This document shows positions 1 through 48,891 of a stretch of 48,891 nucleotides of DNA, in pieces; the stretch's first letter is position 1; the number at the start of each line of letters is the position of its first letter. The DNA is from Candidatus Multivoradales bacterium (lineage in GTDB: Bacteria; Acidobacteriota; Thermoanaerobaculia; Multivoradales; J023). Under the pieces are notes generated by a model. It saw only the letters and a list, made by a program, of their open reading frames with translations, was not told where the DNA came from and ran no database searches. The DNA lies in assembly GCA_965248925.1 (NCBI GenBank), contig CBDFLE010000003.1, forward strand, positions 1 to 48,891, in the 5' to 3' direction. Position numbers and translations under genes: made by a program.

Positions 1-174
1 GACACCAGCACCACGGGTCGCCGTCATTTGAAGACCAAGGCACTGGAGCTGCGCCCTGAAGCCTGCCGCCAGTTCGATGTACTGCGAGCAGAGACAGGCA
101 TGCACGGCTACGAACTGGCCGCCGAAGCCTTCAATCTCCTGTTTCGCAAGCACGACAAGCCCGAGATCGCCTAG
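1..174 (+). CDS. C-terminal part of a small ParG/ribbon-helix-helix-like partition protein (N-terminus at 48801-48891)
   Basis: Frame 1 is open: DTSTTGRRHLKTKALELRPEACRQFDVLRAETGMHGYELAAEAFNLLFRKHDKPEIA*. The EAFNLLFRKH..P ending resembles small RHH proteins encoded after type Ib parA. It joins the ORF at 48801 in frame with a 1-nt overlap. Confidence 0.7.
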   Translation, partial: DTSTTGRRHLKTKALELRPEACRQFDVLRAETGMHGYELAAEAFNLLFRKHDKPEIA

Positions 175-200
175 GAATCTTAGATTCTAGAAACCTAGAA
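169..200. repeat. Array of four 8-bp CTAG-core repeats (putative parS/operator)
   Basis: gcctagga atcttaga ttctagaa acctagaa, abutting the ATG at 200; same unit as at 48093-48132 and 48763-48794. Confidence 0.7.
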
Positions 201-1873
201 TGAAACGCGCAGCTCCAATCAAGCCCTCAGAGGATTTCGGGCCGGATAGTGACTACTACCCGCTTGATGATCTGGAGGCCGCACCCGATCAGCAGCAGGC
301 TATCGGGGAGATAGCCGCCGGGCTGCCACTAGCCACGGCAACCTATCGCGGCAAGAAAGGGCAGGCCACCTATTGGCTGCTCGATCTAGCCTCTGGTGAT
401 GCGCCCCGACTCGAACCCGTCGAGCTACGCACCGAGGGGGCCGGATCGGTGCGGCTCGCTGCTGATTTCGGAATGGGACTCGTCACCCTCAAAGCAGCCG
501 AGGGCAAAGCTCCCGAACTAGCGGCATTGCTGCGCAAAGCGGCCGAGCTGGATTGGCCGGCTGATGAAGGCCGCGAGGTTCTTCGCCAACGGGCGCAGAT
601 CATTGAACTCCGAGGGGAGATCCAGCCGTCACCCCAAGCCAGCAAATCACGGGATCTCGATTGGACCCACACCGGTAGCGTCTACTACGGGCTGCTTCGG
701 GCAGTCGCCTTGCGCCGCTTTCCCGACCGCGATGAAGCCGTCCCGCGCAGTGCGGACTTCGGCGAGAAGGGCACCCATGCCCACGTCGAGATTCGCGACC
801 ACCACCCCGGCCAGGACTATCTCCAGACCGAGCAGGACCAGGCCGAGCACGCCGCCCTGATGTGGTCGATCGTCGATACCCTCGGCGATCGAGTCTCAGA
901 CGTTCTCGACTACACGACGCAGCGTTTCATTGAGGTCGCCGACTCACCCCAAGACCGCATAGAGATCAATGTTCACGAGGCACTCACCGCCCTCGGCTAC
1001 AAGTTGAAGAAAGGCGGTAGCGGCCGCCGCGGCGGATTCGAGCGCGAACAACGGCTAGGGTTCATCGCCGATCTGCTCAAAATTGATCGCCTGTGGCTTG
1101 AAGGGGAAGTGGTGGTGCGCGAGGGTCGCCAGGAGAAACGGGTGGCGATCGGTAGCCGCGTCTTCATGTGGTCCCGCTACACCGGCCAGAGAGCACTACC
1201 CGGCCACCCCCCCGACGTTCACCAGGTGACCATCACCCCCGGCGACGATTGGGGCAGCTACCTGCTTGGCCCCGGCAAGAAGCTCATGGGATGGCAATCA
1301 CGCCGTGCGCTCAGCTACGGCGCGCGCTACGTCTACGAGAAGCGCCTGTTGCGCTATTTCGCACGCATGGCGCGGATCAACGCCCACAAGGCACACCCCG
1401 ACGCCAAACGCTTCAAGGTGGCGACCCTGCTTGAGGAGATCGCACTCGAAATCGACGTGCGCCGCCCCTTGTCGAGTCGCAGCCGCCTTGAAGACGCCCT
1501 CGATCGGCTGCATGCAAACGGCGATCTAGCGCATTGGCAATACGCCGAGCTGCCCGAGCTACCTAGCCGGGGCTGGCTGACGGCGTGGCGAGCCTTGCTG
1601 GTCGAGGTCGAGTGGCCCGAAGTCTTGAAAGACGCCTATCGAGCACTCCGCGAAGCTCCCAACAGACCAACATTAGCCGCCCTACCCAGCACCGCCTCTT
1701 CGCCCGAGGCGATGAAGGCTAAGCGAAGCCGTAGCGGCATCTCTCAGCAACAGGCGGCAGAGCAAGTCGGCATCTCTCAGCCCACCTTTTCGCGGGCCGA
1801 GCGAGGGCACTCTGTCGGCACCAACGCTCGTGCGCAAATCCGGCGCTGGCTGGGCGATTCAGTCAGTGACTGA
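200..1873 (+). CDS. Putative plasmid replication initiator with C-terminal XRE-type HTH
   Basis: 557 aa; C-terminal HTH (KRSRSGISQQQAAEQVGISQPTFSRAERG); lies between the par genes and an iteron/AT-rich region plus helicase. The Rep role is inferred from context. Confidence 0.55.
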   Translation: MKRAAPIKPSEDFGPDSDYYPLDDLEAAPDQQQAIGEIAAGLPLATATYRGKKGQATYWLLDLASGDAPRLEPVELRTEGAGSVRLAADFGMGLVTLKAAEGKAPELAALLRKAAELDWPADEGREVLRQRAQIIELRGEIQPSPQASKSRDLDWTHTGSVYYGLLRAVALRRFPDRDEAVPRSADFGEKGTHAHVEIRDHHPGQDYLQTEQDQAEHAALMWSIVDTLGDRVSDVLDYTTQRFIEVADSPQDRIEINVHEALTALGYKLKKGGSGRRGGFEREQRLGFIADLLKIDRLWLEGEVVVREGRQEKRVAIGSRVFMWSRYTGQRALPGHPPDVHQVTITPGDDWGSYLLGPGKKLMGWQSRRALSYGARYVYEKRLLRYFARMARINAHKAHPDAKRFKVATLLEEIALEIDVRRPLSSRSRLEDALDRLHANGDLAHWQYAELPELPSRGWLTAWRALLVEVEWPEVLKDAYRALREAPNRPTLAALPSTASSPEAMKAKRSRSGISQQQAAEQVGISQPTFSRAERGHSVGTNARAQIRRWLGDSVSD

Positions 1874-1880
1874 ATGAATA

Positions 1881-2154
1881 GTCGGGGTTTCGTGCGGGAA
1901 GGTTCTGAATAAGCGCTCTTCTGCTGTAAATACAAGACTTACGGCGGTTCGCTACTGAATAACCGGCCCTTCCTAAGCTACTCCGGGGCTGAATATTGTC
2001 GGGGCTCCAACCCGGAAAGTCGGGGCTCCAACCCGGAAAGTCGGGGTTTCATCCGGCAAACCACTATGTAAACCATTGATTCTAAAGGGCTATTCAGTGC
2101 TAAATATCTTAACTAATCTTAATCAGTGCCGGGCCGCCTGAATGGCGCCCGGCC
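1881..2154. other. Putative iteron-containing replication origin
   Basis: 21-bp direct repeats gtcggggctccaacccggaaa (1998-2018, 2019-2039), variants at 2040-2060 and 1881-1901, recurrent ctgaata boxes, AT-rich tract about 2065-2123, then a GC hairpin at 2128-2153. Confidence 0.7.
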
Positions 2155-2214
2155 ATCTGCTAAAAATCCCTCAGAACCGAGACTCAATATTGACGATTTC
2201 TGAGGACTGACCGA

Positions 2215-3630
2215 ATGCCCGACATCCCCCCCCCAACCTCTGAGCCTTGGTCCGAGGAAAGCGAACGCGCCACCCTCGCCGCTTGTCTTTTGCAGCCCGA
2301 GCTAGTGCCCCAGATCGCCGAGCGCTTGCAGCCGGCCGACTTCTATCTCGATCGCCACCAGCATATTTTCGCTGCGATGCTGACGGTCACTGCCGATCCG
2401 GCGCAGGTGATCGATTTGCGTACCCTCCAAGCAGAGCTGGAGGACCGGCGAGTATTCGATTCGTGTGGTGGGCTGGCCTACCTTGCAACCTTGGATTCTC
2501 ACCTGCCCGATCTGAGCCACGCAGGCCAGTACGTCGAGATTGTCCGCGAGCGCGCTCGCCGCCGGCAACTGATCGAGCATGCCCACCGCCTGGTTCGCAG
2601 TGCTTACGATGGGGGGGTGCCGGCGGCAGACCTGGCGAACCGGGCGCGGGTAATTTTTGAGCGGCTCGAAACCGATACCGCGCATCCGGACAGTGGGACG
2701 GCATTGGTGGAAGTTGCCGAAGACTCGATCGAGATCTGGGCCACTCGCCGGCAGGAACGGCAAGAGACGGGGAAGGTGGTCACTGGTTTCGCGACCGGCC
2801 TTCCCGTGCTCGACCGAGTGCTAGGTGGTGGGCTGCAACAGGGCTTCTATTTGCTCGCCGGACCACCGGGGAAGGGTAAGACCACCCTGGCGCTGCAACT
2901 GGCCGCTCACGTCGCCGAGCACAGCTCTCGGCCGGTGCTGTACGTGAGCTTCGAGAACTCGCGGCAGAACCTGCTACGCAAGCTGCTCTGTGCGCGCGCT
3001 GGTGTCGAGCTGCGCCGCCTCGAAGCGGGTGGGATGGGGGAGGGGCAGGCGGCTGATCTGGTGCGGGTCAACGAGCATCTAGCCCAGACGGTGTATCCGC
3101 GTCTTGAGATCGTTGACGGCACCTCGGCGCTCACCACCGGCCAGCTGCGCGGTATGCTGCGCCGAGCGAGCCTGAACGCCGGTGAGCCGAAGCCCGGCCA
3201 GCCTGGCGCGCTGCTGGTGCTGGACTACCTCCAGCTCTACGCCAAGGCTTCGCGTGAGTTCGCCGCGATGCGTGAGGTTCGGGGCAAGGTGGATGCTCTG
3301 GTGGCCGAGCTGATCGCGCTCGGTAAGAGCTTCGGCGGCCCAGTGTTGGCGCTGTCCTCTCAGAGTCGCTCGGGAGGCGACTACGGCAACGAGGGCAAGG
3401 GCTCTGCGTCGCTGGCGAGCGCCAAAGAGTCTGGCGATATCGAGTACGCGAGTGATGGGGCGTTCTTCCTGGTCGAGCCTGGCGGTGAGGGTGCTCGCCA
3501 GGCGACGGCGCCCGACCTCGCGCTCGATCTGGTGATTGCCAAGAACCGCCACGGGCCGGCGCCGGAGAAGGTGCCGCTCATCTTCCAGCGCTCGAAGGGC
3601 GTGTTTGTGTCCGTGGACACGCGCTACTGA
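2215..3630 (+). CDS. dnaB: DnaB-like replicative DNA helicase
   Basis: N-terminal DnaB domain (ESERATLAACL..L.PADFY..HQ.IF), Walker A GPPGKGKT, LLVLDYLQL, ALSSQ, KESGDIEYASD and IAKNRHGP motifs. Confidence 0.88.
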   Translation: MPDIPPPTSEPWSEESERATLAACLLQPELVPQIAERLQPADFYLDRHQHIFAAMLTVTADPAQVIDLRTLQAELEDRRVFDSCGGLAYLATLDSHLPDLSHAGQYVEIVRERARRRQLIEHAHRLVRSAYDGGVPAADLANRARVIFERLETDTAHPDSGTALVEVAEDSIEIWATRRQERQETGKVVTGFATGLPVLDRVLGGGLQQGFYLLAGPPGKGKTTLALQLAAHVAEHSSRPVLYVSFENSRQNLLRKLLCARAGVELRRLEAGGMGEGQAADLVRVNEHLAQTVYPRLEIVDGTSALTTGQLRGMLRRASLNAGEPKPGQPGALLVLDYLQLYAKASREFAAMREVRGKVDALVAELIALGKSFGGPVLALSSQSRSGGDYGNEGKGSASLASAKESGDIEYASDGAFFLVEPGGEGARQATAPDLALDLVIAKNRHGPAPEKVPLIFQRSKGVFVSVDTRY

Positions 3631-3840
3631 CCTTTTCGCCCCTCGCTAGACTGCCCCCTTACAGGCCATCCGTAGTGAGCATTGGAGCCCGCGTCGCGGT
3701 GGCCGGGGGTAATCTGCAATGCACCAGACAGCACGAGGCTCGAAGAGCTGTGTCCCGAGAGTCGGGCCATCAACTATGTCGGTTGACATCGGTCCTCACA
3801 TCGCACCGAACAGCTTCGGTCCCTTGATCACACCGGGCGG

Positions 3841-5421
3841 CTAGTGCCAGGCGGGCGGGCGGATGCCTAGCCTTCGCTCGCCCGCCAACACCCTTCTTGC
3901 CTCGTCAATCGCTTCTTGGCACAAGGTGCCAGCACGGGCTAAGACGGACAGATTCTTCGCCGCCGCTGCGGCGATATCATTGCCCTGGAAAGGCTCCAAT
4001 AGGGAAGCCATACCATCAGCGAGTGAGGTAACCTCGCGGGCCTTGCCGGCGGCTAGTAGCACCTCCGCAAGATCAACAGTCGCCAGTCCAAGGTCGAAGG
4101 GGTTTATTTGCTCTAGCAACTTCATGGCCTGCCGCAGGCGGTACTCTGCTTCATCGAGGTTCTTCCGATCCTTGGCAATCATAGCCGCTGTCCACAAGAT
4201 CATCCCGCGGCTGTGGGTAGCATCGCCTGGAACCAGTGCTTCGGCCAGCCGAAGGTTACGTTCTGCGGTTGCCAACTCTCGGGCGTCACGATGAAGAGTT
4301 GCAAGCACATGGTAGGCGGTGGCACGGTACTGTTTCTCAGAGTCCGGGAGAGCCGTCAAAGCAAACTGGGCGCACTCGGTTGCTTTGGATCTCTGCTCCA
4401 AACTAAAGTACAAGATTGCTCGTTGAGTCCAGGTCTGGCCAATTCCGGCCGAATGAACCTGGTCGCCGTATATATGGGCCGCTTGGTCCATCAGTTTCAG
4501 AGCATCCCGGTATCTCGCGAAACTGTAGAGAGCGGTTCCAGCTCGTTGCAGCAGATTGGCCCTCACTAGACTTGGCGCCCATTGGCTGATCCGCAAGGCC
4601 GATTCGAGGCAGAAGGCAGCGGCCTCCATCGAGCCGCCGATCCGGTGGCTTGAGCCGAGCACGCCGCCTGCTCTGCAGAACGCCTCGACACCGGCAAGGC
4701 CCTTGATTTTTGAGGCGACCTCAACGGTCAAGATCCGCGCCAAGGTGACGGCATGCTCGGGTTTTGCGTATCGAAGTTTGTCGATCGCCAGAGCGGCATG
4801 CTTGACCGCCGTCAGGCTGCGCCAACGGGGCTCTTGGCGGAGTACCTGCCGGCGATGGCTGAGTGACCCGTAGAGCAGGCAGGAATGGGCTTCCTGGGCA
4901 CTTGGCGCGGGCAGCAGTGGCCGCTCGGCCTCGGCCTGATAGTGGCGGAGCACTCGGCGCGCTGAGACTTCGAGATCGAGGATCGGTGTTGGTGGGCTCT
5001 TGAGTACAGCTACTTTCTTGCCCTTGTCTTTGGGAGCCTTGGTCTGCTTCCCAGCTCTGGCCCTGATGGTCTTTGACTTGGGAGTCTTGGTTTTGGTCTT
5101 GGAGGTCTTCGCCACCGTGTTTTTGCGCTTGCCGTGGGCGGTTTCGCGAGCAGCCCTGAGCAGCTCGAAGGGCGACGGCTCGGCAATGAGCAGTGCCACG
5201 GGGTCTAAGCCCAAGCCCTCGGCGGCAGAGTAGATCTGGCTTGCGGTCAGCTTGAGCGCGGTGCGGCCGAGGACGCCGCGGCCCCATCCTCGGTAGTAGC
5301 CACTCCTGCGGTCGACCTCACCTCGGCGGCCGCGGTGCAGGTCTAGGTAGTCGCTGAGTCGTTGTTGCAGCAGCTTTGCTTTTGCAAGTGCCTTGCGGTT
5401 CATGGTTCCCACCCCCAACAT
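3841..5421 (-). CDS. Hypothetical regulator: N-terminal HTH-like region, Lys-rich linker, C-terminal TPR-like repeats
   Basis: 526-aa ORF (possible start 5403) with repeated helical TPR-like motifs (YRDALKLMDQAAHIY, AEYRLRQAMKLLE); divergent from the 5585 operon. Confidence 0.6.
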   Translation of the reverse strand: MLGVGTMNRKALAKAKLLQQRLSDYLDLHRGRRGEVDRRSGYYRGWGRGVLGRTALKLTASQIYSAAEGLGLDPVALLIAEPSPFELLRAARETAHGKRKNTVAKTSKTKTKTPKSKTIRARAGKQTKAPKDKGKKVAVLKSPPTPILDLEVSARRVLRHYQAEAERPLLPAPSAQEAHSCLLYGSLSHRRQVLRQEPRWRSLTAVKHAALAIDKLRYAKPEHAVTLARILTVEVASKIKGLAGVEAFCRAGGVLGSSHRIGGSMEAAAFCLESALRISQWAPSLVRANLLQRAGTALYSFARYRDALKLMDQAAHIYGDQVHSAGIGQTWTQRAILYFSLEQRSKATECAQFALTALPDSEKQYRATAYHVLATLHRDARELATAERNLRLAEALVPGDATHSRGMILWTAAMIAKDRKNLDEAEYRLRQAMKLLEQINPFDLGLATVDLAEVLLAAGKAREVTSLADGMASLLEPFQGNDIAAAAAKNLSVLARAGTLCQEAIDEARRVLAGERRLGIRPPAWH

Positions 5422-5584
5422 GATTTAACCCAAGCATCTTAACCTACGTCCTAGGCTTTTCTCCCCTTGCTGGATCTAGATGCAGCAAGGGGCCGCGACT
5501 TCGCGCCAGGTTCTGCACTTCAAGATCCTGCTGCCGCAAGTTCGCGGTCATTGCTGGCCAAACGGATAGCTTACGTTCGGCCGC

Positions 5585-5989
5585 ATGAGCGATGAACACG
5601 GTCCCGACTTAGAGCAGCTAGAAGCCCACGCACGAGGCGTGATGCTGGAGAGTGCTACCGAACTGTCTCAGCAGCGGCGCAAGCTCGTTGATCTTGCCGC
5701 CTTGCTCCCTGATCCGTCGACGGTTGTCGTCAGGCGGGGAGGGGTGGTCAAGACAGAGCTAGCCAGTGACGAGCTTCAACCGCCGACCGTGCTCGAAGCG
5801 CAGCTGGGTATCGTCGAGCAGGCAATCGAGCAGCTCGACAGTGTGATTGGCGCGCTGACCGACGGCGCGGAGATCTCGATTGATGCGCTAGTCGAGTCTT
5901 GGCTGAGTCGTCGTGGTGCCGATCGTCGCGCCGGTATTGCTGCGCTGGCGCGCGGGATTTCAATACGCCGGCAGGGTTGCAGGGCATGA
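5585..5989 (+). CDS. Hypothetical helical protein (operon gene 1)
   Basis: 134-aa ORF, ATGA-coupled to the next gene. Confidence 0.65.
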   Translation: MSDEHGPDLEQLEAHARGVMLESATELSQQRRKLVDLAALLPDPSTVVVRRGGVVKTELASDELQPPTVLEAQLGIVEQAIEQLDSVIGALTDGAEISIDALVESWLSRRGADRRAGIAALARGISIRRQGCRA

Positions 5990-6474
5990 GGGCTCCGAAA
6001 GAGCTACGTGATGACCTCGTAAGTCTGGCCGAGTTGGCAACAATCGCCGGCAGCGGCCTGGTGGACCGTGCTTACCAGATCATCGAGGCTCTGGACCTTC
6101 CTGGCCGGCAAGTCGCCGATCCTTCTGAGCTGGCGTCGCCAGGTATCGAGGCCGAACGGAGTTTGCAGGATGTTCGCGCAGCGCAGCGCACGGCGGCCGG
6201 TATGGCACAGCTGTTTCGGATGCTGCGCACGCAGCTCAAGCAGAACGCGATGGTGCTGGTCCTTGGCGATGCGGACGCGCCCGGCGCCGATGTTCGCGCG
6301 GTTACCTGGTACCAGCTGCGCGGCTTGATCGACATCCTTGGCGATCTGATCGAGCGTCTCGAAGCGGTGTCTCTGACAGCACACGGCCCCGGCCCAATCT
6401 GTGCGCCCCATGAGGTGCCGCGCGTGCCTTCCCTGGCCGAGCTGGCCGCCAATGGCGGAGAGCCCGCCGCGTGA
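5986..6474 (+). CDS. Hypothetical helical protein (operon gene 2)
   Basis: ATG at 5986 overlaps the upstream TGA; in frame with track ORF 5899-6474; GTGA-coupled to the next gene. Confidence 0.65.
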   Translation: MRAPKELRDDLVSLAELATIAGSGLVDRAYQIIEALDLPGRQVADPSELASPGIEAERSLQDVRAAQRTAAGMAQLFRMLRTQLKQNAMVLVLGDADAPGADVRAVTWYQLRGLIDILGDLIERLEAVSLTAHGPGPICAPHEVPRVPSLAELAANGGEPAA

Positions 6475-7004
6475 GCACCCTGGTCTATCCAGTCGTGCCG
6501 CAGCAGTTGCGCAGGGCGTGCCTAGAAGCAGCAGCGCTGGTAGTGGCTGCCGAGCGCGCTTTGGTGCAGCCCTGGTCGAAGGTGCCGCTGGCTCCGATAC
6601 CTCCCGGAGTGATACCCGACGATCCGGCAGATGGTGCGCCGGCCGAGGTGTTTTTGTTGGGCAGCTATGGCTCTTTGATCACTGAGCTACGAGTCACCAC
6701 CGAGAGCCTTCTGGCTGTTGGCCAGGCGGCCCCCAGCGAGTTGTGGACGGCAAGCGACGCCGCCGCGGCCGACAGCCAGCTACCGAATTGGCGCAGATCT
6801 GTAGAGCGACACATCGATAGCTCGGTGATGGGAGGTAGCCAGGTTCGGCTAGGTGCCCTTGCCGCGCTGCGCCACTCGATCTTGGTGCAGCGAGATATCG
6901 CCGTATCGCCCGCGTCCCCTCGCTTCGAACAGCCCTTGAAAACCCTTTGTTCACTTGTCGATGAACTGCGCCTGATCTCGCGCGCTCCGGACGGGGAGCT
7001 GTGA
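6471..7004 (+). CDS. Hypothetical helical protein (operon gene 3)
   Basis: 177 aa, GTGA overlaps on both sides. Confidence 0.65.
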   Translation: MSTLVYPVVPQQLRRACLEAAALVVAAERALVQPWSKVPLAPIPPGVIPDDPADGAPAEVFLLGSYGSLITELRVTTESLLAVGQAAPSELWTASDAAAADSQLPNWRRSVERHIDSSVMGGSQVRLGALAALRHSILVQRDIAVSPASPRFEQPLKTLCSLVDELRLISRAPDGEL

Positions 7005-7795
7005 GCGCTCAAACCATGGCCAGCCACCAGCCAGTCGCGCAAGTTGTCGCGCTCGCGCTTGGGGAGATGTGGACCTGCAGGGGGCTTGCATCGGTTGCCG
7101 AGGCCGCACGGGTTCTAGATCTGCTGTTCGAGCAGCCACAACCCGGTGGCGTATTGCTACTCGATGCCGAGCACATCCCTCGGGCTCATTGCCTGGCATC
7201 CGATGGCGTGGCGTCGATCGACCCGGCCGAGCTGCTGGCCGCTGGGTGGCCCTACGGCACCGCCGCGGTGGTGTTGTGGGTCGGCGGCATAGATCAGCCG
7301 GCCTGGCGCGATCTCGCAGCTCTGGCCGGGCTTGCCGAGGCGATCCGTGAGCGCTGGCGAGTGCTCGACGTAGTAATCCGCCCAGTCAGTCACAGAGCAC
7401 GCTCGGTGCGCTGGATGCAGCCTAGTCCCATCCCGAATCTTGGAGGGTTCCGAATGATCAAGCCGAAGGTCAGTCCAAAGCTGCGCGTTGTCGCCTGCCG
7501 CGTGATGCTCGATCGCATTGGCCGCGCCGAGTTGTGGAGCGCGCACGGCCCTACGAACGCAGCCTACGAGCATTTGGCGGAGATCAAGCAGGCACTGCCG
7601 GTGGAGAGGGTTGTGACCTTGGCTGCGTGGGCGATCTGGAACGGTCGCTCTCAGCTCAAGTTCTCCGAGATCTTGGCGCTCGAAGACCAGAAGACAGCGG
7701 CTCTGATCTCGGGTTACTTGGTGGCTGCTAGCTACGGCAACGACACCGTCAACGCCTGGCTTGCCGCAAAACGCAGAAGGGGCGCCCGAAATTAA
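7001..7795 (+). CDS. Degenerate RadC/JAB-like domain fused to an uncharacterised helical domain
   Basis: ASIDPAELL...AAVVLW...RDLA...RVLDVVI follows RadC spacing but lacks HNHPSG. An internal RBS GGAGGG plus ATG at 7454 marks the second domain. Confidence 0.5.
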   Translation: MSAQTMASHQPVAQVVALALGEMWTCRGLASVAEAARVLDLLFEQPQPGGVLLLDAEHIPRAHCLASDGVASIDPAELLAAGWPYGTAAVVLWVGGIDQPAWRDLAALAGLAEAIRERWRVLDVVIRPVSHRARSVRWMQPSPIPNLGGFRMIKPKVSPKLRVVACRVMLDRIGRAELWSAHGPTNAAYEHLAEIKQALPVERVVTLAAWAIWNGRSQLKFSEILALEDQKTAALISGYLVAASYGNDTVNAWLAAKRRRGARN

Positions 7796-8129
7796 CGATG
7801 CCCCGTCGCGCAGTCGTGCGGCGTGGATCCGATCACCTCGGCCGGCCGGCCATCTCTCGCGATGCCCGAATGGGCTCGCAGCCCCGAGAGTCGGTCGGTC
7901 GAGGGCTTTTTGACCCTTCGTGATTTGGGGCGTGGTGGGGGAATCCGCCCTCGCTTCATGGGGGATGACCGGAATACGCCCGAAACCCGCCACTGGCTCT
8001 CTTCGGACACTGTGGAATGCTGGCATGTCGGCAATGATGGACCGAGGCGGACCCGGTCTGAGCTGCGCTCACACGGAGTCGCTTAGGTCGGCGGAGAGAG
8101 CGGATAGCTCGCAATCACTGGGTCAGGGC

Positions 8130-8253
8130 TGTCAGGAAACGAACGTTTTCTGAACACATGGCAGCCCCATCGATCGTTGGCCATATTACCGTTCAATAAA
8201 CGGTGTCGGATACCTGATGTGTTGAAAAACCTCGAGGTGCCGTTTCCTGTACA
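8130..8253. promoter_or_regulatory. Probable res site of transposon A
   Basis: Imperfect palindrome tgtcaggaaacgaacgttttctgaaca plus further AT-rich inverted subsites directly upstream of the resolvase. Confidence 0.55.
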
Positions 8254-8904
8254 GTGTTGGTCATGGCAGCCAGCAAGACAGCCCCTTCGATTCTTGAGGC
8301 CGAACCGGCAGTATTGACCGGCGCACTCATTGGCTACGCACGAGTCAGTACTCGCGACCAGAATCTGGATCGCCAAACTGACGCTCTTGCCGAAGCCGGG
8401 TGCCTGCGAGTGTTCGCCGACAAGAAGTCCGGAAAGAGCGCAGCACGCCCTGAGCTGGAGAAGGCGCTCGACTTCATGCGCCCTGGCGACACGTTGGTTG
8501 TCGGGAGCCTTGACCGACTGTCGCGGTCGTTGCAGGATCTGATATCGCTGGTTGCCGAACTTCGAGAGCGAGGCGTGGGGTTCCAGTCGCTTCACGAACA
8601 GCTCGATACGACCACCCCAGGTGGACGGCTGATCTTCCATGTGTTCGCTGCGTTGGCCGAGTTCATCCGAGAGTTGATTGTGGAAGGCACACGCGAGGGG
8701 CTTGACGCAGCCAGAGCCCGAGGCCGGGTCGGAGGTCGGCCACCGGTAATGACTCCGGAAAAGATCGCAGCAGCTGCGTCACTGCTGCCCGACAACAGCG
8801 TGTCGGCGATCGCCCGGATGGTTGGCGTGAGTCGCGGCACTATCTACTCACACATGGACTCGATCTCCGCTGCGGCGAAGGACAACCGGGAGGAAAGCAA
8901 GTGA
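8254..8904 (+). CDS. tnpR: Serine resolvase (TnpR)
   Basis: IGYARVST, LDRLSRS, GRVGGRP, C-terminal HTH; the true start may be slightly downstream. Confidence 0.93.
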   Translation: MLVMAASKTAPSILEAEPAVLTGALIGYARVSTRDQNLDRQTDALAEAGCLRVFADKKSGKSAARPELEKALDFMRPGDTLVVGSLDRLSRSLQDLISLVAELRERGVGFQSLHEQLDTTTPGGRLIFHVFAALAEFIRELIVEGTREGLDAARARGRVGGRPPVMTPEKIAAAASLLPDNSVSAIARMVGVSRGTIYSHMDSISAAAKDNREESK

Positions 8905-9245
8905 CGAAGCATTGGGTCCGGTTCGTGATGCCGGTCATGGTCGAGGTCGACGGCGACGAGGATGAGGTCACCCGGGTGGTGATGTTGCCGAACGAACTGC
9001 GTCTGGATCGTGACGACCGTGGCCACTTTTTGATCTATGACGAGGGCTTTGTGCGCCGCCATGGCGCCGGGCAACCTCAGACTCATGCGTCGGCGGTTGC
9101 GGAACCTCGTTGGGAGTACCCGAGGTTCCCGTATGGGGCGCCACTGAACTGGCCGGACTCGTTGAGCTGGGAAGAGTGCTTCGACTCAACCGAAGCTGAC
9201 GATGGTTATGCCGAGATCCACCCCTACGGCGATCCTCAACATTGA
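8901..9245 (+). CDS. Hypothetical passenger protein of transposon A
   Basis: 114 aa, GTGA-coupled to tnpR, ends 9 bp before tnpA. Confidence 0.6.
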   Translation: MTKHWVRFVMPVMVEVDGDEDEVTRVVMLPNELRLDRDDRGHFLIYDEGFVRRHGAGQPQTHASAVAEPRWEYPRFPYGAPLNWPDSLSWEECFDSTEADDGYAEIHPYGDPQH

Positions 9246-9254
9246 GCCGGGCCG

Positions 9255-12200
9255 ATGGCGTCGATCGAGCGGACTGCGTACCCGCGGTTCAAGACATCGG
9301 TATCGGCCCGAGAACTCATCGACGCGTTCACTCCAGCTAGCGAAGAGATCTTATGGGCGGCCGAGGCGACCCGTCAGGAAGGTAGCCAACTCACCTTGTT
9401 GGTGTTGCTGAAGTCGTTCCAGCGGCTTGGGTACTTCCCGAAGCTTGATGAGGTCCCGGCCGACGTCGTCCAGCACATCAGCCGAACGCTCGAGGTGGCC
9501 AGCGGGGCCGGAGATGCGGCTGCGACAAGAACGGTGGAGCGTTATCGAGTACTGGTTCGTTCGTTTGTCGGTGTGGTCCATGATTCGGTTGCGGTGCGCA
9601 AGCTGGTCACCGACACCATCGAGGTGGCCGCCAGGACCAAGGACAACCCGGCCGATCTGATCAATGTCGCACTGGAGGAACTGGTCAAGGCCCGCTACGA
9701 GCTTCCTGGCTACAGCACCCTCGACCGCGCAGCCACGACCCTTCGTACGAGTGTCAACCAGGCCTTCTTCTCCGAGATTGAGCAGCGTGTCGACCCTTCA
9801 AGCCGACAAGAACTGCTGGGCCTGCTGCAGGTAGACAGGACGTCGAGGCGCAGCCAATTCGATGAGCTGAAGCGCCCAGCTCGCCGGCCATCGCTGTCCC
9901 GGCTCAAAAATCACACGCAGATACTCAAGAGTCTCGACCGGATCGGCGACACTGATGGGTGGCTCGGTGATCTGCCACCTGCGAAGGCGGCGCACTTTGC
10001 AGGTGAAGCCCGAGTTCTGGACGCATCGGACATGCGTAAGGTTGGCGAGACGAAACGGCTCGCTCTTCTCGTGTCTTTGGTGCATCAGGCGCGAATCCGA
10101 GGTCGAGATGAACTCGCCGAAATGTTGTGTCGGCGCATGGCCTCGATCCACAAGCGTGGCCGTGACGATCTGGCCGACATTCGTGATCGGCAACGTACCG
10201 AAACCGAGCGACTCTGGAGCGTCTTTGGCAGCATGCTCGCTGCCGCACGCCAAGCAACCAACCCAATTAGCTCGTCGGCTGACGATGATGTGAGTAGTGG
10301 TGCGTTCGATGATGAAACCATCAAGCGTGCCGGTTCGCTTATGCTGGACTCGCTTGCCGCAGGCGGCGGCCTGTCAAAACTGACTAGGGAGCATGCTGAG
10401 ATCTCAGCCCATCACGGCAACAACTACATGCCGTTGCTGGCTCGACGGTTCCGGTCGCACCGCAAAGCACTGTTCGATGTGGCCGAGGTTCTCGACTTCG
10501 AATCAACCAGCGCCGACAGCTCCGTCCTTGAGGCACTCCGGTTCATCCAGGCACACCGACACCACACCCGCAAATACATCGACGACCCCAACGACGGGTT
10601 GGACACATCGTTCTGCTCGCAGAACTGGGCCCAAACGATCCGTGATCGTGACCGGCCAGGTGAATTGGTGCGAATCCATCTCGAGGCGTGCGTGTTCTCC
10701 TACCTCGCCGCCGAGCTGCGTAGCGGCGACGTCGCCGTCGACGGCTCAGACTCCTATGCGAACTTCTTCGACCAGCTGCTCACCCCAGCCGAGATCGAAC
10801 CGCTCGTCGCCGAGTACTGCGCAGAGGTTGGACTACCCGACACGCCCGAAGGATTCCGTGAACAGATCGAAACCCGGCTCGAACGCACCGCCGCCACCGT
10901 TGACGCTGGATACCCGAACAACGCCGACCTCATCATCGACGACGCCGGACACCCGACCCTGCGACGCCGCAAAGCCAAGGACCAACCAGCAGGAGTGACA
11001 GCGCTCGCCAAGGCAATCGAAGAACGGACCGATGAGGTATCTCTGCTGGACATCGTCACCCGCACCGCGCACTGGGTCCGCTGGTATCGCCACTTCGGGC
11101 CGCTCTCAGGTTCAGACCCCAAGCTCGCCGACCCGCTCGGACGATACTCAGTTATCACCTTCACCTACGGCACCAACATTGGTCCCCACCAAATGTCACG
11201 GCACCTCCGCGGCGCCGTCAGCGCCCACGAGATCTCCGCGCCAGGAAACCAACACATCACTGCCGCCAAACTCAACCAGGCCAGCGCCGATGTCATCGAT
11301 GCGTTCATGGGACTCGACGTCGCCCAGCTCTGGGGCGATGGCTCGAAAGTCGGCGCGGATGGAACCCAAATCGACACCTGGGACGATAACCTCCTCGCCG
11401 AAACCTCTGTCCGTTACGGCGGATACGGAGGCATTGCGTACCGTCACATCTCCGACACCTACATCGCCCTGTTCTCCCACTTCATCCCATGCGGCGTGTG
11501 GGAAGCCGTGTTCATCTTTGCCGGGCTGCTCAAGAACGAATCGAAGACGATCGAGCCTGAAGAGATCCATGCCGATACCCAAGGCCAATCGTTGCCGGCG
11601 TTCGGGCTCGCAACCATGCTCGGCGTCGAGCTGCTCCCACGGATCCGGAACTGGAAAGACCTCATCTTCTACCGGCCAAACGCCGACAGCCGCTACGACC
11701 ACATCGACATACTCTTCGGCAAAAGCGAAGTCATCGACTGGAAGCTGATCGAAACCCACTGGATCGATCTCATGCGCGTCGTCATCTCCATCCGCCAAGG
11801 CCGCATCTCATCATCAGCGCTGCTGCGACGACTCGGAAACCACTCCCGCAAGAACCGGATCTACAAGGCCTTCCGAGAACTCGGCCGAGCCATCCGCACC
11901 ACCGTGCTGCTCAGATACCTCTCACAAACCGAACTTCGAGACAGCATCACCGTTGTCACCAACCGCGTCGAGTCATTCCATAACTTCTCGAAATGGCTGT
12001 CGTTCGGCAACGCCGGCATCATCGCCGACAACGACCCCGACCACATGGAGAAAATCATCAAGTTCAACGAGCTGCTCGCCAACTGCGTCATCTTCTACAA
12101 CGCCGCCCAGCTCACCAACGTTCTCAACCAACTCGCTAGTGAAGGCCAGCCCGCCGAACGAGACGACGTCGCCGCCTTGTCGCCATACACCACCAAACAC

Positions 12201-12320
12201 GTCCTTCGATTCGGCGACTACGTCCTCGACCTCACACCACCAAGCGAAGTAATCAACGGACACCTTCATCTACACACCGACACCGCAGAACCCACCCTCG
12301 GTACACAACCCAAGGTTTGA
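9255..12320 (+). CDS. tnpA: Tn3-family transposase
   Basis: 1021 aa; MASIERTAYPRF start, ADGT, HADTQG, TNRVESFH DDE motifs; stop codon lies within the right IR. Confidence 0.95.
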   Translation: MASIERTAYPRFKTSVSARELIDAFTPASEEILWAAEATRQEGSQLTLLVLLKSFQRLGYFPKLDEVPADVVQHISRTLEVASGAGDAAATRTVERYRVLVRSFVGVVHDSVAVRKLVTDTIEVAARTKDNPADLINVALEELVKARYELPGYSTLDRAATTLRTSVNQAFFSEIEQRVDPSSRQELLGLLQVDRTSRRSQFDELKRPARRPSLSRLKNHTQILKSLDRIGDTDGWLGDLPPAKAAHFAGEARVLDASDMRKVGETKRLALLVSLVHQARIRGRDELAEMLCRRMASIHKRGRDDLADIRDRQRTETERLWSVFGSMLAAARQATNPISSSADDDVSSGAFDDETIKRAGSLMLDSLAAGGGLSKLTREHAEISAHHGNNYMPLLARRFRSHRKALFDVAEVLDFESTSADSSVLEALRFIQAHRHHTRKYIDDPNDGLDTSFCSQNWAQTIRDRDRPGELVRIHLEACVFSYLAAELRSGDVAVDGSDSYANFFDQLLTPAEIEPLVAEYCAEVGLPDTPEGFREQIETRLERTAATVDAGYPNNADLIIDDAGHPTLRRRKAKDQPAGVTALAKAIEERTDEVSLLDIVTRTAHWVRWYRHFGPLSGSDPKLADPLGRYSVITFTYGTNIGPHQMSRHLRGAVSAHEISAPGNQHITAAKLNQASADVIDAFMGLDVAQLWGDGSKVGADGTQIDTWDDNLLAETSVRYGGYGGIAYRHISDTYIALFSHFIPCGVWEAVFIFAGLLKNESKTIEPEEIHADTQGQSLPAFGLATMLGVELLPRIRNWKDLIFYRPNADSRYDHIDILFGKSEVIDWKLIETHWIDLMRVVISIRQGRISSSALLRRLGNHSRKNRIYKAFRELGRAIRTTVLLRYLSQTELRDSITVVTNRVESFHNFSKWLSFGNAGIIADNDPDHMEKIIKFNELLANCVIFYNAAQLTNVLNQLASEGQPAERDDVAALSPYTTKHVLRFGDYVLDLTPPSEVINGHLHLHTDTAEPTLGTQPKV

Positions 12321-12661
12321 ATGGCGGGTTTCGGCCGTATTCCGGTCGTCCCCCTCGAGGGGGTGGTGAACCACCGGCTGGGACTGTAGAGACCAGCGGG
12401 GCAAAGGACTACTGAAATATCTGTCGTTCGCTGGCTGCTGAAGCTCGACACAGAGCCCATTGTACGATTCTTGATATGACTTTGGCAGGGATAGAATCCT
12501 CTACGAGAGTTGGAACCTCGGAGAAATATAGCCTCATTCACAGCCAAATCGGCAGAAAGTGGATTCCTGTTGCTAGCTTGAGTTCGAGGGTTCGGCGTTG
12601 GCCGTCGTGTTGGCTAGTTCCTAGACATCCCTTTGTCTCTAGTTGAGTTACCTGTCTTAAG

Positions 12662-15600
12662 AAGGAGAATTATTGTGATCCGATCCGTAAGCCTCTTCCT
12701 CGTCATCAGTCTCCTCAGCCTTCTCGGTCTGCCAGCAGCACTGCAAGCCGGCACCGCCTGCAGCGGCGTCCTCACTTACCTCGAACAAGGACTCTTCGCT
12801 GACCAACCCTCGAACTGCTCCACCGGCTCCCGCTGCTACACGCCGGTCATCTCCGGCGCCACCTTCACCCCCGAGGCTGGCTGCGACCCGGCTATCGAAT
12901 CCTGTGCCATCACCATCGAAGTGCCGATCGACTTCGCCGGAAACCACCAGAACGATCCCAGCGCCTCGGGCTTCCTGTACAGCTTCGCCACCGTCACGGT
13001 GACCCCCAGCGGCGGCGGTACCCTGGGCACCTGCGGTCTCTCGGGCGCGGTGATCGAGGAAGATCACGGTACCTTGAGCTGGGGCATCACCAGCTCTTGC
13101 AGCGACCTGATGGCCAGCTACACGATCACCGCCACCGCCTGTCCCTGTGCCTTCGGCCTCTGTCCCCATTGCCCGAAAGAAACCACCCAAGTAGTCGACT
13201 TCAGCCTGTCGCCCCTCTGTCCACCCCCGCCCCCGCCTAGCGGCTGCCCGGAAGATGAAGAATGCTCCTCTTGCGTCGGTGGTGGCAGCGGAATAGGCGG
13301 TAGCGCCGGTGGTGGAGGCGGAGGCGCCTCGCCGCCGCAGAGCGGCCCCGGCGCCCTACTGCGCTACCACGCGGGAGGCGTTGGCCATCCGACCTACCCC
13401 GGCTCAGCCGGCATCACCGCCGAGTTGGGGCGCTATTGGAGCCACGATTACGCCGAGAGAATCGCTCGCGACCCCGACGACAGCAACGTCTGGCTGCTCA
13501 CTCGCTACGCTACTTTCCGTCGCTTTACGGACTTGGACATGGATGGGGACTACGACCGCACGATTCCCAGCGATGAGTACCGCACCCTGACCAAGACCCC
13601 GACCGGCTGGACCCTGCTCGATCTAGACGGCACCCTGATGCAATTCGACGACACCGGCCTATGGTCCTCGACCACCGACCGCAACGGCAACGCCAAGACC
13701 GCCACCCGCGACGGCACTGGCCGGCTGACCGTCGTCAGCTTCCCCGATGGCCGCTCGGAGACCTTCACCTACTCGGCAGGCGGCAAGCTGGACTCGATTA
13801 CAGAAGTCGGCATCGACAGCACCACCAGTCGAACTTGGGGTTACACCTACACTGGCCAAGACCTCACCCGCATCGATCGACCCGACGGCACCGCCTGGAC
13901 CTTCCTCTACGATGACCCAACTCTGCCGGGCTACATGACCCGAATGAGTCTGGAGGGCACCGATAGCAGCGCGCGGATCGCGGGCTCCTGGGCCTATGAC
14001 CCTTTCGGCAATGTAGTGCAAATGTGGAAAGGCGCGGCCAACTTCAACGATGCCGGCGCCGTCGATCGCTGGTCGATGAGCTTCGACGATCCCCAGCTGC
14101 CGATGGTGACCACGGTCACCGATCCAATGGGCGAGATCTCCACCTACACTTTGGGCCGTGACTCCGAGAGCCGCAAGCCTCGCCTAGAGCAGCTCGAAGG
14201 CTCTTGCCCGAGCTGTGGCACTGGCCCGAACAGCCGGCTGTTCTATGAAGATCCGGCGCACCCCCTGCGCCCCACTCGCCAGATCGACGGTGGCGGCACC
14301 ACGACGCTCACCACCTACGACGCCAACGGCCAAGCAATCTCCCGTGTCGAAGCGCTGGGCACGGCGGAGGAGCGCGAGACCACTTGGCAGCGCGACCTCA
14401 CCTACCCGGCCCTGATCACCGAGATCGAGCGTCCCTCGACCACCGGCAACCCTCTAGATTTCCGCCGTACCACCTTCACCCTCAGTGGCCAAGGCAACGC
14501 CAGCGACCGCATTGACGAAGGGGTAGAAGACGGCCAGGTCTTCAGCTACACCACCACGACCACCTACACCGCCGAGGGCCAACCCGAAGACCGCGACCCA
14601 CCCGGCTACGGCACCGCCGATGTCACCACCAGCGCCTGGGACGCTGCCCGTGGCGGCCTGGTGCTGGCCAGCCGTACCGATCCGCTGATCGGCAGCACTC
14701 TGTTCGGTTACGACCCATTCAACCGCCGAACCTCCGTCACCGACCCCAACGGGGTAACCAGCGAAACGCAGTACGACTCGCTCAATCGCGTTCTGTTCAG
14801 CATCCAGAAAGGCGCGGTACCGGCCGAGGATTTGATCACCGAGCAGCGCTACACGGTCTTTGGCGACCTCTTCCAAACCGTCTTGCCGCGCGGCAACGTG
14901 ATCGAATATTCCTATGATTCCGCAGGCCGACTTGTCTCGATCGAGCGTAAGCCCGATGACCTGCTCGGCAGCCACATCGAGCGCACCTTCTACACCCTCG
15001 ATGGCTTCGGTCACCGGGTCCGCGAAGAACTGCAAAGTTGGGACGGCGCGAGCTGGACGAGTGCGTCGACTACCGATTACCTGTACTCGACCCGTTGCCA
15101 TCTCGACCAGATGATCGAAGGCGTAGGCAGTCCTGAGCAGGCGATCACCGAGTATGCCTACAACTGCGATGGCGACCTCGAACGCTTGTGGGACGCGAAC
15201 CATCCATCGGCGGGCCAGACCGCGCCAGCCAGCTCGGTCTACGGCTATGACCCACTCGACCGATTGACCACGGTCAGCCAGCCATTCGGCGGCGCGGCCG
15301 GTGGCCAAGCCGTGACGACCTACGGCTTTGACGTTCAGGATCATCTGAACACGGTCACTGACCCAGAGGGCACGGTCACCAGCTACGTCCACAGCGATCG
15401 AAATTTGCTGACCCGCGAGACCTCCGAGGTCTCTGGCGTGACCAACCATCTGTACAACGAGCACGGCGAGCGCACAGAGACGACCGATGCACGCAGCATC
15501 TCCACCCTGCGCACCCTCGATGAGCTAGATCGGGTCACACTGGTCGACTACCCCGACGACACCCTCGACGTGACCTACACCTACGATGACGCGCTGGTGC

Positions 15601-16808
15601 CCTTCAGTCTCGGCCGACTCACTCAGATCGAACGTGATGGCCAGCCGATCGACTTCCAATACGATCGATTCGGGCGGATGACGCAGGACGGCGAGCTGGC
15701 CTACAGCTTCGACACTAACGGCAACAAGAGCGAGATCCTGTACCCTGGTGGGGTGAGAGCGTTCTACGGATTCGATCACGCTGACCGTCACCAGACCCTC
15801 GATGCCGAGGTGCCAGGCCAGGGCATCCAATCGATCGTCACGGGAGCCCTCTACCAACCCATCGGCCCACTGCGCCAGCTGACGCGCGGCAATGGTGTCA
15901 CCGAAAGCCGCCAGCACGACAGCCGCTATCAGCCCGCCAGCATTACAGCGGTTGGCCCTGGCGGCACCTTGCTCGACTGGGACTACACCACCGACGGGGT
16001 CGGCAACATCACCGCCATCGGCGATCTGCTCGACCCGCTGAACAACCGCACCTACGCCTACCAGGAATACCAGTACTTCCTCACTCAGGGCGACGGCCCG
16101 TGGGGCAACCTAGCGTGGGCGTACGACAAAACCGGCAACCGTCTCAGCGAGACGCGGGACGGCGGCACCGACATCTACCAGTACCTCGCCAACGCTGCCG
16201 CGAGCGGCAATACCGCGAAACTCGACCAGATTGCCCTCGGTGCAGGTGGCAGTCGCGTCTACACCTTCGACGCAGCCGGCAACCAAATCGGCGTCGACGA
16301 GAACGGCGACCCGGTGGCTTACACGTTCGATGATGCTGGGCGCCTATCGGCCATCGACCACCCTTCAGCACAGGCCACCTCTACGATGTTCTATGACGGT
16401 CGCAGCTACCTACGCCAAGCAGTCGGCCGCGAGCCCGACACTTCGGGCAACGCTCTCTTCTGCGATGGCTTTGAAAGCGGCGACATCAGCGCTTGGGGCG
16501 ATCCTGGAGCCAGTAGCTGCACAGCTGAGGCCGTAACCGAAGCGGCCTACAGTTCCGACGGTGTGCTGCAACGGCGAGTCGGTGCCACCGAGGCCAATGC
16601 AGTGCTCTACTTCGGAGGACAGCCGGTAGCCCAGACCAGCGGGACCGGTGTAACCCACCTCACGGCAGACCACCTTGGCACACCGGTGCTAGCTTCTAGC
16701 GGTGTCGGCGGCTCGAAATGGAGCGGCGGATTCGAGCCCTTCGGCAGTGACTTCGCAAATGCCGGAGACGCAGGCGTTTTCTTGCGCTTTCCGGGGCAGT
16801 GGGCGGAT
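12662..16808 (+). repeat. 4147-bp inverted repeat, copy 1 (rhs core; partner 40517-44663)
   Basis: Colinear and highly similar from the shared RBS aaggagaattattgtg to the PGQWAD codons; scattered substitutions. Confidence 0.9.
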
Positions 16809-17441
16809 ATCGTATGGGCAAGAGACGTGATCTCCCACTACAACGTGCATCGCTGGTATCAGCCAGGCACTGGAAGATATCGCAGAAGTGATCCGCTTGG
16901 GCTTCCCGCCATCGCTAGACATCTAGGGAAGAGTCGGGACGAAATAAACCTCTTTACCTACGCAGTTGCTCGCCCGACGGTAGGTATCGACCGAATGGGT
17001 CTTGCCGTCACAACTCTCGGTTGCTCTGCCAGCCAGGACTCGAAGATCCAGATCGCGGCAGGGAATGCGGACGCAGCGTCGCAGAAGTGCCTGGATTGTG
17101 AGGACCGAAGGCCATTTAGAAAACTCATCCGAAGCCAAGGTACCAAGGGTGAACTAGTGTTCCGCTGCGTGAATTGGCCGGGGTCAGTGCGGCCTGGTGA
17201 TGAGACCCCCTCATGTGGTGACGTGGGAATTCGACTAAACGTACTTGAATTCGAGCTCACCGGGGAGATCTCCTTGACTCCCGCAGGAATCGGTGGAGTG
17301 CCAGGGTGCGGTTGTCTTGAGTCTACAATTCTGCATGAAGTTCTCCACCTACTGGGTGGTGATGGAATCGGCGGCATAAGACGTCACGACAGTGGGTCAC
17401 GTTTCAAATCCGAGAGGAGGTGCTTCTCATGCGCGAACTAG
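12675..17441 (+). CDS. Rhs/YD-repeat polymorphic toxin 1 with signal peptide and C-terminal HEXXH metallopeptidase-like tip
   Basis: RBS AAGGAG plus GTG at 12675, matching the paralogue's start; YD repeats; core motifs LRFPGQW, YN..RWY.P.TGRY...DPLG, DRMGL; tip contains ILHEVLH. Confidence 0.9.
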   Translation: MIRSVSLFLVISLLSLLGLPAALQAGTACSGVLTYLEQGLFADQPSNCSTGSRCYTPVISGATFTPEAGCDPAIESCAITIEVPIDFAGNHQNDPSASGFLYSFATVTVTPSGGGTLGTCGLSGAVIEEDHGTLSWGITSSCSDLMASYTITATACPCAFGLCPHCPKETTQVVDFSLSPLCPPPPPPSGCPEDEECSSCVGGGSGIGGSAGGGGGGASPPQSGPGALLRYHAGGVGHPTYPGSAGITAELGRYWSHDYAERIARDPDDSNVWLLTRYATFRRFTDLDMDGDYDRTIPSDEYRTLTKTPTGWTLLDLDGTLMQFDDTGLWSSTTDRNGNAKTATRDGTGRLTVVSFPDGRSETFTYSAGGKLDSITEVGIDSTTSRTWGYTYTGQDLTRIDRPDGTAWTFLYDDPTLPGYMTRMSLEGTDSSARIAGSWAYDPFGNVVQMWKGAANFNDAGAVDRWSMSFDDPQLPMVTTVTDPMGEISTYTLGRDSESRKPRLEQLEGSCPSCGTGPNSRLFYEDPAHPLRPTRQIDGGGTTTLTTYDANGQAISRVEALGTAEERETTWQRDLTYPALITEIERPSTTGNPLDFRRTTFTLSGQGNASDRIDEGVEDGQVFSYTTTTTYTAEGQPEDRDPPGYGTADVTTSAWDAARGGLVLASRTDPLIGSTLFGYDPFNRRTSVTDPNGVTSETQYDSLNRVLFSIQKGAVPAEDLITEQRYTVFGDLFQTVLPRGNVIEYSYDSAGRLVSIERKPDDLLGSHIERTFYTLDGFGHRVREELQSWDGASWTSASTTDYLYSTRCHLDQMIEGVGSPEQAITEYAYNCDGDLERLWDANHPSAGQTAPASSVYGYDPLDRLTTVSQPFGGAAGGQAVTTYGFDVQDHLNTVTDPEGTVTSYVHSDRNLLTRETSEVSGVTNHLYNEHGERTETTDARSISTLRTLDELDRVTLVDYPDDTLDVTYTYDDALVPFSLGRLTQIERDGQPIDFQYDRFGRMTQDGELAYSFDTNGNKSEILYPGGVRAFYGFDHADRHQTLDAEVPGQGIQSIVTGALYQPIGPLRQLTRGNGVTESRQHDSRYQPASITAVGPGGTLLDWDYTTDGVGNITAIGDLLDPLNNRTYAYQEYQYFLTQGDGPWGNLAWAYDKTGNRLSETRDGGTDIYQYLANAAASGNTAKLDQIALGAGGSRVYTFDAAGNQIGVDENGDPVAYTFDDAGRLSAIDHPSAQATSTMFYDGRSYLRQAVGREPDTSGNALFCDGFESGDISAWGDPGASSCTAEAVTEAAYSSDGVLQRRVGATEANAVLYFGGQPVAQTSGTGVTHLTADHLGTPVLASSGVGGSKWSGGFEPFGSDFANAGDAGVFLRFPGQWADIVWARDVISHYNVHRWYQPGTGRYRRSDPLGLPAIARHLGKSRDEINLFTYAVARPTVGIDRMGLAVTTLGCSASQDSKIQIAAGNADAASQKCLDCEDRRPFRKLIRSQGTKGELVFRCVNWPGSVRPGDETPSCGDVGIRLNVLEFELTGEISLTPAGIGGVPGCGCLESTILHEVLHLLGGDGIGGIRRHDSGSRFKSERRCFSCAN

Positions 17442-18049
17442 CAGTATTGCTCTTTCTCGCTTCTCTTGTAGTCAATTGCCTGTATCAGCCGCCAGAAGAG
17501 AATGCTGAGGTGGTCGCTGAACCACTCTTAGAATTAGAGCCTGAGTGTGCCCAGTTCTCGCTCAGGAAAATGGCGAAGAGTAGCCATGCCATCGAAGCGG
17601 TCTTCGCCAATGGCTGCGACAGAGAACTACTCCTAGGGCCGATACTTCGGCCGCACTATTGGTGGGAAGAGGGGGCTGACCCTGGGCACTTGGTGAGACT
17701 CAAGTTAGAAATCTATGGTCTTGACGACTCACCGGTCACGCTTCTTGGCCGACCGCCTACTGGCAAGTTGGTAATTCCTGGGCCGCGCGAGCTTCTTCGA
17801 TTGAGCAAAGGCGACGAGAAAGTGTGGAGCATCGACCTTTGTTCAGGGTGGTTCGCCCACCTCTTTCCAAGTCCTGGGAGGTACAGAGTTGAAGCAACAG
17901 CAGATAGCGCGCTTGGGAGCTGGATGCAGACAACTATGGATCCAAGATATGCGGCAATGAAAGATACTTTCAGCGAGTTGACGACTCTAGAAGGAAAGTT
18001 CGACGCCGACGTTCTTTTTGTTGACCTACAGGCCGTGCCTGTTTGCTAG
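17429..18049 (+). CDS. Putative immunity lipoprotein for Rhs 1
   Basis: Overlaps the toxin stop; RBS GAGGAGG; hydrophobic N-terminus ending in LVVNC (lipobox-like). Confidence 0.65.
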   Translation: MRELAVLLFLASLVVNCLYQPPEENAEVVAEPLLELEPECAQFSLRKMAKSSHAIEAVFANGCDRELLLGPILRPHYWWEEGADPGHLVRLKLEIYGLDDSPVTLLGRPPTGKLVIPGPRELLRLSKGDEKVWSIDLCSGWFAHLFPSPGRYRVEATADSALGSWMQTTMDPRYAAMKDTFSELTTLEGKFDADVLFVDLQAVPVC

Positions 18050-18098
18050 GTGTGCGGTCGCCGGTGGGCACCACGGCATTGAAGGCTCGGGCATCACC

Positions 18099-18129
18099 GA
18101 ACTGGAGCGGCGGATTCGAACCCTTCGGC
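18099..18129 (+). pseudogene. Orphan rhs core fragment (WSGGFEPFG)
   Basis: gaactggagcggcggattcgaacccttcggc nearly matches 16715-16745 and the corresponding Rhs 2 segment. Confidence 0.6.
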
Positions 18130-18243
18130 CGCGCGCCAGGCCGAGGTGATCGCGAGCATCCGGAAAGAGCTGGAGCAAGTCCGCAGAGAGGTGGCACAGC
18201 TCAAGGAAGCCATGGGGCAAACGCTCGGCTGCCAGTTCGATCT

Positions 18244-18281
18244 GGGGGTCGAGGAACAATGGAACGAAAACGCACCCTAAG
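18244..18281 (+). repeat. 38-bp Tn3/Tn1000-type terminal IR (left; partner 37371-37408)
   Basis: gggggtcgaggaacaatggaacgaaaacgcaccctaag has the GGGG...TAAG signature and matches the reverse complement of 37371-37408 at 33/38. Confidence 0.8.
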
Positions 18282-18869
18282 AGCCGACCTGTGAAGTCCG
18301 ATACCGTTGGCGAGTGCCTAGGGAGGCGCTCATCCAGCGGCTGTCGCCTACGATCTATGAGCACATCAATCTATACGGCCGGTAGGACTTCTCCAACCTC
18401 GTCGCACCACCCTCAGGAGAGCTTCGACCGCTCCAGGTTGAGTAGGGGTGAATCGAAAACGACGCTTTTTGTCGATTCACTACGGGTACCCCTACCCGGG
18501 TGCTCTTGAAAAGAAAGGGCCTCGGCAAGCAACGTGGACCGCGTTTGAGCGCTGGCGACGCGGCGGTTGGGCTGCCATGTAAGCTCTTGACCCCGCTGGC
18601 AACACGGCAGGGTGGCCCACGGTTTTTTACGCTCCCCAGTACGCGGAGGCGATGAATAGTGAGCAGTTGATGGTATGCTGAGACACTTACTTACCGTGGT
18701 ACAAACGTGGAGCAGCTTAGCCTGACTGGCAGCCTCAGCAGAGCGTTGCAACTCTACTTCGGTCAACAGAGACGCATGCACCGAGCGCGGCCTACATTCA
18801 TCGGTTATCAGCTATTTGTCGGCGACGAACGCTGTGGATAGAGTTACGGGAGCCACAAGGAGCCCACAA

Positions 18870-19202
18870 ATGACAGAGTTCCTTCTTAATGACCGCAAGA
18901 TCGTCAACGTCCGCCTGCCGAACGGCGCGGTGGCGCATGTCGAAGCTCGCGACTTCGGTGGCGAAGAGCGTATTGCTGCAGAGATTCCCAACTTTGAGGA
19001 ACTGATGACCCCGATAGAGGGAATCGCCTCGAGCCTGAGTCGTGTCTGGGACCGGGTCGCGCCCCAGAAGGCGAGCGTCGAGTTCGGGCTTCAGGTCGCG
19101 GTCGAGGCCGGCAAGCTGACCTCGCTTTTCGTCCAGGGCAGTGGCGAGGCAAACCTCAAGATCTGCCTGGAGTGGAGCCGACCGCCGTCATCCTCGGACT
19201 GA
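18870..19202 (+). CDS. Trypsin-co-occurring domain protein (Trypco1/CU044_2847-like)
   Basis: RBS AAGGAG plus ATG at 18870; signature P..ASVEFG..V.VE.GKL...V.G.GEANLKI.LEW; directly upstream of a trypsin-domain gene. Confidence 0.85.
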   Translation: MTEFLLNDRKIVNVRLPNGAVAHVEARDFGGEERIAAEIPNFEELMTPIEGIASSLSRVWDRVAPQKASVEFGLQVAVEAGKLTSLFVQGSGEANLKICLEWSRPPSSSD

Positions 19203-19221
19203 GGCACTGTCGCCTACAACG

Positions 19222-21963
19222 ATGAGCGAGAGCCTCAGAACACGCCTCAGCCGCTGCGTTGTCCGGGTGGGAAGCGACTCGAAGTTCGGCACGGGCTTCT
19301 TCGTCGCTTCGAATCGGATCGTTACCGCAGCTCATGTGCTCGTACCGGCAAAGCCAGGAGACACTGTGCAACTAGAGCAGGCTGGCACGGTTTTCTCCGG
19401 CAAGATACTCCACCTCGGAGATCCCTCTGCCGACGATCTCGCCCTGCTCGAAGCCGATCACGACGAAGAGGTCTGGGCTTGCTTCGGCACAGGTGCACAC
19501 CTCGGAGATCGCTTCTACACCTTCGGCTTCACGCAGGACCATTCTGGAGCTGAGTCGGTCACGCTCTCCTTCGAGGGAACCGCCACGCGCGGCGGCGTCG
19601 AGTTACTCAAGTTTAAGGAGGGGCAGCTGGAGACGGGGATGAGCGGTGCGCCGGTGCTCAACCTGCGCACAGGCCTGGTCAGCGGCGTGCTCGTCATCAG
19701 CCGGAATCGCCGAATGGACCTGGGAGGCCTCGCCGTACAGGCACGTACCGTGCTTGAGACGATTCCGCAGCTTGAGCAGACCGGACGGATCCATTTCGCA
19801 AGCGCACGGGCCTGGAAGCGACTGGCTTCGCCCTTCCGAGGGATCGATCTCTCCACCGAGGCTTACCACGAGTGGCTCTTTCCGCAGGATCCGATCGATG
19901 TCGAGGACGCCTTCGTCGAGCCCGCCTACCGGCTGATCGAGTACCGGGAGTTCGATCGCTTCGAGCCCTCGCCCAGAGACTTTGTCGCTGATGCCATCTC
20001 CATCCTCAAGTGCGAGGAGCTCTTGTTCATTTTCGGGCCCTACGGCTCGGGAAAGACTCTCCTGACGAAGATCCTCCAGCGCCACCTCTGGGACCAGGGA
20101 TACGAGGTGCACTTCTTCCGCTGTAGCGATCTCTACCAGCGAATCAAGGTTCTCGAGCGCTTCTCGGCAAAGCAGGAGCCCGAGGACCCTCCCATGGTGA
20201 TCGCTCTCGATGGCTACGACGAGACAAACCTGCTGCGTCGGGACCGCAAGGGGGTCAAGCGCGAGTTCCTTCAGAGGATCGTCGAGATCTCCAAGAACCC
20301 AGGCGTTTTCCTGATCCTGAACTCCCGGCTCATCCCTCTGGATGAGGAGAGCATCTACTTGGGGATCAGCGGGCTGCTCTACGACGAGCTCCGTGCTGAG
20401 GTCACGACGTTCATCGAGCTCGATGCCTTCCGCACCCAGCAGATCGAGCAGTGGCTCAACGCGAGCGCCAACGAGCACGCCAAGCGGGGAAGCGAGGAGC
20501 GCCTCTTCCGCTCCGACCTGCGCCACCTCCACAAGCACCTCGCTGCCGCCTGCAAGAACCCGCTTTTTCTCTACATGCTCTCGACCCGCTTCTATGAGAG
20601 CGGGTTTTCGGGCATCGAAGATATCTACGAGCTATACCGCTCGTTCGTCGACAAGACGGTAACGGGCAAGTTTCGCGGCGAGCGCTCCAAAGCTCGCTCG
20701 ATCGCCGAGATCTCGAGGAGCTATCGCCGATTCTTGAGAGGCATGGCGCTTGAGATCAGCGCGGCCAACGACTTCGTGTTCGATGCGAGCAACCTGAACG
20801 CCTGGAACCTCGATCCTAATCTCGAGATCTACTCGATCTCCTACGAGAGGGTCCAAGACACCGTGGACCGCACGGCCCGGGAGATTCTCGCTCCCAAGGC
20901 TCTCGAGGACCTGCTCGAAGAGCGCCTGACCTGGAACGTACTGACCTGCTACTTCCTCGAGGAATCCGCGGGCCGGTGGCGGTTCAGCGACAACAACATC
21001 CTCTTCTTTCTCAATGCGGAGGTCTTCCTCGAAGCACTCGCAGGCGCTGCCGGAACCGACTCCGACCAAGACCCTCTCGCCACCTTTCCGCAAGCTCTGC
21101 GCAGAAGCGTTCCGCTGCATCCGCTCTCAATCGAGCTCTTGATGTCTCGGCTGGTTTCGATGCCACCGAGACAGCAGCAGTCCATCCGGGACTTCCTGAA
21201 GGCCCTGGTCGAAGACCAGCGCCTTCTGAAGCTCTGGCGGGCTACCGAGCCCGCGCTGTCTGCCTCCTATCGGCGCATCGAGACCGTGATGGCTCTCGCC
21301 TTCCTGAAGCTCTATCAGGGCAGCCACCAGCTCATCCCGCGCTTTCTCCCTGAGCTCGGAAAGCACGCCCGGGAGCTTGCCTACCTGGACGAGGTCGCCT
21401 TCAACATCTTTCGCGCCTTTTTCCGCGGGATCACAGTCAAGCACGGCTTCTTCGAACTCCAGAACTTCTCGGGATTCAACTTCCAGCGCTCCCGCTTCGT
21501 CGCTACCCAATTCGACATTTGCGACTTCATCGACCCTGCTGCGGACGGGCTCAAGCTCGAAGCCTGCTGCTTTCGCCTCTGCAAGCTCGAGCCCGTGCGA
21601 GCCCGCGAGATCTCCGGATCGGCCCGCTTCGTTCAGTGCACGGTCGATTTAGAGATCCGGGACCCAGGCAGCCTCGAGCTCGAGTTCGACCACTGTCACA
21701 TCAAGAACCTCCACCTCTACGCCAATCGGCGCTCGAGCGAGAACAAGGTCCAGATCGCCTTCGCCAGCTGCAAGATCGACCACCTGATCCTGAGGAAGCT
21801 CGACATCAGCAGCCTTGAGATAGCAGATTCCATCTACCCACAGCTCAAGCTTGAGGGCTCCCGTGCTCGCGTGAACATCCAAGACTCCGAGCGCACTTCG
21901 CGGAAGGTGCTCGGAACCGACGGCCAGAGCCAGGTCACTCTGAACGGAGAGCGCGTCGGCTAG
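19222..21963 (+). CDS. Trypsin-like serine protease fused to NACHT/STAND NTPase and pentapeptide-like repeats (NLR-like)
   Basis: Triad TAAHV / DLALL / GMSGAP; Walker A GPYGSGKT, Walker B IALDGYDE, LILNSR, KNPLFL; C-terminal FSGFNFQRSRFVATQFDICDF-type repeats. Confidence 0.85.
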   Translation: MSESLRTRLSRCVVRVGSDSKFGTGFFVASNRIVTAAHVLVPAKPGDTVQLEQAGTVFSGKILHLGDPSADDLALLEADHDEEVWACFGTGAHLGDRFYTFGFTQDHSGAESVTLSFEGTATRGGVELLKFKEGQLETGMSGAPVLNLRTGLVSGVLVISRNRRMDLGGLAVQARTVLETIPQLEQTGRIHFASARAWKRLASPFRGIDLSTEAYHEWLFPQDPIDVEDAFVEPAYRLIEYREFDRFEPSPRDFVADAISILKCEELLFIFGPYGSGKTLLTKILQRHLWDQGYEVHFFRCSDLYQRIKVLERFSAKQEPEDPPMVIALDGYDETNLLRRDRKGVKREFLQRIVEISKNPGVFLILNSRLIPLDEESIYLGISGLLYDELRAEVTTFIELDAFRTQQIEQWLNASANEHAKRGSEERLFRSDLRHLHKHLAAACKNPLFLYMLSTRFYESGFSGIEDIYELYRSFVDKTVTGKFRGERSKARSIAEISRSYRRFLRGMALEISAANDFVFDASNLNAWNLDPNLEIYSISYERVQDTVDRTAREILAPKALEDLLEERLTWNVLTCYFLEESAGRWRFSDNNILFFLNAEVFLEALAGAAGTDSDQDPLATFPQALRRSVPLHPLSIELLMSRLVSMPPRQQQSIRDFLKALVEDQRLLKLWRATEPALSASYRRIETVMALAFLKLYQGSHQLIPRFLPELGKHARELAYLDEVAFNIFRAFFRGITVKHGFFELQNFSGFNFQRSRFVATQFDICDFIDPAADGLKLEACCFRLCKLEPVRAREISGSARFVQCTVDLEIRDPGSLELEFDHCHIKNLHLYANRRSSENKVQIAFASCKIDHLILRKLDISSLEIADSIYPQLKLEGSRARVNIQDSERTSRKVLGTDGQSQVTLNGERVG

Positions 21964-22058
21964 GAGTCTGAGTAGCAATGGAACAGAAACGTACGCTAAG
22001 CCGCGAGGATTTCTCTACCCAGGGTCCCGGGCATAATCGCCCAAAAATATACGCTCAG
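21963..22058 (+). repeat. Two orphan Tn3-type IR remnants (21963-22000; 22021-22058)
   Basis: ggagtctgagtagcaatggaacagaaacgtacgctaag resembles the 18244 IR; agggtcccgggcataatcgcccaaaaatatacgctcag resembles the 34157 IR. Confidence 0.6.
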
Positions 22059-22149
22059 CTTCCTTATGAGCCCGCAGCGATCCTTTGCATCGCAGCCTCG
22101 ACTTGAGTTCTGACAGCAGAGTTTTCGGGTTGCAGGGCAGCGGTGGAGA

Positions 22150-22485
22150 CCCAAGAGCCTGAAGCACCAAGGCCAGGTTCGATCGACGGATGGCCACTTC
22201 GGGATGGTCTTCGCCGAGGTTCTCAAGGTCCGACGCCAGCGTCTGCTCAAGAAGCCCCTTGGCGCCTTCAAGATCCCCAAGAGCTTGAAGCACCAAGGCG
22301 AGCCTCGTCCGGTGGATGGCTACTGAAGGATGCTCTTCGCCGAACGAATGAAGGTGCGATTCGAGAGCAAACTTGGAGAGCTTCCTTGCGCGAGCAAGAT
22401 CCCCGGCGGAGTGAAGCGCGAGCGCGATGCGCCTGGGCAGCTCTGTTCTCGCAGAATCCTTAGCATTCAGCACCGCCGGAGCCAT
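22150..22485 (-). pseudogene. TPR (kinesin-light-chain-like) protein fragment
   Basis: Two to three GEEHPSVAI..LALVLQALGDL repeats, then an unrelated tail; bounded by IR remnants. Confidence 0.7.
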
Positions 22486-22584
22486 GCTGACCGCAGCATC
22501 CAGATGACCCCGGTTCGGTAAGTAGGGCCGGAAGCCGTCCGCAAGCTCGATCTGCTGAGCGGAGGAGCTCAGGGCGGATAATCT

Positions 22585-22622
22585 GCTAGCGTCAATTACT
22601 GTAGCTTCAGGCCTCGAAACCC
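22585..22622 (-). repeat. Degenerate Tn3-type IR remnant
   Basis: gctagcgtcaattactgtagcttcaggcctcgaaaccc is similar to 37607-37644. Confidence 0.5.
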
Positions 22623-22887
22623 TTCTAGAGCCGCCGCTCTGTGGCCTGCGGTGGCGGATTCTGAACCTTGCCTTGGTTGGCTCGGGTCGGGCGGTGAGTT
22701 CGGTCCGCAGTTGCTGATACGGGCTCCTGGTAATCTGAAGGCGAAACCAGCGTTTCTTAAAACTTTTTGGGCTCAGCTGTGGAAACAGGCGAGCGTGTCC
22801 CGCCTGTTTCAGGCCAGCTTGTAGCTGGCGGCCGGCAGTGCCCTAACTTCTGCATGTCAGCAGAACCACACAGGGGGATCCGAAAGA

Positions 22888-25800
22888 ATGTTCCACGATT
22901 CGATGAAAGCATGTTTGCTCTCCGTCTCGGTGGTCTGGGCGCTGTCGCTCGGTGCCGCTCCTGCGTCGGCGCAGCCGCCGGCCGGCTACTACGACACTGT
23001 CGACATCACCAATGGCACGACTCTGCGGCTGACGCTGCACGACGTGATCGACGACCACACCCGATTCCCCTACACCGCCTCGACTACCGACACCTGGGAC
23101 ATCGTCAACCTCGCCGATGAGGACCCCAACAACACCTCCAACATCATCGACCTCTACAAGAACGCTAGCTACACCAAGATACCCGGTGGCGTCGGTGCCT
23201 ACAACCGCGAGCACAGTTGGCCAAAGTCCTACGGCTTCCCCAACGACGGCACTGACAACTATCCCTACACCGACACCCACCACCTGTTTGCGTGCGACGG
23301 GGGATATAACTCATCGCGCAGCAACAAGCCCTTTCGCTATTGCGACGCCTCCTGTTCCGAGAATCCAACCGACTTCAACGATGACCGCGGGGGTGGCACC
23401 GGCCTCTATCCCGGCAACTCGAACTGGACCTCCGGCTCCTTCGCCCAAGGCACCTGGGAGACCTGGGACGGCCGCAAGGGAGACGTGGCGCGAGCCATCT
23501 TCTATATGGACCTGCGCTACGAAGGCGGCAACCACGGCGGCACCGGCATCGCCGAGCCGGATCTGATCGTCACCGACAGCGAGGCGCTGATCGACAGCGG
23601 CAACACCGGCGCCAACGAGTCGGTGGCCTACATGGGCATGCTGACGGTGCTCTTGCAGTGGCACGCGCAGGATCCGCCCGATAGCCGTGAGCTGTGGCGC
23701 AACGAGATCGTGTTCAGCTTTCAGGGCAACCGCAACCCGTTCATCGACCACCCTGAGTGGGTCGAGTGCCTCTACAACGACCTTTGTGGCGGCGATGGCG
23801 ACACCACGCCACCCGCACCGCCCACCGGCCTGGTCGCGGTGGCCGGCACCGGCTTGGTCGACCTGATCTGGAACGCCAGCCCGGAAAGTGATCTGGCCGG
23901 TTACCACGTCTACCGTGCGACGAGCAGCGGCGGTCCCTACGCCCGGGTCACCGGAACGCTGCTGACGAGCGCCTTCTACACCGATAGCGCCGTAACCGAC
24001 GGCACGACTTACTTCTACGTCATTCGGGCGGTCGACACCTCGGCCAATGCAAGCGGCGACAGCACCGAGGCTTCGGCAACTCCGACCGGCGGCGGTAGCG
24101 GCGGTGGTGGCGACCTGCTGCTCTCCGAGGTGCTCTACGATGTCTCGAGCGGCGATGACGGGTTCGAGTGGGTCGAGCTACTCAACGCGGGTAGCTCCGC
24201 GATCGACCTGTCAAGCTTCTGCCTCGGCAACGGCGGCACCAGCTACACCTCGAGTACCGCCCAGCTGGCGGGCACCATCGCCGCCGGTGAAACCTTCGTG
24301 GTCGGCGGTCCGACGTCTAGCTCCACCAACGGCAATCCGGTGTTCGATCAGGTGCTGAACTTCAGCCCCGACTTCCAGAATTCGGGGACCACCGGCGACG
24401 GTGTGGCGCTCTTCGATGTGCCCTGCGCCCAAGTCAGCGGCGCTACAGTGCCAGTGGATGCCGTGGTCTACGGCACGAACAACAACAGCGGCTTGATCGA
24501 CGAGACCGGGACGGCTAACGCCCCGGAAGTTGGCGACGCGTCAGCGGGCTCCTCGATCGAGCGGCTCGATCTGGTGGGTGCGTGGCAGATCCAGAACGCT
24601 CCGACCCCCAACAGCTCACCAGTGGGGCCTCCGGTCGGCAACCAGGCACCCAGCGCGACCATCCTTGGGCCGTTGAACGGGGCGGCGGTTGGCGAGGGTT
24701 CTGCGGTCAGCTTCTCCGGCTCGGCCACTGACGTCGAGGACGGCAACCTCACCAGCAGCCTAAGCTGGAGCTCAAGCCTCGATGGCGTGATCGGTTCCGG
24801 CGGTGCCTTCTCCGCCGTGCTGTCTGTCGGTAGCCATACGATCACTGCCTCGGTCATCGATTCCGGCGGTCTCAGCGGGTCTGCCGTGATTACCGTCACG
24901 ATCAACCCCAACTCCGCTCCCAACGTAACGATCACCGCGCCGGCTAACGGCGCTTCGTTCGACCAGGGCACGGCGATTTCATTCGCGGGCTCAGCCAGCG
25001 ACCCGGAGGACGGCAGCCTGACCGCCAGCCTCAGCTGGTCGTCGAATCTCGACGGCGTGATCGGCGCTGGCGGCTCGTTTTCGGCGGTACTGTCGCTCGG
25101 TTCGCACACCGTCACCGCGTCGGTGACCGATTCCGGCGGCCTGGTCGGCTCTTCAGCGATCAACGTCACCGTCAATGCGGTGTCCGGCAGCGCCGGGGAT
25201 CTGCTTTTGAGCGAGGTTCTCTACGACACCAGCGGTACGGACGACGGCCTGGAGTGGGTCGAGATCTACAACAACGACACGGTCGCAGTCGACCTGGCGG
25301 GCTTCAGCCTGGGCAGTGGCGGTAGTGACTACACCACCAGCACGCTGCAGCTCTCGGGCACGATTGCGCCAGGCGCGACCTTCGTCGTCGGTGGCCCGAC
25401 GTCGAATGCCACCAACGGCAATCCGGTGCTCGATCTGGCAGCGAACTTCAACCCTGATCTACAGAACTCGGGCACCTCCGGTGACGGAGTGGCGTTGTTC
25501 AACTTGCCCGCTACGGCAGTCACCGCGGTGACGGTACCCATCGATGCTGTGGTCTATGGACCGAACAACAACAGCAGCCTGATTGACGAGAGTGGCGCTG
25601 CCAACGCCCCTGAGGTTGGCGACGCACCGTCTGGCTCTTCGATCGAACGGCTCGACCTGGCCGGCAACTGGCAGATCCAGTCGGCCCCAACGCCCAACGC
25701 GACACCGCTCAACCCACCGGTGAATACTGCGCCGAGTGTGACCATCAGTGCGCCAACCGGGGGGTCCAGCTTCGACCAGGGCAGCTCGATCAGCTTCGCT

Positions 25801-26583
25801 GGCTCGGCTACCGACGCCGAGGACGGCACCTTGTCCGCCAGCCTCTCCTGGGCATCTGACCTCGATGGCGTCATCGGCAGCGGCGGTTCGTTCTCGACCT
25901 CGACCCTGTCGGTCGGTACCCACTCCATCACTGCAGCTGTGACCGACTCCGGCGGTCTGGGTGGCTCGGATCTCGTCGTCGTGACGATCAACGCCGTCAG
26001 TGGCCCGGTGATAGTGACCTTCACCTCGGTCGCTGACGAGGACGGCTGGGTGCGGGAGTCGAGTGAGAACTCAAACACCGGGGGCCGCAACAACAGCAGT
26101 AACTCCGGAACCGGCGCGCTACGGGCTGGTGACAACCGAAGGGACCGCCAGTACAAGGGGATCGTTTCTTTCGATACTTCGTCGATCCCCGATGGCGCCA
26201 CCGTGCTGTCGGCAACGCTCAGGCTGCGCCGCGGCACGGTCAACGGGAGCAACCCATTCAACACCCATGGCGCTTGCTGGGTCGATGTCCACTCAGGCGG
26301 CCTGGGTGGCTCGACGGCCCTCGCCAACGGCGACTTTGAAGCCGTAGGGGACGTTGCAAAGACCGCCAACCTGTCGAATCCCGCGGCGAATGGGGACTGG
26401 TCTGAAGGCAGCTTCGATCCGGTTGGGCTCACCGCGGTCAGCAAGACCGGTACAACGCAACTACGCTTCTACTTCGATCTCGATGACAACGACGACCGGG
26501 GCAACGACTACGTCGGTTTCTACTCGGGAAACAACGGAACCTCGACCAACCATCCGCAGCTGGTAGTGACCTACCAGGAGTAG
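22888..26583 (+). CDS. Secreted multidomain nuclease: endonuclease I/Bsn-like domain, Fn3, two lamin-tail domains, three PKD/Ig-like domains, C-terminal beta domain
   Basis: Signal peptide (AAPASA-Q); NREHSWPKS, D.HHLF..D..YNSSRSN, KGDVARAIFYM, QGNRNPFIDHPEW; repeated LLLSEVLYD...EWVE and FSGSATD.EDG modules. Confidence 0.9.
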   Translation: MFHDSMKACLLSVSVVWALSLGAAPASAQPPAGYYDTVDITNGTTLRLTLHDVIDDHTRFPYTASTTDTWDIVNLADEDPNNTSNIIDLYKNASYTKIPGGVGAYNREHSWPKSYGFPNDGTDNYPYTDTHHLFACDGGYNSSRSNKPFRYCDASCSENPTDFNDDRGGGTGLYPGNSNWTSGSFAQGTWETWDGRKGDVARAIFYMDLRYEGGNHGGTGIAEPDLIVTDSEALIDSGNTGANESVAYMGMLTVLLQWHAQDPPDSRELWRNEIVFSFQGNRNPFIDHPEWVECLYNDLCGGDGDTTPPAPPTGLVAVAGTGLVDLIWNASPESDLAGYHVYRATSSGGPYARVTGTLLTSAFYTDSAVTDGTTYFYVIRAVDTSANASGDSTEASATPTGGGSGGGGDLLLSEVLYDVSSGDDGFEWVELLNAGSSAIDLSSFCLGNGGTSYTSSTAQLAGTIAAGETFVVGGPTSSSTNGNPVFDQVLNFSPDFQNSGTTGDGVALFDVPCAQVSGATVPVDAVVYGTNNNSGLIDETGTANAPEVGDASAGSSIERLDLVGAWQIQNAPTPNSSPVGPPVGNQAPSATILGPLNGAAVGEGSAVSFSGSATDVEDGNLTSSLSWSSSLDGVIGSGGAFSAVLSVGSHTITASVIDSGGLSGSAVITVTINPNSAPNVTITAPANGASFDQGTAISFAGSASDPEDGSLTASLSWSSNLDGVIGAGGSFSAVLSLGSHTVTASVTDSGGLVGSSAINVTVNAVSGSAGDLLLSEVLYDTSGTDDGLEWVEIYNNDTVAVDLAGFSLGSGGSDYTTSTLQLSGTIAPGATFVVGGPTSNATNGNPVLDLAANFNPDLQNSGTSGDGVALFNLPATAVTAVTVPIDAVVYGPNNNSSLIDESGAANAPEVGDAPSGSSIERLDLAGNWQIQSAPTPNATPLNPPVNTAPSVTISAPTGGSSFDQGSSISFAGSATDAEDGTLSASLSWASDLDGVIGSGGSFSTSTLSVGTHSITAAVTDSGGLGGSDLVVVTINAVSGPVIVTFTSVADEDGWVRESSENSNTGGRNNSSNSGTGALRAGDNRRDRQYKGIVSFDTSSIPDGATVLSATLRLRRGTVNGSNPFNTHGACWVDVHSGGLGGSTALANGDFEAVGDVAKTANLSNPAANGDWSEGSFDPVGLTAVSKTGTTQLRFYFDLDDNDDRGNDYVGFYSGNNGTSTNHPQLVVTYQE

Positions 26584-26814
26584 GTGTCAGATTTGCAATG
26601 GCGGTGCGGGCTCCGAGCCCGCCCGCCTAGGTGTCATGAGGTGCTCGGCTGGTCAATCACGACTGGTTCGTGCCGCCATCAGCTCCCCAGCAGTCTCACG
26701 CAGTCCGGGGAGCTTGGGGTAGCGGGCGCATTCGTGCAAAAAGTTACGGTTTCTCGCGCCTCCGGGCTGCTGAGACGCTCGCAGAGCGTAACTTTTCGCA
26801 CGAGAACGGGTGGC

Positions 26815-29757
26815 CTATGAGTCGTCTGTGTCGATGAAGTAGGTGCCATTGGGCATGACGTGCTTGAACGGTAGCAACGAGATGTGGGAGAGCTCCTCGT
26901 CCTCGATCGCCTCGCCTTCGGCGCGAAGCCGGTCGACGGTCTGCCCGATCCTCACGGTGTTCCAGTAGAGGATCGCGTTCGAGACGAGGCTCAGGCAGCT
27001 CGCCTTGTTCATGATCTCGATGTAGTCGCCGGTCTTGAAGTCGCCTTGGTCGGCGAAGTGGATCCAGCGCGAGAGTCCTTGGCGGTGTTCGCCTTTGTTC
27101 AGCTGCCGCTGGACAGCTCGGCGGAGTTCTGGATCAGTGCAGTAGCGCAGGATGTAGTTGGTCTTGACGAGTCGGCCGAGGTGGCGAACGGCGTTCGAGA
27201 GCCGATCGTGAGGTGATCCGAGGGTGAGTCGCTGAACCACGACGTGCGCCGGCGCTGTGCGAAGCCTGAGCGACCAGGCGATCTGCATCATCGGATCCCA
27301 CTGCTCGGCGATCAGATCGAGGTCGACTGTGTTCTTGAGCAACGATCCGAAGTCACCTTCAGCCCGTCGCCCCGAGGGTCGGTATAGCTGTTGACTCTTC
27401 AGGTCCTTGATCCTCGGCATGAAGAAGTAGCCGAGAAGGTAGCAAAGGCCGAAGATGATCTCGGTATAGCCGTCCGTGTCTGTCGTGTGCTTCCCGGGGC
27501 GGAGGATTGTGTTGTTGTTCAGCAAGCCGTCGAGTACGTAGAGCGCCTCTCTCGGCCCGCACGAGATCGCGCGGGTGCCGAATACGGAGTACTGGTCGGA
27601 GATGTGTGTGTAGATACTGATGCCCTTCTCGTAGTACCCGAAATACCGTGGGTAGTACGAGGCGAGGAGGCTATCGGCTCGGATTCTGAAGCGCTGCGCA
27701 TCGGAGGACGACGTCTCGCCGTCCCCGTGGACCGAACTCAACGGCAAGCCATGATGCGCGTCAACGATGACTGAGTTGGCTGTCTGGATCGTCTCCTCGC
27801 GAACGTAGTGCTGGAGGACTCGACGGAGCATGTCCAACGTCACCTTCGGGACGCTCGCACTCATCGAGACCACGCCAAGGTTCGTCGCTTGAGAGATGAT
27901 CGCTGAGAGCAACGATCGGTAGAACTGCTTCGGCCGCGACTGATGGTCCTCGAGAGGAACGAAGCACCGCGAGAATCCCGTGGCACGATCCACATCCATC
28001 AGGAGCTGCTCGACTCGAACCAACGGCAGGCTCGCGTCGATGGTTTGTTGCAGCCGGCTTGGCGGCAGCTTCTTTGTGTCGTCGCGGCGTAGCTTGAGCT
28101 TGCCGCTTTCGACTCGGGCGAAACGATCGACTCCGTACCGACCGTTGGCCCGACGCAGAGCGTCCTCGCACTCACCAACGAGCCGATCACACACGCCATC
28201 CGATGTCGGGTGGCCGAGATCGTCGTACGAGTCCTCTTTCTCTTCGCCCCACCGCGTTTCACTGAGCAAGAGATCCCAGAACGAGACGTGCTCTTTGCTG
28301 TCCGGAATGTAGACGTCGCCCGAACGAAGTGAATCGCGAAGCGCGATCGCTAGGCCGGTCTCCCACGCGTTCCGGTTGAGCGAACCCGGTCTTTCTCCGG
28401 TCAAAGCCCCACGGAGCTCTCCCGGTACGAAGCTGCGCGGAGCGTTCGCCGGCAGGCTCTTGAGTTCCCCGTCGTCGAGCTGTCGCACGATCTGAATCGC
28501 CTTGAGCAACTCCTCGCTTCCGGCCTCGCCGGCGAACGGGAGGCGGACGAACTCTGCGAAGTACTTGCGAAGCGTGGGATACCGAGCGACCAGGCGGCTT
28601 CCGAGGCCATGCTCCTCGACCCACTGAAACTGCTTGAGGTCTTCGACCGATTCCCTGAGCCTCTCCTCCTCGGCCGAGTCCCAGAAGGTGTCCCGGGTTC
28701 GCGCCTCGTCCTCGGGCCAGGCCAGCAGTGCGTGCGTCGTGCGAAGGACCGCGTCGATGGCTCTTTTCTGTCGCTTCCGGAGCGCTCGGTACTGCTCCTC
28801 GTGCGCGGACTTCGCGTCGCGCCGCATGTCGAGCACGTACTTGTCGTGCATTTGAACGAGGTGGTCGAGAAGCGTCTTGCGCCGCTCGGAGAGAAAGCAA
28901 GTCATCAAGGCGTACCGCTTCGGATCGCGGAACCGTTTCAGGTCCGTGGCGTCGTACCCACGCGCAGTCTCAGCTAGGTAGGCAGCGAACGCGCCGTTGA
29001 TCTTCGGTCGCTCGAAGCCGAGTCGGAAGAACTCGTCGAGCTCGCGGTAGCGCTCAAGGTACCGCTTCATCGCGGCGGGAGTCGGGGACGGAGGGTACTC
29101 CTTGAGGCGACCGAAGAACGAGCGTTGATCTTCTGGCGGTGCCTCAAGGAAGGAGTCGATGCTCCGACGGAGTTCGGGAGCTAGTCCAGAGACGATCGAT
29201 TCGAAGAGCTGAGCGTGCGCCGCGTTGCAGACCGTGTTGACCAGACGATCCAGAGTGGAGGCCGCCGGGAGAACGATCCGCGTCCTCAAGAGCCGCCGTT
29301 CGGCCCGCTCGAATAGCGTCGCAGGGAGATCTCCATGATGGGCTTCGCCATCGAGCCAGTCCGTGAGCTCGTCTCGTGCGGTTTCGTCGAAACGCTGAAA
29401 GCCTGCGAGCTCGAGGAGCTTCCCCTGATGCTCTGACCGAGTCGCCTTCCTTTCCGGGGCCTCGACAAAGAGTGGCGCCGGCTGTCCGAGTTGGACGCAG
29501 AGATGGGCGACGATCTTCGGTGGCGCGTGCGTTGGGTCCCTCAGGAACCGACCGAACAGGCGCAGGGTGCATAACTGCAGCGCATTCGCCAGGCGATACC
29601 GACTCCGGAAGCCGCCACGCAGGTCGTCCACGTCGACTGTGTCGAGCGACCAGTTCCGCGTGAGTTCGTCATCGGACAACCGCTCTGGGAGAACGATCGG
29701 TCGCCGACGTCGTCGAGGGACCGGGAGATGCTCGTGAATGGGTTGGGGTTCGCGCAT
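26815..29757 (-). CDS. tnpA: Tn3-family transposase
   Basis: 980 aa; SSSDAQRF, HTTDTDGYT, QLNKGEHR DDE motifs. Confidence 0.95.
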   Translation of the reverse strand: MREPQPIHEHLPVPRRRRRPIVLPERLSDDELTRNWSLDTVDVDDLRGGFRSRYRLANALQLCTLRLFGRFLRDPTHAPPKIVAHLCVQLGQPAPLFVEAPERKATRSEHQGKLLELAGFQRFDETARDELTDWLDGEAHHGDLPATLFERAERRLLRTRIVLPAASTLDRLVNTVCNAAHAQLFESIVSGLAPELRRSIDSFLEAPPEDQRSFFGRLKEYPPSPTPAAMKRYLERYRELDEFFRLGFERPKINGAFAAYLAETARGYDATDLKRFRDPKRYALMTCFLSERRKTLLDHLVQMHDKYVLDMRRDAKSAHEEQYRALRKRQKRAIDAVLRTTHALLAWPEDEARTRDTFWDSAEEERLRESVEDLKQFQWVEEHGLGSRLVARYPTLRKYFAEFVRLPFAGEAGSEELLKAIQIVRQLDDGELKSLPANAPRSFVPGELRGALTGERPGSLNRNAWETGLAIALRDSLRSGDVYIPDSKEHVSFWDLLLSETRWGEEKEDSYDDLGHPTSDGVCDRLVGECEDALRRANGRYGVDRFARVESGKLKLRRDDTKKLPPSRLQQTIDASLPLVRVEQLLMDVDRATGFSRCFVPLEDHQSRPKQFYRSLLSAIISQATNLGVVSMSASVPKVTLDMLRRVLQHYVREETIQTANSVIVDAHHGLPLSSVHGDGETSSSDAQRFRIRADSLLASYYPRYFGYYEKGISIYTHISDQYSVFGTRAISCGPREALYVLDGLLNNNTILRPGKHTTDTDGYTEIIFGLCYLLGYFFMPRIKDLKSQQLYRPSGRRAEGDFGSLLKNTVDLDLIAEQWDPMMQIAWSLRLRTAPAHVVVQRLTLGSPHDRLSNAVRHLGRLVKTNYILRYCTDPELRRAVQRQLNKGEHRQGLSRWIHFADQGDFKTGDYIEIMNKASCLSLVSNAILYWNTVRIGQTVDRLRAEGEAIEDEELSHISLLPFKHVMPNGTYFIDTDDS

Positions 29758-29777
29758 GGCAACTCCCCCCGGTGAGC

Positions 29778-29890
29778 TGGTTCAAGAAAACGTCCGTTTT
29801 CGAGAAGCCCCAGAAATCGAACCGGAGGTCTGTTAAAACGGGGGTTTTGTGTATCTCGAAAACCACTCTTGAAACGATCCTATCGAAATG
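29778..29890. promoter_or_regulatory. Probable res site of transposon B
   Basis: Palindrome tcaagaaaacgtccgttttcgaga and AT-rich subsites between the divergent tnpA and tnpR. Confidence 0.55.
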
Positions 29891-29922
29891 CAACCATGGT
29901 CGCGAGTTTCGAGAGGACCTAC

Positions 29923-30522
29923 ATGCAAATTGGATACGCCAGAGTTTCGACCGAAGACCAGAACCTCGAGCTCCAATTCCGGGCACTCGAGAAGGACGGT
30001 TGTGAGCGAATCTTCACCGACAAGCTTTCCGGGGCTCGAGCCAAGCGGCCGGGGCTCGACGAAGCGCTCTCTCATCTCCGAAAGGGCGACGTGCTCGTAG
30101 TTTGGAAGCTCGATCGGCTAGGCAGAAGCGTGCGCTCCCTCATCGAGCTGGTGGAGGGACTCGAGGCCAACGGCGTCCATTTTGCGAGCCTGACGGATGC
30201 GATCGACACGACGTCGCCGGCGGGCCGGTTCTTCTTCCACGTCATGGCGTCTCTGGCACAGATGGAGCGCGAACTCACGGTGGAACGCACGCGGGCCGGC
30301 TTGGCGGCGGCCAAGAAGCTCGGCCGTGTCGGCGGGCGACCGCGAAAAATGACGGCTGCGAAAGTAGAGTCCGCGAAAACACTGCTAGCTCAAGGCACGC
30401 CTGTTCGAGATGTCGCAGAAAGCCTCGCCGTCTCGGTTCCGACTCTCTACCGCTGGTTGCCCGCGGACCAGCGGACGGGCTCTGGAAGGGCGGTGGGTAA
30501 CCCCTCGCTGTCGGTGGACTAG
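29923..30522 (+). CDS. tnpR: Serine resolvase (TnpR)
   Basis: RBS GAGGA plus MQIGYARVST, VWKLDRLGRS, GGRP, C-terminal HTH. Confidence 0.93.
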   Translation: MQIGYARVSTEDQNLELQFRALEKDGCERIFTDKLSGARAKRPGLDEALSHLRKGDVLVVWKLDRLGRSVRSLIELVEGLEANGVHFASLTDAIDTTSPAGRFFFHVMASLAQMERELTVERTRAGLAAAKKLGRVGGRPRKMTAAKVESAKTLLAQGTPVRDVAESLAVSVPTLYRWLPADQRTGSGRAVGNPSLSVD

Positions 30523-30638
30523 GGGCTAATCTGAGGAGGGATAGCTGATGTCGAGTAAGAGTGCGAAGAGTATAAGCGAGGGGCAGACAACCGCCGCGAC
30601 CAGGTGGCCAGCCTCGACGAGGTGGAGAGGATTATCCT

Positions 30639-31229
30639 GTGAGCCGCGCTGAACTGGTTCTTGAGTACCTGACGGTCCTTCTCAGCGGGCCGCCTGTGGT
30701 GGCCGTGACGGTGTTTGTGCTCGTCTGCGTTTTTCGCGAGGACATCAAGGATCTGCTCGGCCGGGTCGCCCGGATCAAGTTTCCAGGCGGGGAGCTATCG
30801 ACACAGGCCGCCCGCGAAGAACAAAGCGGCGAGGAGAAAGCGCCGCCGAGTGTCAAGGCGAGCGCAGCCGACCTACCCAAAGGTGTGACGCTCACGCATG
30901 AGGATCAAGGCCGTATTGTTCAGCTCGTGCAGGCGCAGCGCGCCCAGGCGACGCTTTGGGAGTACCGCTATCTCGGCTACTACCTGGTGCCTGGAACGCA
31001 GCGCGTTCTGGACTGGCTCGCCGGCCTGCCGCAGGCGACGTCGATCGGGGCTTTTGATGCCTTCTGGTCGACGATCATCCCAACCGGCCGCGAGCGGGTC
31101 GCCATTATGGGGGCGCTCGAGCAGCATCACCTGGTGCAGCGCACCGGCGAGCTGGTCGAAGTCACGCCCAGGGGCCACGAGTACATCCAATGGCGCGGTC
31201 CTCTCGAGCTGCCGAGTGCAGACGAATAG
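30639..31229 (+). CDS. Hypothetical membrane-anchored passenger protein
   Basis: RBS GGAGAGG; N-terminal TM helix; C-terminal winged-helix-like ending (LVEVTPRGHEYI). Confidence 0.7.
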   Translation: MSRAELVLEYLTVLLSGPPVVAVTVFVLVCVFREDIKDLLGRVARIKFPGGELSTQAAREEQSGEEKAPPSVKASAADLPKGVTLTHEDQGRIVQLVQAQRAQATLWEYRYLGYYLVPGTQRVLDWLAGLPQATSIGAFDAFWSTIIPTGRERVAIMGALEQHHLVQRTGELVEVTPRGHEYIQWRGPLELPSADE

Positions 31230-31601
31230 CGAGCGGAAACATGGCGATGACTTTGGAGCAGCGCTATACGATCTCGGCGTGCTGCCGAGAAGTTCATCAC
31301 TGCCGACCGCACGAATCGAGAGGCACAGCACGAAAGGAGGCGCGCGCCGGCATGAGGACGCCTACCGTGAACATGACCCGGATGAGCCTTGCTTCGCGGT
31401 GGCGCTTCCCCCTGAATCAGACGAGGAGTTGCCAGGTAGCCTTCCAGTGGACCAGTGGTGACCGGTCTGTCAACGGTATTCCGACGCTGCGGATCGTTCG
31501 GGCTGGACTTCTTACAAGCGCTCGGCCGCCCGGAGCGCCATGATCGAGTCCTTTAAGCGGGGGGAAACCGTAACTTTTTACACGAATGCGCCCGCTACCC
31601 C

Positions 31602-32780
31602 ACATTGGTCCCCACCAAATGTCACGGCACCTCCGCGGCGCCGTCAGCGCCCACGAGATCTCCGCGCCAGGAAACCAACACATCACTGCCGCCAAACTCA
31701 ACCAGGCCAGCGCCGATGTCATCGATGCGTTCATGGGACTCGACGTCGCCCAGCTCTGGGGCGATGGCTCGAAAGTCGGCGCGGATGGAACCCAAATCGA
31801 CACCTGGGACGATAACCTCCTCGCCGAAACCTCTGTCCGTTACGGCGGATACGGAGGCATTGCGTACCGTCACATCTCCGACACCTACATCGCCCTGTTC
31901 TCCCACTTCATCCCATGCGGCGTGTGGGAAGCCGTGTTCATCTTTGCCGGGCTGCTCAAGAACGAATCGAAGACGATCGAGCCTGAAGAGATCCATGCCG
32001 ATACCCAAGGCCAATCGTTGCCGGCGTTCGGGCTCGCAACCATGCTCGGCGTCGAGCTGCTCCCACGGATCCGGAACTGGAAAGACCTCATCTTCTACCG
32101 GCCAAACGCCGACAGCCGCTACGACCACATCGACATACTCTTCGGCAAAAGCGAAGTCATCGACTGGAAGCTGATCGAAACCCACTGGATCGATCTCATG
32201 CGCGTCGTCATCTCCATCCGCCAAGGCCGCATCTCATCATCAGCGCTGCTGCGACGACTCGGAAACCACTCCCGCAAGAACCGGATCTACAAGGCCTTCC
32301 GAGAACTCGGCCGAGCCATCCGCACCACCGTGCTGCTCAGATACCTCTCACAAACCGAACTTCGAGACAGCATCACCGTTGTCACCAACCGCGTCGAGTC
32401 ATTCCATAACTTCTCGAAATGGCTGTCGTTCGGCAACGCCGGCATCATCGCCGACAACGACCCCGACCACATGGAGAAAATCATCAAGTTCAACGAGCTG
32501 CTCGCCAACTGCGTCATCTTCTACAACGCCGCCCAGCTCACCAACGTTCTCAACCAACTCGCTAGTGAAGGCCAGCCCGCCGAACGAGACGACGTCGCCG
32601 CCTTGTCGCCATACACCACCAAACACGTCCTTCGATTCGGCGACTACGTCCTCGACCTCACACCACCAAGCGAAGTAATCAACGGACACCTTCATCTACA
32701 CACCGACACCGCAGAACCCACCCTCGGTACACAACCCAAGGTTTGAATGGCGGGTTTCGGCCGTATTCCGGTCGTCCCCC
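31602..32780 (+). pseudogene. tnpA: Truncated second copy of transposon A (3' part of tnpA plus right IR)
   Basis: 1179 bp apparently identical to 11176-12354, starting immediately at the right IR of transposon B. Confidence 0.93.
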
Positions 32781-33057
32781 TCCTTGAGCACCCTCGGGCC
32801 GTGAGTGAGTTGGTCATGCCGCGGCCTTGAGCGGGATTTCAGCAGCGGGGCCTGTTCCGGGGCGTTGGGGCTGTGTGATTCTCCCTTGCTAGGCTCATGA
32901 GTGCTTATGTACAATGTGCGGCGCAGCGTTGCCCGAATCAGCTTGGATTTTTCCAAGGGGTGGCGATGTGACAATTAACCGGAAGTGCCTGCAGGGCACA
33001 CATTCGACAAACTAGGCCCTGCGAGCGCGCTTCCCTGACAAAGGGAGGAAGCTCTCA

Positions 33058-33264
33058 ATGAGCGATCTAGTGCCCTCAGATCGGTCCCCGCCCCACGAAC
33101 CTCTCCCCAGGCAGCCCCCTCGCGGCTTCAAGCTTAAGTTTCAGATCTCGGGCTTTTGGCCTAGAAGCAGATCTTTGCCTAGGAGGAAGTCTCTACTGCG
33201 ACTTCTTCTAGTGATCCTGGGAATCCTGTTGCCCCTGATGGCTCGGGTCCTGGACTGGATCTAA
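33058..33264 (+). CDS. Small hypothetical membrane protein
   Basis: RBS GGGAGG; 68 aa with a C-terminal hydrophobic helix. Confidence 0.45.
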   Translation: MSDLVPSDRSPPHEPLPRQPPRGFKLKFQISGFWPRSRSLPRRKSLLRLLLVILGILLPLMARVLDWI

Positions 33265-33278
33265 GCTGCTTGAAATGC

Positions 33279-33312
33279 AAAAAACCCGTCCGCGGAATCA
33301 GTCGCGGGCGGG
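33279..33312 (-). terminator. Intrinsic terminator-like hairpin
   Basis: Minus strand cccgcccgcg-loop-cgcggacggg followed by T6. Confidence 0.5.
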
Positions 33313-33587
33313 TCCTTGTCTGCTGGTGAATGCCTGTAGGGCACACATCCGACACTACAAGGAACACCAAAAGGAGAGTTTTTGGTGGGTCCAGAAGGAA
33401 AAAAAGTGCGCCCGGAAGCCGAAGGGATCTTCGCAGAACCTTCTTTGAAGGAAGCTGCCCTTGTGTGTTGCCCCCAACATGGCGGAGGTGGCCACCGACC
33501 TAGTCCATCAGCCCGAAATGACCATATAGGGCTGCAAAACCAGGAGCTAGCGTCCAATCGAGCGATCGAGGGTGAGGATCGCCTCAT

Positions 33588-34148
33588 ATGAACGCGGAAA
33601 AGGAGGCGAGCTTTCGGAAGCTGTACGACCATCACTACCGGGATGTTGTCGCGTGGCTTCGTCGTCGCGGAATGGATCGCGCCATGGCGCAGGATGTGTC
33701 CCAAGAGGTATTCATTCGCGTCTACAAGGGGTTAGATGGTTTTGAAGGCACTCATTCTTGGCCGTGGATCAGAGTCATCGCCAAGAACGCTTGGGCGAAC
33801 TGGCTACGGGATCGAGCAACACAAAAGCGGGGTATGGAAGTAACCACGCTCGATGAAGTTCCCGAACTTGACTTTGACGCGACCACACTGTGGGGTTCAC
33901 GAACACCTTCTCCAGAAGAAAAGGCTTCTTGGAACGAGAAACTCGCACGTTTGAACAAGATCCTCGGTACGTTTCCAAAACGTAGCTGTGAGGTGTTTCT
34001 CTTGCGCTATCGCGATGGGATGAAGTACCGGGAAGTGGCACTTCATTTGGGTATTTCGATCGACACGGTCAAGTCTCATCTTCATCAAGCCCGCCAGCGT
34101 ATCCGAGAAGCAGATCTCGAAGGTCTAGACGAGGAACACCAAGATTGA
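33588..34148 (+). CDS. ECF-type sigma-70 factor
   Basis: AQDVSQEVFIRVY (region 2), WIRVIAKN, and region 4 YREVALHLGISIDTVKSHLHQAR. Confidence 0.92.
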   Translation: MNAEKEASFRKLYDHHYRDVVAWLRRRGMDRAMAQDVSQEVFIRVYKGLDGFEGTHSWPWIRVIAKNAWANWLRDRATQKRGMEVTTLDEVPELDFDATTLWGSRTPSPEEKASWNEKLARLNKILGTFPKRSCEVFLLRYRDGMKYREVALHLGISIDTVKSHLHQARQRIREADLEGLDEEHQD

Positions 34149-34156
34149 TTGAGGCG

Positions 34157-35448
34157 AGGGTAGCGCCCAGAATCGTGCGGATTTATACCCTAAGCGGTCG
34201 CGCTCCCTCGTCCGCTAGCTCCGGACCAGGTGAGCTGGTATTCGCCGTAGAGCAGGACGTTGTCTCAGGAGATCGGGCATGCGGAGGTCCAGCGCGTCCT
34301 TGGCCTCGCCCGGATCGCCCAGCACTCCGGTTCCAGCGCACTAGTCTAAGATGGGACGGGAGGCACGAGAATGGTTGAACGTAGAAGCATGGTGGAGCAG
34401 CTGCGAGAGGAGCTCTTGGACGATGAGACAAGCCTCTGTCGAGCCCTTCGCCGTGCGGTCGTCCTCGCGCATTCTCTAGACAACGCGCCGTTCAAGCAGT
34501 GGGTAGAAGGGGAACTCGAGGGATATGGGGGCGGCAAACCAGTGCCGGCGTATCGCTGTCTGTCGTCACCGATTCTTGCGACAATCACGAACGGCGTCGC
34601 AATCGTGAAACGACAGCCGTTGGCGCTCGACGGCTTTACGCCAGAGATGAAGGACAGCCTCAAGACGCTCTACCTGCGGTACCCGGTCGGGGAGCTTGAG
34701 CATCTGGCGGCCGGCGGCTCCGAAGACCTGAAGGAATTCTGGCCAGGCGACTTGGTCCGTCTTGCGCATCAGCTGCTGACGAGCTTGGCTGATGGCGCGA
34801 TGCTGATGGAGGTCTACCGGCCCATCCCGCAGCATGCAATTCGAGGTGCCCTCGAAGCTGTCAGAAACAAGCTCCTGCAGTTCGTCCTCGAGCTTGAGAG
34901 GTGGCCCACGGATGCACCCCTGGAACCGGTCCACCAACGAGAGCTCGCACAGCACATCACCAACAACATCTACGGTGGCCAGAACGCCATCGCCAGCGGA
35001 AGCGGTTTCAGCCAGTCCGTTCAGATGGTCTCGGAAGGCGATCTCGGCTCCCTGCGCAAGGCGCTCGAGGATCTGGGCCTTCCAGGCGAGGAAGTAGACG
35101 CGGGGGTGGCTGCAGCCGAGAAGGACGGGACGCCAGGAGGCGGGAGACTTGGCCCTCGGGTTGGGAAGTGGTGCGCCTCCCTCATGGAGAAGGCCCTGAC
35201 GGGGGCGGTGGTCGGAATCGGGCGGGCCGAAGCCGAGGCGGCCATCCAGGTCGCCCGGCAGTTCTACGGGCTCTAGCGCGCAGCGAAGCCCCGATTCTCA
35301 GCGCAGAAGGCTTGTTCTGCGCTGAGCTTGCGCCCGACTCGTCGCAGAATTCACACTGATTCGGCCTCATAGCGCCCCGAATTCTATTCGCAGAATCATT
35401 AGTGTTCGAACTTAGCGTATAAATTCTCACGATTCTGGGCGCTACCCT
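34157..35448. mobile_element. Non-autonomous Tn3-type mini-element (1292 bp) with 5-bp TSD
   Basis: 38-bp IRs 34157-34194 and 35411-35448 (35/38, ending TAAG); direct repeat AGGCG at 34152-34156 and 35449-35453; no transposase inside. Confidence 0.88.
34371..35276 (+). CDS. AbiTii-domain protein
   Basis: N-terminal SL..ALRRA..LA..L....F..WV..ELEGY......P.YR pattern of the AbiTii family; RBS GGGAGG. Confidence 0.8.
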   Translation: MVERRSMVEQLREELLDDETSLCRALRRAVVLAHSLDNAPFKQWVEGELEGYGGGKPVPAYRCLSSPILATITNGVAIVKRQPLALDGFTPEMKDSLKTLYLRYPVGELEHLAAGGSEDLKEFWPGDLVRLAHQLLTSLADGAMLMEVYRPIPQHAIRGALEAVRNKLLQFVLELERWPTDAPLEPVHQRELAQHITNNIYGGQNAIASGSGFSQSVQMVSEGDLGSLRKALEDLGLPGEEVDAGVAAAEKDGTPGGGRLGPRVGKWCASLMEKALTGAVVGIGRAEAEAAIQVARQFYGL

Positions 35449-35455
35449 AGGCGAC

Positions 35456-35755
35456 GTGAATTCCCTTCCCCCCCACCCATCCGTTAATATAGAATTTACG
35501 GAAGTGAGAGCCACAACACACAGCCCACAAGGACCCCCCGGCGAGCAGCTCCCGCTCTGCGAGGCGCCGCGACTCGCTGACCCCTGGGGCCAGCGATGGG
35601 CCGTCAAGAGCCGATCGCGGCCCGATACGGTCTACACCGTCGCACTCTCGGCCGGCGGCCGGCAGTGGGGATGTAGCTGCCCCAGCTGGATCTATCGCCG
35701 CGCTCGCTGCCCACATATCCGGCAGGTGCAACGCTCCGGGGAGCTAGGGCCGTGA
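35456..35755 (+). CDS. Small SWIM zinc-finger protein
   Basis: W.V.S.S....YTV.......WGCSCPSW..R...CPHI (CxC..CxH); GTGA-coupled to the integrase; start may be GTG 35504. Confidence 0.7.
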   Translation: MNSLPPHPSVNIEFTEVRATTHSPQGPPGEQLPLCEAPRLADPWGQRWAVKSRSRPDTVYTVALSAGGRQWGCSCPSWIYRRARCPHIRQVQRSGELGP

Positions 35756-36864
35756 CCCGGCGATCGACGGTAGAGCCCGAGGTCTTGAGCGTCGAGGTCC
35801 TCGACCTGGTCGACCCGAGGGAGGGTGGCCAGCGGCGGGCCGAGGAACGCGCCGAGCTGGTGGCCACGGACGCCCAGCGGCGGGCCGAGGAGTTCATCCG
35901 CGAGCAGATCCCGGAGGGCACCCGCAAGGCGCGGCTGAAGGCCAGGCGCTATTGGGTGGCCTGGCTACGGCTCGCCCACGGCCTCGAGGAGCATTACCCG
36001 GTCGCGCCGGCGCTGTTGTTGGATTTCATCGAGAGCCACCTCAACGGCCTGCCCGAGGCCGTAGACACCGCCCTACAGGCCGAAGGCCGCAAGCGGCCGG
36101 GTACGCATACCCTGGCGACGATCGAGGCCCGTGTGAGCCATCTGAGCAAAGCGCACCAGGCCACGGGGTGCGAGTCGCCGGCCACCGATCCGCGATGCCG
36201 CGAGCTGCTCGCCGCGGCGCGCCGGCAACGCGCGCGGAAGGGAGGCCAGCTGCAGAAGAAAGCGCTCACCCTCGATCTGCTGGAGAAGCTCTTGCGGACC
36301 TGTGAGGTGGATATCGAGGTGGGTGATGCGCGCGATCGGCTCGCCGCTTACCGCGACCGGGCTCTACTCCTGGTGACCTGGGCCGCCGGCGGTCGCCGGC
36401 GCTCCGAGGCCGTGTCCCTCTGCGTCGAAGATCTCCGCAACGACGCTGGCGAATATGTTTGGACGCTCGGCCACTCCAAGACCAACCAAGACGGCAGCGG
36501 CCAGGAGACCTACCCCATCGCCGGCCGCGCGGCCGAGGCGCTAACCGCCTGGCTCCAGATCGCCGGCATCTCGGCCGGGGCGGTGTTTCGCGCCATCGAT
36601 CGCCATGGCCATCTCGCCAGCCGCGCCATGGTGCCGCGCTCCCTGGCCGAGATCGTCAAGTACCGGGCCGGGCGAGCTGGACTCGATCCGGCCGACTACA
36701 GCGGCCATTCGTTGAGGTCGGGGTTTGTCACCAGCGCCGGCCGGGCCGGGGTCAGCCTGCAGGAGGTGATGCAGCTCTCAGGACACCGCACACCCGCCGT
36801 GGCCATGCGCTACCATCAGGCTGGCGACGTGCTCCGGTCCAGGGCTGCGAGGCTGGCAGGCTAG
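35752..36864 (+). CDS. Tyrosine recombinase (Cre-like phage integrase family)
   Basis: RDRALL...GRRRSE, HSKTNQ, GHSLRSGF, SGHR...MRY catalytic set. Confidence 0.92.
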   Translation: MTRRSTVEPEVLSVEVLDLVDPREGGQRRAEERAELVATDAQRRAEEFIREQIPEGTRKARLKARRYWVAWLRLAHGLEEHYPVAPALLLDFIESHLNGLPEAVDTALQAEGRKRPGTHTLATIEARVSHLSKAHQATGCESPATDPRCRELLAAARRQRARKGGQLQKKALTLDLLEKLLRTCEVDIEVGDARDRLAAYRDRALLLVTWAAGGRRRSEAVSLCVEDLRNDAGEYVWTLGHSKTNQDGSGQETYPIAGRAAEALTAWLQIAGISAGAVFRAIDRHGHLASRAMVPRSLAEIVKYRAGRAGLDPADYSGHSLRSGFVTSAGRAGVSLQEVMQLSGHRTPAVAMRYHQAGDVLRSRAARLAG

Positions 36865-36911
36865 AGAGCCAGAGACAATTCACCGGCCGACGATCGACGA
36901 AACAGAGGTCT

Positions 36912-37247
36912 ATGATGACGTTCAAGGATGGCGAGCAACGATCCGCCGCGGCCGCGGCGATCATCCACCGAATCCACAAACCCCTGCCCTGGCCACCGGA
37001 CGAAACCGAGCCCGTCTTGACCGGCGCTGAGCGGGTACTGTGGCTCACGGCCGAGGCGATCGAGTACGGCACGGCTGGCCCCGTTCTAGCCGAGCTGGAC
37101 CGACTCGACCCTAGCAACCTACGGGCGGTCGGTGAGCTGCTCTGTGCCGTCGCCGAGGACTCCGGACTCCTACCCGAGCAGCCGCGACACGCCGTGGCCG
37201 CCTGGCTCGACCGCCAGGCAGCAGAGCACACGATCACTACCGCCTGA
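36912..37247 (+). CDS. Hypothetical helical protein, similar to the C-terminal domain of 7001-7795
   Basis: RBS GAGG plus MMTFKDGEQR; ERVLWLTAEAI...LAELD compares with ERVVTLAAWAI...FSEIL. Confidence 0.6.
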   Translation: MMTFKDGEQRSAAAAAIIHRIHKPLPWPPDETEPVLTGAERVLWLTAEAIEYGTAGPVLAELDRLDPSNLRAVGELLCAVAEDSGLLPEQPRHAVAAWLDRQAAEHTITTA

Positions 37248-37260
37248 CGCATAACGCTCA

Positions 37261-37364
37261 GGCCGACAGCGGGCACTCGTTGAAGTCGGGATTTGTCACC
37301 TCGGGCGGGAGTCAGCTTGCAGGAAGTGATGCAGCTGTCCGGGCACCGCACGCCAGCCATGGCC
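37261..37364 (+). pseudogene. Degenerate integrase 3' fragment
   Basis: Encodes SGHSLKSGFVT...GVSLQEVMQLSGHRTPAMA; truncated by the IR at 37371. Confidence 0.75.
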
Positions 37365-37370
37365 GGTGGC

Positions 37371-37644
37371 CTTAGCGTAGGTTTTCGGTCCGTTGTTCCT
37401 CGACCCCCGATTCTACGCCCTCTTTCGCTCGGCCCCACACTTGGCGACCCTCCGTCAAGCAAAAAGGCACGGTAAGGGGCCGATTCGAGGCTCGACGCAG
37501 GGGGCTTACCGTACCTTTTCGCACGCTCGAGGCTGGAGCCCCCGTTGGACCCCCATCTCTACAGAATCTAACGCTAAGACCTCCGCTTCTGCCCTGCTAC
37601 CGCCTGCTTAGAGTGAATTTCTGTAGCTTCGGGCCTGATACCCC
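37371..37644 (-). repeat. Stack of three Tn3-type right-end IRs (37371-37408, 37505-37542, 37607-37644)
   Basis: Each reads CTTA...CCCC over 38 bp. Confidence 0.7.
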
Positions 37645-38002
37645 AAGAAGCACCCCCCGACCACGGGGACGCGCCGATCACAGCGACCTCAGCCGCCTGG
37701 CGGATTCGTCGCGGGGTTGTCTGGGGCTCGCCAGCTCTATTTTCCTTCGACCCCTACCCCACCGACACGCCCCGCGGGCGCATGCGTTCTCACGAACGGC
37801 GCTAATTGAGGGGGGGGGTCACAGGATATTCCTGTCACGTTTTTTACTCCTTTATTAAGAAATAGACCCCCCTCCCCCTAATCGACTAATGCGCATGGGT
37901 CTGAGCCCGCGGGGCTGTCTGCCCGGGGTGGGGGTGAATATCTCGCGCCGGGAATCCTCCCCTCCCGCATCTCCACCACCCGGCAGCCTCACTCTTGCGC
38001 CG

Positions 38003-38170
38003 AGCGCGCCGGGCTCGACCCGGCCGACTACAGCGGCCACTCCCTGGGGTCTGGCTTCGTCACCACCGCCGGCCGGCCGGGGGTCAGCCTGCAGGAGGTC
38101 ATGCCCCTCTCAGAGCACCGCACGCCAGCCGTGGCCGGTGGCCTTAGCGTAGTTTCTCGGTCCGGTGATT
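38003..38170 (+). pseudogene. Degenerate integrase 3' fragment plus decayed IR
   Basis: AGLDPADYSGHSLGSGFVTTAG..GVSLQEVM..., followed by the same gccggtggccttagcgtag junction as at 37361-37380. Confidence 0.75.
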
Positions 38171-38314
38171 GTCGAAGGCCAGAATTGCTAGGACTCTGGG
38201 CACTGCCAGTATGCAAAAGTAAGCCAGGCGATCGGGAATCAATGATGACTTTTGTTAAGTCTGCGGCCGGATTGGGTGGCGGGTCGACGCCGCGCCCCGA
38301 CCGGGTAATCAATA

Positions 38315-38818
38315 ATGACTTTTAGTAACTATTCGAGCGTTTGGGGCGAGCGGCGCCGCCGCTGCTCTGAGACCTGCCGCGACGGTCGGCGCTGCTATGC
38401 CGGGATCTACGCCGGCGGGCGGTGTGTGGCCCATCAACCCGGCTGGAACGACCGCGAGCCGCAAGGCCGACTGCCCACCCAGGCCGACGCCGCCGAGGGC
38501 CTCGGCCTGACCGTCGCTGTGATGCCCGGCGGGTACTGTGGGCAAGAGCATCGAGTTATCGTCTGCCGTGGCACGAACAAGGCCGGCGAGCCCTGCCGGC
38601 GCTCCGCGGCCCTCTCGGGTTACTGCTGGCAGCACGACCCCGACCCACAGCGAGCCGCTGAGCGTGAGAAGAGCCGCGAGCGGCCCGACACCAGGCGCTT
38701 ACCGGACGGGCGCCGCTGGTGCTTGACCCACGACTGCGAGCGGCCCTGTAAGGAGTGCGGCACCGAGGGTATTGGCGGCGCTGGCCGAGGGCAGGGGCGC
38801 AAGCCGAAGGCCGCATGA
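38315..38818 (+). CDS. Cys-rich zinc-finger protein (DUF5763-like C-x9-C-x8-C-x2-H repeats)
   Basis: CSETCRDGRRC...CVAH, CRGTNKAGEPC...GYCWQH, CLTHDCERPCKEC. Confidence 0.65.
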   Translation: MTFSNYSSVWGERRRRCSETCRDGRRCYAGIYAGGRCVAHQPGWNDREPQGRLPTQADAAEGLGLTVAVMPGGYCGQEHRVIVCRGTNKAGEPCRRSAALSGYCWQHDPDPQRAAEREKSRERPDTRRLPDGRRWCLTHDCERPCKECGTEGIGGAGRGQGRKPKAA

Positions 38819-39234
38819 TGATCCCGCCACAGCATGCGCGGCTGCCATCGCAGCTCGACGAATTCGACCTCGACCAGCTTCTACGGGCCGCCGGCCGCGC
38901 GGCCGAGGCACTGACCGCCTGGCTCCGGATCGCCGGCATCTCGGCCGGGGCGGTCTTTCGCGCCATCGATCGCCATGGCCATCTCGCCGGCCGCGCCATG
39001 GTGCCGCGCTCCCTGGCCGAGATCGTCAAGTACCGGGCCGGGCGAGCTGGACTCGATCCGGCCGACTACAGCGGCCATTCGTTGAGGTCGGGGTTTGTCA
39101 CCAGCGCCGGCCGGGCCGGGGTCAGCCTGCAGGAGGTGATGCAGCTCTCAGGACACCGCACACCCGCCGTGGCCATGCGCTACCATCAGGCTGGCGACGT
39201 GCTCCGGTCCAGAGCCGCGCGGCTGGCGGCCTAG
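38815..39234 (+). CDS. Truncated tyrosine recombinase (C-terminal catalytic half only)
   Basis: 38889-39234 is nearly identical to 36519-36864, is in frame and is ATGA-coupled to the zinc-finger gene. Confidence 0.7.
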   Translation: MMIPPQHARLPSQLDEFDLDQLLRAAGRAAEALTAWLRIAGISAGAVFRAIDRHGHLAGRAMVPRSLAEIVKYRAGRAGLDPADYSGHSLRSGFVTSAGRAGVSLQEVMQLSGHRTPAVAMRYHQAGDVLRSRAARLAA

Positions 39235-39293
39235 ACCACGCTGTTGCGAACATTCTTAGTCCGAGAATTGCCGAAGTTGGGAGCCCCATGTCG

Positions 39294-39899
39294 TTAGTCC
39301 AACTTGGTCATCACCCCGATCGGTATCCGATCAATACCGGAGCTAGATTCATCGTAGCGCAGCTCGATCACCCAAACACCAAGTCCAGGCGTCTCGATTC
39401 GGAACTCGTGTACGCCCAAGGGAATATCACGCACAAAGCCACCCGATTCGCTAAGCTGACCCAGGAGAATGCCGTCTAGCCACACGGCTGCACCACCATG
39501 TTCGCGAGAGCTAACAAGCCACATGTGCACCAACGACTGCTTCTTGCAGAGATCATATTTCAAGTGTGAAGACACTTTAGTGAAACCGCTGGTCCATGAC
39601 ACGCGATAGGTCTGCAAGAGGTCATCTTTCAGCCCAAGCCGAATTAGTGTATCGCCCTTTTGAACGACAAGAAGCTGATCGGAACTATCGGGCTCGTGAA
39701 GGGACAACTTCGCGAACTCTTTCGCGTATACCCTAAGCTCTTCTTTCGTCATCTGGCACTTCAAACCACTGACGAAGTGACCTGACTTTGCCCATGGCTT
39801 AAAAGAGCCGACAAATGGCGGCGATAGGCAGGCCGCAGAGCTAACAACCAATAGTGCGAGCAATAGGAGTCCTAGGACTGGTGTCCATCCTCTCTTCAT
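39294..39899 (-). CDS. Putative immunity lipoprotein for Rhs 2 with PEGA-like C-terminus
   Basis: ATGA-coupled to the toxin; lipobox SAAC; GAAVWLDG..LG........IPLGVHEFRIE. Confidence 0.7.
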   Translation of the reverse strand: MKRGWTPVLGLLLLALLVVSSAACLSPPFVGSFKPWAKSGHFVSGLKCQMTKEELRVYAKEFAKLSLHEPDSSDQLLVVQKGDTLIRLGLKDDLLQTYRVSWTSGFTKVSSHLKYDLCKKQSLVHMWLVSSREHGGAAVWLDGILLGQLSESGGFVRDIPLGVHEFRIETPGLGVWVIELRYDESSSGIDRIPIGVMTKLD

Positions 39900-42800
39900 C
39901 GCGCTTCTGGACACTTGGCTTTCCTGTTCTTGGATGGCTGCCCCTTATTGCCCCACCCAGGCGTTTGCCCTGACCCTACTACGTCAGGAGGCGTAAGGCC
40001 GCAGGTCTTGGCGATGGTGCTGGCGAAGGAGTTGCTGTTCGGCCCTCGAAGGAGCCGATAGCCGGATGGGTTTGGATAGTTCAGAAACTGTTGCCCAACA
40101 CACGGGTCCGTCATGCAGTCCTCCACACCACTCCAGGGTCCACACGTTGTTCTGGGGTCGTCTACCCTGTCGGTGTCGAACCAGTCATTCTTGAATTTGC
40201 ATCCCACACCCTTAACTTTCTGCAATCCGTAGGTCGTGCTTACGGATTTGCCCGAGGGGCCTCCAGAGTTTTGCTCTGTCTCGATGAAGCAGTGCTTGAA
40301 GGCTGCCAAGGATTGCCCTCGCGTGATCGGCGTGCAACAGACCCTTGATTTCTCGCCAGTCGGGTCGACGAATAAGAGAGGGTTCGCTGTGGCGTAGAGG
40401 TAGGGGTGGAAGTCACCTTGAGCACCTAGCGGGTCGGGTCGGCTATAGCTGCCGGTGCCAGATTGATACCACCGTAGAACGTTGAAGAAGGAAGGGCTAC
40501 CCACATCCCAAGTTGCATCCGCCCACTGCCCCGGAAGGCGCAGGAAAACGCCTGCGTCCCCGGCATTCGCGAAGTCACTGCCGAAGGGTTCGAATCCGCC
40601 ACTCCAGTTCGAGCCGCCAACACTGCTAGAAGCTAGCACCGGTGTGCCAAGGTGGTCTGCCGTGAGGTGGGTTACACCGGTCCCGCTGGTCTGGGCTACA
40701 GGCTGTCCCCCGAAGTAGAGCACTGCATTGGCCTCGGTGGCACCCACTCGCCGCTGCAGGACGCCATCGGCACTGTAGGTGGCCGATGTGGCCGTCTCGG
40801 CCATGCAGCTACTGGCTCCGGGATCACCCCAAGCGCTGATGTCGCCGCTTTCAAAGCCATCGCAGAAGAGAGCGTTGCCCGAAGTGTCGGGCTCGCGGCC
40901 GACTGCTTGGCGTAGGTAGCTGCGACCGTCGTACAGCATCGTCGAGCTGGCCTGTGCCGAAGGGTGATCAATGGCCGACAAGCGGCCAGCATCATCGAAA
41001 GTGTAGGTCACCGGGTCGCCGTTCTCGTCGACCTCGATTTGGTTGCCGGCTGCGTCGAAGGTGTAGACGCGACTGCCACCCGCACCGAGTGCAATCTGGT
41101 CGAGTTTCGCGGTATTGCCGCTAGCGGCAGCGTTGGCGAGGTACTGGTAGATGTCGGTAGCGCCGTCCCGCGTTTCGCTGAGACGGTTGCCGATTTTGTC
41201 GTAGGCCCAGGCCAGAGCGCCCCAAGGGCCGTCGCCCTGGGTGAGGAAATACTGGTAGTCCTGGTAGGCGTAGGTGCGGTTGTTCAGCGAATCGAGCAGA
41301 TCGCCGATGACGGTGATGTTGCCGACCCCATCGGTAGCGTAGTCCCAGTCGAGCAAGGTGCCGCCAGGGCCGACCGCTGTGATGCTGGCGGGTTGATAGC
41401 GGCTGTCGTGCTGGCGGCTTTCGGTCACACCATTGCCGCGCGTCAGCTGGCGCAGTGGGCCGATGGGTTGGTAGAGGGCTCCCGTGACGATCGCTTGGAT
41501 GCCCTGGCCTGGCACCTCGGCATCGAGCGTCAGGTGACGGTCAGCGTGATCGAAGGTGTAGATTGCCCTCACTCCACCAGGGTACAGGATCTCGCTCTGG
41601 TTGCCGTTGGTGTCGAAGGTGTACGCCAGCTCGCCGTCTTGGGTCATGCGCCCGAATCGATCGTACTGATAGTCGATCGGCTGGCCGTCACGCTCGATCC
41701 GGGTCAGCCGGCCAAGGCTGAAGGGCACCAGCGCGTCATCGTAGGTGTAGGTCACGTCGAGGGTGTCGTCGGGGTAGTCGACCAGAGTGACCCGATCCAG
41801 CTCATCGAGAGTGCGCAGGGTGGAGATGCTGCGTGCATCGGTCGTCTCTGTGCGCTCGCTGTGCTCGTTGTACAGATGGCTTGTGACGCCAGAGACCTCG
41901 GAGGTCTCGCGGGTCAGCAGATCTCGATCGCTGTGGACGTAGCTGGTGACCGTGCCCTCTGGGTCCGTCACCGAGGTCAGATGATCCTGAACGTCAAAGC
42001 CGTAGGTCGTCACGGCTTGGCCGCCGGCCGCGCCGCCGAATGGCTGGCTGACCGTGGTCAATCGGTCGAGTGGGTCATAGCCATAGACCGTGCTGGCTGC
42101 CGCAGTCTGGCCCGCCGATGGATGGTTCGCGTCCCACAAGCGTTCGAGGTCGCCATCGCAGTTGTAGGCGTACTCGGTGATCGCCTGTTCGGGGCTGCCC
42201 GCGCCTTCGATCATCTGGTCGAGATGGCAGCGGGTCGAGTACAGGTAGTCGGTAGTCGACGCACTCGTCCAGCTCGCGCCGTCCCAGCTTTGCAGCTCTT
42301 CGCGCACCCGGTGGCCAAAGCCATCGAGGGTGTAGAAAGTGCGTTCGATGTGGCTCCCCGGCAGGTCATCGGGCTTGCGTTCGATGGACACCAAGCGGCC
42401 TGTGGGGTCGTAGCCGTACTCGAGCACGTTGCCGCGCGGCAGGACGGTTTGGAAGAGGTCGCCAAAGACCGTGTAGCGCTGCTCGGTGATCAGGTCTTCG
42501 GCCATTACCGCGCCTTTCTGGATGCTGAACAGAACACGATTGAGCGGGTCGTACTGCGTTTCGCTGGCTACGCCGTTGGGGTCGGTGACGGAGGTTCGGC
42601 GGTTGAAGGGGTCATAGCCGAAGAGGGAGCTACCGATCAGCGGATCGGTACGGCTGGCCAGCACCAGGCCGCCACGGGCAGCGTCCCAGGCGCGGGTGGT
42701 GACATCGGCGGTGCCATAGCCGGGTAGATCGCGGTCTTCGGGTTGGCCCTCGGCGGTGTAAGTGGTCGTGGTGGTGTAGCTGAAGACTTGGCCGTCTTCT

Positions 42801-44650
42801 ACCCCTTCGTCGATGCGGTCGGTGGCGTTGCCCTGGCCACTGAGGGTGAAGGTGGTACGGCGGAAATCGAAAGGGCTGCCGGTGGTCGAGGGGCGCTCGA
42901 TCTCGGTGATCAGGGCCGGGTAGGTGGGATCTCGCTGCCAGGTCGTTTCGCGCTCCTGCGCCGTGCCCAGAGCTTCGACACGGGAGATTGCTTGACCGTT
43001 GGCGTCGTAGGTGGTCAGGGTCGTTGTGCCGCCGCCGTCAATCTGGCGAGTGGGGCGCAGGGGGTGCGCCGGATCTTCATAGAACAGCCGGCTGTTGGGG
43101 CCGGTGCCGCAGCTTGGGCAGGAGCCTTCGAGCTGCTCCAGGCGAGGCTTGCGGCTCTCGGAGTCGCGGCCCAAGGTGTAGGTGGAGATCTCACCCATGG
43201 GGTCGGTCACCGTGGTCACCATCGGCAGCTGGGGATCGTCGAAGCTCATCGACCAGCGATCGACGGCGCCGGCATCGTTGAAGTTGGCCGCGCCTTTCCA
43301 CATTTGCACTACATTGCCAAATGGATCATAGGCCCAGGAGCCAGCGATCCGCTCGCTAGCGTCTGTACCCTCCAGACTCATTCGGGTCATGTAGCCCGGC
43401 AAGGTTGGGTCATCGTAGAGGAAAACCCAGGCGGTGCCGTCGGGTCGGTCGATGCGGGTGAGGTCTTGACCGGTGTAGGTGTAACCCCAAGTTCGACTGG
43501 TGGTGCCGTCTACTCCAATTTCTGTAATCGAGTCCAGCTTGCCGCCCGCCGAGTAGGTGAAGGTCTCCGAGCGACCCTCGGGGAAGCTGACGGCGGTCAG
43601 CCGGCCGGTGCCATCGCGGGTGGCGGTCTTGGCGTTGCCGTTGCGGTCGGTGGTCGAGGACCATAGGCCGGTGTCGTCGAATTGCATCAGGGTGCCGTCT
43701 AGATCGAGCAGCGTCCAGCCGGTCGGGGTCTTGGTCAGGATGCGGTACTCATCGCTGGGAATAGTGCGGTCGTAGTCCCCATCCATGTCTAGGTCTGTGA
43801 AACGGCGGAACGTAGCGTAGCGAGTCAGCAGCCAGACGTTGCTGTCGTCGGGGTCGCGAGCGATGCGTTCCGCATACTCGTGACTCCAGTAGCGCCCCAG
43901 CTCGGCGGTGATGCCGGCCGAGCCGGGGTAGGTCGGGTGGCCGACGCCGCCCGCGTAATAGCGCAGCAGCGCGCCGGGGCCGCTCTGCGGCGGCGAGGCG
44001 CCACCGCCACCACCACCGGCGCTACCGCCTATTCCGCTGCCACCACCGACGCAGGTAGGGCAACTCTGATCTTCCGGGCAGCCGCTGGGCGGGGGCGGGG
44101 GTGGGCACAGGGGCGACAGGCTGAAGTCGACGACTTGGGTGGTTTCTTTCGGGCAATGGGGACAGAGGCCGAAGGCACAGGGACAGGCGGTGGCGGTGAT
44201 CGTGTAGCTGGCCATCAGGTCGCTGCAAGAGCTGGTGATGCCCCAGCTCAAGGTACCGTGATCTTCCTCGATCACCGCGCCCGAGAGACCGCAGGTGCCC
44301 AGGGTACCGCCGCCGCTGGGGGTCACCGTGACCGTGGCGAAGCTGTAGAGGAAGCCCGAGGCGCTGGGGTCGTTTTGGTGGTTGCCGGAAAAGTCGATCG
44401 GCACTTCGATGGTGATGGCGCAGGATTCGATCGCCGGGTCGCAGCCAGCCTCGGGGGTGAAGGTGGCACCGGAGATGACCGGCGTGTAGCAGCGGGCGCC
44501 GGTGGAGCAGTTCGAGGGTTGGTCAGCGAAGAGTCCTTGTTCGAGGTAAGTGAGGACGCCGCTGCAGGCGGTACCGGCTTGCAGTGCTGTTGCCAGGCTT
44601 AGAACGCTGAGGAAACTGATGACGAGGAAGAGGCTTACGGATCGGATCAC
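39896..44650 (-). CDS. Rhs/YD-repeat polymorphic toxin 2 with permuted papain-like (DUF3750/PPPDE-like) tip
   Basis: Paralogue of Rhs 1; DPTGE cleavage motif; tip has HCFI...Y....GPNSNSF...PGW. Confidence 0.88.
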   Translation of the reverse strand: MIRSVSLFLVISFLSVLSLATALQAGTACSGVLTYLEQGLFADQPSNCSTGARCYTPVISGATFTPEAGCDPAIESCAITIEVPIDFSGNHQNDPSASGFLYSFATVTVTPSGGGTLGTCGLSGAVIEEDHGTLSWGITSSCSDLMASYTITATACPCAFGLCPHCPKETTQVVDFSLSPLCPPPPPPSGCPEDQSCPTCVGGGSGIGGSAGGGGGGASPPQSGPGALLRYYAGGVGHPTYPGSAGITAELGRYWSHEYAERIARDPDDSNVWLLTRYATFRRFTDLDMDGDYDRTIPSDEYRILTKTPTGWTLLDLDGTLMQFDDTGLWSSTTDRNGNAKTATRDGTGRLTAVSFPEGRSETFTYSAGGKLDSITEIGVDGTTSRTWGYTYTGQDLTRIDRPDGTAWVFLYDDPTLPGYMTRMSLEGTDASERIAGSWAYDPFGNVVQMWKGAANFNDAGAVDRWSMSFDDPQLPMVTTVTDPMGEISTYTLGRDSESRKPRLEQLEGSCPSCGTGPNSRLFYEDPAHPLRPTRQIDGGGTTTLTTYDANGQAISRVEALGTAQERETTWQRDPTYPALITEIERPSTTGSPFDFRRTTFTLSGQGNATDRIDEGVEDGQVFSYTTTTTYTAEGQPEDRDLPGYGTADVTTRAWDAARGGLVLASRTDPLIGSSLFGYDPFNRRTSVTDPNGVASETQYDPLNRVLFSIQKGAVMAEDLITEQRYTVFGDLFQTVLPRGNVLEYGYDPTGRLVSIERKPDDLPGSHIERTFYTLDGFGHRVREELQSWDGASWTSASTTDYLYSTRCHLDQMIEGAGSPEQAITEYAYNCDGDLERLWDANHPSAGQTAAASTVYGYDPLDRLTTVSQPFGGAAGGQAVTTYGFDVQDHLTSVTDPEGTVTSYVHSDRDLLTRETSEVSGVTSHLYNEHSERTETTDARSISTLRTLDELDRVTLVDYPDDTLDVTYTYDDALVPFSLGRLTRIERDGQPIDYQYDRFGRMTQDGELAYTFDTNGNQSEILYPGGVRAIYTFDHADRHLTLDAEVPGQGIQAIVTGALYQPIGPLRQLTRGNGVTESRQHDSRYQPASITAVGPGGTLLDWDYATDGVGNITVIGDLLDSLNNRTYAYQDYQYFLTQGDGPWGALAWAYDKIGNRLSETRDGATDIYQYLANAAASGNTAKLDQIALGAGGSRVYTFDAAGNQIEVDENGDPVTYTFDDAGRLSAIDHPSAQASSTMLYDGRSYLRQAVGREPDTSGNALFCDGFESGDISAWGDPGASSCMAETATSATYSADGVLQRRVGATEANAVLYFGGQPVAQTSGTGVTHLTADHLGTPVLASSSVGGSNWSGGFEPFGSDFANAGDAGVFLRLPGQWADATWDVGSPSFFNVLRWYQSGTGSYSRPDPLGAQGDFHPYLYATANPLLFVDPTGEKSRVCCTPITRGQSLAAFKHCFIETEQNSGGPSGKSVSTTYGLQKVKGVGCKFKNDWFDTDRVDDPRTTCGPWSGVEDCMTDPCVGQQFLNYPNPSGYRLLRGPNSNSFASTIAKTCGLTPPDVVGSGQTPGWGNKGQPSKNRKAKCPEAR

Positions 44651-44663
44651 AATAATTCTCCTT
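40517..44663 (-). repeat. 4147-bp inverted repeat, copy 2 (rhs core)
   Basis: Reverse complement aligns without gaps to 12662-16808. Confidence 0.9.
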
Positions 44664-44840
44664 GTTTCTAGCTGCTACCCACGTCTCTTAGACTCTGTAG
44701 AGCGAGCGCGGGTTCCGACATCGTTGGTCTTGAGCTAGAACGGACCTTTGTTCCCGATCCCAATGACCCCGAAGATAGTAAGTTCTATTGATAATACGCA
44801 ATTTCTCTGTCGTTTGCAAGCCTCTTGAGCGCTGACGCGA

Positions 44841-44927
44841 GCTGCAGGAGGTGATCCGGCTGGCCGCACACCCGCCGTGGCCATGCCCCGTCACCAGGCC
44901 GGCGACGTACTGCGGGCAGGAGCGCTC
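44841..44927 (+). pseudogene. Degenerate integrase 3' fragment
   Basis: ctgcaggaggtgat...cacacccgccgtggccatgc...caccaggccggcgacgtactgcgg matches 36757-36840 with indels. Confidence 0.65.
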
Positions 44928-45256
44928 GGGGTTCAATCTCCTCTCATCCCTACCCAGCAGAGACCCAACCCGCCCGAGATCCACAGATCTGCAAGGAGCA
45001 AGCGGTGTTGTTGTTACACAACAACGAACTTTTGCGCCTCCCTACGGTCGCTGGCTGGGCTGCGGGGAGCTGCTCGGAGAGGCTCAGCCGACGCCTCGGG
45101 GGGCTTTCTCGATGGCTTCGCGACGGGGCCGGCTCGGCGAATTTCGATGCTGGGAGGGCCAGAACTCTCTAGCAAACTCTGGCGAGCCCTTGTAGGCTAC
45201 TGGCCATATGTTGATCTCAGAACCAATAGAGAGAGAGGATGAGATAGGAGCTTCGA

Positions 45257-46222
45257 ATGAGAAGTATTGCTCGCACTCTGACCACCACATGGATCGGCTT
45301 GGCGCTGTTCTTGCCGAGTTCGTCCTGGTCGAGTCAGATCGCAAAGGACCCTGCACGAATCGCCAATTGCCCCTCTGAGTCCGTGGGCGAGTCCATGCCC
45401 AGCATGCCGGCAGGTCTGATTTTCCAGACCAATGATTTGGCGCCCGAGCGCCGTACCGAGATCCTGACAACCCTCCCCGGCGTCGAGATCGATCCCGAAC
45501 GCAGAGTGTCGGCACCTTGGCCAAGCACCACCGTGGACCCCGAAACCGGCCTTTGCTTGAAGGTCTGGGAATCGAGCTACGGAAGCATTACCGAGGAATA
45601 CAACACCCGGCCGAAGTCTGGCGATACGTGGTTAGCCACGGTCACGACGAAGGCATTCGGGCAGACCTTCACCGTGACCCGCGAGCGTGAGCCTGGCGGC
45701 GGCGATCGAGTCACCGATAACTACGGCGGATCGAGGCTCGAAAGCCACGATGAGCACGGTCGAGTAACCCACGTCGAGGATTCACACGGCGAAATCCTCT
45801 CTGTCCGCTACTACCCGCGCGGCCTGCGGCCCTGGATCCGTATCGACGGTCACCTGTGGCTGAAAACGATCTACCCGAAAGATCGGCTGAGCGATTGGCA
45901 AGAGCTGCATCTAATCGGCATTGCCGATCACCGAGTCTACGCAGCTTGGTACCAATCGACACCGCCAACGTTGCCAGCGGCCCGGCTTGGATTCCCCAGC
46001 ACCGTAGCCCGGTGGGACGAGCTGAACCCTACCGGTTCAATGGTAGTGAAATACCACCGGGATGAACCCTACGCCTATTCCCCAATCGACGGAGAGGGTG
46101 AGATCTGGCGTACCGTCTATCTGCCTTTCCAGAGCACTCGAATTAGCTACACTGACAAGGAGATCCGCCTCACTACTCGCGGTGAAACGGTGACCTGGCG
46201 CCGTGGGGAGCTGCCGAGATGA
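45257..46222 (+). CDS. Secreted hypothetical protein with short YD-like beta-hairpin repeats
   Basis: RBS AGGAG; signal peptide; TDNYGGSRLESHDEHGRVTHVEDSHG. Confidence 0.6.
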   Translation: MRSIARTLTTTWIGLALFLPSSSWSSQIAKDPARIANCPSESVGESMPSMPAGLIFQTNDLAPERRTEILTTLPGVEIDPERRVSAPWPSTTVDPETGLCLKVWESSYGSITEEYNTRPKSGDTWLATVTTKAFGQTFTVTREREPGGGDRVTDNYGGSRLESHDEHGRVTHVEDSHGEILSVRYYPRGLRPWIRIDGHLWLKTIYPKDRLSDWQELHLIGIADHRVYAAWYQSTPPTLPAARLGFPSTVARWDELNPTGSMVVKYHRDEPYAYSPIDGEGEIWRTVYLPFQSTRISYTDKEIRLTTRGETVTWRRGELPR

Positions 46223-46848
46223 CCGGGCAGCGGTGGTGTCTGGCGGGTGCTTTGGCACTCGCCGCGGTAGCTATGGGTGTGGCTCTACCGGTATCGGCCG
46301 AGTCGTGTATTTTCGAGAACTTCACGGATTTAGGCTGCGAGCCTGACGACTATGAATGTCTCGAAGCGGAAGGTGATTACTGGTGTACAGACGGGGGCGG
46401 CGCCAGTGGCGGTGGCGGTAACGGTGCCCTTACCTCCCAACAGTCGCGAAATCTAGCAGCGGGCAAAAGCAAGGCGGCCGAGGCATTTGACGACCCTCCC
46501 AATGCCAACGTCAATTGTCCTGCTGCTTTTGATGTGATCCGAGCGCTGCCCGGCGGCAGCGGGATGGACAATCGCGACCCGCGACAGTTGATCTACACTG
46601 TCGCCTACAAGAACGGAATCGGTAATTCAAACCATTGCCCCAGCAGTACACAAATCGCCTCTGCGGAAGTCGGGGGTGGAGGCACGACGATCTATCTCTG
46701 CCGAGGATTCAATGTATCGAGGAGTGACGTTGATAACGCCACCACTGTTTTACACGAGATTGCCCATTTGAAAGGGTGGCATCACACGACTGACGCGCAA
46801 AGCTTGCAGGGAACGATTGCTATCGAGAACCGCTGCTTTCCCGAATAG
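46219..46848 (+). CDS. Secreted HEXXH zinc metallopeptidase-like protein (M35-like)
   Basis: ATGA-coupled; signal peptide (VSA-E); IYLC...TVLHEIAH. Confidence 0.7.
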   Translation: MTGQRWCLAGALALAAVAMGVALPVSAESCIFENFTDLGCEPDDYECLEAEGDYWCTDGGGASGGGGNGALTSQQSRNLAAGKSKAAEAFDDPPNANVNCPAAFDVIRALPGGSGMDNRDPRQLIYTVAYKNGIGNSNHCPSSTQIASAEVGGGGTTIYLCRGFNVSRSDVDNATTVLHEIAHLKGWHHTTDAQSLQGTIAIENRCFPE

Positions 46849-47180
46849 GCCCACTGTCTGAGGGACACCGTGCCAAACCGGTCTGCTGCCCTCAGCTGTT
46901 TCTCGCTGGCGGTGAACTCGCCCCCCTGGCTTGGTTCACCGCTGGCAACTCTCCCCTCTGCACCAGTTCCAGATCAAAGCTCAACCCGACCCCTCCCCCC
47001 TGGCGATAGCCCCCCAGCCTTCGGTCCAGACGATCACCTGGCGATCGAGCAACTTCCGCAACTCAACTTCGCGAATCTGGTAGCCTGTTCTCTCTCATCT
47101 GCTGCTCTCTATTGCTTTTCGGAACCACGCTGCCGGCCTACGGCGGGGACTATCACCAAGCCTGATTTGGAGGATGTCCC

Positions 47181-47876
47181 ATGCCGAAGTATCTACCCTG
47201 CACCCTGCTGGCCGCCGCGCTGATCTCACTGCTCTTGTTCGCCACCGTGCCGCTGTCCGGCGCCCTATGCACGCAGCGCAAAGACTGTATCGAACTTGTC
47301 GAGATCCCTTGTTTCGCGGGCGACCTGGCGGCCGTCGAAGTGGCTGTCATGACCGGGGAGTGGAAGCGAGCCCAACGCCTGGCCAAGAGGCTCGATCGGC
47401 GGGTGATCGACAAAGCAGCCGCTGGTTCTGAATGTGTTCGCCCCACCTTGGCCAGATTGGCGGCTTTACGCGCGATCGCCCTGGCTAGCTCTGGAGATCT
47501 GGAGCCGGCTCTATGGCTGTGGCTCGGCGCGGAGGCCCTCGACGCTGAGCAGCTACCCGACCTGGCCGACTTCCCCACCTCGGCGGCGCTCGGCGTCCAG
47601 CGCGAACCCATGCCCATGCTTCGCCCGGCCTCTCTTGAGGTGACTCGCGAAGAACACCGGCGGCGCTCCACTCCGCCCCGTCTCTTCACCGCGCTCATGG
47701 GACGCAGGATCAAGGGCTCGGCTAGCGTCACCGGAGATCTCACGGCCGCGGGCTTGCCGGCAGCTGTGCGGATCGATTCGGCATCTGCACGGATCGCTTA
47801 CGTAGTCCTCGATCTGTGCTCCGTTGTGCGCCGGCCCGAGGGCGTGCCCCGCTTCAGCTGCAATCAGTCCTTCTAG
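47181..47876 (+). CDS. Exported hypothetical protein, possibly with a degenerate TonB-like C-terminus
   Basis: RBS GGAGG; signal peptide; helical region, then PPRL...IKGSASVTGDLTAAG.P..VRI. Confidence 0.45.
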   Translation: MPKYLPCTLLAAALISLLLFATVPLSGALCTQRKDCIELVEIPCFAGDLAAVEVAVMTGEWKRAQRLAKRLDRRVIDKAAAGSECVRPTLARLAALRAIALASSGDLEPALWLWLGAEALDAEQLPDLADFPTSAALGVQREPMPMLRPASLEVTREEHRRRSTPPRLFTALMGRRIKGSASVTGDLTAAGLPAAVRIDSASARIAYVVLDLCSVVRRPEGVPRFSCNQSF

Positions 47877-48092
47877 CCTCGTCACAGGGGTACGGAACGC
47901 TCTGGCGCTCCCTGCCCGCACCCGCACCCCCCCAGCTCTGCGACGCTGGCTTTCTCTCTCTCTGCTTGCGTCGCGTCTCGCGGGCAGTGTCGCTCCTGGG
48001 CACTGCCCGCCCTTTTTTCACCGCTGAACTGGTGCTCGACTCCGTCGGCTACGGCTGTGGCAATCGATGGCAGGAGCACTAAGGGGCAAGGT

Positions 48093-48132
48093 TCCTAGAA
48101 TTCTGGTATCCTAGGAAAATAGAATTCTAGGA
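48093..48132. repeat. Array of five 8-bp CTAG-core repeats upstream of parA (putative centromere/operator)
   Basis: tcctagaa ttctggta tcctagga aaatagaa ttctagga. Confidence 0.7.
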
Positions 48133-48149
48133 AAGGAACTCATCAGACC

Positions 48150-48776
48150 GTGCAAACCATTGGAATGCTCGCCCAGAAGGGCGGCGTAGGAAAGACCACG
48201 CTGGCCCTGCATTGGGCCGTATGCGCCCAACAGTCCGGAAGTTCAGCAGCCATCATCGACGCGGATACTCAGGGCTCCGCGGCATCTTGGGGCCGTCGCC
48301 GGCAACACGACACGCCAGCGGTGCTTGAGGTTGACCCTCACGGGCAGGAGCTGAGCCAAGCCATCGAGGCATGTAGGAACGGCGGAATAGCCTTCACCTT
48401 CATCGACACCATGCCCAGGATCGAGGCACCGAGCGCCCAGGCTGCCCGCTTGAGTGACCTGGTGGTGATCCCCTGCGGCCCTACGGTGCTGGATATCGAA
48501 GCGATCGGCGCGACGATCGACATTGCCCAGGGTGTCGGAGCCCGGCCGGTGATCGTGCTGAATCAGTGCCGGCACTCCTCCGGCATCAACGACCAAGCGG
48601 CCGAGACTCTCAGCGACTACGGCCTGCCGGTCTGCCCGGTCCACATCAAACGGCGAGCCGCTCTTGAAGACGCTTTCATCGATGGCCGTGCCGTCAATGA
48701 AGTGGAGCCCAGCGGTAGAGCAACCGATGAGATCCGCCGATCCTGGCTGTGGCTTCAAGATCAGCTAGAATCCTAG
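48150..48776 (+). CDS. parA: ParA-family (type Ib, ParF-like) partition ATPase
   Basis: QKGGVGKTT deviant Walker A, IDADTQGS, FIDT.P; 208 aa with no N-terminal HTH. Confidence 0.92.
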   Translation: MQTIGMLAQKGGVGKTTLALHWAVCAQQSGSSAAIIDADTQGSAASWGRRRQHDTPAVLEVDPHGQELSQAIEACRNGGIAFTFIDTMPRIEAPSAQAARLSDLVVIPCGPTVLDIEAIGATIDIAQGVGARPVIVLNQCRHSSGINDQAAETLSDYGLPVCPVHIKRRAALEDAFIDGRAVNEVEPSGRATDEIRRSWLWLQDQLES

Positions 48777-48794
48777 AACTCTAGAATCCAAGGA
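48763..48794. repeat. Array of four 8-bp CTAG-core repeats between parA and parG
   Basis: agctagaa tcctagaa ctctagaa tccaagga, overlapping the parA stop and the next RBS. Confidence 0.7.
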
Positions 48795-48800
48795 GACGCG

Positions 48801-48891
48801 ATGCCGAAGAAAGCCACCCTCGCGGATTTCGCCGTCCAGAAGAGAGCCACCACGGCGAGCCCTAAGCCCAAGCCTCAGCAGGTGCCGAAAG
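48801..48891 (+). CDS. N-terminal part of the ParG-like protein (continues at base 1)
   Basis: RBS AGGAG plus MPKKATLADFAVQKRATTASPKPKPQQVPK, open to the window end. Confidence 0.7.
   Translation, partial: MPKKATLADFAVQKRATTASPKPKPQQVPK

Follow-up and report, generated by a model that had tools for sequence, protein, structure and literature searches.

A Trypco1 gene and a trypsin-nSTAND3-pentapeptide gene on a small acidobacterial replicon: a probable immune module of the Pepco-protease class

What role could a small Trypco1 protein play beside a large protein in which a trypsin-like protease, a STAND NTPase, and C-terminal repeats are fused, and which of the two would be the effector? The original prediction described such a pair as plasmid-borne, NLR-like immunity with the protease as the effector and Trypco1 as its substrate, inhibitor, or cofactor. 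The pair was found in a Candidatus Multivoradales bacterium, and the window analyzed here is the entire 48,891-bp contig, from an assembly of 6 contigs and 7.98 Mb. Our main reading, to which we assign a probability of about 65%, is that the two genes (A and B) form an immune module of the abortive-infection type, belonging to the Pepco-protease class.

Table 1. Positions in the window of the features considered in this study.
Feature	Position	Strand	Basis
Tn-1, Tn3-family element	~7952-12362		inverted repeats
Orphan RHS-tip-like stretch	~18098-18129
Shine-Dalgarno-like AAGGAG, 7 nt ahead of the gene A ATG	18857..18862	+	direct sequence reading
Gene A, Trypco1/Pepco-family small protein, 110 aa	18870..19202	+	ATG to stop; Pfam PF19493
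Ile98 codon of gene A, candidate P1 residue of an activating cut	19161..19163	+	analogy to SsPepco Ile97
Gene B, 913 aa: trypsin-like protease, nSTAND3 NTPase, presumed helical region, pentapeptide-type beta-solenoid	19222..21963	+	profiles, alignments
Protease domain, aa 1-200: His38 in TAAHV, Asp72 in DDLALL, Ser141 in GMSGAP	19222..19821	+	Trypsin_2
STAND P-loop NTPase core, aa ~256-420: K278, D330, R369	19987..20481	+	nSTAND3 PF20720
Post-NTPase region, aa 421-735	20482..21426	+	family alignments
C-terminal repeat region, aa 736-913, presumed sensor	21427..21960	+	family profile, pentad register
TPR fragment, 156 aa	22015-22485	-
Tn-2, Tn3-family element	26715-31602		inverted repeats
Tn3 transposase gene, truncated copy	31586-32746

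Both genes were found where the original prediction had placed them (Table 1). The open frame of gene B spans 19141-21963, and its start was set by homologue alignment at the ATG 19 nt past the gene A stop. A simple scan of 18000-22600 returned no sigma-70-like promoter, while terminator-like sites were fewer than in shuffled sequences, the only one lying inside gene B, and no Rfam family was found in the window.

Gene A belongs to the Trypco1 family (PF19493, E 5.4e-16, 59.4 bits against a cut-off of 24.6) and also matches NCBIfam CU044_2847_fam (1.6e-15, 57.6 bits, cut-off 23); its size, in the expected range of about 100-120 aa, and its position directly ahead of a protease gene fit those of the small Trypco1 proteins that adjoin peptidases. 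From hydrophobic moments, an amphipathic helix is predicted at about aa 39-58 and a pair of amphipathic beta-strands at aa 64-75 and aa 88-102; the N-terminus, too, has a beta-stranded appearance. A word-index search with this protein as the sole query returned only itself, and relatives were gathered with an alignment as the query. In the resulting alignment of 30 sequences, a conserved motif near the C-terminus of gene A, ANLKICLEW (A94-W102), leaves a tail of 8 residues, SRPPSSSD. The column of position 98 holds I in 20 sequences and V in 9, and Leu occupies it in one Streptomyces plasmid Trypco1. Cleavage after Ile98 would take 12 residues off gene A and about 7 off most relatives; the median length beyond the conserved Trp in the aligned proteins is 3 residues.

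Gene B has a tripartite build, with an N-terminal effector, a central STAND NTPase carrying both Walker motifs, and C-terminal repeats. Its protease part scores above the Pfam cut-off for Trypsin_2 (PF13365, 7.3e-11) and resembles the protease part of PADLOC RT-Protease_XI (3.4e-10), while the family profile retrieves HtrA/DegP/Spl proteases from the PDB (best 5.3e-11). The catalytic triad, already noted in the original prediction, is intact and kept across the aligned family (His38 in 33/34, Asp72 in 34/34, Ser141 in 33/34). The same is true of Walker A, GPYGSGKT (aa 272-279), and Walker B, VIALDGYDE (aa 326-334), whose K278 and D330 are present in all 34 members, as is a sensor-1-like R369 in LILNSR. 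The NTPase itself had been called NACHT, and this assignment had to be replaced: the protein matches nSTAND3 (PF20720, 4.2e-8, 33.5 bits, cut-off 27.2), whereas the Pfam NACHT model PF05729 gave no match at E <= 0.1. We nevertheless consider the family NACHT-like because two relatives of its body exceed the NACHT cut-off (P0041 with 32.9 bits and P0052 with 32.4).

The post-NTPase region contains the family motifs ACKNPLFLY (aa 443-451) and WRFSDNNILFF (aa 586-596). According to the comparison with 33 homologues, aa 421-640 are the best conserved part of gene B (35.9% mean identity) and aa 641-735 the least conserved (19.8%), so that the variability expected of a hypervariable C-terminal sensor is not clearly seen in the repeats.

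As judged from the sequences, the C-terminal repeat region appears to be real, weak in the gene B copy and clear at the family level. It begins with pentads in an F/L register (LQNFS GFNFQ RSRFV ATQFD ICDFI ...), with F or L in register in 10 of 14, and continues with longer beta-strand-like repeats. Taken alone, the gene B copy reaches 17.5 bits with Pentapeptide_4, under the cut-off of 38, and only E 0.54 against the PDB. A 34-sequence profile, by comparison, matches PDB pentapeptide-repeat proteins over profile positions ~745-880, with McbG-like 2xt4 at E 1.4e-9 and further matches to QnrB1, MfpA, and 6fls. The matches to McbG, Qnr, and MfpA, which extend over ~75-135 residues at E 1e-9 to 1e-7, imply a right-handed quadrilateral beta-helix in gene B. 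Those proteins stand alone, whereas the repeats of gene B form a C-terminal module within a STAND protein and are degenerate in its own copy.

For the relatives of gene B, a profile search covered 1.84 billion representatives, and the best 150 hits were taken. They include 32 full-length relatives (clusters at 50% identity) and 36 that share only the NTPase and the C-terminal body, 3 of which score above the pentapeptide cut-off. Six of these 36 carry other recognisable heads (CHAT in one, PRTase-CE in three, SMEK_N in one, SIR2_2 in one), and the alternative heads match the PADLOC defence effectors chat, PRTase_III-A, Aga_REase, and LmuA/ThsA. The family thus displays what defines Avs proteins, namely interchangeable N-terminal effectors (trypsin, CHAT, PRTase-CE, SMEK_N, SIR2_2) on a shared NTPase-sensor body, and module swapping of this kind is typical of antiviral STAND proteins. 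The protease clade is equally promiscuous: among 40 scanned relatives it is fused to NACHT, NB-ARC, KAP, WD40, TPR, HEAT, and FGE bodies, and 7 of the 40 have a trypsin, STAND, and pentapeptide build in other families.

The pairing of the two genes is consistent across the few loci available: at all 7 assessable ones, Trypco1 directly precedes a gene for a peptidase. The peptidase is a trypsin at our locus and at L003 (Bacillota MAG) and L004 (Bacteroidia MAG), a CHAT protease at L012, a subtilase at L014, and an annotated serine protease at L017 and L018. The exact architecture, with Trypco1 directly upstream of a trypsin-nSTAND3-pentapeptide gene, is documented at three loci: our own, L003, whose repeats pass both Pentapeptide_3 and Pentapeptide, and L004, these last two being both of the related loci with a trypsin head and intact upstream DNA. 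The L004 locus adjoins an integrase.

The family is rare and scattered. Its members come from Bacillota, Bacteroidia, and Cyanobacteria MAGs, and two distant relatives of the body lie on IMG/VR viral contigs. In 401 genomes of the same phylum, gene B is present in 1 and Trypco1 above the cut-off in 4, a sporadic distribution. A metagenome scan yielded 4 loci, none of them combining upstream DNA with an intact trypsin head. Four sequencing runs contain the sequence, all from one sample and one study that may be its source, and no RNA run was among those listed. Among 72,556 plasmids, megablast of 17400-22500 gave no match, and tblastn of gene B matched one protease domain and nothing more. Gene A, gene B, and the homologue P0005 have no entry in the ESM Atlas, and the PHROGs search gave nothing useful.

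The claim that the pair is plasmid-borne is plausible, since the contig carries ParA-like and DnaB-like genes and no tRNA was found on it, but unproven, as no terminal overlap indicating circularity was found. This replicon also bears AbiTii, two RHS toxin loci, and Tn3-family elements, and the operon comes directly after one of the RHS loci. We considered whether the operon is cargo of a Tn3-family transposon and rejected the idea, because the inverted repeats put it between Tn-1 and Tn-2, outside both. A bacterial gasdermin system was likewise discarded, there being no gasdermin-like gene among the scanned ORFs of the window.

The pairing of Trypco with trypsin was described in 2020 by Kaur, Burroughs, Iyer, and Aravind (PMC7159879), who, in the available part of their article, define Trypco domains solely by co-occurrence with trypsin-like peptidases; elsewhere they are termed adapter or effector-associated domains (10.1101/2023.09.22.558884, available text). 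Evans et al. (2025, bioRxiv 10.1101/2025.11.14.688446), as far as the accessible portion of the preprint goes, treat Trypco1 and Trypco2 as one family, Pepco, and characterise a pair from Streptomyces subrutilus, SsPepco-SsAvs4, whose toxicity depends on a trigger and requires both Pepco and the protease serine; infected cells are killed through a pore that the protease activates. In that report, SsPepco assembles into 9-10-mer beta-barrels, and the cleavage, which releases a tail of ~2 kDa, falls after a conserved Ile97. Truncation at precisely this residue makes the protein toxic, E. coli was killed by truncated Pepco alone, and deletion of Pepco abolished the toxicity of the pair. Its functional amphipathic helix is N-terminal and includes L10, E15, and L17.

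In both systems the Pepco gene directly precedes the gene of a protein that joins a trypsin-like protease, a STAND NTPase, and a C-terminal sensor, and the small protein has a conserved Ile near its C-terminus, a likeness in which homology is given by the family name only. In gene A, the Ile/Val position 98 (29/30), the predicted amphipathic helix, and the predicted amphipathic beta-hairpin fit the Pepco picture. The two systems differ in the sensor body, which is nSTAND3 with a pentapeptide-type beta-solenoid in gene B and the Avs4 portal sensor in SsAvs4; in the tail past the candidate cut, 12 aa in gene A against ~20 in SsPepco; and in the helix, predicted mid-protein in gene A and N-terminal in SsPepco. 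We expect the order of events to be the same, from sensing through protease activation and cleavage to a pore.

On this basis, gene B would be an NLR-like (STAND) sensor, inactive at rest, whose C-terminal region, that is, the presumed helical part and the beta-solenoid, would bind an invader-derived ligand, probably a phage protein. Ligand binding would lead, through the nSTAND3 NTPase, to oligomerisation, which we infer by analogy with Avs proteins, and the N-terminal trypsin-like domains would be gathered and activated. The protease would then cut gene A close to its C-terminus, the candidate activating site being after Ile98, between ANLKI and CLEW. By analogy with SsPepco-SsAvs4, the cut would make a membrane-permeabilising pore of a beta-barrel oligomer that had been latent and probably pre-assembled, and the pore would kill or arrest the cell ahead of the spread of the invader. 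Gene A would thus most likely be both the substrate and the killing effector. The original scheme, with sensing by the repeats, assembly through the NTPase, and subsequent action of the protease on Trypco1, agrees with our findings and with the accessible account of SsPepco-SsAvs4, and of its three roles for Trypco1 that account favours the substrate. The same source makes the protease the licensing step, not the effector as had been proposed.

An unlikely alternative is that Trypco1 serves as an adaptor, inhibitor, or chaperone of the protease, with killing or defence left to the activated protease itself, whose targets would be other proteins of the cell or the phage. Such a role would suit the definition of Trypco domains by co-occurrence only and their description as adapter or effector-associated domains, and the near absence of a tail past the Trp in most aligned Trypco1 proteins, compared with the 2-kDa tail of SsPepco, as well as the differing helix position in gene A, also point that way. 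It is harder to reconcile with the one tested system, in which loss of Pepco ended toxicity and truncated Pepco was lethal by itself, with the helix and hairpin predicted in gene A, which are expected of a membrane-active protein, and with the occurrence of Trypco1 beside proteases of three unrelated classes (trypsin, CHAT, and subtilase), for which a common substrate fits better than a class-specific inhibitor.

A conflict or cell-death system whose trigger lies outside phage infection seems improbable to us; it might help to maintain or exclude plasmids, react to interbacterial toxins, or respond to stress in general. Such a role would agree with the position of the operon, just behind an RHS toxin locus on a small replicon with ParA-like and DnaB-like genes, and the sequence itself permits no inference of the trigger; Kaur et al., in the part available, tie these systems to multicellular and social bacteria and not to phage alone, and the discussion of Evans et al. 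allows that protease-effector modules may answer stress beyond phage. However, relatives with the same body carry heads matching known anti-phage effectors, two distant ones lie on viral contigs, and a study that includes a 90-family classification (10.64898/2026.01.04.697583) reports, in the accessible text, that phage proteins are what characterised STAND systems with such a build sense. The decayed surroundings, with the TPR fragment, the RHS-tip-like stretch, and the truncated transposase copy, together with a pentapeptide score below that of relatives, could even suggest an inactive remnant between transposons without present function. This is very improbable, because both frames are open, full length, and alignable end to end with homologues, every catalytic and NTP-binding residue is intact, and gene A has a strong ribosome-binding site.

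The module of the Pepco-protease class that we favour can be placed among the named systems. With the vWA-MoxR (VMAP) ternary systems (PMC7159879, available part) it shares the Trypco1 family and the rule of a trypsin-like neighbour, but gene B joins its protease to a STAND NTPase, compared with a VMAP protein in those systems, and no vWA or MoxR AAA+ neighbours were found among the window ORFs scanned with Pfam. Avs5 (SIR2-nSTAND3-helical repeats; 10.1101/2025.07.08.663546) has the same nSTAND3 domain (PF20720) and tripartite build, and its SIR2 head recurs on one relative of the gene B body (P0130); however, its sensors are TPR, Sel1, or PPR helical repeats instead of pentapeptide repeats, its effector works without a separate substrate gene, whereas gene B is paired with gene A, and the PADLOC Avs5 model did not match gene B at E <= 0.1. 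Avs1b (AVAST type 1) is likewise a defence system with an N-terminal serine protease and a STAND NTPase in one protein, but membership was rejected, since the match is marginal and confined to the protease part (PADLOC E 0.021; NCBIfam 0.085, 9.9 bits against a cut-off of 1500). None of the named Avs family models of PADLOC v2 and NCBIfam includes gene B, and no defence model of either collection covers its STAND body.

The novelty of the whole had been overrated: the pairing dates from 2020, a member was characterised in 2025, and similar builds occur in the 7 protease-clade relatives mentioned above. Because a protease-gated pore toxin under an NLR-like sensor has been published for SsPepco-SsAvs4, at least in the portion accessible, the mechanism guessed in the original prediction is largely known already. 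What the locus adds is a rare sensor family with pentapeptide-type repeats as the presumed sensor.

McbG, Qnr, and MfpA are DNA-mimic proteins that protect gyrase. It is a speculative and rather doubtful reading that the nSTAND3-pentapeptide body represents an undescribed antiviral STAND family in which a DNA-mimicking beta-helix would trap a phage DNA-binding protein, such as a polymerase, terminase, or topoisomerase-like enzyme; the known Avs sensors are helical or propeller repeats. If true, the heads, being interchangeable, would turn this recognition into one of several outputs: a Pepco pore, SIR2, PRTase, or a caspase-like one. The trigger, once found, would widen the catalogue of bacterial NLR-like recognition and test a DNA-mimic fold as an immune receptor, and the locus could also serve to test the Pepco mechanism in Trypco1 proteins with almost no C-terminal tail.

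Two genes in the same orientation occupy positions 18870-21963, and the locus they form is real and intact. The reading frame of the second gene (gene B) is already open from a GTG at 19141, and the alignment of its homologues places the start at the ATG at 19222, 19 nt past the stop of the first gene (gene A). The replicon carrying them is one entire contig, C3 (48,891 bp), of a 7.98-Mb assembly made up of six contigs of 5.22 Mb, 2.36 Mb, 285 kb, 48.9 kb, 41.5 kb and 29.5 kb. It contains an integrase, DnaB-like and ParA-like genes, and no tRNA was found along its 48,891 bp. The coordinates of the features are compiled in the following table.

Features of the two-gene locus and of the replicon that carries it
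Feature	Coordinates	Strand	Size	Details
Tn-1, Tn3 family	~7952-12362			imperfect 38-nt inverted ends ~7952-7989 / 12325-12362; tnpA 9255-12320
RHS-repeat protein, first RHS locus	12633-17441		1602 aa	RHS toxin gene
ORF overlapping the RHS gene end	17420-18049		209 aa	no family match
Repeated RHS stretch	18098-18129		32 nt	94% identity to 16714-16745, which encodes ...WSGGFEPFG...
Gene A, Trypco1	18870 (ATG)-19202 (stop)		110 aa	AAGGAG 7 nt 5' of the ATG
Gene B, protease-STAND protein	19222-21963 (stop)		913 aa from the ATG	
TPR_12/TPR_10-only ORF	22015-22485	-	156 aa	NCBIfam FxSxx_TPR 7.4e-15, far under cut-off; 84-nt direct repeat 22150-22233 + 22276-22359
Endonuclease I protein	22888-26583	+	1231 aa	N-terminal signal-like segment, Endonuclease I, two Lamin Tail Domains, PKD/Big_7 repeats; internal duplications 24198-24497 + 25284-25583
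Tn-2, Tn3 family	26715-31602			39-nt ends 26715-26753 / 31564-31602, 97% complementary
Copy of the last 1.19 kb of Tn-1	31599-32788		1.19 kb	~99.5% identical to 11173-12362
ECF sigma factor	33588-34148			adjoins AbiTii
AbiTii-family protein	34371-35276	+		Pfam 4e-30, PADLOC 1e-31
Integrase	35752-36864			adjoins AbiTii
ORF overlapping and downstream of the second RHS gene	39294-39914	-	206 aa	no family match
RHS-repeat protein, second RHS locus	39896-44650	-	1584 aa	

The operon is preceded by the first RHS gene and the ORF overlapping its end, which may be an immunity gene, and is followed by the opposite-strand TPR ORF and the large Endonuclease I protein. The repeated RHS stretch just 5' of the Trypco1 gene suggests an orphan remnant of an RHS tip. 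The TPR ORF resembles a piece of a longer TPR protein, which may have been of the kind associated with a STAND NTPase, and the Endonuclease I protein probably acts as a nuclease that is secreted or sits on the cell surface. According to the positions of the inverted repeats, this whole stretch, from the RHS gene to the nuclease, lies between the two Tn3-family elements and inside neither. Within Tn-2 are a minus-strand tnpA, a resolvase and an ORF of 196 aa. Since the copy of the Tn-1 end abuts the right end of Tn-2, this element seems to have jumped into another Tn-1 copy that now lacks its left part. With AbiTii the replicon has a further defence-type gene, and the layout of the second RHS locus mirrors that of the first.

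Gene A matches Pfam Trypco1 (PF19493, E 5.4e-16) and NCBIfam CU044_2847_fam (1.6e-15), while gene B exceeds the Pfam cut-offs for Trypsin_2 (7.3e-11) and nSTAND3 (PF20720, 4.2e-8). HtrA, DegP and Spl proteases in the PDB match the profile of the gene B family at positions 6-200. In the alignment of full-length relatives, the catalytic triad (His38 in 33/34, Asp72 in 34/34 and Ser141 in 33/34) and the NTPase residues (Walker A K278, Walker B D330 and R369, each in 34/34) are kept. The original prediction of a Trypco1 gene followed by a trypsin-like protein with intact triad and Walker motifs was therefore confirmed by the domain and alignment results, with two corrections. One concerns the class of the NTPase, which had been labelled NACHT: no Pfam NACHT match was obtained in gene B at E <= 0.1, and the domain, NACHT-like as it is, matches nSTAND3 instead. 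The other concerns the C-terminal solenoid. Its repeats are of the pentapeptide type according to the family profile, which is matched at ~745-880 by pentapeptide-repeat proteins of the PDB (the McbG-like 2xt4 at 1.4e-9, QnrB1, MfpA and 6fls); in the copy studied here they are degenerate, with Pentapeptide_4 reaching 17.5 bits (cut-off 38), an E of only 0.54 for the C-terminal region alone against the PDB, and F or L in register in 10 of 14 consecutive pentads. The lowest conservation among the relatives falls at aa 641-735 and not in the solenoid.

The exact trypsin-nSTAND3-pentapeptide architecture is rare. Among 5.8 billion proteins, a word-index search returned five relatives spanning at least two thirds of gene B, at 35-49% identity, and a HMMER search with the profile across 1.84 billion cluster representatives yielded 544 matches at E <= 1e-30, with 32 full-length relatives among the best 150. 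Across 401 genomes of the same phylum, a gene B match at E <= 1e-30 occurs only in the organism's own genome, and Trypco1 exceeds its cut-off in four. Scanning a single genome for each species turned up five loci, in MAGs labelled Acidobacteriota, Bacillota, Bacteroidia, Synechocystis and Bacteroidales. Our literature search found no paper on this architecture.

Its parts circulate more widely. For 36 of the best 150 representatives, similarity is limited to the NTPase and C-terminal body (profile ~200-900), with nSTAND3 in 32 and Pentapeptide_4 in 31 of them at E <= 1e-3. A recognisable alternative head is present in six (PRTase-CE in three; CHAT, SMEK_N and SIR2_2 in one each); the other 30 lack an N-terminal Pfam domain, and some have almost no N-terminal extension. 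The alternative heads match the PADLOC effector models chat, PRTase_III-A, Aga_REase and LmuA/ThsA. The body matches no PADLOC model. Conversely, the protease clade (profile 1-200) is fused to NACHT, NB-ARC, KAP, nSTAND5/6, WD40, TPR, HEAT, FGE-sulfatase, kinase and BNR bodies, and 7 of the 40 members scanned combine pentapeptide repeats with a different, NACHT-type NTPase. This shuffling of heads and bodies is the signature of antiviral STAND proteins. Body relatives adjoin an RloB-like gene in the Bacteroidales MAG (L006, 2813-3532, minus strand) and a split Uma2 (restriction-endonuclease-like) gene in the Synechocystis MAG (L005, 3014-3615, minus strand); genes of both kinds are characteristic of defence islands. 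On IMG/VR viral contigs there are two distant body relatives, at 21-23% identity, which adjoin YopX and ParB-methyltransferase genes.

The pairing of Trypco1 with a peptidase is constant in the loci assessed. A Trypco1 gene stands directly 5' of the gene B relative in the Bacillota and Bacteroidia MAGs (L003, E 8.3e-17; L004, 4.3e-16), the two loci that have a trypsin head and are complete on the upstream side; in the Synechocystis relative a CHAT domain replaces the trypsin and the contig ends within the upstream DNA. Overall, Trypco1 is immediately 5' of a peptidase gene in 7/7 assessable loci, a count that leaves out L015 (contig end), L016 (below cut-off) and the plasmid hits H4-H6. The partners are three trypsin-nSTAND3-pentapeptide proteins, a trypsin protein (Allocoleopsis plasmid), a trypsin-nSTAND1-WD40 protein (Streptomyces plasmid), a CHAT protein and a subtilase. 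The last two, from genomes of the same phylum, involve no trypsin: a CHAT (caspase-like) gene directly 3' of Trypco1 in L012 (G391:C4) and a subtilase (Peptidase_S8) gene 3' of it in L014 (G084:C192). Trypco1 is thus paired with three protease classes.

Trypco1 and Trypco2 were named as domains adjoining trypsin-like peptidases in NTP-dependent conflict systems (Kaur et al. 2020, PMC7159879) and later merged as one family, Pepco (Evans et al. 2025, bioRxiv 10.1101/2025.11.14.688446). According to the latter report, SsPepco of Streptomyces subrutilus is encoded immediately upstream of a trypsin-bearing Avs4, and toxicity upon co-expression of the pair with phage portal proteins depends on Pepco as well as on the serine of the protease. 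Pepco forms 9-10-mer beta-barrels stable to heat and detergent, its C-terminal tail of ~2 kDa is removed by Avs4 after the conserved Ile97, the protein ending exactly at Ile97 kills E. coli, and an amphipathic helix (L10, E15, L17) is needed. In our 30-sequence alignment, the C-terminal motif of Trypco1 is ANL[KE]I[TS][LM]EW, with Ile in 20/30 and Val in 9/30 sequences at position 98 and Trp102 kept in 28/30. A Trypco1 protein of a Streptomyces plasmid has Leu in the Ile column. No Ile near the C-terminus other than Ile98 is strongly conserved, so I98|C99 is the candidate scissile bond. The tail removed would be of 12 residues in gene A and ~7 in most relatives, compared to ~2 kDa in SsPepco. 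An amphipathic helix (aa ~39-58) and amphipathic strands (aa 64-75 and 88-102) are predicted in gene A, which fits a protomer that supplies one hairpin of a barrel; in SsPepco the helix is described at another position.

From homology and gene order, gene B is most likely a sensor and licensing protease and gene A a latent pore-forming effector. By analogy, the C-terminal region of gene B would bind a ligand, the nSTAND3 domain, whose NTP-binding motifs are intact, would drive NTP-dependent assembly, and the clustered protease domains would become active and cut Trypco1 near its C-terminus. Against this reading stand the shortness of the tail that would be lost, the different place of the helix compared to SsPepco, and the Leu of the Streptomyces plasmid protein in the Ile98 column.

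The sensors named by Evans et al. (10.1101/2025.11.14.688446) are FGE, transmembrane STAND and peptidoglycan-binding, and the word "Pentapeptide" is absent from the main text of that report. A 2026 preprint (10.64898/2026.01.04.697583) distinguishes by structure no fewer than 90 STAND families associated with defence, and gives triggers for Avs7-21; its main text, with the family tables placed in the supplements, contains neither "Pentapeptide" nor "Pepco". Avs5 is a SIR2-nSTAND3 protein with helical repeats (10.1101/2025.07.08.663546). The locus is well explained as a rare additional member of the Pepco-protease-STAND class of immune modules, and its real novelty is confined to the sensor family, uncharacterised so far.

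Follow-up and report, generated by a model that had tools for sequence, protein, structure and literature searches.

Our analysis reveals that a 1,292-bp unit (34157–35448, measured tip to tip of its terminal inverted repeats) is a Tn3-family derivative that lacks a transposase of its own and carries a single, intact gene for an AbiTii-family protein. Specifically, we assign the unit, with a probability of roughly 0.7, to the non-autonomous Tn3-family elements of the mobile insertion cassette (MIC) kind, as a deletion derivative of a branch with AGGG-tipped repeats that bears a self-contained AbiTii-family cargo. The window, i.e. the whole stretch of DNA analysed, is the entire contig C3 (48,891 bp), one of the six contigs that make up the genome. 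The features of the unit and of its borders are as follows.

34152–34156, no strand: left target duplication, AGGCG, 3 bp past the end of an ECF sigma gene
34157–34194, plus strand: tnpA-proximal terminal inverted repeat, 38 bp, AGGG...CTAAG, identical to the MAG consensus at 36/38 positions
34195–34277, minus strand: Tn3-family tnpA 3′ remnant, reading ...DNVLLYGEYQLTWSGASGRGSATA and then a stop that lies within the repeat
34278–34370, plus strand: spacer upstream of the cargo gene, with a Shine-Dalgarno-like GGGAGG at 34358–34363, 7 nt 5′ of the ATG
34371–35276, plus strand: cargo gene, encoding an intact 301-aa AbiTii-family protein (Pfam, PADLOC, HMMER, alignment, and AlphaFold2)
35297–35326, plus strand: perfect 12-bp hairpin, 21 nt 3′ of the stop codon, without a T-run
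35411–35448, minus strand: distal terminal inverted repeat, 38 bp, AGGG tip, matching the MAG consensus at 37/38 positions
35449–35453, no strand: right target duplication, AGGCG, abutting the tip of the distal repeat

The two terminal inverted repeats, each 38 nt in length, are complementary at 35 of 38 positions (92%), start with AGGG, and end with CTAAG. The AGGCG pentamer abuts both tips, forming a perfect 5-bp duplication. The bases outward of the repeats are unpaired, so that pairing stops at the tips, indicating that the tips are AGGG and that the duplication is exactly 5 bp. Among the hallmarks of the Tn3 family, the unit has repeats of ~38 bp, the inner TAAG, and the 5-bp duplication, and lacks the canonical GGGG tip, both tips being AGGG; in the manner of Tn3 derivatives and MICs, it has a passenger between its ends and no transposase of its own. 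These observations confirm the architecture described in the initial annotation, namely a 1292-bp unit with 38-bp repeats matching at 35/38 positions and an AGGCG duplication, and support its reading of the unit as Tn3-type, devoid of a transposase, and flanked by a genuine target duplication. The AbiTii frame is the only long open reading frame inside the unit; 16 further frames of at least 30 aa overlap it or the repeat regions. No sigma-70 consensus promoter was found upstream of the AbiTii gene, and no sequence similar to the 134 bp between the cargo gene and the right repeat was found. Predicted folding of the 146-nt distal end is not more stable than that of shuffled sequences (z = −1.05), the 12-bp hairpin alone standing out; this hairpin may be a transcript end.

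The repeat recurs in other genomes. A search with the exact 20-mer starting at repeat position 2, performed with one genome per species and complemented by a metagenome scan, revealed 15 loci in seven MAGs and one metagenome contig. The record titles place five of the MAGs in Bryobacterales, one in Thermoanaerobaculia, and one in ‘Deltaproteobacteria’, the last label being doubtful because the RpoB of that MAG is 81% identical to that of the host. A 515-aa RpoB segment encoded on contig C6 indicates an acidobacterial host, with identities of 86% to a MAG titled Acidobacteriota, 73–85% to those titled Thermoanaerobaculia, and 69–71% to those titled Bryobacteraceae or Solibacteraceae. All 20 distinct ends that have the 20-mer core are preceded by A despite differing outward flanks, indicating that the AGGG tip belongs to the element; comparison of these sequences identifies the tip as a mark of the lineage and not a local mutation. 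Ten of the 20 ends are full 38-mers ending in TAAG, and the remaining ends are cut after 23–31 nt. Comparison of the 38-bp repeat with plasmids (blastn) yielded chance matches only (E = 5). A non-GGGG tip has already been published for the Tn3 family, namely the GAGGG of TnXax1 (PMC4337579), and an AGGG tip therefore does not bar membership in the family.

The five MAG repeat pairs enclose between 71 bp and 1.8 kb and hold only N-terminal or C-terminal pieces of a transposase, one pair having an unrelated IS inserted. In these elements, the start of tnpA lies immediately internal to one repeat and its end falls within the other, and the interval contains no resolvase. All five pairs are internally deleted, each in a different way, and none has a 5-bp duplication (0/5), for which rearrangement between copies is one possibility; recent simple transposition is therefore documented only for the AbiTii unit and for an element of genome G002, which belongs to the same order as the host. 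The latter was identified with a 111-aa transposase piece from a MAG, which in a profile-free search hit five genomes among 201 from the host’s order, with 58–70% identity in the four genomes other than the host. The G002 element, the best match to this piece, is 6.5 kb in length; its 38-bp repeats match each other at 34/38 positions and have AGGG tips, and it is flanked by a perfect AAGAC duplication and holds two passenger frames. Its 928-aa tnpA frame contains a complete DDE_Tnp_Tn3 domain (PF01526, E = 7e-106) and only the last half of DUF4158, with ~80 N-terminal residues missing, and no Tn3 transposase in PLSDB (72,556 plasmids) exceeds 41% identity to it. A full tnpA accompanied by the exact repeat is absent from all 15 genome loci and from the metagenome locus, and no demonstrably intact partner of the AGGG lineage was seen in these searches, the G002 element being near-complete only. 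The 20/20 AGGG ends and the G002 relative with its tnpA support the earlier proposal of a Tn3 subfamily with atypical ends. Of the further repeat copies and the autonomous partner to be sought in the host and its relatives, the former exist outside the host (seven MAGs and one metagenome contig), and no autonomous partner with the exact repeat was found.

The left end of the unit retains a trace of the lost transposase gene. In particular, positions 34156–34277 share 78% identity across 122 bp (E = 6e-21) with one end, the tnpA-proximal one, of the MAG elements, a similarity that extends beyond the repeats. The MAG counterparts of the remnant translate as ...WDNVLLYGEYQLNRSLVRSERLSV followed by a stop, and the MAG stretches that match it align to residues 813–976 of a Tn3 transposase encoded in the window (tblastn), which identifies the left repeat as the one proximal to tnpA. 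About 25 codons of tnpA are left in the unit, with an in-frame stop just upstream that precludes expression as a transposase. Descent from an ancestor encoding DDE_Tnp_Tn3 is indicated by the remnant together with the PF01526 domain of the G002 element, and a deletion history, with internal loss of tnpA, is very probable. The parent would have been a transposon of an AGGG-tipped acidobacterial Tn3 branch, with tnpA reading towards the present left repeat; an internal deletion would have taken tnpA except for its last ~25 codons, leaving a single passenger gene between two 38-bp ends that are still intact; and the unit or its parent would have arrived by Tn3-type copy-in transposition, duplicating AGGCG downstream of the ECF sigma gene. 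To move now, the unit would depend on a cognate TnpA supplied in trans, and cointegrates, the unit having neither a res site nor a resolvase, would need host recombination for their resolution.

The cargo protein is an AbiTii homologue, as first proposed. Residues 6–191 match the Pfam AbiTii model (PF18864) with E = 4e-30 and 105.9 bits (cut-off 27.6), and the PADLOC AbiTii model matches the frame with E = 1e-31; NCBIfam gave no match to it. A HMMER search against 1.84 billion cluster representatives returned 2,850 matches at E ≤ 1e-3, 1,050 at E ≤ 1e-10, and 26 at E ≤ 1e-30, with identities of at most 36%; the best 150 of the 2,850 relatives are mostly ~300 aa in length and align over most or all of the query. 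In a 51-sequence alignment, nine columns are invariant (W44, E48, G51, Y52, P59, Y61, R62, G202, and W267), and the window protein, being one of the 51 rows, carries all nine residues. The AbiTii domain is described as having a ‘highly conserved glutamate’ by Anantharaman et al. 2013 (PMC3710099), and E48 fits this residue. The AlphaFold2 model of the protein (mean pLDDT 90.3) comprises an alpha+beta N-domain, a disordered G-rich linker (residues 204–216), and four C-terminal helices (residues 225–298). Foldseek gave no match in the PDB at E ≤ 0.001, and no structural match pointing to a biochemical activity was found; in the ESM Atlas, residues 186–301 match only AbiTii-bearing clusters or clusters without a common Pfam family (0.89–0.90). 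A peptide scan of genome contigs revealed no close relatives of the cargo gene, and a word-index protein search returned the query alone. The AbiTii family profile matches 1 of 300 genomes of the order, namely the host (0/299 others), where it occurs once, indicating that the gene was imported, consistent with arrival on a transposon.

The unit is located on a contig that encodes a DnaB-type helicase and ParA, that is probably a plasmid, and that is crowded with RHS genes and Tn3 elements, the latter including the following.

9255–12320: Tn3-type tnpA, with repeats at 7960 and 12354
26716–31601: tnpA/resolvase element
31586–32746: truncated second copy of the tnpA at 9255–12320
At least seven sites on the contig: further Tn3-type ends, solitary or distantly paired

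The AbiTii unit alone among the Tn3-type elements of the contig has a clean target duplication. It is flanked on the left by the ECF sigma gene (33588–34148), which ends 3 bp before the duplication, and on the right by a SWIM/tyrosine-recombinase module, which begins 23 bp past the duplication and of which contig C1 has two copies (93–94% identical). The related AGGG end noted at 22021 in the initial annotation is indeed present (22021–22058) and starts with AGGG; it agrees with the left repeat of the unit at 25 of 38 positions and with the right one at 26 of 38. A scan of the four smaller contigs C1–C4 at up to 11 mismatches yielded no partner for this end. A looser 38-nt scan of the six contigs, at up to 14 mismatches, added only distant relatives, i.e. 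22021–22058 and one end on C1. A match to TATACCCTAAG at 39727 was taken as chance, since it lies inside an unrelated frame and has no repeat-like outer part.

The unit is single-copy in the host genome, and no cognate transposase for it was found in the 7.98-Mb genome. Specifically, the Tn3 DDE domain has five matches in the genome, and the best host transposase is 39% identical to the C-terminal piece of the lineage transposase over 98 of the 111 query residues. The repeats of the host Tn3 elements match the left repeat of the unit at 21/38, 15/38, and 12/38 positions. The nearest element (26716–31601) shares 16 of 22 outer repeat positions and only 5 of 16 inner positions, the inner part of a Tn3-family repeat being the part that binds the transposase. 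Megablast of 33000–37000 against the 72,556 plasmids revealed neither a second copy nor an empty AGGCG site, and blastn of 33300–36900 detected no empty site and no further insertion in the 299 other genomes of the order (0/299); across all 300 genomes, the latter search returned only conserved gene fragments, a stray repeat (genome G223), and a C1 paralogue of the right flank that begins 23 bp beyond the duplication. In one sequencing run from another study (X6), low-depth contigs are ~95% identical to 34727–35068 and 35090–35307, and the match stops at 35307, before the right repeat. The unit is probably now stranded. The description of the unit as trans-mobilised is thus left without support, given its single copy, the lack of a cognate transposase in the genome, and the lack of an empty site or second insertion.

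Several readings other than a mobile cassette with a defence cargo were weighed. The idea that the repeats and pentamer are a chance likeness or an assembly artefact, with no element present, has nothing in its favour except the single copy, and we reject it as wholly improbable. The outer 21-mer of the repeat, at up to three mismatches, occurs at two sites in the window, both belonging to the unit, against an expectation of 0.00 (100 shuffles), and at the same two sites alone across the 7.98-Mb genome; the same repeat core is found in independent assemblies; and 33300–35509 is covered, with no differences, by Logan contigs of two runs that stem from a single sample. In runs X5 and X6, most of the stretch is uncovered. 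A far closer contender is decay in place, whereby a full transposon of ~4.2 kb, with tnpA and the AbiTii gene between its two repeats, inserted on its own, made the AGGCG duplication, and later lost tnpA, so that the 1,292-bp unit never moved as such. The tnpA 3′ remnant points to a deletion origin; the unit is single-copy with no helper in the genome; its repeats show some drift, with two substitutions (left) and one substitution (right) relative to the family consensus; and deletion derivatives are usual in the lineage, as seen in the five MAG pairs, all of them internally deleted and each differently. Against decay in place, Tn3-derived cassettes and miniature elements with 5-bp duplications are known to be mobilised in trans (PMC4337579, PMC4133298), which is a general point only, and both ends are still near-consensus (36/38 and 37/38). 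The drift fits some age under either history, and a full-length parent losing tnpA in place would give an identical picture. We accordingly put the odds that the unit moved as a mini-element at even, and those of decay in place a shade below that.

The cargo poses a parallel question. As initially noted, no AbiTi partner is visible: none is present in the unit, and a genome-wide search with the PADLOC AbiTi model returned nothing at E ≤ 0.01 (genome completeness 96.9%). Lactococcal AbiT requires both AbiTi and AbiTii (PMC13064643). The absence of a partner is not the anomaly it was taken to be, because stand-alone AbiTii proteins of ~300 aa form a large family (2,850 clusters) aligned end to end, making the stand-alone form common and a missing partner unremarkable. 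Four plasmid homologues were inspected (Pantoea, Shewanella, Ralstonia, and Agrobacterium; 24–28% identity): none has an annotated neighbour of AbiTi size, in gene tables that are incomplete, and their neighbours differ, with conflict genes of the RES, HEPN, and DUF3800 types adjoining the homologue in three of the four contexts. To our knowledge, no ~300-aa AbiTii protein has been tested experimentally, and we know of no activity of the AbiTii domain. From its sequence, the cargo is predicted, with somewhat better than even odds, to function in defence as a stand-alone protein, encoded by one gene, of the abortive-infection or conflict type; its AbiTii N-domain would then serve as a sensor or an adaptor, and the helical module conserved at the C-terminus would be the effector or would mediate oligomerisation. 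We consider it rather unlikely that the cargo has no defence role here and is instead a plasmid-maintenance or addiction factor, an anti-mobile-element conflict protein, or an inert passenger. The plasmid-like contig with its DnaB, ParA, Tn3 elements, and RHS genes would suit such a role, as would the lack of an AbiTi partner in the genome, of a known domain activity, and of a PDB fold match; moreover, the AbiTii domain has been proposed to be an accessory N-terminal domain on effectors and not itself an effector (PMC3710099). The intact frame with all family-invariant residues kept, the large family of constant ~300-aa length, the assignment to AbiTii by both Pfam and PADLOC, and the RES, HEPN, and DUF3800 neighbours of the plasmid homologues (3/4 contexts) argue against this alternative.

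The mobile-cassette reading is consistent with known Tn3-family derivatives. The TnXax1-derived MICs of Xanthomonas (PMC4337579) likewise comprise passengers between Tn3-family repeats, with no transposase, a 5-bp duplication, and a non-GGGG tip (GAGGG, as compared with AGGG in the unit). They differ from the unit in carrying TALE and other virulence effector genes and not a phage-defence-family gene, in having repeats of up to 92–97 bp and not 38 bp, and in being numerous and coexisting with TnXax1, whereas the unit is present in one copy, without a helper, in an acidobacterial host. The TIMEs and TIME-derived mosaics of Pseudomonas likewise derive from Tn3 elements and are non-autonomous; their repeats span 38 bp, and they are flanked by duplications of 5 or 6 bp. 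Functional modules are present in some elements of this type, and, unlike for the unit, transposition in trans has been demonstrated for them (PMC4133298). TIMEs proper are 262 bp in length, multicopy, and gene-free (PMC4133298), whereas the unit is 1,292 bp in length and single-copy and contains a tnpA 3′ remnant. Assignment of the unit, with its 1,292 bp, one gene, and one copy, to MITEs or TIMEs in the strict sense (<~300 bp, gene-free, multicopy) was therefore rejected.

Lactococcal AbiTii is 213 aa in length, and the 301-aa protein of the unit has, unlike lactococcal AbiTii, a conserved ~110-aa C-terminal helical extension. The N-terminal ~185 residues of the unit protein belong to the AbiTii domain family, as does AbiTii of Lactococcus lactis AbiT (Bouchard et al. 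2002, as cited in PMC13064643); lactococcal AbiT is a two-gene system, whereas the genome of the unit is without AbiTi. An AbiT two-component system was rejected because the unit has no second gene and the genome has 0 AbiTi matches. AbiTii–HEPN fusions (c2405 and Ymh; PMC3710099) also have an N-terminal AbiTii domain, a C-terminal module, and the conserved glutamate. We rejected assignment of the cargo to such fusions because the protein has no match to a HEPN model and its alignment has no conserved C-terminal His or Arg-x(4-6)-His. IS1071 has repeats much longer than 38 bp; the MAG relatives of the unit differ from the IS1071 type in having 38-bp repeats and in their transposase lineage, which shares no more than 41% identity with any Tn3 transposase in PLSDB. 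They resemble IS1071-type minimal elements (repeat, tnpA, repeat; PMC4133298, Figure 5 legend) in being resolvase-less and in having tnpA run from one repeat into the other.

The kind of element to which the unit belongs, the Tn3-family mobile insertion cassette, is already described, and the practical weight of the finding is therefore modest. New are the lineage to which the repeats and the transposase belong, the occurrence in an acidobacterium, and a cargo that consists solely of a defence-family gene; in titles and abstract openings of non-subscription literature, we found no published Tn3-type cassette with an Abi gene. Tentatively, and with odds well short of even, the AGGG elements may constitute an undescribed resolvase-less Acidobacteriota branch of the Tn3 family (transposases at most 41% identical to those of 72,556 plasmids), whose deletion derivatives would act as minimal single-gene shuttles; the unit would then be a working 1.3-kb cassette with a complete stand-alone AbiTii abortive-infection module, and the helper would not need to stay in the recipient. 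Phages, ICEs, and Tn7-like transposons are among the large elements on which defence genes are known to be carried. The unit would be among the smallest defence vehicles so far, comprising one defence-family gene and two 38-bp transposon ends. Its compact, intact AbiTii protein of ~300 aa makes a single-gene test well defined, as compared with the two-gene lactococcal system, and the AGGG ends, together with the near-complete relative, provide a handle on whether position 1 of a Tn3 repeat can be A.

The contig carries two full Tn3-family elements in addition to the 1,292-bp AbiTii cassette, together with a truncated tnpA copy, a set of solitary Tn3-type ends, and other genes.

Features of the contig (window coordinates)
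7960-12354: Tn3-family element 1; tnpA 9255-12320; GGGGGAYGACCGG-type repeats
18455-18492, 21963-22000, 22021-22058, 37505-37542, 37607-37644: solitary Tn3-type ends of several classes
19141-21963: trypsin-STAND protein, 940 aa; N-terminal trypsin-like peptidase domain and nSTAND3 NTPase domain
26716-31601: Tn3-family element 2; tnpA 26815-29757; resolvase 29869-30522; GGGGTAGCGGGCGC-type repeats, 37/38
31586-32780: truncated tnpA copy region, adjoining element 2
35476-36864: SWIM zinc-finger ORF and tyrosine recombinase module

The outer flanks of both full elements lack a 5-bp duplication. The region adjoining element 2 is a truncated copy of the 3′ part of the element 1 tnpA, with 31599-32780 being 100% identical to 11173-12354.

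Canonical Tn3-type 38-bp ends at 18244-18281 and 37371-37408 pair at 33/38 and are separated by 19.2 kb. The span from 18244 to 37408 holds the trypsin-STAND gene, both Tn3 pieces, the ECF sigma gene, and the AbiTii cassette, and contains no transposase matching the paired ends; the flanks of the pair, GATCT vs GATTC, are alike but not identical. Some of the solitary ends are spaced just 20 bp apart. The end at 18455-18492 is matched at 36/38 by the repeat of a Tn3 element on contig C5 of the same genome. The AGGG-tipped end at 22021-22058 overlaps a TPR ORF (22015-22485, minus strand) at the 3′ end of that ORF. The 940-aa protein may be a conflict protein of the STAND type; PADLOC gives a single match for it, to the RT-Protease_XI protease part.

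The SWIM/tyrosine recombinase module has a sharp left boundary, at CCGTTAATATAG, and is present in two copies of 93-94% identity (1-1300 and 18656-20044) on the 29.5-kb contig C1 of the host genome. Two RHS-repeat genes (1,602 and 1,584 aa) lie in a 4,150-bp inverted duplication of 93% identity (12659-16808 and 40517-44666), which has more than 20 paralogous stretches, 72-99% identical, on contigs C5 and C6. In one of them, covering 12355-16803, identity reaches 99.4%, and the C5 counterpart lies approximately 1.7 kb outside the Tn3 element of that contig. Fragments of tyrosine-recombinase 3′ ends (LQEVMQLSGH...) recur across the right half of the contig, which is rich in RHS genes: 31-nt repeats occur in five copies between 36757 and 44872 (at 36757, 37317, 38089, 39127, and 44842), and 36519-36818 is repeated at 38889-39188. 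These fragments may be traces of recombinase-linked RHS tip swapping.

Among the 20 related ends, from MAGs and one metagenome contig, that share the repeat core of the AbiTii cassette, four have an AGGG repeat broken off after 24-26 nt and followed by TGGGGTATCCA..., a continuation that looks like the tip of another Tn3-type repeat; ends cut in this way are at L020 6000-6323, L008 7621-7646, and L006 6000-6023. The junction suggests that one element inserted into, or recombined with, the end of another. The smallest derivative of the lineage seen, a 71-bp "element" at L013 6000-6070, comprises only two AGGG repeats, overlapping at the inner CTTAG/CTAAG. None of the five repeat pairs of this lineage in MAGs (L006-L016) has a 5-bp duplication, and two copies on one MAG contig have the same 8-nt right flank.

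The closest named plasmid transposase, on Tunicatimonas pelagia plasmid NZ_CP120684.1, has 41% identity to the tnpA of the AGGG-tipped relative in same-order genome G002. After it comes a 38-mer that resembles a repeat and ends in CGCTAAG (L131 5700-5760), the one end located. The tip of this 38-mer is TAGG/AGGT, not GGGG, and non-GGGG tips may therefore be more widespread in this branch.
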